Below are positions 1 through 64,000 of a stretch of 64,000 nucleotides of DNA, in pieces (the stretch's first letter is position 1; each line of letters starts with the position of its first letter). The translations under genes were made by a program, and so were the position numbers. The stretch is from positions 27,590,001 to 27,654,000 of the forward strand of contig CM022672.1 of assembly GCA_012295275.1 (NCBI GenBank), written 5' to 3'. Under the pieces are notes generated by a model. That model saw only the letters and a program-made list of their open reading frames with translations, was not told the DNA's origin and ran no database searches. The stretch is from Chrysomallon squamiferum (taxonomy: Eukaryota > Animalia > Mollusca).

Positions 1-162
1 AATGTTCAGTTCTAAATCTTTTCTTAAACATGCTTCCTACTTTTAATAGCACAAATTGAAGTAAAATATGCAATCCATACCATAAAAGAATAAATAAATA
101 AATAAATAAATAAATAAAAAATATCAATAAATATTTAAAAATAATAATAATCTTGTAAATAC

Positions 163-2710
163 CTCAGCACGAGTTAGTGTTATCTGGGCAAAATGTCCTG
201 GATATTTGAGCTGCAGTATTCGCTGCAAGAAAGAATCAAGATGGATGCCTCCTAGATTCAATCTTCGACAGTTTACTGAATCAATGCGTCCATTCAGAAA
301 GGGAAGAACATGTGTTGCCTGATAACCACAGTCAACAATCAGAGCATCTGCTGTGGCTGAAAGACAGAAATAAATTAGCTGAGATTAAAATAACCATAAA
401 AAAAATAAAATAAAATAAAATAAAATATATAAATAAGGGCAGAAATGAAGCGTATGATAAAGAGAAAAGACAGTTTTAATTAGAATCATTAAATGAAAAA
501 TATATATATTCTGGCATATTAAAATTCTGTTTAGCTACTTTAATGATTCCAGCCATATCATACTAAAGAGATTATACTTAATAGTAAAATGTTATGATTG
601 AACACAAATAAAAGTTTCTCATTAAATAACAATGTCGCATTGTCATATTTTTAGTTTTGTTTGCCTGGAGGGTAAGAAATATTTTTTCTTATTTTGGATT
701 AAGAAAATAGACATGAAAAACAGGTGATATTTAACACATAATCTATAAATAATAAGTGATTAAATATTGTTCTTACATGCATTACTATTGTTGTGATAGA
801 AACTGAACAGGGAATCCACTCCATATACAATCTGAGGTATGTGGTAACACTCAAACAGCAGCTCAGACATTTCTGAGAAACAAAAGATTATTTTTAATCC
901 AACATTAAAAAAAACCCCTGAAAACATTGAGTTATTATTTTTTTTTATAATTTGTTGATTGCCTAAATATTGAAACTGAGATCAAACAAAGATGAACTGG
1001 GCTATACCCATTTATATGCAAAAAAACTACTGTAACTAAAATAATTTCTTTACTTGCTCATTTTTACTAAATACAATATCTCTGACATTAATTTAAAAAT
1101 ATACTGAATTTAATTAAGCAATATTACATTTACTTGAAAAAAATATTAATATCACTGAGTAAACACATACATACAGAGATGATCTATTATGCATACACAT
1201 ATACAAATAAATTTATGAAATGACAATGTTACTAAAGTTTGAAAGCACTCACGCTGGCGGCAGTAGTTTGGATTACAAACTGGTTCTGTGATAACCACAG
1301 GGTGGTCCACACGCCCTTCAGTATTTATTCCAAGATGGCTAAAAATGTAGTCAAATATCTGTTCCTGTACCAGTGAAAATAAAATGCAAATGAACCAAAG
1401 TGAAGTTAGTAACATTTCAAGAATTTATTTCAATAAAAATAATGATTTCAATGACCAGTGCACTGTCCAGCAAAATTTCATTTAGTCAGTGGTAGTAATG
1501 AATGTTAACAAATATGCTCTTCCTTACAAAGATAATTAGAATGGAAATATGTTGTGTCTGGTGCTAAAAATATTTCTGTCATTTACTTGCCTGTACATCA
1601 TAAAGTGTGACCACATTTCTGTCAAACTGTGTTCGAAGAACCCAGCGCACAACTTCAATATTTGAAATGTCATTACCAATCTGAAGGTCAGACTCCTGAA
1701 ATCAAAATTAACATTTCTTTTTTTTATCTTTCATTTACATTTACTTTTTTGTAATTAATCTATGTTCATAGTTCTTAGACAAAAATATTACTATTCTTAG
1801 GGTATTAATTTCACATTAAATTGATTGCAATATAATCAGTTACGTATTTTAAAATACATTGTGATAATATAAAATAATAAATTAAAGACAAGGAAAACAA
1901 GAATTAGTAGATGATAGAACAGTATTTTCAATCCTTTAACTAACAAATGCATGAACAAATTCAAAATTAATTTACAAAACATTTTCTTGCCTTTTTTTGT
2001 TTTAATTATTTATATCTAGCTTTATCATTTAGAAACTTAAAACAGTATAAATGTATTACATGTATGCCTTTATTACTATATTGCAAACCAAATATTTAAT
2101 TCAAAAATTCAACTTTCACCAGGTTTATAAAATAAGAAAAAACAATGAAAACAGAAAAATAAACAAAGACCATATTAAAAATAAATACAGGTTGAGGTTA
2201 ACTAATCATATAAATTATATAATAAAAGGGGGAAGTGTTAAATTATTATTAATAAAATATAAAATGCATTTAACAAAAAAATCTATAAATTATTACAATT
2301 ATTTACTACCATAAATTACATTTTACGTGTATGTATGTATGCATGCATGTATAACTGGGACATGGATACAGAATAGAAAGATAAAAGAATACCTTTTTGC
2401 CTCGTTGCTTTGCTGTAATATTTTTAAAGATCAGGGTTGGCTCTGATTTGTTTGCCCAACCTGCCCGACATTGATATGTTCCTGAAACAGTTTTAAAAAC
2501 GTGTTTTAACTTTGATAGAAGAATATGATAATATATATTTCTTATTTTTTCTTTCTGAAAATTCCAGCGGAGAAATAGAAAATTTGCAAACACTGTACCA
2601 TTATCAATAACAATTGGAATTTTGCTCTGTTGCAAAGAAGCTGGATATTCGAGAACTACATCAGGTACAGGTTTCTCATCTTTAAATGTGTACACCTGGA
2701 TTCCCGCCAT
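163..2710 (-). CDS. ACTR5: Actin-related protein 5 (INO80 subunit), 5' six coding exons; gene continues beyond the window start
   Basis: Phase-consistent exons 2710-2599, 2481-2393, 1695-1591, 1364-1253, 872-777, 356-163. They read [47 protein letters not shown]...[12 protein letters not shown]...[14 protein letters not shown]...[43 protein letters not shown]...[22 protein letters not shown]. These are actin-fold motifs with Arp5-specific signatures. Confidence 0.95.
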
Positions 2711-4436
2711 CAAATCTGTGGAATAAAATAAGATTAGCAATGTGTCTGTATTTATTCTATGCATCAGACGTGGTCATTTAAAATTATTTTTTTCCCCAAT
2801 ATGCATAATTAGGTATTACTTCTAGTGTGTGTAATAAAGGAGTATATATATATATAAAAAAAAAAAATTAAAAAAAAAGTAAATAAATGGAAAATAACAG
2901 AAAAAAAAGATTGAAAAAAAAAAAAAAAAAAAAAAAGGGAAAAAAACAGAAATAAAGAAGGTTTAATTAAATAAATAAAAAAGATATTGACAACACTTGC
3001 CACTGTATTAAATAACATAGTGTCAACGTATTTTGTCATTCTTTGATAGCATTAGTGATTAGTTTCGGCTATGCTTCCTATTTTATGTGTTAGCGTTACA
3101 CACAAATATACTGTTTTTGTCCCTCTAACGTATAAAAGTAAAGGCCTCACTCTTATAAAGAATTAAGAATATAGACGTATAAGCAATACAATTCTGCTAT
3201 CATTAAAAGAAAACAACACTAAATTATGTTTATCATTAAATATAATAATTTGATATAATTGTAATGACATTTTGATCTTCGATCGAAAATAAGGAAACAG
3301 CGAAAACAGATACCATTGAACGCCGAGAAGTAAAAATATACAATAAAACAAAACTACTGATATATCAACAATAAAATAAAATACAATAAACATCCATAAA
3401 ACACGCCGCTGTTCAAATAATATAAAATAGTATTACTGTTTAAATTTTAAGTAATAAATTATTGTACATTTTCCTTTTTCAAATGAGTGAGTTGACTTTC
3501 TTATTTCACTGTTCAAAAGATCTCTTCTTATGACAAGTTTTTTTTTTATCATTCATATATTTTTTTATATATATATATATTAAGGTATTGTACTGAACTC
3601 AAAAGTCATACATTTTTATAATTTGCATCGTAATTATTTAAATTAATTTTTGGAATTAAATATAAATTTTGTTATCTAACTGTTCAGACACAATTAATGG
3701 CAGAGACCCGTTTCGTAATATTTTAATAATTTATGCCTCTGTGTAATAAATGCGGTTGTAATGGATCAGATAACATTGGTATTAAACGATCATAACGGTA
3801 TTTCGTTGAGTTGTTAAGGAAAAATTAATACAAATTAAAATAAATATAAGGTTAGTATATACAGATGTCGTACTATATGTCAAAACTATAAATCTTAGAA
3901 AACTACAAGTATAAATGTTGACTGGACCACGGCGATAGTTACATTTTAAAGATGATGCTGCGCTAACTGTAACATAATTTAGGTATGTGACAAATTTTTC
4001 AAAACTATAATTTTCCTATAAAATTATATATCATCCGAAAGAGAAAAAAAGGGGGGTGAGGAAATGCAGATTACAATGACACTAAAATGAGTAGATATGA
4101 AAAGATTGACGTATTTTCATCTGAATAAAATTTGCCCGTATTTTCCCTTCAGAATATGACACATTTCCTTCGTTTGACAACATAAACATTGAATATCTTC
4201 ATACAGATTCAAACCAATATCCATGTATTATCTGTCAAAATGTAGCTTTAGGCGAGTTTTATGGTTATGCAGTATTGTTAAGCATTTTGATAACCGCACT
4301 AATTAGCTCAAATGTACCTTACAAGTTAATTATGTAATTCTCGAAAGCTCATAGAAATTAAACCAGTATACAAACAGATCATTTTTCGAGACTGGTGAAT
4401 TGCATAGGCCTTTACATTTTCATGCATTTTGTTAAC

Positions 4437-4486
<50 letters not shown>

Positions 4487-5259
4487 CGATCAATTAATAA
4501 CATTAATTAGCGTTAATTTCCCGATGGACTTAATTACCGAGCTATATAAAAGTCATAAAAATATAACTTGCGAAGAACTGTTTTCATAAACATCATCTTT
4601 ATCAGAAAGAAAATATTATCTAAAACTGAAATATTATGCCACATAATTACTAAATCAAACAAAACTAAACATCGAACTTGTCAGACATCAGCAACAACAG
4701 CAATCGACATGGCCGCGTCATTTTCGTGAACACCCCCCACATTTTGATACCTAAAATTAAGTGTCTGTTACCCCAGATATTTGTATGAAATTAAGCAGAC
4801 TATGAGAAAAATGCGTAATTTGTAATTTGAATATGATTTAATGTCCAGAATAAACTTAGTTTTGTCACACGACGATAATTTTGAAACTGTAAACGTGTCT
4901 CTTGATTATCTGATCACATGACTATGACGAAGCTGAATATGTATACTGTGGCATACTTTTGTTGCTTTTGAAAAAATATAAAAATAATAACGAAACAGAA
5001 TGGCAAATGAGCGAATCCCCTTCAAGAAAAAAAAATCTTTATCTGTTATAACAAGTATAAACACATATTGAACATTAATAAAATTGATTATGGAGGTGTG
5101 TGTCTGTTATATATATGTTTATTATTCCTAACATGTTGTGCTGTTTCCTCTGCAGAAAATGGCTAATTCTGCAAGACAGATGAAAGTTTGAATACAAATG
5201 AAGTGTCTGCAGTCATCAAGAACGTTGGTAATACCAGTTTATTATTTACAGTGATAGGA

Positions 5260-7043
5260 ATGAAGGCAAGGCTAGTGACATATAAGTAACAGTATCATTT
5301 GCTAGGTAATAACAAATAACATGTTTACAACAATTTGCTGTTCATCATTACCCACTCATTGTTTGGATGTGGATATTCTAATATATTCTAATATATTCAT
5401 GATGTAATGAATCTGACTTGGCATCTGGTCACAAATACCTACACTAGTAATTAAGTGTAGAATTTATAGTTGCACATGTCATTTTGTAAGTTGATATTAC
5501 TTCTTTACAATAATGCTCAGAAATATTTACTTACAACAATACTGAAACACCCAGACAGCTTCTCTACTGCTGCAGCTTTTAAATTTACTTAACATTTTTA
5601 TTTATTTTTTTGTTTTAATAATAAATAAATAAACCCTAACTGAAACCATTTTTGATTAACCTATTGTTTGAAAATTTGTATGAATTTATTAACTATTATA
5701 TTTTATCCTTTCCTTGCAGATATTTATTTTTTTTTATCTTTGTATTTCAGGCAAGGCCAAGTTTTTTCATTGCTGTTCTTGTTGTTTGGGCTTTGGTTTT
5801 TATTGTCTTGCACTACATTTTCTTGCAAAAGGATTTTCTTAACAGAATATTTCGTGAGTCTAATAAAAATTTCAACCTGAATGTAAAAGTTTCATCAGAT
5901 ATATCAACAGATCACAATTCAGACAAATATATTATATATTTTTGTGATGGGAGTTTTTTGTGTGGCGGCTGGGCAGACCGAATCAAAGGGATATTTGCCG
6001 GGTATCTCATAGCAAATGCTACTGGAAGAAAGTTCAAAATCCAGATGGACGTTCCATGTGAAATTACAAATTATCTGCTTCCAAATTCTGTCAACTGGAC
6101 AGTTGATACTAAAGCATTGTTTGGAAAGTCTTCTAAACATTTTGTTGAAATCAGCAATGCTGAATTTCAGCAATCTTCTGCAGTTACAGATCTCAATACA
6201 GTGTTTGTTGAAGATGTTATATATTTTTCTTTCAATTTAGATCTTGTTCCATACATCAGGAGAAACCCTCACCACAAAGAAACATTAGAGTGGATGGAGC
6301 TTTATACTGATGCAAAACTCTACTTCCATCTTTTCAGAGAACTGTTTCAGCTGAAACCCAAACTCTCGCAGAAACTTCTGGACTTCAGACTCAAGATAGC
6401 TGATAACTCCAGACTATTCTGTGCTCAGATTCGCATGGGAAAAAATCCTTCTGCAATGAATGACTCAGAAGTACGAACATCTAATGAAGATGTCCTACTG
6501 GTTTGGGATTTCTTCCGCCATGTTGCCAAAAGTGACTTTTACCCCAATTCCAATCATCCTGATCCTAAAAAGGAACTCAAGCACTTTCATCAATATCGTC
6601 ATAATAATCTCCAGCAGGACAACATGCACTATTTACTGTTTGTGACATCGGATTCTGAACAAGTCAGAATACAAGCAGCAAATCTGTTTCCCCAGCACTT
6701 CTTAGATCTTCCTGGTAATCTTATCCACATCGAAAGGTCATTAGGGTCAAAGGAAAAACTGTGTGAAGGGTTTGGCAAAGTGATTCTTGATCAGCTTATT
6801 CTGGGTTACTGTGACATACTGGTCATTAGCAAGAGTGGATTTGGTGAGATTGCAGCTTACATGAGACTGAAGAATGACAACCTGTACTGCCTGCGATACT
6901 CTCGGTTATACAGATGTTATCTGCAAAACTTTGACTTTGATCTTGTGTTTACACTAAAGATAACATTTTGTGTAGTGTTTTCTTTAACTGTTGTTCTTGC
7001 TGTGTTAATCAGAAACTGTCTGTGTAATAAAAACAAAAAGTAA
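5260..7043 (+). CDS. Fucosyltransferase-like GT-B protein (alpha1,2/alpha1,6/O-fucosyltransferase superfamily), main coding exon ~5751-7043
   Basis: 463-codon ORF with an N-terminal TM segment, then CGGWADRIKGI, motif I CAQIRMG, motif II LFVTSDS and motif III DQLILGYCDILVISKSGFGEIAAYMR. The likely ATG is at 5260 in an upstream exon (acceptor before 5156). The splice into the main exon (acceptor before 5720 or 5751) is uncertain. Confidence 0.8.
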
Positions 7044-7076
7044 GAAAAATATATAATCAAGAAAAAAATAAGGTCA

Positions 7077-7256
7077 ACACATTTATTTAGATAATCATGC
7101 TCAGAATCAAATCAATGTTAATTTATTGTGATAGTTCTTTTATAGATGATGAATGTATAACACATTTATTAAGATAATCATGCTCAGAATCAAATCAATG
7201 TTAATTTATTGTGATAATATTGTGATAGTTCTTTTATATATGATGAATGTATAACA
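7077..7256. repeat. Tandem duplication (~85-95 bp x2) in the fucosyltransferase 3' UTR
   Basis: acacatttatt(t/a)agataatcatgctcagaatcaaatcaatgttaatttattgtgata...gatgaatgtataaca occurs twice head-to-tail. Confidence 0.9.
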
Positions 7257-10244
7257 AAAAGAAATGTTTTTATTCTGCTAATTTAGAAGATACAACAAAA
7301 CCTCCCCCTTAAAAAACTTGGAACTACCCAAACTGAGTTTCCATGTTATTTCAATATATAAAAAAAAAGAAGCATATATTAAGTTATAGTTGTAAAATAA
7401 AAAATAAAAATGTAACTGAACAGGACCTGTACTGATTCTTCATAACTTGAAAAAAATATTGATATTAAAAGATGAACTCAAAGTTTAATCAAATCTTTTC
7501 CTCAGGTTTAGAATATTTCCTGACAACAACCTTTTTATTCTGTTACACAAAGAAATTATCACATATACAAAAATATATATTGCATTATCAGACTTACAGT
7601 TTTAAATATTTTTCCACAAAAAGAGAAAGCATACAGCACTGGATATATTGGAAAAGTTTATTATGAGGAAGAACAAAGCTTAAAACAATTGAGTTGTGTC
7701 TAGGCTACTGAAAGAAGTATTATCTTTATAATCTATATAAGAATAAAAATCTGAATTACTACACAATTTAAAAATAAAACTGTTTTGATCAAATAACTCT
7801 AGACATTGTCATGAGTATGAAAGCAAATGATATATGTCAAACATTTTGAAAGAGAATATTTAGCAGTTTTCAGGTGAACAAATTTGCTATATTTATTTTT
7901 ATTTATTTATTGTGTTTTCAAAATAAGCCTTGTGTGTAATTATTTTTGGTAGGTGGGAGGGTATTTGTTAGATGGTGTAGCTCTGTTGAAGAAGAACAAC
8001 AAAAAGTAAATCGTCATCAACATCCATAATTAAAATAAGAGTACAACCAGAAAACTATATCAGTAAAATAAAACTGATACAAACTAAAACATCATTATTA
8101 CTACATATAAATTATTTTTAAAAATTAACAGTGCTAAGTATTTATCTTTCGTGCTATTTAAATTAAAGAGTAAATTTATTCAGTCTGATTTTTTAATAGT
8201 AAATAGCATATTATATCCCCTCCAAATATTATTAATAATAATATGTGTTAATGATTCATATCAGGTATATGATTATAAATCGTTTAACAAATATGTGACG
8301 TGTAATTTTAAAATTAATAATAATAATATTAATAAAATAATTAAAAGAGAATTGTTTTAGTGTTGTCAGGAAAATACAATTACTCTGTGCTAGTCTACCA
8401 TATTAGCAATGATGTCACAACTCCAATTGTAGTGTTCAGATCTGCAACAATATTATTTTTTTTTTTTTCATACTTTGTTATGAGCGATGACAAATTGCCA
8501 AGAAAAATACAGTGATAGTTTTAAAGTAAATATGTATTTGAACAGGTACACTTTAAGTAAATCTAATAACTGTATGTAAATACAGACTTAACGTATAATT
8601 ACGACAAAACAAACTCGTACTTGTTTATAGATATAAAAGAAAGGGAAGTAAATGCTATAGTTGAATTCCGGTCGAAACGTAACGTATTTAAAAAAATAAT
8701 AATAATAATAATAAATAAAAATTATATATATATATTTTTTTGTAATACAAATAATTTTGTATTTATAATTTAGTTTTATAAAGTAATGACTACATGCGTT
8801 AATTTTAGTTAATTATGACACTAAATTAATATATGCATTAAAGCTTTACCTAGCGAATAAAAATAAATGCTTTAAAATGGGATAACAATGTAAAGAGACC
8901 AATATTACATTAATGAAGTGAAAAAAAAAAATATATATTAATGCACAGGACATTTTTAAGTGTAATTCTTTGTATTAAAAAGTAGTATTTTACTGAACAG
9001 CAGTCATCTGACATTTAGCACAATTTCTCAGGCATAAAACACTATGTACGTACGTATGTACGTATGTATTACTCTGATTTAAGGTAATGATATTTAAACA
9101 GTTACAGAAGTTAATTCTGAACTGTACACGAGTCAAAGCTTCACGAAACAAAATTACAAATGAAAATTACTTCCGGCTGCAAGAGGTGTCAGGTGAACTC
9201 AAAGTTAATAGAGGAAGAAGCATCAAACTGACATTTAAAATAATAATCAAAATAAAAAGCCATGATTTGCTGTATTTATATTTAATTGGATATGCTGGAA
9301 GTTTCTTTCTTTTTTTATTTATTTATTTATTGTGACTTCAAAGTTAAAAGACCAGTACAAAATTATAAAATTAAGCCTGATTATTTTTGGATTTGGAAGA
9401 GGATAAGCTCAGATGAAACACAGCATAACCGCCCCAAAACCCCAAAACCCCAAAACAAAACAAACCCCACAAACGGATAAATAAGTAGATAAATAGATAG
9501 ATAGATAAATGGATAGATAGACAGACAGATAGATAAATAAATAAATAAATAAACAAATAAAAACTAAAAGAAGAGAAAAGAAAAAGAAACAAAGGAAAAA
9601 TAAAAGAAACGCCTCATACCGAAATCAACGATTTATTTTTTATTTTTTATACAAAGATTTTATTTAAAAAATATAAAATATAAATATCTATTCCGACAGA
9701 AACGATATCCACTGAATGTATTCCTTTATATCTACAGTTACCATTTGAAGTTTACTATCTTGTAAGGATCCCAGACATCTCGCCCAAAATTTTGCCTCAT
9801 TTTAAAAAAAGAGTCTAGTTACGGCCATGCTCTCTATATAGATATATTATTTATTTATTTATTTTATTTATTTTACAATTCATATTAATTACATACTATA
9901 ACAGCATTACTAGTTAGAGTTGAAAAAATGAAGCAATTTTACTTCAGATCTTTGAAAATCGTATTTGATTTTGTTTGATAAACTCTATTTATTTATTTAT
10001 TTATTCATTTTACAATGTATATATAAACGACACTACGATTTCAAAGTAATTCTGTTTACAAATAATAATAAAATGGAGAATAGAGCTTTTGAATATTTTG
10101 TCTAATGTTTCCACTAAATTTTATTTTTATCATGCTCTTTTGACAAAGTGAAATACCAATCAGGGCCAATATAGCAATAATTTGTTATAATGGTTGTGAC
10201 CTATGCATGAACAGTTTCAAATTCGGCAGTTTCCACCATGTTGA

Positions 10245-10290
10245 TGACGTTCCCAGGGTATAAATACGAGCATCCCACGTCGCTGCAGTC
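10245..10290 (+). promoter_or_regulatory. Core promoter of the secreted-protein gene: TATA box plus Inr-like element
   Basis: TATAAATA at 10259-10266, GCAGTC about 26 nt downstream, TGACGT half-CRE at 10245, and ATG at 10316. Confidence 0.55.
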
Positions 10291-10315
10291 ACAGACATTA
10301 ATGTATTCTACGAAA

Positions 10316-11330
10316 ATGAACAAGTTACTGGTTTGTTTCGTTCTCTTGCTTCTTTCAGGTATTTACTTTAATTTTGTTTTGTTTTGTTATTTTTATGTTT
10401 TGTTATGTTGTTATGTTATGTTTGTTTTGTTTTGTTTTGTTATGTTTTGTTTTATTATTTTAAATTAATTGGTTTTGGTTGGTTCAGTTTGGTTTTATTT
10501 ATTTATATATTTGTTAATTTTTTAAATTTATCTATTTGTTTGTTTGTTGTTGTTGTTTTTTGTGTGGTTGTTTGTTTTGTTTTGCTTTAGTGTTGTTTTA
10601 CATTTTTTCATTTTATTTATTTTATCTTAGTTTATTTTATAATATTTATTTACTATTCCTTATAATACGAATACTACAGTAGTTTGTTACCAGGTTATTA
10701 GACATACTTACAAGCAGCGGTCAAATTATTGACAAAACTGGACTGCTTTCTCTTGACAAATATAAAGTCATTTAAATCTGCCAGAAAAATCGTTTCAGCT
10801 GGTAAACAGAATGATCATAAATGATAACTTCTACATTCGATAAATCGTTGAGCATAGGAATATTAGTAATAAAAGTTTAAAAAGATGAAGCTGATATAAA
10901 TTAATTACGAATGATGATTATATAAAAAAAAAATACAAATTTTTCTTGTTCTCCTTGTTTTATTATCATCATCATCCTCATCTCTTGTTCGTTTTCTTCT
11001 TCTTCATCTTCTTCTTATTTTTATTGTTGTTATTATATTATTATTATTATTATTGTTGTTGTTGTTGTTGTTACTGCTATTATTATTATTGCGGTTGTTG
11101 TTATTATTATTATTATTATTATAGTTGCTGTTGTTACTGCTATTATGATTATTATTATTATTATTATTATTATAGTTGCTGTTGTTACTGCTATTATTAT
11201 TATTGATTATTTATTATTATTATAGTTGCTGTTGTTACTGCTATTATGATTATTGCGGTTGTTGTTGTTATTATTATTATTATTATAGTTGCTGTTGTTG
11301 TTGTTGTTACTGTTATTATTATTATTGCGG

Positions 11331-11398
<68 letters not shown>

Positions 11399-12415
11399 AG
11401 ATTAATGCATTTCTGTATTAATGTGTTTTTCCTCTGACAGCTCTGGTTAATGGCCACTGGTCGGAGTCTAACTACTGCGCTGAGCACAAACTGCAGCAGC
11501 GAGTTGAAAGCTGTTTTATTGAGATTTACCTCGTGTACGGCTCTTCTCCGGCTGATCAAGTACACTTCTCCGACTTCACGGACGAACAACGGATAGACGA
11601 CATGTGCAGGTTAGTGAGCTGAAACACGAACACGCGCACTCACACATGCAAACACTCACACACACATGTATACAACACATATCTATTATATCGGGCAAAA
11701 AAACACAAAAAAACCCCGCACTGTCTTTAACCTAATATCTCATTAAAAAATCCCACAGAAACAAAGAAAAAAAAACACCCAGCAACAACAAAAAAGGTTT
11801 GCTAGGTAATTAAAAACATGGATGTTTTCCGTTACAGGCCAAGTTACTGCAATTATAAGGTCCTCTCGTCATGGTATCTTTTCTAACCAATGATTTTTGG
11901 AAAATACAGTATTTTCAACATAAAAAACAGATTCTGTGAAGTTTTTCCATCACCAGTAACTTAAATAAACGAATGATAATTTATATAATACAACCATTCG
12001 TAGTTCATGATTAATGTATATTTTAGATTGTCATTACTAGGTAACAACAACAACAACAACAATAAGCTAAAGGATAAAGTTATACATGTACAAGTAAACA
12101 AAATTTGAACTCTTAACGGATGATAATTTACATACGTATTTCATGATTACGATATATCTTAAAAATCTATTAATATTTTACATCAGCATCCTAGAAAATG
12201 CGACTTCGTGCACAGCCGGCATACTGACGGAATGTCACGAACAGCGAGTGAGTGACCTTGTAATCCAGACTCTCAGACACATTTGGTTTTATATGCGGAG
12301 AGGGTAGACAAGGTAGGTCATCAGTAAGTGTAGAGTCTAATAAGATTTGAAAGTAAGAATACTCTTCATTGTAGATCAGATCCATGGGCTAAATCGGTTT
12401 ATTTCATTAACTGGC

Positions 12416-12464
<49 letters not shown>

Positions 12465-12742
12465 TAATATTAATAATAGTAAACATGTAGTGATGCAAAA
12501 ACTGCAGAATGAATAGATTTAATAATATCAGCATAGTTATTACATCACTTAGTGAGAACAAAATAATTATCATTATCTTCATTATCATTATCTTCATTAT
12601 CACCATCATTATCTTATCTTTATCATTATCACCATCATTATCATTATCTTTATCATTATCATCATCATGATTATCCTTATCGTCATCATCACTGTCGTTA
12701 TCATTATCTTTATCAATATCATCATGAACTTTATTATTTATT

Positions 12743-12802
<60 letters not shown>

Positions 12803-14111
12803 TCAGCACTTATTGAGGAGAAGCGATGCTGGCAAAATCCAACTCTGTTAAGGTATCTTGCCATCTGTGAACGTGAAACCAAGATGGCGGCCGCCAGGGC
12901 TAAATCCTTAAGTGATGTTTGTGTGTGAGTTACAGTTCCTTAGCTAATTATATTACAAAACGAATCTGTTACAGCTGACATATAAAACTTGTATAACTCT
13001 GTATAATCAAAACGATGGGTTAGAACAGATAGATTACTTCCTGGAATACTGAACATGAAACTGAAAATGTCTAGTAATTCTGGCTGTTTGGTTTATAGCA
13101 GTCATCGACAGAAGTGGTTGTAGTAGTAGTAATAATAGGAGGAACACTAGTAGCAGCAGTCACAGTAGTAGTAATAAAACCAGTAGCAATGTAAAATAGC
13201 AGCAGTAGTAACGCTCTAAGTAATAGTAATAGCAGCAGTTGTATTAGTAGTAAAATAGTAATAGCAGTAATAGCAGTAAAAGGAGTAGCTGTCTTATTAT
13301 TATTAGCAGTAATAGTATCGGTAGTAGCAACAGTAATAGTAATAGTAGAAATACCAATAGCAGTAGCAGCAGAAGCAATAGCACTAGCATTAATAGTAGT
13401 AGTAATAGTAGTAGAAGTAGCTCTTATTATTATTATTATTAATTTATTTATTTATGTATGTATGCAGTAGTAGCACTAATAGTAGTAGCAGAGGCATTAT
13501 TACTATTATTATTATTGCTGTTGTTGTTGTTGCTGCTGTTATTGCTGTTGCAGTAGTAGTAGTAGTCGTAACAAAGAATTATTCACAATTACTTTATTTT
13601 TCTCTATTTATCTTCCAGGATTTTGCACGACTACAAAGGTTGTGCGCAGACCAAAGTTACTGAACTGTGTAATGAAAACGCAGGAAACTTTGTAGGTGAA
13701 ATGTTCGATCACGCTACACGTGCCTCACTCAGTCAGCTCGGGTGTCACGCAAATTTAGTCCAAGCACGTAAGTTTGCAGTTAAAGTGATCATCTTTTGAA
13801 AAACTACGAGTTCTTCTGCACTTTGTATTTTTATATATGTCTGTCTGTCTTTCTCTCTGTTTGTATGTATGTATGTATGTATTAAGGATATGGATATATT
13901 ATTGATAATAATATACAAGATAGGGTTATCTGACGTTTGTGAGTTCGTATTTGAACTTCCCGAATATTGTCTAATCAGACGTACATAAATCATATTCATT
14001 TCTAAATACACACTGCCAGTTCCAGGTTTCCCATTCAAAAATGACGAAACACGGCGTTCTTCGTGGACTTCGTACACAAGACAGAGAACATTCATTCAGA
14101 GAACATTCATT

Positions 14112-14154
<43 letters not shown>

Positions 14155-14252
14155 TCAAATATACATACCTAGTAATATTCATATTTACTTTTTTTTTTAT
14201 TTCAGGTTCTGTATTTCAGTTTTTAACTCGCCGACATATACAGATGAAATAA
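10316..14252 (+). CDS. Secreted cysteine-rich protein (~217 aa if repaired); frameshift in exon 3, so possibly a pseudogene or null allele
   Basis: Exons 10316-10358, 11441-11609, 12187-12312, 12807-12924, 13619-13767, 14206-14252, all GT-AG. Signal peptide MNKLLVCFVLLLLSALVNG, then a helical-looking Cys pattern (YCAEH..SCFIE..DMCS..SCTAGILTEC..FICGEG..RCWQ..AICE..DVCV..GCAQ..ELCN..LGCH). AATAAA at ~14361. Confidence 0.75.
11025..11397. repeat. Compound (TAT/TGT)n trinucleotide microsatellite with higher-order repeats
   Basis: Runs of tat/tgt with recurring tagttgctgttgttactgctattat blocks. Confidence 0.9.
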
Positions 14253-14544
14253 TTGAAAATAATACAGAAAGGAGATAGAAGGACAATCTGAAATTAAAGA
14301 TTTGTTAGATTTTTTTACATATATATCATTATTATTTTATTCATTTCAATAGAACACTAAAATAAATAAAATACGTAGTTTTTGTAAATCAGTTTGTCTA
14401 TTTTTTTCCCCTTTCTCTTATAGCCTTTATAAATTGTCTTGTGTCAGAGGGATGGATTGATCGATAAATGAGTATTTGTGTTACAGGATATATGTCTAAT
14501 ATCCTGAAAATTTCAGAAATATGTAATGTCTGATTCACTCAGGA

Positions 14545-14850
14545 AATTGGTAATGCAATGGCTGCAAGTAGATCTTACTCCGACTGCAATCGATGGAGAA
14601 TTTCAAGAGGGAGGCTAGATTAAAACAGTCATTACCAGCATTGGAACCAAGCATTGAAGCAAACGAGGAATACTTAATTCTACTGTGAAATCTTCATTTC
14701 TGAAACTGAACAAATTTGAATTTAACAGTCCATTCAGTTGTATTGTTATCTCCTAACCAAAAACAGGCATGTCCTTAATGCCACAGTTAGCTCTTTCTAC
14801 AGCCCTTTGTTCTGTGGATGCCTAGGTTTCCCATAGATTATCACCAATTT
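14545..14850 (-). mobile_element. Degenerate DDE integrase relic, KRBA2/SCAND3 (Ginger-like) type
   Basis: The minus strand, across frameshifts and stops, reads LVIIYGKPRHPQNKG-VERANCGIKDM-WLGDNNTTEWTVKFKFVQFQK*RFHSRIKYSSFASMLG...LPLEILHRLQSE*DLLAAI. This resembles the GKPRHPQSQGSVERAN motif of that integrase family. Confidence 0.8.
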
Positions 14851-15267
14851 AGTGATTGCACATATTTCATGATAATACATATTTCCTGTAACATATACAT
14901 CAAAACAACGAATCAAATACAGACCCATTGAAAAATACATGTATATTTTCTTATTATTTATGCTAGTTCTAGATAAGCTTGAGCCATACTGCAGGAGAAA
15001 GACTCGACAAACTTAAATAATATGCAATATCGTTCTACTTTAAGAAACAAACGAGAGTTTGTCAAAAAGGACATCAAACTGAGTTTTTCCGTATACTGCA
15101 GTGATTGGCATAAAATATAAACAAACACCCACGCACACACGAAAACAGGTGCCACACACAGACACCCACCCGCATATTTACACATTCACAGACACAATCA
15201 TATATGCACATACAGACATACATTCTCTCTCTCTATATATATACACACGCTCACACACGTTTACACA

Positions 15268-15305
<38 letters not shown>

Positions 15306-15390
15306 TACACACACACACACACACACAACAGTCACATTCACGTACACAGCACACTTCAGCCCTTGTATACAGAAACACTAACACAATTCA

Positions 15391-15453
<63 letters not shown>

Positions 15454-16590
15454 CCACAGAAACACGAAAAGTCCACAAGTACTGATTTGTAAAATACTTT
15501 CTGTGTACTAAAATTTAAGATATTTTAACGATGAGCAGGATAAATGCTTTAACGTGTTTTTGCCAGATATAACGCATATCGTGACAAAGTAATGGAAACC
15601 AAGATTAAAATCTCTCAGTATGAATCCCTGTGTCACCTGTCAGTCAAGATGACAAAAGGACTACGTTACAGTTCAATTTCAGAGGTTTGGAAACTACGCT
15701 TTGAACAATTAAAAAGGTTAAAATCCCAAAACGTTAACTTAAACGTGGTCTCATTACTTTAGCAATACTTCACGACACTCGATAACTGGTAATATATATT
15801 ATTATAATTTTATTAAAACAAATATATACAGCATTATTAACATAATCTTTACTGCTGTTTGGTATTCACTTTATTGCTATAGATACTGCATCTTAAATTA
15901 CAACCATTAATACTACTATTATAATACTTCTACTACTACTACTACTATAGCTGCTATTACTATTATTGTTACTATTATAGCTGGTGTTGTTGTTGTTGCT
16001 GTAGTTGTTGTTGTTGTTACTCTAGTTGTTGTTATTATTATTATTATTATATGTTATATTATTCAGTCTGTTTTATTTTTGTGTTTTGTAAATGTTTTTG
16101 TTTTTATTTCTTCTCTTGTCTTTATTATTATTGCTGCTAATATTTTACTATTAATTTTCTACTAATGCAGTATATGAATCAGTCAAATTATATGGACTAA
16201 TAATATTACAGTTTGCCCTGAAACATATGATTGTTGCAGTTGAGAGTGTAAACGATTACTGCATTAGTGTTTGTTATGGTGTGTATACAACAGTAGTGAT
16301 ATACAGCTTGAATTTCATTGCATTGTGTCAAACGTAATACAATGATGTCCACCCATTCAGAGATAAATATGTATTATTTTAACGTTTGCGTGTTAAACCA
16401 AAATAAATTAAAAATACGGTAAAGATATGCAATCAGTATCGTAACTGAACCAGTTAGCTAAGTTACAGAATGTATATAAAAAATAAAAATAAATTAATTA
16501 GTGATTTAATAAAATAAAATGCTTATACAGTGCCAAACGAGTAAGAATATAAATTGTTGAATTTTAATAAATATGTTTCTTTGATTTTAT

Positions 16591-16710
<120 letters not shown>

Positions 16711-17497
16711 GGGATTAATTTTAATAATTTCTCTCCTTTCTCTCCTTTCTTTTTGTAGTTATTATAACAACTTTAAAAATTAAAACAAAACTATAATCTC
16801 TGTTAATAATAATAACGAAAAGTAGGTTACATATTAGTAATTAATTTTAACATGTTTGGTTTATATACATAAATAGATACATGTTAACGTGTCGGAATAA
16901 AAGATCTGATTCTAACCAAGAGAGTATAACTTTTCATTGCTTAGATAACGTTGCCAGAAGAATCCATTTTGTTATTAGGATTAGTATATATAGCGAAAAA
17001 TTATTTTATTTTATTTTATTTTATTTTATTTATTTTATTTATTTATTTATTTATTTATTTACTTACTTATTTATTTGTCTGTCTGATTGTTTATTTATTT
17101 ATTTATTTATTTATTTAATTTCTTTATTTCTTTATTTACTTACTTATTTATTTGTCTGATTGTTTATTTATTTATTTATTTATTTATTTTATTTTATTTT
17201 ATTTTATTTTTATTATTATTATTTTTCATTTATTTACATTTTTTTTGCACTGTAGTATAACTTAACTGTACATAGTTTACAAAGCGCATTTGATGAAGTT
17301 TTCCGTCATCCAAATAACTTTCATTCTCCTTTAGATCTAACGTCCAGTTTCGAAACATCTCTATGTTATAACGGGAATTTAGATCAGTTGTGTGCTCACT
17401 GTTGGCTGATTTCTTTGTTCCTGCTAGTGTATTTGTCTTCATTTCCGGGAGATATATGCTGATACATATAACATACATACATACATACATACATACA

Positions 17498-17531
<34 letters not shown>

Positions 17532-18321
17532 AATTCATACATACCTACACATGTACGCAAGCACACACAAACTGACAGCGACTTCATAACTTTTAACTGT
17601 CTGAAAATATTGTTAAAACATACGTTCATTTTAACGATGAAACAAAAAAATTATATTTCTTTATATGTACATTCATTCATTTTATTAGTTCGTTACCACA
17701 TTATATTTCTCTGTATATGTCGACAACGAAGGATAACAAAAAAGAAATATTGGTTTTTCGTCAACAAGATTTTTGTTCTTTTCTTGGATTATGTGAATCG
17801 ATAACAGGAGGAGAATCGATACAAAAAGGAAATCGATATCAATAAAGACCTCTGTAACAGGGTTTAACAGCGAACATTCAGAGGATAATTTCTTTTTCTT
17901 ATATACGTATGTATGTTCGTGTACATATACATATATAAGATTTTCCCCAAAATTATCTTAGCTAAGCTGTATCCTGTCCACTTTCTTTTTATTATTAGGT
18001 GTATCATTCATTTTGAACGCTATCACAGTGACTTGGCTTAGCAGGGTACTGCTGATTAATCTATTTTTCTTTTCTTTTTTGTATCATTGTATCTTTTTAA
18101 GTATGTGGCAGGCCAATGACTGCCGGACATTTATACTTGTCATACAGCATGTGTGTGACATACAGGTTACATAACCATTGTTTTCTTTTCTTTTATATCC
18201 CACCTTTTTTCTCTGACGGTTGCACTTCATTTCAAGGAACAGGATAAATAGGTGGATGAGTGTATATTTGGAAAAAAATATACATATTTAATTCTTTTTC
18301 TTTTTCTTTTTCGAGGAAAAA

Positions 18322-19097
18322 ATGTCAGGTAATGTATACTTTTTAAAAATATAATATTAGTAATAATAATAATAACTTTACTACTACTATTACTGTTGCT
18401 GGTACAACAACAACTAATATTTATAATAACACAAACATTACTACTACTACTGCTACTACTAGTACTACTACTAGTAATAATAACGGTAACCGCAAGAACA
18501 TCACCTGCAGTAGCAACAGCAACAGCGCCAATAATAGAAATCTGAGAAATATTAGTTCTGTAATCTTTATCTTGTATATTAATTTATCACCTGACAAGAT
18601 TGTCGCCAAAATACGTCGGTTTTGCCTGATCTCTCTTTTGGAGTAAAAACGTGAAAACTTAGTCTCTTTAGGATTTTCATACCACATAGCAGGGTTAAAT
18701 CCACGACCACACTATCCCAAATTGAAATCAGTTATTATTTAATGACGTCATTTAATGTCTTCAACGTCACTGATCGTCAAAATGTTTTGACGGTCTTCGT
18801 TTCTTCTGTGAATCTTTTAATACTATTAATGAACCTTAATTTCTAAAACCTTTTTACAGTCATATTTATTTGTCTGATCTTCTAAGATTTTATTGAGAAC
18901 AAAATATTGAAGGGAAGATGGATTGGCGACTAAACTGTAAGTCAACAAAATAATGTTTGGTTGAAATACGTGATTTTCTTTTCATGATTTGCTGCTAAGT
19001 TATAACTATGGTACATTTTCGGATCCAAATGTTATCTAAATAGACTGTGTAATTATAGCGATTACAAAAATAATGCACAAATCTATTCTTCAGCGTC

Positions 19098-19137
<40 letters not shown>

Positions 19138-20673
19138 TTTTCAAATATGGAGCAGTGGTCTTCATACACGCCACAAAATATACTGTTAACCCTCGATTTC
19201 ACGGACTAATAGTGGGGACCATAGGTCATGAAAATGTAAAAGTCCTGGAAATCCCGAATGTCGACATTAACCCGGAAATTTACCGAAACATTAAACTTTA
19301 CCACACATATCACAATCAAAGAATAATATACAGACATAAAAACAATGATAAACAAATACAATATTTGTAAAGAAAAATGAACAGTAGAAAAATGTAGAGT
19401 AGGCTGGATGAAGTTTGTTAGGTTACGATGATTAAGGGTGTAGTTGTAAAATTTACTCTTGCCTTAATGGAAAATGGGTTGAGAACCGTGATCGTATGCT
19501 AGGGTTCATATTAAATTAAACATTCCCTTCAGGTAAGGTTTCGAGTGGGAAAAGGCGATAAATTCAAATTTAGTGATTTTTCCAGATTTGGTCTGGAAAA
19601 TCGAGATCCGTGAAATCGAGGATCAGCAGTTGCGTCCCATAAACATTAAGTAGATTCGACGATTTGTAGCAGATGTCACAATTACATTCAGATACATCTT
19701 CCTTATCCAGACAAATTTATTTAGTTTAATCATTTACTCATTCCCTTATTGAAATGTATGAACAAAATGTATAAAATGATGTGTAGTGATAAGACTATAA
19801 AAACCATCAGGTGGGAAAAGGAAATGACATTGGTTTTGTACATTTCTGATACAGACGCGGTAAACTATGGTCCGCAATTTGTTTATTTTATTACATTTTT
19901 ATTTATTTATTTACTTATTTTTTATCATTATTATTATTAAAGAATTATTTTAAATAGTATGTAAATGAAAAACACCATTTCACACTATATTTCCCCCACA
20001 TGAATGAATAAGATAAAGAGAAAATGTTTGTATAATATTTAGATTATTTTAATATTTTGTTTAATATAAAACAAACATATTTATTTATGCAACATTAGAC
20101 TTTGTGAAAAATCCTTTATTAATATTATTATTACTAAGAATATATGTATGCATGTTTATGTCATAATTTCATATTATTATTACTGATATTTATTTTACCT
20201 TATTTGTTTATTATTCAGATTTTAAAATCAGGAAATGCTACCGCTGCCATGATCCCTACGGAACTGATATAATGCATTTCACGTGCATAGACCGCCCAAC
20301 GACCGCCAGCTCCGTGCGGTCTCAGCTATGGTCTCTCGACAGAATCATCTACGAAGCCAGACACGAAAAAGAAATGGAGGAATTTAGCGACAGGCCTTAC
20401 ATGAAGCACAAATACCCAGATTTACCGAAACACTATCCCGGAACGTGGCGGGTGGCGAAAGCTTCAGTGTTATGCGACATTGTGTCGCGACTGGTAAAAC
20501 CGACAGCGGCAAGCAAAGCACGTGAGAGAGACACTCGAGTGCAGCTAACTTACTTGAAACTCATGCGTGAAGACGATGAGAAAAAAGACGTGAAATTAAG
20601 ACCGAACAAGAAGAGCCCGAATGGGTTAAGTAATAAAGCACCGAGAATACAAATAGTTGACACTGTGATGTGA
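18322..20673 (+). CDS. Uncharacterised protein, paralog A (~153 aa), PTxxS-motif family
   Basis: Main exon 20219-20673 (phase 1, acceptor ttattcag). The probable first exon ends ATG TCA G|gtaatg (18322-18328), giving MSDFKIRKCYRCHDPYGTDIMHFTCIDRPTTASSVR...RPYMKHKYPDLPKHYPGTW...IVSRLVKPTAASK. It aligns without gaps to paralog B. The first exon is less certain than the main exon. Confidence 0.8.
19183..19629. mobile_element. MITE (~450 bp) with pogo/Tc1-like terminal inverted repeats
   Basis: Left end ta-CTGTTAACCCTCGATTTCACGGA; the right end reverse-complements to CTGCTGATCCTCGATTTCACGGA. TA flanks the left end. No coding capacity. Confidence 0.75.
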
Positions 20674-22424
20674 TGTTTGTGATTACAGCGAGTGTTGCTA
20701 AATTAACTGTTTCTGTGAATAATTAAGAAACGACCGAAGATTTACAGTGCTGGGCCAAAAAGAAAGAAAGTAAAAAAAAACAAGAAACAAAGAAGAAAAA
20801 CGGACACTTCAAAACAATTAATTTACTGCTTTGTTTTAAACAGAAATTCTTTTATTTATTTTTCTACTCACTGAATAAAATAATGTTGGGACCAGCGCTT
20901 TTACATTGTTCAAGTCAGTTTTCTTTCAGGTTTTCAAAAGATTTTTAAAATTTCCATCATCATCATTAACAACAACAGCAGCAGCATTAACAACAATATT
21001 AACAAGAACTACTGCTACTACCATAAGAATCATTTTATACTACATCTACATCTACTACATCTACTACTACTACTAATAATAATAATAATACAACTTCTGC
21101 TACTATTATTAAGTACAGCTGCTGGTGCTTCTTTTACTACTACTGCTGTATTACTATTATTATTATTACTATTACTGTTATTACTATTATTATTATTACT
21201 ATTACTGTTATTACTATTATTATTGCTGCTACTACTGTTATTACTATTATTATTATTTCTATTACTGCTGATATTACTATTATTATTACTACTAGTGCTG
21301 ATATTAGTATATCTATTATTAATATTACTTGCTACTGTACCACTATGTATAATATAATTATTACTACAGCTACTATAATTACTACTGCACCCACTAATTC
21401 TACTACTGTTGCTACTATACTGTTTTTAGTACTGTTTCTACTTCCACTACTTCTACAACAACAATTTTAACTACTGTTGCTGCTGCTGCTACTACTACTG
21501 ATACCACTGCTGCAGTATATTTTTCATTCACCTTTATCCTTAAGTGTAAATTTACCAATAAGTGCAAATGTGTCAGGCATAACTATATCCTTAAATGTTC
21601 ATATTATTTTTCTGTCAAAAACAAGTTTTAAAAACACGCGAGAATCATAACAAGTTGTTCTTTTTTTTTCTTCCTTTCTCGTCATTATTCACACTGTATG
21701 CACAGTAGCATTGTGAATACTTGTACACATACGCAAAGTATTTCCCAATTTAAGAATTATTATTTAGGTTTCTACAGCAGAATAAAAATTGGACGTGAAA
21801 ACGTAATGTAGAATAAGCACACCTGTTTATCAAGGAGTTTGAAAAGCGTCGCTTTAAGGAATCATTCTGTAGACTTCTAACGGTCACTGGTGAAAATGGT
21901 TTTTAGGAACTAGAGATACGCTGAAGTCAGCGAGGCTTAAGTTAATTATCCTTCAGTTCTTTAGCGATATGAGACGTTTCTTTTAATGTCTCCCAGTATG
22001 CTTATTTCCACAGGGACACACCAGTGAAAATTTATTGATATTTGACAGTGATATATAATAAAATATTTCTAACAGTACTATTACTATGCTAAAATGATAA
22101 ACATCTCTGACTCCATAACGCTAACAGTAGAGAAACTGGACGTAAACGGGGAACTGAAAAATAACGGAACGTTGTACCCCTGAGATTTCTGGTATTTCCG
22201 TCACTGCTGTCAACCAGGTTTCTAGTAAATAGGAATTCTAATCGTCTGTCTATGGAAGGAGTGGAAAAATCCTGCGGTTCCCTTAGTTATTTAATGTTAT
22301 CAGTTTGCTCGATTCGTCTGTTCCAGTTATCAGCAAATAAATTGTATGACGTAATATGACTGTTCAAGAATAACGTAAATTTGTATGCAGGGGAGAAACG
22401 TCATTAAACACTAACAGGTCGAAA

Positions 22425-23239
22425 ATGAGTTTTCAAAACAAAGAAATAAGAAATAGAATGGATTCTGGGAAAAGCAGTCTGATGATGCCTGGCGTTTATG
22501 ATCCAAAGTTAGTTGGATTTCTGATTATTACGTTAAAATGAGTAAATGAATTATTCGTGAATGTTAAGTATGTTTATTATACTTGTGTTCATTGCAAAAA
22601 TCTCTCTCGAGATACTATTTATGAATAATTTTATTATTATCTCTCTCTCTCTTATATTTTATGTTTTAGTGTTTCTTATTTATATGTTTTAGGAAAAAGG
22701 AAACCTTGTTGGTAGTTAACAGATCAGCGGCATGTGGTTTATCCAGTATTTGTTTTTAAACTTACGAAATACTCATCAAAACAAACTTTCATTTTATTCG
22801 TTCGTAAACTTCGACTCGGTCGATTTGTTATACAAACTCACGTATTTTCCAACGTCTTTTCAGAGCAGTTGACCGTCCCACAGTTACCAGTTCTCAGCAC
22901 TCCCAGCCATGGACTTTGCCGAGACAAATACTAGATTTCAACCACAAAACGAATATGGTGCAGTTCTTGAAGAGACCGTACATGAACCAAGACTATCCCG
23001 AGCTTCCAAAACACTACCCTGGAGCCTGGACCGTGGTCAGCAGTTCAGAACTGGACAGGATCGTAGCAAGAGTGGTCAGACCTACCATTGCCAGTAAAAC
23101 TCGCAAACGCGACAATCGGCTTGTGCTCCAATACTTGAAAGATTACAGGCAAGAAGAAGAAGAGTTCGAGAAGAAAATTCTAAAGAGGCCTAAAAGCTCT
23201 ACGAAAAGCATTCGTTCGAAGTCAGAGGAAATAAAATGA
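22425..23239 (+). CDS. Uncharacterised protein, paralog B (~152 aa), PTxxS-motif family
   Basis: Exons 22425-22507 (AA|gttagt) and 22864-23239: MSFQNKEIRNRMDSGKSSLMMPGVYDPKAVDRPTVTSSQHSQPWTLPR...RPYMNQDYPELPKHYPGAW...IVARVVRPTIASK... Confidence 0.85.
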
Positions 23240-24002
23240 TTCCAAAAATAAGCGACTGACAGGGACAGCGCAAATATCAGATATTTCTGGATTAAAATTA
23301 GAGTTTGTATTCACAGTTTTGTTATATATCACCAGTGTAAATAGTCTGAAAACAAATCAGGCATTACAAGAACTGAAAATACACATGGAACTATTTCATT
23401 CTAATTAATCTTGCTTTTCTCACAAATAAGAAGATTTACTTTCCGTGTATATGCTTGTAATTTTAACATTAATTATGTAAACCTGTTCTGTGAATAAACA
23501 ATATAATAATAATAATTATTATTATTATAATGATAACTCCGCCCAATTCTGACATAATAATAATAAAAAAAGTTTATTCTAAATAAAACAGAAGTGAAAA
23601 AACATATATTATACAATTTAAAACATATTATTATTGTTATCACCATTAATCATCATCATCATTAATATATATATCGAACTGATGTTTCATTGCTCCAGAA
23701 ATCTTAAATAGTTTTATAGAATATAATCATAAATACATACACATATTTATCATAGGTTCTTAAACATACACGTACATTCTTACACACAGAGAAATATTAA
23801 TACATAATCATGTAAATATAACACATAATAATATTATTAAATTGAGGCAGGGAAACAGAGAACAGAAATTTAAAGATAGATAAAGAGAGGATAATGAAAG
23901 AAAATTACGACAGGAGATATATTAAAAGAGTCTTGGATTTTAAAAAAATGGACGAATCTTGATAGAATGATATCTGAATAACACGCGGGTCAAACATTTC
24001 GG

Positions 24003-24304
24003 CGAGAGAAAGCGAGAGAGAGAGCGAGAGAGAGAGAAAGAGGCAGAGAGAGAGCGAGAGAGGCAGAGAGAGAGCGAGAGAGAGAGGGAGAGGCAGAGAG
24101 AGAGAGAGAGAGGCAGAGAGAGAGAGACAGCGAGAGAGAGAGGCAGAGATAGGCAGAGAGAGAGAGAGGCAGAGAGAGGCAGAGAGAGAGACAGAGAGAG
24201 AGGCAGAGATAGAGAGAGAGAGAGAGTGGGAGAGAGAGAGAGAGGCAGAGAGAGACAGAGAGAGGCAGAGAGAGAGGCAGAGAGAGAGAGAGAGGCAGAG
24301 AGAG

Positions 24305-24382
<78 letters not shown>
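24003..24382. repeat. Long degenerate (GA)n microsatellite with GGCA interruptions
   Basis: About 380 bp of (GA)n with periodic aggcag units. Confidence 0.95.
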
Positions 24383-24386
<4 letters not shown>

Positions 24387-24599
24387 TATTCGTCCTAGTA
24401 CCACATTTTATCCGACCGTTCGGCAAAATATACTGGTTGCCATCCGAACTCTGAATCGTATCCTACGTCCATTCTATGTTATTAATTAATTGAATAATTA
24501 ATTCATTCATTCATTTATTCATAACTTTATTTATTTATTTATTATTATTATTATTATTTAAATGATAATGACACACACCCACACACACACACACACATA

Positions 24600-24635
<36 letters not shown>

Positions 24636-24996
24636 TGTATGTATGTATGTATGTATGTATGTATGTTATAGTGGAGATAGCGGTTAATATAAATCTGAAT
24701 CATTTATTCGTTTCTCGAATCACTTTCTTAACCTGCTAATGAAATTCGCGGGACATCATGCCTAGGGCAGTCTAACCGAATATAAGACTTAAATCTGATA
24801 AGCTTTATTTTGCCCCAGAGTGTGACAAACCAATGTAAGAAGTCGTGACATACTAAGTACTGGTTTTAAACGTAATGCTCTGACGTAATCGCATTGTATC
24901 TTGACAACGCCAGAGTTTGAGAAAGAGAAAGTCCACAGCATTTCTCTGTGTGTGTTTAAGTAGAGGGGACCAAAATTACTGCACATTATTTCCAAA

Positions 24997-26334
24997 ATGT
25001 CATTTAAAAAAAAAAGTAAAAGCATTTTTCTGACACCGGATCCATATCATACCCCTGGGTAAGTATTTTTTAAATATATTATTTAATTTAAAAGAGTAAC
25101 TGTGACTGTGAAATAAATGTATTGTAAAAGACAATATCTCTTTTGTAAAGGAAAAAATAATAATATAAATTAAATATACTTTACTATGTTACAAAAGATA
25201 TTTTTGGTTCAAAACTAATTTTTATTATTATTACTGTTGTTGTTGTTGTTGTTGTTTTTGGATTCTGGTGATAATCCGCGATAAAGGCCTGTTTACAAAA
25301 ACAGTTATGATTAATATTTTATTTTTTTATTTTAAAATTTATTTTCCTACTTTCATTTTTAAATCTACAGTTCATGATCGATCATAATGCTTTTAAAAAA
25401 TAGCTGCTATAGAAATAATTTTATTTAATAATCAACAGAAAAAAATGGAGAAACGCGCGCACTCATACTTAAACATAAAGTCACCTACTAGAACTGCGTT
25501 TGTTATAAATTCTTCGATAGAACAGATTTCTACAGTGTCACTTGTCGAAAATGCAGAATTCAGTCAAGAAAAATTATTTAATATTACTTTAAACTAAGGA
25601 CACAATACGATAACGATACAAAAATGACGTCTAAATGAACTGAGACAAACAAACAAACAAAAAAAGTTTTTGCAATTAAACTTTGCTTAATTAATTTCGT
25701 CGCGTCCGTAAGTAAAATTGCAGAATTAATTTTCTTGAGCTGCAGTACTATTTTTGCCTAAGTGATGATTCTATGAAAGAAAAGAAAAGAAAAGAAGAAA
25801 AAAAGCCTAATAACGTATTATTCATTCTATCTACAGAAAAAGTTGGGAATTACCACATTAACTTTCTTAGGAATTTCATATTAAAAGTATATAATGAAAA
25901 ATAAGTTTTACTTTCATTTCATAAATAAATTACAAAGTTACATACAAACGTATGTTGTCAAACATACATTATATGTGTGTGTGTGTGTGTGTGTCTGTGT
26001 CTTTATATATATATATACACACAGACACATATGCACATACATACATACAAACACATATATATCTGTGTATGTGTTTACAAACTACATGATACTGCACTGC
26101 ACTAATTTATTCCACTTCAGCTGTCGATTGTGCTTAATCCAGTAAAACCTATTACTTAATAATAAGCTACATACATACTGACTGGCTTCGTAACTTTGTT
26201 GTTATGTCATAAATTTCAGATGTAATTACTAACAATTATGATTATGGGATGTTTTCACAGCGATAGTTCATGATAAAGTTTTAAATGGCGGTTAACGGTA
26301 ATTGTTTAAAGAAAAAAACACAACTGTTTCATAC

Positions 26335-26365
<31 letters not shown>

Positions 26366-26575
26366 AATATATGATCGTAAACTTTATACGGATTAAAAAC
26401 GAACAGAGGCAGTCTTAGAAAAAATAAAAACAGTTTAAAAGTAAATACTCGGATGTTCGTAAACAAATATTCATATATTTAAAATCATTAGTTTTGTCGT
26501 CTATTTGTGGTTAGTTATGTAACACAGAGAGTGAACGATAGACGACTAGATACAAAGACAAACAGAGAAATAATG

Positions 26576-26645
<70 letters not shown>

Positions 26646-27580
26646 CTTGTGTGAATGTCACAATATTTATATTTATTAAATAATTACTCACCAATGGCAA
26701 TTTATTGTAGAATTTACATTTATTTTTCAGTTATTGCGGATTCTGTCCGCAGTTCAAGTACGAAATCGGAGAAACGTTCGGTCGAACGACATCGCGACTT
26801 CTCACAGACAACAAAGTCGCCAATTCCGGGTTGCCTGTCCTCACTGACATCCTAACAGACCTGTGCGACGTTGATAAGGAGAATGAAAAGAGAATGCAGA
26901 TTCTGCGGACACGTCAGCACAGTTTAGGAGATCAGAAGCTTGTTGATAATATGGTTCCAGGTTATTCAGGTTGGTTCTGCTATACAGCATGTACTTACTT
27001 GTGTACGTGCGTGTGTGTGCGTTTGTGTATATGTGTTTATGTTGTGTTTAAGTATGTGTGTGTAAGTGTGTATGTGTTTATTACTATGCTACTAATATAC
27101 AATTATTATATTGTATTCTATCAGTATACGTTTTAGTATGATTATGATTAAGATTATGATTAAGATTACTATTATTTTTATTATTATTATTATTTTCGTT
27201 TGCCAAACAGGTTTTATTCCAAGAAGTGAGAATTATTTTGGCAGCAGGTACACGGAAGTTTGCCGGAATTCCGTGGCTGAGTTTGAGCATAGCTACCAGT
27301 GCCATGATGCCAAAATGCAAGACCTGAAATATAAGTCAGACGCTCTTCCCCGTAATCCCAAAAACTATCCAGTAAGTGTAATCCTATTAGAGATATTACG
27401 TTAAAAAAATGTAATTATTAAATACCTTATTTATTTATTACTGCTATTACTATACTACCGCCATTACCACTGCTACTGCTACAACTATCATTACTACTGT
27501 TACTACTACTACGACTGCTGCTGCTTTCACTACATTCATTTCAGCAAGTATTATTTATTATTTTTGCTTTTTTAACAATT

Positions 27581-27668
<88 letters not shown>

Positions 27669-28753
27669 GTGAATGTCACCCTTATTTATGTTTATTAAAT
27701 AATTATTATTGCAGCCAATTCTAAGCGCTCACCTTAAACCTCTCACTGCAGTAAGATGGGACGCCTTACCGTACATTTCACCACACATCAAGCCAGCTTT
27801 ACCATCGCCATACTACATGGAAAATACAGACCCAAATAAAAACTTCATGTCGGGTAATTATATATTTTTATTTAGCGACAACAATAGCAACAACAGCAAC
27901 AACAACAAGATTAATAACTATAACGATGACGCTAATTATATGATGAAGTCAATAATGATAGCGGCGAAAATGATGATGATAATGAAAAAAAAAAAATAAT
28001 GATGATGATTATAAACGATAGTAATAAAGATAATGATGATGATGATGATGATGATAATAATAATAATAATAATAGTATCTAGATTATAAGACGGGTCGAG
28101 CTATAGCTCCGCTGCAGTCGACAGAGGATCAAGACTTTTGCATCTTTTAAACTTTTTATTTCCCGATCAAACTATGTTCAGTGATATAATAATACTATCG
28201 TCGCAAAATGTTTTTTAAAAGTTGTCTTTGTGTTTCTTTTGTGATAAGTTTTCTTTATGTGCACACATGCAGGCTACAAAGGATTTGTTCCGAGAGCCCG
28301 TAATGTCTTTGGAAAAGGCTACCCAGAACTGACCAACAAAGCTTTGATAACATTCACAGATGAAATGAACAAATTTAAGAGTCTGAAAAACGAACCGATT
28401 ATTATAAAACGAGAACCAGAAACCACATGCACACCACAAGACCTCCGGGAGATCTATCCCGTGGGGTCGGGAATGATCCCAGATTACACAGGACACATCC
28501 CTGGTACGTTTCTCTTTTTTTTGAGAGGTGTGGGGTGGGGTGGAGAAGATAATTTTTTTTATTTTTTTTTTGTTTTTTTGCAATTATTTACAAATGTGAA
28601 TGAGTATGTATTTATGTGGAAAGTTTTCTGTACCAGTAATTGGTTTCACTAAAAAAAAAAAAATAATAATAATATGTTTTATTTTTTACTGATTTAATAT
28701 GAGTAAATTTGACGTATATTTGTTTTGCATTTTTTAAATCTTTAAAGTGCTTC

Positions 28754-28849
<96 letters not shown>

Positions 28850-28971
28850 GTAAAACATTATATTATATTATGTTAAATTTTATTTCAGGCCAAAAGTTTC
28901 GATATGGAGAAACGTTTGGAGTGAGCACAAAACAAATATTTAGCAATCCAGCAGGAGTTAACTGCACTTAA
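24997..28971 (+). CDS. FAM166B: Ciliary microtubule inner protein 2 (FAM166/CIMIP2 family), ~304 aa
   Basis: Exons 24997-25058, 26731-26969, 27211-27371, 27715-27853, 28273-28503, 28889-28971 (915 nt, phases consistent). Motifs FLTPDPYHTPGYCGFCPQFKYEIGETFGRTT, MVPGYSGFIP, FMSGYKGFVP and MIPDYTGHIPGQKFRYGETFG are typical FAM166 repeats. The exact vertebrate paralog (A or B) cannot be resolved. Confidence 0.92.
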
Positions 28972-30752
28972 AGATAGGATGATACTTGTTCCAGACCAGC
29001 GGCAGAAACAAAATGGCAGAGTCAAACAGGATAGAGTGGAATTATATGGAAATATAAATTAATTGCATAAGCCAGTTTACCTAATTTAATTTTAATTTAA
29101 TTTTTTTTTTTTAACTTATTATTACAGATAATGTATCAACGTATAAACGATTTTGTTTATTTGAAATTATATTCCATAATGTAATGACCATCTAGACATA
29201 ATTATTTGTTATTGTACCCTTTTCTTTTTCTTATTTCTTTTTCTTAATAATACAGAGGTCATTCTAAATTTGTCAAAGTCCATAAGTTATTGTTATTTTG
29301 AGCTATAATATTTATTAACGTTTTTACAAAGTTCTTTTAAATAATGGAATAATCATCAATTATATAATCTTCTATTAGCGTTATTATCATCATTATTAAT
29401 AATTCTTAAATTGAATTGTTGTGTAAATATATATTAAGAGAAAATCATTGTGGCCTGGAATAAATTTACAGGTGAAATGACTTTAATTAGAAATATCTAC
29501 AATAAATGGAACAAATGGTGTTTTTTAAAGTATCAGTAATGAAAAATGAAACTCTTTTCACCGCTATTAAAACAACAGACTATTGCGAAACAAAGCATTT
29601 TGAATGTCTTTATATTTATGATTATATTATTTATTTATTTATTATTATTGTTGTTGTTGTTATTATTATTATTATTTTAACGATTATCATTAAATGAAAG
29701 CTCATAAAATAAATTAAAGCTACGCTTTAAGTTTAAGAACATTTCCATTGCAACTGACGAATCCAGTTTTGAAAAATAATATTTACTTTTCTTTTAGTTT
29801 ATCTTCTTGTTTTTTTGTTGGTTTTTTTTTTGTTGGTTTTTATTTATTAAGTTAAACAAGCTATTGCCTTCTTGCTGCTTAAATGAAAAAAGAGAAGAAA
29901 AAAGAAATAGAATTAATATATATATATATAAAATCTTATTTATGTTTTTGTTCTCTTTATAACAACCTACATTTCGCTGGTTTTACATTTTAATCGTTTA
30001 TATCTAAATTTGAATATTTTTAATATTTCGTTATTCTTGAATGTTATTTTGAAGAATACCCGGTTTCGATTAGTTTTTTCAATGGTATATTTAAAATTTT
30101 AACGGTTTCCATTAGTTCTATCAATGCAAATGATAAATCACATATAACAAAATTTGCAGCAACGATTTTAATTTTTATTTAATCTAAAATTTTGAGAATG
30201 GAAGCAATTTTAATGATAATGAACCGTAAACATTTTGAAATTATATATATTAAAAATTACAATATTAAAAATCACTTGATGGCTGATAATAAGAGTAGGA
30301 TTCGAAGCACAGTGTTGAGAGATAAAATTAAGTTTAGTGTCTTGCATATTTATTTTTGTGTAACATTATGATCATACATTTTTACTACTCATCTGTATAT
30401 CATGCATTTACTTAAATTATATGTTGATGTTTTATTATTGTATATATTTTGCTCTATGTTAAAATTTAAAATATTATATCTATTGTGTACAAAATGCAGA
30501 TCTTTATAAAACTTAAGACTATGAAAATAAAAGCGATATTTTTCTTTTTGCAGATATAATTAATTTTTTGTATTGAAATTCGACAGCAGTTCCAGAATAT
30601 CTGAAAATTGAATGTTATAGTTAAGCAGATATAGATAAACACACAAACAAACAGACGCACACGCACACATACGTACATATGTATAAAACATGAGGGAAAG
30701 GTTTGAAAACAATTCTATGGTATAAAAGCTTAACCTGTTACACATCCTGCTA

Positions 30753-30793
<41 letters not shown>

Positions 30794-30942
30794 ATAATAA
30801 TTAATATAATGAAAAGAACAAGAATCAGCTGATACAGAATTTATTTAATAAAAAAGAAGAAGAAAAAGAACAGTATGAAGAATTATATAGCGTAGACAAA
30901 ACTCAGTCTTGTCTTAATCTGTTTTCCGTTTGTAATTTTGAT

Positions 30943-33833
30943 TTAATCACAGTCAAGTTTAACACGATCGAGTTGACAGCCATCAGTCATGTTACATGCC
31001 TGTTTAAATGAAGACGTTTTCAGTCTGTTCAGGTATGTATCTCTGATAGCGTCTTGGTCTTCTGTGCAGGATTTATACTTGTAACTGTCTGCATTGTAAT
31101 CAACAGGTACGCCAGGTGCAAACACTTCAGCTGTAATAAATGAATGAATAAAAATAAATAAATAAATAAATTAATAAATGGCAAATAAGAAGAGAGATCC
31201 AAAATTAAATTCATATGTGTGTGTGTGTGTGTGTGTATGTCTATATATATATATATATACACACACACACAATACATAAACAAAATGGTATTTTAATTCG
31301 TTTTGAAAAATTATTATTACGAATAAAAACTTTTCATTCTTAGTTATACATATCAACGATTTTACACACTACATGAAAAATCAACATAACCTACAACAAG
31401 TTAGTTATTTGTGGACTAAATTTTCTATAAATAGCTATATACAAACTGAATGTTGTAAACAATGTATAAAATATGAACCGATGCAGTTTGGGAGAGGGCG
31501 GTTTGGAACCCACTGTCCTGATGCACCACACACCCACAGTTGACGATGGTCCTCCCCTGCCGGCAGACTCGCCTTTTCTGAACAAAACACCATACAAATC
31601 TGGGCGTAGTCTTCACCCCAGCCATTGCACACCTTCGCTCCACTCACAGGAATGTTGAGAGGTTTGCACGGCGTCGCTGGATGAAGAGGTAATGAGGAAA
31701 TGTTCTAAGTGTAATTCCAGAGTGACCATTCACACATATTAGTGATGAGAAATATCATCCAGGCACAAACATAATTATTATCATCATCACCATCTCAATC
31801 ATAATCGTCAACATTATCATTGTACTCCTCAGAAATGTGTTTGGTAATTAATATAGCGATACTCGTTTTATAAGAACACTAGGTTCTATAATTAACGGTA
31901 TTTTCAGTACAGTTTGTCTGGAGTGGTGGTGGAAATAAATGAATTTTGAAAATTTGTTTATTTATGTAATAATAATAATAATAATAATAGTAACAACAAG
32001 AACAATAATAATAATTTAACTTACGGCGAATGGATATTACAAAAATACATTTCGCTTGCATTGCATTTGAAATCTTTGTCGCTACATATTGCACCGTGAA
32101 GTCACCCCATGGAAATTCTGAGCTATTGGAACCGTAGTTGGATATTACGTTCACTTCTGTTCCCATTGGATCAGTGAATTTCGGAACTGACCAATCAACA
32201 GTCGCTTTTGAAGATTTAATGTGGACTGTGAAGTTATCCATACAATTGGTGACAACAGGGGCTTGTACGTCTGGGGTAAAAAAAAAATAATAAATAAAAC
32301 ATATTAATGAAAACGATAAACGAAAATTAATTTTGTAGTTTTTCATATTTTCATATTGGTTGCTGCGGTTTATTAATTTATTTATTACTTAATACTATTT
32401 TTATTTTATTAGTTTTTCAGCTGTAGATATTCTTTTTATTGGTTTATTCATTCCGGTTTTCGGTTGTGGCAAACAATGATCGTTATCATAAATATAATTT
32501 ATGTACTACATTATTAAATTATAATTTATAGATTATAATTACCAAATTAAATTTCTGGAGGTAGAATATAAATACGTCTGACCCTAAATCCCCGATATTT
32601 AAAAACTAACATCAGCAAACTGAGAAACAGAAACTCATTTAGGAACTGCCAATAAAAAGACATACATCTATAAGAATGTCCGTACCGGTTTGACAGAGAA
32701 CGCCTGCATAGCCTTTGACACAGTCACAGTGGAAAGTTCCGTCTCTGTTATCCACGCACGTCGCTCCGTTCCGACACGGGCCGCTGGGGCAAGGGTTGGG
32801 TGGAGCTAGAGAAAGTCATTAATTTAACATAAACAAGAAACAAATGTAGATACAAGAAAACAACCTATAGTCCTAATTACTACTATTGCTATTACTACTA
32901 CTACTAATAAATAAATAAGCAATGAAATAATGAAACAAATAAAAACAATGAAATAAAGACATTTAAAAAGAAATAAAAAAAAAAAATTGAAAAAAATAGG
33001 AAATAAATATAAAATAAAATAAAACAAAACAAACATAGAAATAAACAAATCTATAAATAAATAAAAATAATATATATTCCTGAAACCAAATTCACTGAAA
33101 ATGAAGACAGATTATAAAAACAAATAATTAGATAAATGTTAACTTCAGCTGGCTGATTTTCACAACACTCTCTTACGTGGACATTTCTGAGTATTGCACG
33201 TCTCCGTCTCGGTTCTGGAACTATTTCCCTGGCAGTCTCTGCCGCCGTAAGCCCTGCCCACACATTGTCTGTGTTTGTAAATCGTTCTGATTCCTCCGCC
33301 ACAAGAATGAGAGCAGCTGGTCCTATCAGTATACCATTCAGTCCAGACGCCATCAACTGATTTTAAAATAATCGTTTAAAACTAAATTTACTTCAAATAA
33401 TGTCAAATATCAAGTCTAGGATTTTCATATCTCAAGATCAGTTTGAAGATTTAAGTAACAGAATATTTATTAGGTTACGTTTCTTTCCTGCCCTGTACAT
33501 CAGTGTCTTATAGATAGTGCATTTTAACGTATATGAAGGTGATTGTAAAACAGAGATCAAATTTATAAAAACACAGGGAAATCTAAGAATGGATGTACAG
33601 AATTTTGTGAAAAAAAATCAAGGGTGAATGACACCCGTGGGATACAGGTACATCGACAGCAGTCGACGAACCCAACATTACTACTATTACTACTACTACT
33701 GCTACTACTACTATTACTGCTACTGATCAGAAAGGTTCTCTCTTTCCACTAATCACTGTTTATACCTTATTGGTTGGACCCGACACTACAGGGAGACAGG
33801 TTCACCTACAGCAGTCGACGAACCTGCTTCTAC

Positions 33834-33877
<44 letters not shown>

Positions 33878-34607
33878 AACAATAATAAACTGAACAATAT
33901 ACGTTATGATAATGAAGTACTTTCATGCTACAAATACATCCAGTAGTCTTTAAAATAAAATTGTCGATCAAATGTTATGAAACCAACTGTTTTGAAATGT
34001 AATAGAAAAACTGTAAAGCACTTACAATTTCTCTGTGTGTGTGTGTGTGTGTTTGTGTGTGTGTGCGTGAGTGTGTGTGTATGTGTGTGTGTGTAAGCAT
34101 GCATGTAAAACAGTAAAGATAATTATTGGAATCACCTGGACAAGGTTGATTGTTTTGACAAGATTCCGTTTTTCTTAACACAGGACAACCACACTGAGAT
34201 TCACTGACAAATTTCTGGATTCCAGCCCCACAAGTTCCACTGCACTCTCCATCATGTCTCCATCCATAACCTTGAAAAAAAAAATTAAATTAAATAAAAT
34301 TAAAAAATATAAAAATAAAAATAAAAACAACCAAATTAAATAACAACAACAACAACATGATAATAACAATAATAAAATGTTTATTCAAAATTTTATTTCA
34401 GAAATAAAAATAGAAATACTAAAAAATAATTAAATAAGGTTTATTTTATTAATATAACAAACAAATATTTTTATTTGACAAAGAAGATAAATTAATACTC
34501 GCCACATTCGCAACTGGATGAAACGGTCCTTTATAAAGAAAATATTTTAAAAAAGAAAGAAAAAAGTTGTTAGATGTAATAATAACAAGAAAAACAACAA
34601 CAGCTGA

Positions 34608-34655
<48 letters not shown>

Positions 34656-35929
34656 TTGAAAGATCACGCAGTCACTTGCAAACACAAATGCATATGCACT
34701 GGAGAAAATGGCTTCTGAAAAAAATGGCACCCGGAAGAATAGGCACTGTACAAATTTGGAAACAAATGGCAACTTATTTTTTTTTCTCTGTATAGTTGCT
34801 TTAAAAAATAACACTTTAAACAGTTTTTGAAAATACCATTTATTCATGCAGTATTGTTACAACATGCATATTAAGATATAGCATCTTTGGTTTTGTTTAA
34901 CAAAGTACAATATTATATACACATACATAAACACACATATACACAGATACAAATGCACACACACACACACATATACATACACACACACACATACATATTC
35001 ATACATATATTATATATACATACAAATAAACATGTATATATACACACATTCATACATACGTATACATACATACATATTTATTTTATTTCTGACATTAAAT
35101 CATTATGTCAAATATTATTTATGCACTGGTTTTTTATGTGCAGTTACGAATTCTTTTTTGTATGCAGGATTTCACCAATAACAAAGTGTTAATAACCAAC
35201 AATAAATAAAAATTCCGGTGACATTTTTTCTAAATCTGCATACTGCCATTTCATCCGGGTGACATTTTTTTCCGGCTACCTTTTTTTCCAGTGCCACAGC
35301 TGGAAACTGACATACAAAGAAACACACACATACTCGCATACAAACATACATATCAATTTTCCTTTTATTAAAAACAAAATGAAAATTAAAGTTTGGAGAT
35401 ATTAATAATATATTCAATGATAGCTAATATATTCGAATTTATTAAGTTCTCAGTACAGATATTTATATTAATTCTGCACGTAACGTTTAGTTCTAAGCTA
35501 AACGCACGAAAAGAAGAAGACGACGAATAAGAAGAAGAAGTCTGTTTACAAATATTTAACGTATACAAGAAAACACTTACTTGTAGGTAGTACATCGGCT
35601 CCATCCAAACCAGCCGCATGACGTGGACGTTCGAGCAGTTTTAGTGCAGTATACTCGACAGCTGCAATAAGCAAGCATCAGTCAGAACATATCAACTTTC
35701 CTTTTATCAATAAACACAAGGAAAAGCTGTGAATTTTAAAGAATGATCATGATAAATGTGTGAAGAGGTGTAAAGTTTCTAATAATAAAGCCCATATGAT
35801 ATATGGAGGTTTATTTTTCCGTACACAGACATAAATATAATTATAATTTAATATCATTTGTTACCTCTCTCCTAATGCAGTTCCCGTGTATAAAGAGAGA
35901 AAAACGTAGACAGCCAGAATCACAGCCAT
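30943..35929 (-). CDS. Secreted multidomain protein (~412 aa): signal peptide, Cys-rich SCGWFGWSRC module, 2x TSP1, EGF, HYR, sushi/CCP, C-terminal Cys domain
   Basis: Exons 35929-35865, 35661-35581, 34528-34503, 34270-34136, 33356-33177, 32805-32686, 32270-32025, 31676-31479, 31130-30943 (1239 nt, phases consistent). Signal peptide MAVILAVYVFLSLYTGTALG; TSP1 DGVWTEW..SCSHSCGGG; EGF CPSGPCRNGATC; HYR DVQAPVVTNC..VDWSVPKFTD..FPWG; CCP CKPLNIPVSG..CGASGQW. Confidence 0.85.
34695..35300. mobile_element. Probable non-autonomous DNA-transposon relic with inverted arrays of GAAAAAAATG(G/T)CAC subrepeats
   Basis: The plus strand at 34700-34750 has gaaaaaaatggcacccgga; the minus strand at 35215-35300 has gaaaaaaatgtcacccgga and variants. 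Confidence 0.45.
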
Positions 35930-36393
35930 AATCGATTTGCTGTCCTTACTTTTTCTTATTATTATAGGTCAGATATTTGTTCAGTTTTAATAAACTTCCC
36001 ATTTGTCAGACTTACCCAGAATTAGTTGGGTAGATGACGCAGAACACAAAACATAAAGATCCCTTTATGTATGTAATCCTGCTTTAACTCGTCTCTTGGT
36101 TATACAATATGTTTTATTTACGCTGTTACATCAAGCGTATTATTAATATCTTACATGTGAGGCTTGATATAATATGAATGATTACTTACAACAGCTTAAA
36201 AAAAAATAAAAATAAATAAATATAGAGATTGGTATACATGATATGATAAAACAATTTTAGTTTAAAGCAGATAATTGCCATTCTGTTCAGACTTACACAG
36301 CCAGTTGGCATACATAAAGGGATTGGGTTTTATTTTGTGCTAATAATTAACCTAAGGACTCGGAGATCTCACAACACTCATAAAGATATATTC

Positions 36394-36430
<37 letters not shown>

Positions 36431-36865
36431 GTATAATTCGTAGCAAATTTATTATTACGCTGTTTATTGTATATATGTAAGTATCCCCGTATGCCGTAGA
36501 CTATGAGTAATAAAGTTTAGTTTTAATTTAATATATACTTTCTTCTATCCCAGTGTGAATGGAAAGAACAAGTGTCAACATAACCTATACCCATGTATTT
36601 GATTACAAAAACATTCTACGTATAATTACAAACCTGGCTAAATATTCTGAATATATGTCTGTAAAATGAGGACTTAAGTTATATGTCAACAATACAATAA
36701 TAATTCTATTAATGAATAATAGGCATACTATTCTATCTGTCTGTCAGTCAATCAATTAGTCAGTCTGTCCGTCTGTCTTTCTGTCTGTCATTCTTTCTGT
36801 CTGTCTATAACAACTTCCTCAAAATTACGAGCAACAGCAATAGATATATATTTAACCTTTCTTTG

Positions 36866-37018
36866 CACAGACATAAGTATAATTATAATTTAATTATCAT
36901 TTATTATCTGTCTCTTAATGCAGTTCCGTGTATAAAGAGAGAAAAAAGTAGACAGCCAGAATCACAGCCATAATCGAACCGCTGTCCTAACTTTTTGTTA
37001 TTATTATGGGTCAGATAT
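36866..37018 (-). pseudogene. Dead duplicate of the signal-peptide exon of the TSP1/HYR gene
   Basis: Close copy of 35824-35976. ATG is at 36971, but there is a 1-nt deletion (ttccgtg vs ttcccgtg), a premature TAA, and the donor GT has become AT. Confidence 0.8.
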
Positions 37019-37030
37019 ACTTATTATTAT

Positions 37031-37139
<109 letters not shown>

Positions 37140-37247
37140 AGTTCAAAAAGAAACGTAATAAGTTTTCTTTTGGACAAACAAACATTAATTTTTATGTCTT
37201 GTTGGCAGACTCCGTCTGAACACAGGCTGGAATAACATCACTAGTAA

Positions 37248-37313
<66 letters not shown>

Positions 37314-37815
37314 GAAAACAACGGAAAACCTACACACACACAAAAGACAGTCAGAGACCTACAGAGACTAACAGAGGTATAGACACAACTATGCTTAGAT
37401 TTCCTTATGTTTTTATAATTTTGATCTCTAGTTTCACCTCTAAATAATTTCATTTCACCGATTTGAAATGCACTGTCTCAACACATCAGTTAATGATTGT
37501 TAAATATGTAATTTTAAGCAGTGATACTTTGAAACATGAAACCTGTTATTACTATTCTATCAACTACTGACAAAAAAAACATCAAGCCCATTTTACAGGC
37601 ACCTTCGTGTACGTTAAAATGCACTACCTGTAACACACTATTAATTACTGTGTGGTTACTGGGCGGGAAGGAGGTGTAACCTGATCATCTCAGAACAATC
37701 TGCAGTGTTAGGTTATCTAAATCATCGACCTGATCTTGAAATACAAAAAACCTGGACTTCATATTATACATTATTTTGCAGTAAATTTTGTTTTCAGTGA
37801 TTATTTTTTAATTAG

Positions 37816-37941
37816 CTGATGGCGTCTGGACTAGATGGTAAGCCTATATTGGTACAATCAGCTACGCTCATTCTTGTAGCGGAGGAATCGGAACTATTTA
37901 CAAACATAGACGATGTGTGAACAGAGCTTAAGGTCGCAAAC
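37816..37941 (+). pseudogene. Inverted degenerate copy of the TSP1 exon (33356-33177)
   Basis: After ttttaattag it reads DGVWTRW*AYIGTISYAHSCSGGIGTIYKHRRCVNRA*GRK, versus the functional DGVWTEWYTDRTSCSHSCGGGIRTIYKHRQCVGRAYGGR. Confidence 0.85.
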
Positions 37942-37965
37942 AAACACATACACGCAATTAATAAA

Positions 37966-38007
<42 letters not shown>

Positions 38008-38662
38008 GTAAAAACAACAAGAAAATAAGTAAACAAACAAACAAATAAAAAGATAATAGCATAAATAAGTAAAATAAATAGTTAAAAACAACAATAAACA
38101 AACAAACAATAACAAATTGTAATTTAAACCTGCTGTTGTAGTTAGCCTGCGGTATTTTGGTTCCATTAATTAAATAGATTGACAAATATCCAGATTAAAA
38201 AGCATAAAAAAAAAAAAAAAAAAAAAATTGTAAATAAATAACAGACAAGTTAATATATTATTTATTAAAAAAGAATATTAGTAAGCAAGAACATTCTGCA
38301 TTCTCTCTTTCTCAAAAAAATAAATAAATAAAATAAATAAATAAATAAATAAATAAACAAATGATTAAATAAATAAAATTAAATAACTAATAAAAAATAA
38401 CAATATAAAATAAAATTTAAAAAAATGTTAAACTTAAAACATTTAACGTATTAACATACGCATATACACAGTTAAAACTGTTCCACGCACAAGCTGTCGT
38501 CAAAATAAAATAAAATGAAACACACACATGCAATTACTATTGATCAGATATTAATTATCAGGACAAGGGAGATAACAAGGTTTGAAAGAGAAATTAATAA
38601 CAAAAGCATTAGATTTTTACGGAAATCAACGAATGTGGCCGAAGATAATCAATGGAAGCAAG

Positions 38663-40014
38663 ATGGCGAGGAAAGTGTTGTCTTCTTGCCAGCCTCAATT
38701 TAATTGTGTTAAAACATATGGTAGACTTTTATTATCATTTTGTGTATTACACTCTTATGTAATTAACAGTGTTTATACTGCTTCTGACTGTAACTTAAAG
38801 GGTTGTGAAAATGGAAAATGTGTGAACAACACTTGTGAATGTGACCGCGGTTGGTCTGGAGCATACTGTCAAAAATGTCACGGAAGAGCAAGGTATGTAT
38901 ATAAATAAATAAATAAATATTTCTATTAGGTCATATATGAATGTGACTTTGTAAACAAAACAGTTGCAAAAGATTTGTGAAATACATTTTAACAATTTTA
39001 AAACTATATTTGATGTTTATTTTATATCCTTATCTGTATTATGTATAAAAACTTTGTTAATCTTAATGACATTTCAGTTTTGTGAGCTACTAACACGAAA
39101 TCATCAATGTTATATAAATATATAATTATATACTAATACAAGAATACTAGTACTTCAGTAATTTTTAAGTTACCATAAATCGTTAGGAGCGTGAATCACG
39201 CTCCTTAGAGGAAATAGATTTTTTGTGTATGTAACTATAAGTCTATATTATTTATTTATTATTATTATTATTATCATCATCACATCAAATTTTGAAATTA
39301 ATATTTTACTTCATAAAATGTTTACAATTACAGTGTTTCCTGTGATTGTAATGAATGTCAGTAAAACAAAGCTTTAAATTTAATGAAAACTCTATTACTT
39401 GTATTAGGCCTCAAAAATATTCCATATCCACTCTAACTTTTGTTTTGTTGTTAATTTGGCACTGATACTCTCAGATATCATTGAAATTTTACATGGAGAG
39501 TTCAGTGAAAAATTTCAACCAAGCACATTTATACTTATATACAGTTTCAAAAAGCTGTTGAAATTTGTTGAATATCACATGTTTTGCATTGTGAAAATTT
39601 ATGTCACAACAGGTTATGCTAAGAAGTATCATTTTACTACAAAATATTTTTTTAAAGTTTTTAAAAATTCCAAATGGAGCCATGTATTTAAATTCAACAA
39701 ACCGTTCTTTGAATTTTTACAAAAAATCTTTCTCACAGATAAATGATAAACTAAATATATGTTTGAAAGTTGAAAAACAAGTAAAGTGTTTGCAGATGAC
39801 AATGGTGGGTGTGACTGTCAAAGGCACGTTCAGTCAATACTGTATACATTGATAAAAAAAAAAAAAAAAAAAAAAGTTAATAATAAAGGACTGATTATAA
39901 ATGAGTTGTACAAAGACATTGTAAAGGCTATCAAATTTGTCCAGAAATATTTTGGAACATTCATTTGGGTCAATCTTTACCTTTTTAACAATGTAATTTA
40001 CTTTGAAATTTTAA

Positions 40015-40057
<43 letters not shown>

Positions 40058-41313
40058 TTTGTTGTTCTTTTGTATTTTATTATTTTACTAATATTTCTTG
40101 TTATTGTACATTAATTATTTCTATTTTTCAGTATACTTGCTGATCGTGGTTTGATTATGGATGGTGTAGGCAATTATTCTCTGGATACAAAATGTAGCTG
40201 GTTGATTAAAACAGGACATCCCAACAAGACTTTGCGTCTAAAATTTAACCAGTTTGCCACAGAGTGTGGCTGGGATCATTTGTACATCCATGATGGAGAC
40301 TCAGCTTTTGCACCCTTGCTAGCTGCCTACAGGTACAGTTTGGGATTTTAAAAAGGTTTTTGCTTGTGTAATGCCTAATTTGGTTTTTACAGTAGAGTTT
40401 GAATTTACCTGTTTAAAAAGTGTTTGCTTGTGTAGTCTGCAAATTGATTTTTTAATATATAATGTATGACTGGTTCTTTTAGTAAGTGTAGTTTGCATTG
40501 TCAGTCAAAAAAATTTGCTTGTGTATGCCCAGGTCTGTTTTATAATGTATATCTATGCATGATCAACTGTCTAATGTTGTGTGCTTTTTATTTTTTTGTT
40601 TGAAGGTATTGTTTAAGTTTGTTTATACAGATTTAAAAAAATTTGTTTTATAAATTATACATATTTCATTTAATTTATATAGTGTCTCTTTGTGTGAATT
40701 TATATCTTAAAAAACTTTTTTTTAAATTTGTATTTATTTGATTCAAGTCATTAAAATAATTATATTTATTTTTACTTTATCATGTACATTGACTAGCTCA
40801 ATATGCATAATATTTATATTTATGTGTAATTACAAATTTGCATATTTCCTTAATAAAATTTGTTTATATTTTTATTTTTCAGTGGACTACTGATATCTGA
40901 AGACAAGCAGGGTTCTGATATTAATTTCTTTGCAGTCACTCACCAGCCCTATGTGTACATTCATTTCTACAGTGATGCAGCCTATACCATGTCTGGTTTT
41001 AATATTTCATTTAGGTGAGTGTAATTAAACTGAACAAAGTGAAAATATTTGTGAGATATGTTTTGATTCATTTAGATGTGCTTCATACTTTGACAATTTT
41101 TCTTTCAGATGTAACAGGTGTCATAAACAATCACTATATTTTTGTGATTTTTCTATAGTTTTGCTTTTTCAGTATATCTTTAATGATAGCATTTATCTTC
41201 TTTATTTCATAAAAACTTTCCTTTATTATCTAATTCTATATTGGTTCTTAAGGAGAAATACATTTTGAAATTTTGAAACAAAAAAATAACAAAAAAATAT
41301 ATATATAACACAT

Positions 41314-41351
<38 letters not shown>

Positions 41352-44300
41352 CTATTTGCATAAAGATATGTTTTGTTACATTTGTGTCATGTTCAAATAC
41401 TCCTTATCCTGGTTTTTAAAATTTATTCTTTTATTAATATTTTTATTTTTATTTTTATATTATTGTTTAATTTAACTTGATTATGATATATTGATAATGT
41501 AAAAAAACTGGCTAAAACATTAATGACATTAATTCATATCGAACTAGTATTATATAAGTTGTTAATAAGTCATAAATTCTGTTTTCATTTTGAATATAAT
41601 TTTAATTTACTGCATACAATATACTCTCAGGTGAATTCTACGCCTTATGCAGAGATGACCTATATACATATTTTTCAAGTAATGTTTAATAACACTCAAG
41701 AAACAAACGTGGGCAGGAGAAATTTATTACTGTTTCCTTTTACATCGTTGAACAAGTTTATGACTGTACACTGGATTTAATAAATTCCTCTACTCCAGTT
41801 TTCAGAAACTCTTGTTATATTTTATGGTGACATTTCTGTTTATTCATTTAGATAATAGCAGTTACAAACTGACACTGGTAATATAGAGTATTTAGAAATA
41901 CATTTTCCTGTTCTAAAACACTGGATATTTTTAATGAAAGATTTATAAATATAAAAAAAAAATGTAGTTAATTAATTCATAACTGTTATGAAAAGCTAGG
42001 CTAAAAAAACCCAACAAAAAAAAACATAAAAAAAAAAGAATAAAAAATACAAATAAAAATACAAATAAAAATAAAAAATGACATAAAAAATAAAATAAAA
42101 ATCATAATGATAATAATAAAATAAAAAATAAATAAAAAGGATAATTATTTAATACAAAAATGAATTACTGTATATTGTCTATTATATGTCAAAAATATTT
42201 ATTAGTATATAATGTAAATGCTTGTGAATGTTTGTAATACACCTCCAAAAGATTCAAATAACTGATATTGAAATTTTAATAATAATGTACTTCACTGTAC
42301 TACCTTGAAAGATCAAATCTATTTTTTGAGGGTGGAAGATTTGGTAAAAAGACATGAAAAGGTTTTCTTTGCCCAACAGCATGGCACTATCACAGCATGA
42401 TGATAATGTGTTGTTATAACATTTTATTTCCAGTGTTGGTGACTGCCCGCTGGGTTGCTCGGATCATGGTACGTGTGATTCAGGTAGCTGTACGTGTCAT
42501 GTCAACTGGACTGGATCAGGTTGTGAGACAGAAATCTGCCCTAGTCAGTGTAATGGAGAACAGTGCAACAACGTCACTGGAAAGTGCCTTTGTCCAGAGG
42601 GCAAAAGAGGTGAAACATAATCTTATTTAAAACTCTTATTGATACAAGTTGAGGTTGATATATTTTCACACAGCAGTAAAATAGTGGCACTGAAATAAAA
42701 GAAAGTATAGAAAACAGAAGTAATTATTAAATGGAGTTTTGTAAACAGTTTAATTTAATTCCTTTGAGTGTAATAAAACAGTTACTTAAAATTATGTTTT
42801 GTGGGTTTTTTATACTTTAATACCTGAAAACTCAAACATTTTTTATGTGCTCCAAATACAGGTAAATGAATTTTGTGATAACTATAATATATTGATTTAA
42901 GATAAGTATTTAAAAAAAAAGTTTCATAACATTTTAATGTAATTTCAGGTCCTGACTGTGGTTTGTCAGGAGGAGAAGGGGTATGGGAGGATGTCACTTC
43001 TCAGAATGCTCCAATAGCTGGTAGAGCATCACATGCTACTGTTGTCAATGGCAACGAGATGTGGGTATCTGGAGGCTACAGTCTGACATTTAATGAGTTC
43101 TCTGACCTATGCAGGTACATCTTTTGGACACTGTTATTATTAAGAGATAAAAATAAATGATACTCTACTGTTAAAAGTTTAGATATATTTAATCTTTGTA
43201 ATTAATATTAATGTTAATATTATCATTCTTAACCTTTCTTCAATGAATGGAAATTTTTTCTTTGGTGAATCTATTAGTAATTGAAGTACCAAAGATTCTG
43301 TAAGCTGGACATTAATATATTATTATTTATAAAATTATTTATAAGAAAATATCATTTGTGTACTTATTTTTCTTTTTATTTCTTAAAAAATAACAATGAT
43401 ATGCCTTTTATTTATTTATCTTATATTTATAATATATATTTTTTTTTTAGCATCTAATTGCTGTGAACCATTTATTGCTCTGTGTTATTAAAAATAGACA
43501 AATAATCATGAAAACTGATACTAAACTGTTTCTTATTTAATAATGCAGAATGTAATGTAATGAATGGAATTAATTTCATTTTAGGTTTAACATGGTGACA
43601 GAAACTTGGTCTTGTGAAGAACCAGCTGGTGAAAGACCTGTTAACAGATACGCACATTCCATTGTTTTTCATGAGGTACATATTTTTGAGTTCCAACTAA
43701 CACTGAATTGTTTATTTGTTCATTTTTTAAAAATTGTTAATTTTTTCTTTTTTAATTTAAAATATTCCTTTTGTGATGCCTATATTTGTTATAAATTTTA
43801 AAAAAAACCCCAAAACCCATTATTATTATTTTAAATTTGATGTTATTATTTTATTTATTTCTGATCACAAATAACAAAGTATGCCAATAAAATAATAATA
43901 TTAATATTTGAGAATCTACCTTTTCCTTTTCAGTGGATAGCTATGCAAGTTTGTTTTAATGTCAGTAAAAATACATTACATTTCAAAATTAATTGTATAT
44001 AGTCTTTTCTTTTTTCTTTTTTTGAAATTATATGGAAATAGCAATTATTAGTAAAATGGAATAATATTCAAGTTTTATCTAAGTTGTTACTGGGTGATGT
44101 TAATGCATCCTGAAAGAGAATTTTTGTTATATAAATTATAAAACAAAATAACTGTAATATGATCTAAAATATAATGCACTGGATGTTAGCCACTTATTAA
44201 TTTTACGAGATGTGCATGGAAAATTGATTATTCTGAAATTGCAAAAAATTATAAAGCATTTGAATAAATATATATATTACAAATTAAAATAAATACATTA

Positions 44301-47300
44301 GATTAAAATTATGCAGTTATATAGAGAAAAAAACAGCTTTTTTTTCAGTTTTGTATTTTTAAGTCATTGTCTTATTACTTTCACTAATGATGATGTGTAT
44401 GTGTGTATGTGTGTGTTATGTCTTCCTCTATATGTCAACATACATTTGATCATAATATTACCATTATCAAGATAGAAAATGAAATACTTTTGCCTTCTTT
44501 AGTCAAAAGAGTTAACAATATGATTTGAGGTTTATAATGTTGTTTCATGTTGAAAATCATTTTATTGGTTTTATATTGTTGAACTATTCTGCTAATTTGT
44601 TATTTGTTTTAATCTTATTTGTTGTAAAAGTAATGCATTTGAACACATTGGCATTTTCATCAAGACGTAGGTGAAATGATTAACATACATATGTTTTTCT
44701 CCACAGAACAAGTTGTACTTGCATGGTGGGGTTGTGGATAGCAGACCCACCAATGAGACATGGGTGTATGATATAAGTTTGAAAACTTGGAAAAAACTGG
44801 CATCATCCACCATCCAATCTAGTGGACATGTAGCTCATTACTTTGAAGGAAATATCCATGTCATCTTTGGTTACAGTCCAATTTTTGGTTATCTCAACAT
44901 TGTTCAACTGTACAATATAGGTATGTTGTTGTTTTGTTTACTTCTGCTTTAAATTGTTTGGCAGAACAAATAATAGTGGCTGATGTTGTGATTTTTGAAG
45001 AGATATGGTTGATTTTGACAAAGTCCGCTGTATATGTAGATGTAGATTATAGCTATAGTGGAACATCAAAACCAGCCTTTGTCTAATCAAAATACTGTCT
45101 GACTATGTTAATCTATTATGAACAAAACTGACTAATCTGTATATTCTCTGTTTGGATTCCAAGAGCAAATTCCAGAATATGTTGGAGCACAGTTAAACAA
45201 GGAAGGCAAATGGACATAATTAGGCTAGAGGAGTTAAAATGAAAAAAAAAAAAAAGAAGCAGCCAGCAGTGACAGACAGTTTCTAAAGCAGAATCCAGTT
45301 GACATTTATTTGTAAAATTTCTAATTGTATTCCAGCTTCATGTCATTTTAAACATTTTATACAGCCACTGATTAAACAGACACATATAAATATAATTATT
45401 ATATATATATATATATTCCTTCCTCTGTGTGTCTGTTATTGAATACTAGTATCCTTTTTTTAATAAGTGTCACCAAGTCAAAAGGAAAATATAACATTTT
45501 TGTGTTTGATTTTGCTCTTTCAGCTAATGATTCATGGACAGTGACAGAAACAACAGGTGCCACAGTTCTCGGAGGTTATGGTCATACCAGTGTAGTTGAT
45601 GATCAGCGAAATCTCATTTACATCTATGGAGGTTACCATTCCAGTAGTCAGTCAAGTTATAACCTTACTGATGTCCTGTACTGTTATGAACCCAAACTGA
45701 GAAAATGGTTTGTATCTGTTTGTTAATAACTGTCAAAATTACAACACATTCACACTTCATGAAACAAGAAGTAATTATTGAACTACAACTCCTTAGACAA
45801 ATGATCTATAAAAGTTATATTACTGATTTCTGTTAACTTTGGAGAGAAAACTGAAATTAAACACATTTACTCATGCATAGATTGAAGTTTCATGGGTATC
45901 CTTTCTTTGTGTTCATGCTTACATGAATGAAAAAAAATTAAAGTTATTTTATGTAATCAATCAGAACTTAGGAAAATAAATCAAAACATTTTGCATTTAA
46001 CAATTTACTTCAATTTCCTTATGAATGAAGAGCTTGAGTTGTTTTTTTGTTTTTGTTTTGTATCCTAATTATTTTTGAAAAAACAAAAGAAAAAACAGAG
46101 TACATTTTTAGTTTACTTTAATTTCAGGACAATTCTGCGAAACAGTCGATCACCCCGCTATTTACACGCTGCTGCCTTAGTAAACGACATGATGCTGGTG
46201 TTTGGTGGTAACACACACAACGACACGTCTGTCAGTTATGGAGCCAAGTGTTACTCAACAGACTTCATGGCTTATGATATCAGTAAATATTCTTTTTTCT
46301 GTTAGTCTTCCATAATTATTAAAATTTTATTTTTGAAATGTTTCCTTTATTTGAAACTGTGTAAAAGTAATGCAAAATCTATTGAAAATTAATAGTTATC
46401 TCTGCATGTTGATTTCTCTTACTAAGTTTGAGGGAATTTATACAGGAATTTGCCTGGAAAAAAAAAAGAGAAGAAATTTGTTTCCTAAGCATACTATCTC
46501 TTATCTGTGTTTAATGTTAAAAATGTTTAAGCAATTTTCACTCTTCTTTAATAAAAAAAACTTTTATAAAGTATGGTTTATAACAGTAGTATGTGTATTG
46601 TTATCAGTGAGTTTATTTTTCTGTTTGTTTTTCAGAATGTAACTCCTGGCATTTTCTTCAGACCCCCAGTATGGATAAAGACCTGGCAAGATATGGTCAC
46701 AGTATGGTGTCATTCAATAAGTATGTTTTTTTCTAAGTTTATAACCAATCTATAAGCATTCAAGTCCACTACTTGTATTCAGTAAAACAAAAACACTGGT
46801 AAATAAGTGTAATATATGAAATAGAAATCTATTGTTACAGAGTTCCCACTGAATGACTGTGAACAAATTCAGTTATAAATAATATTGCATTTTTATTTTT
46901 TATTTACTTTTTTCAGTGAAATTTTGATGTTTGGTGGCTTCAAAGGTGTTATGTTGAATGACATAATAAAATTTATACCAGGTAGGAAATTTATTTATTA
47001 TTTTTTAACATTTTGATTTATAAAGCAAGTATATGTTTAAAAAACAAAAAAAACAAAAATAACTGTCTCTATACAAACAGTTAGCACTTTGAAGACTTAA
47101 ATCTCTTTAAACCTTTTAATTATATCAGGTTTAATCCCTTTTTTTTTTTTTTTTTAGATTTCCTTTATAATTTGACTGTCCATAGATATCAGTAGGTGTT
47201 CAACCTTTAAAAAATAGAAAACAAAGTCTGTAAAATAATGTAGCTGAAGCAAAAGCCTTATACTGTCAGTGGCTGCATTTTAATTATTGAGTCTGAATCT

Positions 47301-48238
47301 GAAGTTGCTTAATGGCAACCTGTTGGCCATGTATGATATCTTTTCATTAGTGGCCAAGTTTGAATGCACTCTTTCAGTGTTATTCACTGGTGTTTGCACA
47401 TTACACAGAATTTTTACCACGCACAATAAGGGATGGTTGCACTTAATATTAACGTATTACTCAAGTACTGCACGATACCTGTAATTGTAATGTTTTATTT
47501 TCTGCTCTTAGGAAACTGTAGTTACTACTTAGACAAGGACTTGTGCGAGCAGAGTCTCCCAGGAGTGAAGTGTGTTTGGTCTGGTGGAAAATGTAAACAG
47601 AGAGATTCTTCTTACATTGATACGTGTGATCCCAGTCAAGGTGAAGTTTTCAGTCTGTTAAAATTTTTGGAAAAAAATATAAAAAGCCATAGAAAACCAG
47701 TGTTTTCCTGAAAGTGTTTAAAGAGTAAAATTATGTGCCCTTCAGAGTACTATTATGTACCTTCAAAACTGAAAATCTGTCCTGTAACATAATTGTATTC
47801 CAAGTGTGTTAAAATGCAAAATCAGATTTGTAATTGTTTATATTTTGTTGATGTATTTGTGATAACTATAAAAATATAAAAGTGCTGAATCCTGCATTAT
47901 GTTTTATCATTGGATTATATTGAAAGTTGGTAAACAAAAAAGAAAAATAGCAAAGAAAAATTAAATAAAAATATTTCTAAAATTTAATATGACAAAGAAA
48001 AACAATCCAAAAATTAAAACCAAAAAGAACTAATGAAAAATCATTTACCATTGTTTTTATTTTATTTTAATTAAAACTGTGTTCTCTTGTTACCTGTAGG
48101 ATCTGATATTCACTGCTTCAGATTCTCGACATGTCCAACATGCAAATACAACCTCTACAATTGTCACTGGTGTCACAACAAGTGTACCAACATATCATGT
48201 GTGACAGAGGTATGCACCACTATGTTTGTTTAAATTAT

Positions 48239-48324
<86 letters not shown>

Positions 48325-49247
48325 TTTTCTCTACATAATATTGTATTTTTTTTCCAATCACATATTTCTTTATATTGCATCTTAATTACAAATACAGACT
48401 ATCATTAAATATATGATTGTTATATTGAAACTTTAATAGCATAATTTTGGAGATAATAGTTTCTATTTTCTACATTAATGTTAGCTTACTTTACAAAAGC
48501 TTTTATTAATCTACATATCTATCAGCTGTCTTGATACATTTTCTAATCATGATAAATGTATATTTATCTTTATAATTTTGAATGTTAATTCATCTTAAAT
48601 GTGTGCTTCATATATGCTTTAGACTCACTATCATCCAGTATTTTTTCACAGAATGTTTGTGTCTATAACATTTTTTGTCTTCTATCTTTACTAATAATGC
48701 ATCATCAGTTAGCCACTGAATATCTTTTAGATAAAAATGTAATATTATTTCTTGCTTAGTGTGTGTCTTGATTAGTTAATGTTTGTGGTATTGTTTTGCC
48801 AGAGTAGCACATAAAAATCACTGAATTGTAGGCACAGACAGACAGATACACAGTTGATAAAGATACCATGTTCTCCGGCATCTGACAAACAAATGAATTA
48901 AAGTTTTACTCTTTCAAGCCTTATAATTTATTATTAATTACTTACATTTTCAACATAAATATCTTCATAACAACAGTGCTTATATAGTAGTGCAAAAAGA
49001 ACTGAAATGAATTTTATTATATCATCATTCAGGTGTAGAACAGAATACTTTGCAGATAATGAAAAACTGTCATGTACATTCTTATCATTTAATCCTGACT
49101 TATCTTCAAATTTCTTTAATTGTTTTGGCCATATGTAGATTATGTAACAGCAGCATACTACTAAAAATAATTTGTTTTAGGTGTAAAGGTTTTTAGAAGT
49201 TCATATTATAATATACGACTGCATATTATTTTGTTTTGTTTTATTGG

Positions 49248-49280
<33 letters not shown>

Positions 49281-52197
49281 TTTTTTTCACTCATTTTGAT
49301 TATTGTTGCCATTACAGCTTAGCTTTCACTGTTTTCTTTCTTTCTTTTTTATTTTTATGTTAACTGCATGGCTGATTGTTTTGCTTTATAGAGAATCAAT
49401 GACACTAATTGTACGGATCTTGGATGTGAACTTCTGCATTCTTGTCAGGCTTGTGTTAGTGCTCAGTGTGTTTGGGACCGAACCAGCTGCAACTACCCTG
49501 TGAAAAATAAATCAGGTGCTTTCTTTGTGCATGGTGTTGATAGCAGTTGGGAGATCTTTTAATGAAGTATGGCCTTAAATATAAGTGTGTCACATTAATT
49601 TTAAGAGATACATTAAAAAAGAAATTTCATCAGTACATTTAATTAAAATAATAATATTAATAATTGTTAATTGGCTGATATAATATTAATAATTGTTAAT
49701 TGGCTGATACATAATATTGGTCATACTTTGGAGATCTGAGAGTGCTTTATGCTTTCAAATTTTTGAAATGCTTCATTGAAATACCTCCCAAACCAGCTTA
49801 TTGTGCACTTAACACTGTATCGATTGCTAGTCATTTATGATCTGTCAGCATTTATTGGTTAAAAAAATAAAAGTATATGTGTATATATATTTAAGAGAAT
49901 TTCGCAGTTGTCCTGTTTTTCATTAGCATACCACTGAGCCATTAGATGGATGTTTAAGTTTGGGCTGTGAAACCAAACATACCTGTCAGGCTTGCTACAG
50001 GGAAGGATTATGTGTTTGGAACTGTGAAAAAGGCAAAAACTGCTGTGTTTCTATATTTGGTGAGAGCTGTGTTATTTATAATCAGTGATTCTCAACGTGG
50101 TCTAAAGTGTCCCATCCTTGGAACATTTCAACACATTAATTACAGTAATATCCCATCCTTGCAATATTTCAACAACTTAGTTACAGTAATGTCCCATGCT
50201 TGGAACATTTCAACAACATTTCAATTACAGTAATATCCCATCCTTGCAACATTTCAACAACTTAGTTACAGTAATATCCCATCCTTGCAACATTTCAACA
50301 ATAGTTACAGTAATGTGCCATACTTGCAACATTTCAACAACTTAGTTACAGTAATATCCCATCCTTGCAACATTTCAACAACTTAGTTACAGTAATGTGC
50401 CATACTTGCAACATTTCAACAACTTAGTTTCAGTAATGTCCCATGCTTGGAACATTTCAACAACTTAGTTACAGTAATGTGCCATACTTGCAACATTTCA
50501 ACAACTTAGTTACAGTAATGTGCCATCAGTCTGTTTTATACATTATAACAGAAAATTAGATTCTTCAAAACTTTCATGGAGTTGTAACAGATATGGGATT
50601 GTCAATTGTAACAGAAGTCTGAATTAACTGTTATTGGTTTAAAATTAATAATTGTGAAATAGTATAAATTTAGAATCACTTTAATTATAATTCCATTTAT
50701 AAATATAAAGAAACTGATAATGGAAAAGGAGGATTTCTAATTTTACTAATCTGACAGGTGAATTTACTTAAGAATAATAAAAATCTGTTTTGTTTTTAGA
50801 AAATCTGTCTCGTGTAGCCAGTAATTCAGTAACCAGCACACAGCAGTGTGAACCTCCATGTTCTGTTCACACAACCTGTGAGAACTGCACGTGGAAGTCC
50901 TGCATGTGGTGCAGCAACTTGAAGCAGTGTGTAGAAACAAACTCCTATGTGGCTTCCTATCCATACGGTCAGTGCACAGAGTGGACGACCAAGGATTCAA
51001 AATGCCCCGGTCAGTATACAATTAAAGAAATTGAAATTACAGTTCACATTTGAACATCTTTTACTTTTTCTTATTCATAAAAGTGTGTTTACCTTTAAAC
51101 TGATTTCACATTAGTCATGAAAAAAGACACACACACACTCATTTTACATATATACATGATTTTATATATATACAGATATATATACACTTTAAGCAGTGTG
51201 TACACACACACACATTATAATAAACATAAGTATGAATTGAATATGTATACACACATACACAGATCAATCCTTAGATCCATCCATGCATATACATAATAAC
51301 CATGTATCTTTCCATCAGATGCAGGCTTTATTTATTAGTAAAGATGTATTTCTATTCAGCAACCCGGTGCTCTGGGTTCAAGTCATGTGAGGCGTGTCAG
51401 ACACACCCTTTGTGTGGCTGGTGTAATGATCCAACAAACACTGGACTTGGCATGTGCATGGAGGGATCATACAAAGGACCTATCTTACAAAATGGTACAA
51501 AGGCTGTTGTTGATTTTGGAATATGTCCTGCTGAAAGATGGTTCTTTCTGAAATGTCCATGTAAGTTATTCACTGGAATCTGAATCACAGTCTAGAAATT
51601 TCTGTTTTATTATTAGTTATATATATTTTTTTTTTTCAACATTTAGTGATTTACACGAGATTATAAATAATACTGCATATGTTATTTTTGGTTTGTACCA
51701 TAATTATGTCTATTTTTTCTTCTGAGAGTGTATCAAATTTAACTTTTTCTTTTTTCTCATCTTTCTTTTTTTTATTTATGTACATTTAATCACACACAAA
51801 AGATTCTAAATAGTTCTTTGTGTTAAGATGTTGTTCAGTCATATCTAAATTTATGGTATCATGGCTATTTCTTCTTAAATAATTTAGACCTCAGTGATTA
51901 TTTATTTAAAATGCTTATTATTTGTTGTTTAAAACTGACTTTTACAAACTCTGTCTACTTATATTTACATGATGACATTGTGATTACATGTATGCCTTTG
52001 TGGTTGTGTTTCTTATTAAGACTGGATTGGAAAAAACAAAACAAAAAGTTAAACATAACTTGGCATATAGTCAATTATTTTTATCATCAAACATACATTA
52101 TAGATTGTTATAAACATCTATTTCTGATGAGCACATTATTATGAAACCTTCAGTATAATTATGACTGAAGAAAGGTAACTGTTGTTTAAATATTTTA

Positions 52198-52240
<43 letters not shown>

Positions 52241-55200
52241 AATAAAACAAACATGTAAGATCTCCAATATAAAATAAAACAACTGACAAGATTAATTTGT
52301 TTTCAGTGTGTCAGTGCAATGGACACAGTACTTGCAAAAATGGGACAAACATTTGTGAAGAGTGCAGACATCTAACTGAAGGTAAAACATCACATAAAAA
52401 ATATCTGATTGCATGAATGTGAAGATACCAATACAAACTCATAGCGAAAATCCAGATTCTTCTTGAGACAAGTTAAAGGTTTTTGCATTTTAATTTCCAT
52501 AGCTGTGTGTATAATAGGTAATTATGAATCAATGACTATAAGGCTGGTCAATGCTACATATTGTTTTCATACAAGAACTAATAAGCTTATGTGTTAACAT
52601 CAATGTGTGTATTAAAATTATTTGTATTCAAAATGTTTGTCTTATATTTATTTTAAAATTATTTATTGTAATATTTTGAAAATCATCCTGTTTGAAATTT
52701 CTAATTTTATCTTTTTTTTTAAATTGTTAACATTAAATGGATGAAGTAGATGTCACTATATATTTTTAGGAAAATACTGTGAGTTCTGTAAGAAAGGCTA
52801 TTTTGGAAATCCTCGAAATGGTGGCAACTGTTCAGGTAGGTGGTTACTGTTTTTATTTATAAATTTAGCTTATGAAATTTTTTATTTTCATTGTGCACAT
52901 AGAGCATTAATGATTTCATCATTATTAATAATAAAGACTTATTATTATTACTGAATATTTATAAATGGTTGAAGAAGTCGTTGCTTATTTTTTATTTTGT
53001 GGACAGAAATGTTATGTCACTTAAAGTGATGATGATGTTGATAATGATGATGTGCAATCTATGTGACAAATATAACTTTGTTCTCAGTTAATAACAAAAG
53101 TGTTTACGACTTAAATTAAAAAACTTCTCAGTTTTTGTTTTCGATTTAATTTATTCCTTAAATTATTTGATTTCTACAAATTAAGCATTCATAGCTAAAT
53201 GGTTAGAAAACTTGCCTTTCTTTTTTTTACTGTGACATATATGACAATATTTTCCATTCTAACCAGAGCATCATTTTATAGTTATTAAAGACTGTTGTAT
53301 ATATGTTTTTTTCATATTTAAGGGAAAAAATTGTTTTAATTAGTGTGTTTGTTTATCCCATGGAATAGGTTTATATTCTCAGTTCATCCAGAAAATATAA
53401 ACTGACATTTAAAAAGTGTAAAATTAAAATGTATAGAATTGTTACCTTTATGTATTATGATATTTGTGTCTGTCCCAGCATGTGTGTGTAATGGCCAAGC
53501 TGACAGTTGTCACAGGGAGAAAGGATACTGTAACTGTCGAACCCGAGGGGTGACCGGGCAAAACTGTGAAACGTAAATACTGTTTACTTTTATATTTTAT
53601 CATTTGTTTTAGTTCATGATTCATGAAATGTAAATATTTTTAACTTGTATTTTATTTTTGTTCTTTTTATTTTGTTTTGTTTTTTGAAATGTAAATATTA
53701 ATTTTTGTTTATATATTTTTTAAATTTAGTTTTTTTTTTTTTTCATTTTAAGTTTTATTTCATGAAATATAATGTTATTTATTTTTGTCAGCATCTAAAT
53801 GTTTCTTAAAAGTTACTTAATCGGATACAATATTTATCATATATATATTTTAAAATGGTTAGAGGGAAAAAAATATTATATTGAATTTATTGTGTGTAAT
53901 TACACCAAACATAAGGAGATTACAAAAATTTCCTTTACTGAAGTTATGGGAAAAAATTAACACCTTTCAAAATAAAGTAACATAAAGATTTTAAATTCTA
54001 GATTGACATGAATTAAATTTACAGAATTAAATGTTACAAAATAAATTATATATATATAAATATTAATTTTCAGATGTGACAGAGAACATAACTATTTTGG
54101 TGACCCAAAAGGGGGAGGAACTTGTTACTGTAAGTATTTCAGTCTGATAGGTTTTATAGTTATTTCTGCTAGAATAATGTAAATATGAACAGTAAATAGT
54201 TTTAACTTCAGAGAAATTAATATGTTGACTTCCATTTAGTTAAAAGAAAGTTAAAAAAAGAAAAGAAATCTAAATGTTTTTATAAAAAGAATATATACTA
54301 AGCAAAACAGGTCAAGTTTCTGCATTACATTATGTGGAGATCATTAAGATAATTAATTAATGGAATACATTATTTATATTTTGTACATTACTGTTAAATT
54401 GTATTTTCTAAATAAACAGTGTGATTAAGTACATCTGTGTAATACAATTAATAAATATTTTTATGTTTATTTTTTGTCTTTTCTGCCTTAATAATGACAT
54501 GTTTAATATGTAAAAAATACAGTTATATTAATAATGACATGTTTAATATGTAAAAATGAATATATTAATAATCACATGTTTAATATGTAAAAAATTGAAA
54601 TTATATATTCACTTACAGACCAGCTTAAAACAGATTATCAGTTCACTTTCAACCTCTCCAAAGTTGAGGACCAATTTTACACTCAGATCAACTTTATGAA
54701 TGTTCCTAAGTCGGTTAGTATTCTTTTTACAGAAAGCAAAAACATAGTAAACCAAACCTGTGCTTTCTAAAGATATACAGTATGAAATGTGCTTTTCTTT
54801 ATTGTTAATTATTAAATGTTATTTAATAATAAACTTTAACGGTATGAAAAAAAAATGAAAACAATATTTAAGAATTGGAATTGGAATCTGTTACAATTTT
54901 TAACATAAAATCATTTTTTTCATGCTGATGTTTAAAAAGAAGTATAAACTCTAGATTTAACCAAAATTTTATTATTTTTAGAGTAAAAATTGAAAAAATA
55001 TTAATGTTTTAGCATTTAATGAAATTGTTAAATGTAAATCATATTTAAGATGTAATGAAATTGTTAAATCTAAATTGTATTTCAAATATTTAGGGGGACA
55101 GAGATGTTGATTTTACACTGAACTGTTCTGGTCCAGCTCTACTGAACATCACATTTAAATCTAGTAAGTATGACTGAGGAAATCAAATGATCTCAGTATC

Positions 55201-55357
55201 TAAAACAGTGGTAAATTTTCTAAATAACAATCAATACATTATTTTGACTCAGAAACAAATGATTCTGCAATATAAAAAAACAGTCATCAACAACAACAAC
55301 AGTAATAAATAGGAGAAATGCTAAACAGCTTCTGTTTTTTAGATTTCTTTCTTTCTT

Positions 55358-55394
<37 letters not shown>

Positions 55395-58239
55395 TACATA
55401 TTTTTATTAATTTTTGTTTTGATAAAATATTATTTTCATTTTTTTTGTTTTTGTTTTTATATTTTTCAAAATCTGAACTTACTTAAAAAAATGTTTCTAA
55501 AATGTTATAAATCTCATTGTTTATATTTGAGTATATTTGTCTTGTTTTAAAATATATAAATTCTTCATCTTTTCAGATTCTCATCCTGTGGAAAAATACA
55601 TAGTTGAGTCGTATGCTTGTGACTTTTTCCGCTCAAAGTTTGAGCACAAGGACTACTCATTTGCAGGAGAGCAGAACACAACATTCCTTGTATATGTTTA
55701 TGATTTCCAAACTCCATTCTGGCTACAGGTTTGTAGATAGTTTAAACACAAGTTACAACAGCTTGTAATAAAAAATATATATATATTTTTAAAGTATGAT
55801 CTTTTAATAGAGTTTATTGTATATGTTAATCACATCAAATGTATTAGGTTTTTTTTATTTTATTAAATTTAAAAAAAAAAAAAAAAATATATATTACCAT
55901 GCTAATTTACTATCATTTTGACTTAGTGTTTTGGGTGGAAGATAGAGTAATAAGTATTAACACATCTGTGATATCAACATTTACCTTTGTCTGACACCCA
56001 ATAGCTCATATATTTTTTGTGCTGGAGAGTTGTTAAACATTCATTCTTTCTTTGTATTTAGTATAAGATCTGTTTTGATGTTAATGTTTTTTGAAAGTGT
56101 GGTTGTACATCCTAGCCATATAATTTCATTATTTACATTTTCTTGCTCTGTACTTGTTGCAGTATTTTTGCACATAAACATATAACACATATGATATAAA
56201 TGAAAATATTACAGAAGTAAATTCTCAAGATTCTTTCCAGGAAAGCAGTTTTGAAGGAGAAGTCATTAAAATTTATCATTTTTAAATAAAATTCTCTTTT
56301 CTGTTAATATAGTTCATTTGATGATAGACCCCATATTCAAGTAAATAACTGATTGTTTTCTATCTTTTTTCTCAGATCTCATTTTCTCAGTTTCCTAAGA
56401 TTGATCTTGTTCATTTCTTTGTAACCTTCTTCAGGTGAGCCAGCTAAAATTATAAATCTTTCTCATATTAATAATTTTATTTCACAAATTCTGTGCTGTT
56501 TGAAACATTATCTAATTTTTCATAGTTATAATTTTTTGATGTATTAAAAATATTGTTAACATTTTTATAACTTTTAGTAATTTTAAAAATACCGTTACAG
56601 CTTTACAATTTTTTTGAGTTTTAAAACTGCTGTGATTTTTTTCAGAATTTTGTGACATTTTATAAACCTTAATATTATTTTTTTTTAGAAATATATGATG
56701 TTTCAAAAATCTTCTGATCCTTTAAAATGTTCTGAAGTTTACTGTAAGTTTATCATAGTTTTAAAAATAAGCCAGTGTTTCGTATTTTCTAGTTGTTTCT
56801 TATCTCTACTGCTGATTGCTGCTGCTTTGTGGAAGATAAAACATAAATACGACAGTTACAGACGACGTCAGGTAATTACTGTATTAAACAGACACACACA
56901 CAGACAGACAGACACATATATGCAGAGAGAGATTCATCTATTGACATTTTCAGTATTTATAATAATTATGTAATATAATAATTAATACTGCTTTGAAGAA
57001 AAAAAACCCTATAAATGTTGCCAGCTCTTTCTTTCTTTAACTATTTTTTCATTTATCCTTATTATTAATCTAACTCTGTTGTTATCAGTACTATTAGTTT
57101 TATTATTACTATTATTATTTATTGTTACTTAATTTAGAAAAACGTTTTGATATGAAGTGCTTAGAAAAATATTAAAATATGATCCATACACAAACAAAAA
57201 AACAACTAAAAATACAAAGTTGAGATAAAAAACTTTTATCATAGAATCTTGATGAAGATGTGTTTAAATGTCAGAACTTTTGCTCATTTCAACAAAAAAA
57301 ATTATAAAATAAAATAATGTAATATTTATTCATGGAAGATATAATTTTTAAATGGTAACCAAGCATCTGAATACATCAGCAGTAAATAATTAAACTGTTA
57401 CTATTCTTCTTTTCACAGCTTATGTTGGTCGAAATGCAACAGATGGCTAGTCGTCCATTTTCTGCTGTGTGTATTGAAATAGAAAACAAAGTGGACAAAG
57501 TAACAGCAGAGAAAAAAGATCAGAAAGAAATATCTATGATTCGTAGGAGGAAGAATGTAATTTTATTTTTTATTCAGCAGAATTCGCATTAATTTCTAAA
57601 ATTTTAAAAACACCTTTTTTAGAGCTCCTCTTCTCATCTGCTGAGACATGTTTTGGCATCTGTATAAATCAAATAATTTATGTATTATGTTTTACTATTA
57701 TTATTTTTAAATTGTTTTTAGAAATTTAAATGATTTATATATACATAAATAACTTCAGTTTCAAGTTCATTCTTAATGAATCAGTGAATGTTTCATGTAA
57801 TACTAGCTAAAGAAAAGGTATTGGCTAGTAATAACAGCACTACCAATAATGGTATTAAAGTTTAAATTATTTTTATCTTAAACAAAATAAGACATTCGTT
57901 TATTTATTTTGCTTAGTTTCAACAGACTCTCATGTATTTTACAGTTTGTAAACAAGCCAGGTGCTATTTGCTTGGAGCCTCTGCATGGAAACAAGGCGGC
58001 AGTACTTACTCTAATAATACAGCTTCCCACTGGGGACAGTCCGTATGCTCCCAATGGGCAGTCCGGTATCGCCTTGGGCAGTTCCATGATCACATTTGGG
58101 GGTGAGTTCATTTATTTCTTACATTTTGTCATACTTTTTAATATTTCTGTCCTGTGTTAAATATTTTTTTGTTTGTGAGTAGCCACTACAATAATAAATG
58201 TCAAATCAGTTTCTGAAGGATTTTCCTCTTTTTAAAAAA

Positions 58240-58289
<50 letters not shown>

Positions 58290-58623
58290 TTTTATTTTAT
58301 TTTATTATATTTTATTTATCATTTTTTGTTTTAAAAATGGTTATCAAATTAGTTTTCAAACTAATATTGTTATTTATTTCTTCTAGGATATAGATTAATA
58401 ATGAATTTATTTATTAAGAAGAGGATTATTAATTGGTAAAAACCAGCAGTATGTGTATATCACACTGAACTTATGTATTATTGTTATTGTTGTTATTATT
58501 TTTTCTTCAGGAAACACTCGCAAACAGAGCATAGAACACATCAAAGGAGAAAAATCGAGACTTCGCAAACATATATCAGCTCCTATAATTCAGCATGTTT
58601 CAGCAGATCACAGTAGTGTCTAA
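38663..58623 (+). CDS. ATRN: Attractin / attractin-like protein (~1208-1211 aa): EGF, CUB, EGF, kelch repeats, PSI, laminin-EGF, TM, MASRPF tail
   Basis: Exons 38663-38892, 40132-40332, 40883-41014, 42434-42609, 42949-43114, 43585-43675, 44707-44920, 45524-45707, 46128-46282, 46636-46720, 46917-46981, 47512-47640, 48100-48209, [49392-49515 or 49927-50059], 50800-51009, 51360-51560, 52307-52381, 52770-52835, 53479-53572, 54074-54129, 54619-54713, 55094-55163, 55577-55728, 56376-56434, 56793-56871, 57419-57556, 57945-58101, 58511-58623. Hallmarks: FATECGWDHLYIHDGDSAFAPL, FGGNTHNDT, DLVHFFVTFFSCFLSLLLIAAALWKIK, EMQQMASRPF. ATRN versus ATRNL1 cannot be distinguished. Confidence 0.96.
50107..50527. 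repeat. ~39-bp minisatellite, about 11 copies, in an attractin intron
   Basis: Unit approximately acttagttacagtaat(a/g)t(c/g)ccat(c/a/g)cttg(c/g)aacatttcaaca, contiguous with no unique spacers. Confidence 0.95.
54489..54593. repeat. Short tandem repeat, 3 copies
   Basis: taataat(g/c)acatgtttaatatgtaaaaa occurs three times. Confidence 0.8.
55985..56050 (+). mobile_element. Possible SINE 3' tail relic
   Basis: gtctgacacccaatagc...gtgctggagagttgttaaacattcattc ends in a (CATT)n-like tail. The resemblance to gastropod SINE tails is recalled, not verified. Confidence 0.35.
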
Positions 58624-59927
58624 TCTGTAAATTCATTTAATGCTGCTTGAGCTGATTTCTTCTTTTCAACTGTGTCTAATGTAAATCACAATCTATTCAT
58701 AATGTCATATTTATTCATAATTAATTTTTATGTAACATGTTGAGAAACAAAATATTGAATGCAAAATTAATTTTGATTTAAAAATGAATTGTTACATCTG
58801 AACTTCTGTCTCACTGATTTAGCTGTTTTGTTAAGTCTTTTTTTTTTTTTTTTTTTTTTAATCTTGAACTAGTACTCAGGGATGTTAGCATATGATCAAA
58901 GATCTGTAAAACAAAAATTGTTTCACAATTTATAAATATTAGTAAATTTTAAATCCTTTAAAAGTAGACTTATCTTTTGATGTCAGTGTCTATTTTACTA
59001 CAAGAAAACCATTAATGAATACTAAATTTTCTTTATCATTTAGTCTATAATATGAACCTGTTTATCCACAGATAGACAGAAAAATACTTTTCAATAATCA
59101 ATCCATACAATATTAGTAAACTGCCTTACCCACAGTATCAACAAAGACAACAAAAATATATAATCATAATAATAATAATTATTATGATTATATATTTTTT
59201 TCTTAGATACTGTTACATTAGTCATACTATTTTCAGAAAAAGATTTTTCCTTGCATTTTTATTTTCAAACCACTATAATTAAAAAAAAAAAAAAAATGTT
59301 TGCTTCTCTGTTGTATTCCTCTTTTCCTTATATATAAAAAAAAAAACAACAAAAAAAAAAGCTTCATTTATAAAATAATCAAAATTAAGAAATAGCCTAA
59401 AACATTAGTTACTCTCTTTGTTAAATAATCAAGAGAAAATATGGAATCACTATATTAGTCAGATAGTGCTAGATTATCATCATATTTATTTATTGTCATA
59501 CAAATTCATTTTTAATTGTAATTTTTATTTATTTTTTATAAAGTAAGATGAGATATTCTGTGATCATTTTAAAAAACATGTTAATCTGCTTTATAATGAT
59601 CAGTTGCTTGTAATAGATGTTACCTGTACAAAAAGTTCAAAATTTAAAATTTATATAACACATTGATCTTTGCCTGCATGTAGTTATATAATCTTAATAA
59701 ATTTAAAGCCAGGTCAGATATCCCAACTGAAACCCTGGCGTTGACTTGTCTAATTTTGAATATTAATTTAAATATGTTATACATTTTTTATGATTATAAT
59801 ATTATTAAAACCTTTTACTAACCAACAATTGCCAATGAATTTAGTAATTTAGCTTTTCTGTTTTTCAAATTGTTTGTAAATAATTTAATTTGAAAATGCC
59901 ACAAATTGAGATACATTTCATTAACTT

Positions 59928-59995
59928 TTGGCTATAATGAATTACGCAGGTCTGTATAACCCAGAAATCAGCAAATGGTTCGATTCCATGTTAGT
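59928..59995 (+). mobile_element. tRNA-derived (SINE head-like) relic
   Basis: A-box-like TGGCTATAATG at ~59930 and B-box GGTTCGATTCC at 59977-59987, set in an ATGG/CCAT T-arm stem. No acceptor stem. Confidence 0.4.
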
Positions 59996-61814
59996 GATTG
60001 TTATAACATAGATTAGCTCTCTTTGTATATAGGTTATTACAGGAAACGGAAAATGAATTATCATTAATTAACTATTATGTGATACACATATCTTGTACTG
60101 TGTGAAATTATAAATTTGATTTCCTGCTTCAAATCAAATGAATACATGATGTAAAAAGCAATCCATTATTTTAACAAAATAACAAAGCAGATATTTTTAT
60201 ATGACATTAATCCTTGTTTGAAAATAATTTTCAATTTATATTTTTTTGGGAAATGTTAAAAGAAAATGTAAATATTTTATATTTAAAACATACAAAAATC
60301 TATTTAAATCCATTTAAAAAACAACAACAGTAATGGCCACTCATTATTCATATTAAACGGATAGATGTTCGATACATATTTTTACCACTGAATTATAACA
60401 AAATATCATTTTTATATGGGTTGAGTATGATGTGCATTTAATTTAAAATGTAAGAATTGTTTAATCTTCATACCATGTTGTGTACATGATGATGATGATG
60501 ATATGAAATCGTAATGATTTTTGTAAATTTGTATATACAAAATAAAATCCATTTTATGAAAATGTATAAATAAAATGTTTTGTATATAATTATATATAAT
60601 GAATCATGACATAAATAAACCACAATTTGTACAAGCATTTGCTGTTTTGATTTTACTTTTTTTTATATTTCAGCTTTCTGTCATATTTATTACACATTAT
60701 TTCATTTATTTCCCATTTCATTGAATTTTTTACATGATAATGATAACAGCTTATTAATAATTTTATGCAAATATGTTATTATTTTATGTGCAATCATTTA
60801 ATTTGATAGATGTAATTTATATTCTGATATGTTCTTAAGTCAGTTGTTCACACACACACATACACACATCAACCCCCCCAAAATGCTGTTTATATTCATA
60901 TATGTCTTCCATTTTAAGAAATTCTGTAATTGATGATCACGGAAAAGAAATTCATGGAAATAAACATAAAATATTTGTCGATAATAATTTATTAAATATG
61001 ATGGAAATATGAAATAATGGGCTAATAAAAACACATAGTACGGTTTCATTTTTTATTTACATATTTTTTAAATCATTAACAAATCATGTATTGTGCAAAA
61101 GATTTTTATGTTGTTTTTTTTTAAATTATTTTTATTTATTTACTTATTTAGTTATTATTTTTAAATAGTAAAATAAAGGAAATTACATCACTTGTGTATT
61201 TGTTAATTAATAAACGGAAATTTATTTTCTTTATATGTTGTGCTTCACTGGAAAATTAAATGCATTACCATGTAACTGTGTTTTTCTTTGTTCCATAATA
61301 CAACTTGACACTGATATTTTTTTATCATCCTTTGACTAAATCATTTATTTTCTAACAACACCAATAATTTATTATTCTTTCACTGCTGTTTATGGATTTA
61401 AATCCTTCAGTCAACATAGAAAAAAAATAAACTTTCAAAATGTTTTAAAAAGCAATGGTTACAACCTTTTGTTAAAATATATAGTTAAAATCTGACAGCT
61501 TCTTTTAATTGATTGGTACCAAATGTGATTAATCTGTTTAAATTTTTTGAAAGTAGTATATTTCAAACTGATGTGAATCCAAAGTGACTGATTAATTGAG
61601 TTCCTCTAATTTTCCCAAATCACTGCAGAACACTGAATACTTTGTGTTCAAAATGAGAGGCAACACAAATACAGCAACTGCACAGCTTAGAAAGAACACT
61701 GGTTGTGAAAAAACATTGTATACAGCCAGCTACTAAATCACAACTCACTGTGCAGTCATTTTGATACACTGACAACCTAGCACATTCTGTCTCTGCTGGA
61801 GATAACTGGAAATT

Positions 61815-62200
61815 TATTTGTGTTAAATTTTCACTGCATGTTGCCTATGATAGTCACCATCATTATTGTTTTGTGTTTGTGATGATTTGCACTGCATATA
61901 GTCTATGATGGTCATTATTATTATCTTGCATGTTAGTTTGTGTTAATTTCCATTGCATGTAGTCTGTAGTAGTCATTATTGTTAGTACTTTGTGTTAATT
62001 GTGATGATCATCATTGTTTATCATGTATGCTTCTGTTGATTTCCATTACATATTGTCTGTGACAGTCATTATTATTACTTCATATGATTGTGTTAGTGTC
62101 AATTTCCTTTGTATATAGTCTATGACTCGTTATTATTATTTTGTATGTTAATTTGTGTTGATTTCCACTGCATGTAGCCTATGATGGTCTTTATTGTTTC
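61815..62200. repeat. Degenerate ~55-65 bp tandem repeat, about 6-7 copies
   Basis: Recurring ttgtgtt(a/g)atttcca(c/t)tgcat(a/g)tagtctatgatggtcattatt. Confidence 0.8.
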
Positions 62201-64000
62201 ATATAAAAAAAACTTTCAAAAAGAAAATAATGAGGTTGTATAGTGGAAAATATTTTTAGCTTTCATTTAAACAGAAATATATTTTAAAAAAAAACATTAA
62301 ATCAAAATATTTTGTTAATATGTTCAGTTATTTATTATATACTAAAACAAAGACTAGAAATGAAGTGATAGAAAGTTCTCTATAGTCTAACAAACTTTGT
62401 TGGACAGGAAACCTTAAACAAGTTTTTTTAAGTCGTTTTTTTATGCTTACATTTTATGTCTGTATACACAGAATCAAAGGATGGTTTACTTTTTATTAAA
62501 AGCTGTTACTGAGAATGATAACATACATCCACTGTTGTATTTAATTTTTTGATGGCAGATGGGCAATAAAGCTGGAAATCATCATTTGTATATTAAACAG
62601 TTTTTCATCACCATAGAGTGTTTTCCTGCCTTCAGGAAGGTGTTATGTAATGAATCCTTTAAAGAAGCTGATGAATTGCCAATAATGGTTTCTCCATTAT
62701 CATATAAACCTCCATTATTGGATACTATTTTCATATTTCAAGAGTATCTGAGGTTTAGTTAATCTTTTATTGAAATGTGTGTCTGAATGTTGAGATAAAT
62801 TAAAAAAAAAGAACAAGACAAATTTTGTTTAAATATATTTATTTAATTACCTGATATTAATGACTAGCGTTACATGATTGTAATAGTCAGGTAATATCAG
62901 CAGTATCATTCAGTATTTCCACTTAAATTCAGTATACTGACATTATTCTGTAAAGAAAAAGATTTGATTATAATATCCATGATGAGATGAAAAGTTAAAA
63001 AAAAAAAAAAAAAAAAATATTGAATACTTTTCATAAATGAATTCTGGGTTATCCAGTGTGCATAGCTGGAAACACTTAATAAAATAAAACTAAAAAATTT
63101 CAAGTTTTTATTGATTTTAAATTAATGTTTAAGAAGATATTATAATTTTCAATGAATAATGATTTAAAAATTTCTACATTTTAGAAATCTCAAATTTCTA
63201 TCATTAAGTTCTTAAGCTGACCATCCACAAAAAAATCCAGACCGATTATTTCTCTTTACTACCCTTAGATAAATGTGAATTTTTTTAACACAAAGCAGCT
63301 AAAGATTGATTCTGTTTGAATTATGATCTGTTACAAAGCAAACAATGCAAAGATAATTCTAGAATGAAAGAAAATATCCAGTATGAAAAATGATTTAATA
63401 TTTAATATATTGTAAACATTAATTATATTCTTTACGAGTTGACACAGAGGATAATCAGAAATTCAGTATTGTGATAAAGATACATTTAAATAGATTATTT
63501 TATTTTAAATCACTTTGTTGTTTTTAATACCTTCTTATGGATCAAAGTCCATCTACGAAATTTTCCATTGTTAAAGAAAAAAAAAAAAAAAAAAAAGAAT
63601 AAAAAAAAGACATATAATAAATAAATATAAAATAAATGAAATACAAAAGTAAACATAATTTTATGATTAATACAAAACAAGTGAAAAATATTAATTTTCA
63701 GTCAGTAACTCTCCTCTGGTTTTGAACAAGAAATACTAGTTAATTGTTGTAGTTATTTTATTTTTTGTACAAGGCAACATTTAATCATTAACACAATCTT
63801 ATTATGGTACTCAAAATACAACTAAATGATATAAGTAAAAAAATAAAATAAATAAACTAATTATAAAGATGGTGATGATGATGAAAAAGTAACTTTAACA
63901 AAATCCATGAAAAATTATCAGAAGTAATTAAATTATAATAAAATTTACTTCAGACTTATTTATTTATAAAAAATTCATAACACTTTTTTGGGGGGAGGGG

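Follow-up and report, generated by a model that had tools for sequence, protein, structure and literature searches.

We describe a duplicated exon in an attractin-family gene of Chrysomallon squamiferum, found in a 64,000-nucleotide stretch of DNA that was analysed as a whole (hereafter the window). Two neighbouring exons, A and B, encode alternative forms of one small, disulfide-bonded PSI-like module. They form a tandem duplication whose members are likely spliced into the message one at a time, A being the common form and B a probable minor or tissue-limited one.

Duplicated exons in an attractin gene

The encoded protein has EGF, CUB, EGF, kelch propeller, a stack of PSI-like modules, laminin-EGF, stem, transmembrane helix and MASRPF tail in that order, with the tail motif at 57419-57553. 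It thus combines the CUB-EGF-kelch-PSI-laminin EGF-stem-transmembrane order with the MASRPF tail by which the Attractin/ATRNL1 family is recognized. In a tree of 25 proteins, with exons A and B excluded from the window row, the gene fell within the gastropods as sister to Haliotis (abalone) with support of 99, and placement among the bivalves was rejected (AU p 4.5e-05). A homologue search with exon D as query returned one match. The features needed below are as follows:

38717..58578, plus strand: Attractin/ATRNL1-family gene, located by tblastn with named mollusc attractins; ends approximate
48100..48209, plus strand: upstream exon U, a PSI-like module ending in phase 0 (sequence and RNA contigs)
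49392..49515, plus strand: exon A, 124 nt, phase 0 to 1, six cysteines; the form in the main spliced contig in 4/4 RNA runs
49516..49926, plus strand: A-B intron, 411 nt, with 20 AG dinucleotides throughout and no AG-free zone; partly under B-linked RNA contigs
49927..50059, plus strand: exon B, 133 nt, phase 0 to 1, eight cysteines; donor joined to D in 3/4 runs
49944..49946, plus strand: internal AG of exon B; a start at 49946 gives in-frame A+B, a use not seen in the RNA contigs
50108..50527, plus strand: 41-bp tandem array, 10.2 copies, beginning 48 nt past the exon B donor
50800..51009, plus strand: downstream exon D, starting in phase 1; Pfam PSI 35.9 bits, over the cut-off

The positions, lengths, phases (0 to 1) and AG/GT ends that an earlier note on this DNA had assigned to the two exons all agree with the sequence, and its claim of a duplication is borne out. 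A and B align with a BLOSUM62 local score of 76, a value that none of 2000 shuffles reached. Six cysteine-rich exons of the region form 15 pairs, of which this one scores highest (the runner-up has 52). Among 29 exon segments scanned, with the transmembrane segment checked separately, A/B is the sole case of such a copy inside an adjoining intron. The two exons are tandem duplicates. The number of cysteines is even in both, and the module shares its Cys/Trp pattern with the Pfam PSI / plexin repeat family (PF01437). However, A reaches only 17.1 bits against a curated cut-off of 23.1, exon B has no Pfam match at E<=1, and both are shorter than the 52 positions of the model. Therefore, the PSI label given in the earlier note holds for the pattern but not for the profile, and we refer to the module as PSI-like.

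The proposed frame logic was reproduced by translation. Both U-A-D and U-B-D are open, U-A-B-D meets a stop three codons into B, and U-D, with both exons skipped, is frameshifted into an early stop; with a length of 3n+1 for each exon, a message that retains the pair or lacks it runs into an early stop. A splice from A to 49946 preserves the frame. The first two letters of exon A are AG, which creates a second, frame-shifting candidate acceptor 2 nt on (49394); the RNA contigs agree with 49392. The 41-bp array 3' of the exon B donor could influence the use of B.

Elsewhere in the window, two related open frames on the plus strand (20167-20670 and 22808-23236) lie 2.6 kb apart with 46% identity over 127 aa. 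Neither has a clear Pfam family; the two are probably paralogous genes or exons in tandem. At 26711-28649 (plus strand) lie exons of a ciliary microtubule inner protein 2B-like gene, with PF10629 over the cut-off in two frames. Overlapping or adjoining this gene on the minus strand (about 27200-33400) are frames that we take to resemble thrombospondin-type, EGF and sushi-like exons of an extracellular protein.

Transcripts and apparent selection on exon B

Splicing was followed in assembled contigs from the five public runs that cover the region, four RNA runs from one study (X1 to X4) and one run of unrecorded kind. The latter (X5) is DNA-like and was compared on 42300-48235 only, and so provides no check on the A/B junctions. 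All nine introns between 42607 and 48100 are spliced in the RNA contigs of X1-X3, and a 2111-nt contig present in X1 and X3 runs from spliced EGF exons through U and A to D. The main contig is unbroken at the end of U, and among the loose ends listed on 42300-48235 the one at the U donor leads to A. Four junctions had been predicted in the earlier note, and three of them were recovered from contig loose ends over 48330-50105: U>A (48209>49392) and A>D (49515>50800) in each of the four RNA runs, and B>D (50059>50800) in three. The fourth, U>B (48209>49927), appeared in none of the four sets of assembled contigs, which drop rare variants. Assemblers prune low-coverage short links next to a high-coverage path, and a rare U>B link would be affected; its absence is therefore weak evidence. 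A join from A to B, via either 49927 or 49946, was likewise found in none of the four RNA runs (contigs over 48330-50105, with low power at such depth). Since A is spliced straight to D in every run and no A>B joint occurs, constitutive inclusion of both exons is excluded, and with it the constitutive 49515>49946 junction named beforehand as the outcome that would speak against mutual exclusion. For A, exclusion is directly visible, as the exon is joined to both neighbours with B skipped; for B, the proposal stands as a presumption. The single variant listed for each exon (49484 in A, 49935 in B) lies at a third codon position and is silent.

Contigs containing B extend back into the A-B intron, to 49578, 49889 and 49861, with no loose end, and those with the B>D junction all begin in that intron or inside B. 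In X4, one contig starts at 49944, also without a loose end. The B donor is found unspliced as well in three of the four RNA runs. B contigs have depths of 3-6 compared to 8.6-54 for A contigs, albeit contig depth is a poor measure of abundance, and stray contigs in other introns of the gene have depths of 3-4. Because the B>D contigs are at approximately pre-mRNA depth and keep the upstream intron, they may be splicing intermediates, so that a mature B mRNA is an inferred product.

Exon B nevertheless has the appearance of a maintained coding exon. It is open over 44 codons, and its GC content of 0.41 matches the other exons (0.41-0.49) and not the flanking introns (0.23-0.28). The 23 aligned core codons of A and B hold 13 identical residues, including five cysteines and the tryptophan, and B residues C14, C20, C23, C29 and W31 are invariant in 48/48 aligned rows, counted over core columns only, as the alignment of short exons with full proteins is scrambled outside the core. 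In a simulation of neutral decay to full divergence, none of 20000 copies retained the frame, the six shared Cys/Trp residues and both splice dinucleotides, which argues that B was under selection for most of its history. With partial neutrality all were retained in 6/5000 copies (half), 164/5000 (a quarter) and 1369/5000 (a tenth). Thus, exon B looks selected on the evidence of its sequence, and a late lapse would be compatible with the simulation.

The splice sites of B were scored with a crude matrix. Its acceptor (3.9) lies below that of A (5.0) and above the site at 49946 (2.2), compared to a range of -0.9 to 11.8 for 11 confirmed acceptors of the gene; nine of these 11 are stronger than the B acceptor, which fits a minor exon. 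The B donor scores 5.8, and both B sites fall inside the range of the gene's 11 confirmed sites. Pyrimidines make up 13 of the 17 nt preceding 49927 but 9 of 17 at 49946, which has two AGs before it. Codons 49927-49945 contain no stop and match the beginning of A in the alignment, which would be expected of a true acceptor at 49927.

The same module in other molluscs

We also examined attractin isoforms in 30 attractin clusters, among the members listed, which for one 42-member cluster were 15. Among the listed records, all 12 pteriomorph bivalve species with at least two long records (three scallops, five oysters and four mussels) have this same module swapped between isoforms, with boundaries at matching protein positions. 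The swap was seen in none of 16 other species with at least two listed records (two heteroconch bivalves, five gastropods, three octopuses, a nemertean, a brachiopod, two arthropods and two lancelets), in which an unannotated isoform does not equal an absent exon. The bivalve isoforms were compared as proteins and are database models; examples of swapped pairs are:

Mizuhopecten: XP_021361112.1 vs XP_021361114.1
Ostrea: XP_056005895.1 vs XP_056005896.1
Mytilus trossulus: XP_063432338.1 vs XP_063432339.1

These isoforms sit in databases as unnamed X1/X2/X3 models, and the observation of the swap is new here. Their presence in 12 bivalve species supports the mutually exclusive reading of A and B, although pteriomorphs belong to a different mollusc class from the window gene, a gastropod one. 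Two modules in a row occur in one of 201 attractin records compared from the kelch end to D, an automated Mytilus coruscus model. This model enters its second module late, as a join at 49946 would in the window gene, and suggests that the mussel copies are tandem exons. Eleven other double profile matches are to the adjoining upstream module, and four of the 201 records gave no match. A search with the A/B alignment among longer proteins yielded two candidates and no match, which is weak evidence.

Since the window gene is a gastropod gene and sister to that of abalone, the duplication may have occurred twice. By parsimony on the annotations, two gains (one in pteriomorphs, one in the window lineage) are simpler than one old gain followed by losses in several gastropod and bivalve groups. 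A and B score highest against gastropod modules and each other, and neither shows a clear preference for either bivalve type (mean scores 50-57). In a 47-row module tree, from which Elysia was left out because it lacks the motif, A and B are placed among the gastropods, not as sisters, with support of 80/95 (unstarred). Module trees rest on 50-51 columns, and none of six constraints was rejected (p values of 0.66 for A+B, 0.45-0.72 for A or B with either bivalve type, and 0.74 for bivalve type 2 alone); exon B is on a longer branch in them. Residues shared by A and B use the same codon in 10 of 13 cases compared to 6.7 expected at saturation (P 0.04), a weak sign of what may be a younger duplication. 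On balance, we lean toward an independent origin in pteriomorphs and in the window lineage.

Optional short in-frame inserts lie beside the module in several animals: 31 aa before it in Octopus, up to 22 aa after it in Mya and Dreissena, and 21 aa after it in Lineus. Such inserts mark the region as a hot spot of alternative splicing. A second swap of equal length, at the end of the stem and the start of the transmembrane helix, occurs among the listed isoforms of nine of the 28 species compared, namely three scallops, five gastropods and Lingula, in which the alternative is six residues longer. In the window, the transmembrane-start exon (56376-56434) is the only such exon between 55730 and 56793, and in several species the models terminate just past this exon. 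The stem/transmembrane swap looks older and could bear on the choice of receptor substrates.

Alternative readings, mechanism and comparison with known systems

The transcript data raise the question of whether B makes protein at all. B might be a left-over or non-productive copy with a donor that is used occasionally and an acceptor that is not, in which case the resulting RNAs are degraded and all protein carries A. This would account for the lack of U>B in all four runs and for B>D contigs that retain the upstream intron near the background depth of introns, and it agrees with the longer branch of B in the module trees, its lack of a Pfam match and a recent loss of selection of the kind the simulation allows. 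However, a 44-codon open frame with invariant Cys and Trp residues, exon-like GC and the right phase at both ends is not easily reconciled with such a copy, the missing U>B joint counts for little in contigs that lose rare branches, and a two-form module has been maintained across scallops, oysters and mussels. We therefore consider a non-productive B unlikely.

Two further readings give B a product of another kind. A could always be used and B sometimes added through 49946, giving one more module; A+49946 is in frame, the site has a crude-matrix score of 2.2, the X4 contig starts at 49944 (though without a loose end) and a gene model of Mytilus coruscus has the two modules joined in like manner. 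No A>B joint was seen in any of the four runs, though, and the site has the poorer tract (9 vs 13 of 17) behind two earlier AGs. Moreover, two modules are found in just 1/201 records, and codons 49927-49945 are open and aligned with the start of A, so that we hold an optional extra exon to be very improbable. Finally, a shorter transcript could begin in the A-B intron, with B as its opening coding exon, and encode an attractin without CUB and kelch. B-containing contigs do start at 49578, 49861 and 49889 with no loose end, but these starts vary between runs, contigs cannot reveal RNA starts, and comparable low-depth intronic contigs occur in other introns. With an intact phase-0 acceptor on B and no signal-peptide exon identified there, we give this short transcript almost no credence.

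How would such exclusion operate? Some pre-mRNAs, the minority, would have the B donor spliced to D first, after which U would join the B acceptor, with the removal of A. Exclusivity would be enforced mainly by frame: messages with both exons or neither would carry an early stop with some 14 exons downstream and presumably be removed by nonsense-mediated decay. The premature stop does lie far upstream of the last junction in both cases, the 14 or so downstream exons being identified by homology. A steric mechanism would need a branch point no more than about 50 nt from the upstream donor and a stretch free of AG from there to the acceptor. It finds no support here, as 20 AGs are spread over the 411-nt intron with no AG-free zone, which makes steric blocking unlikely. 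The docking/selector pairing suggested in the earlier note did not materialize in the flanking introns: over five pairs of intron regions, the best duplexes were not above shuffles (3 to 15 of 25 were as low). The longest inverted repeats near A and B are AT-simple. A 19-nt stretch (49757-49775) is 79% complementary to several copies of the 41-bp array, again not above shuffles.

In an AlphaFold model of abalone attractin (75-row alignment, mean pLDDT 78.6), the module spans approximately residues 648-680. Its pLDDT is 81-83 at the core and lower, 57-64, where it begins, and its predicted helix-helix-strand-strand pattern is that of its neighbours in the stack. The module is self-contained in the model, which makes a swap of one module plausible. 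A search for a solved attractin ectodomain found none, the best sequence matches being to kelch, EGF and laminin chains and a short MEGF8 stretch; in a fold search, all of the matches listed were kelch propellers. The A/B swap would alter one surface module of the stack that separates the kelch propeller from the laminin-EGF stalk. With it, the contact of this membrane adapter with a ligand or partner would presumably change, while the MGRN1-binding tail stays constant.

Vertebrate ATRN and ATRNL1 have the domain order and MASRPF tail in common with the window gene. However, the vertebrate records listed have a single copy of the module, with a C-type lectin domain inserted directly after it. 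The earlier note had placed the exons around the vertebrate lectin domain; the module does sit right before the insert, but the lectin is not at the module itself. The idea that the module replaces the lectin domain was discarded, since vertebrate records have both. In the available text of PMC12752501, ATRN is an adapter that brings the MGRN1 ligase to surface receptors, and the ligands of the large ectodomain, ligand control and the way in which such adapters set the substrate choice of MGRN1 are presented as open questions. Attractin is also the receptor of a Vibrio toxin, with binding placed in the stem domain in the available text of PMC12632345; toxin escape was accordingly rejected as a reason for the swap, the stem being distinct from the module. 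It is conceivable, albeit speculative, that the module is a recurrent switch, duplicated independently in pteriomorphs and this gastropod lineage at the spot of the vertebrate lectin insert. Together with the stem/transmembrane swap of many molluscs and a brachiopod, it might allow one invertebrate gene to supply MGRN1 with adapters that differ in their ligand and receptor-substrate specificities. A module kept in two forms by two mollusc lineages points to a site at which sequence is likely to matter, and A and B, which differ over about 45 residues, offer a natural pair of variants for assays of binding or degradation.

We found no description of alternative PSI-like exons in attractin in the full-text literature, most subscription papers being outside that scope. 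ATRN is absent from the main text of PMC5740500, and ATRN, ATRNL1 and MEGF8 are absent from the supplements of that paper that were examined and from the supplement of PMC8373072, tables that may be incomplete. The pair also makes a test case: one exon may be duplicated over and over, or a single duplication may be lost in many lineages, and the available text of PMC5740500 does not settle which for other genes.

According to the accessible part of that work (Hatje et al. 2017, PMC5740500), mutually exclusive exons are recognized as neighbouring, similar exons with the same frame, similar length, bridging junctions and no in-frame reads that join them, and joint inclusion is incompatible with the frame in 377 (60%) of human clusters. 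A and B are likewise neighbouring and homologous, of the same frame and phase, similar in length and not divisible by three. They are similar in sequence, frame and length, A>D bridges B in 4/4 runs, and no A>B joint is listed in the contigs of the four runs, at a depth that gives low power. In the stricter form, with each exon joined on both sides, U>A, A>D and B>D were seen and U>B was in 0/4 contig sets; by the criteria of that work, as far as its accessible part gives them, the missing U>B bridging junction makes A/B a candidate. It seems likely that A and B are a mutually exclusive exon pair with A dominant. The splicing mechanism is ordinary and known; the attractin case is new, and the swap of the same module in bivalves adds to its interest.
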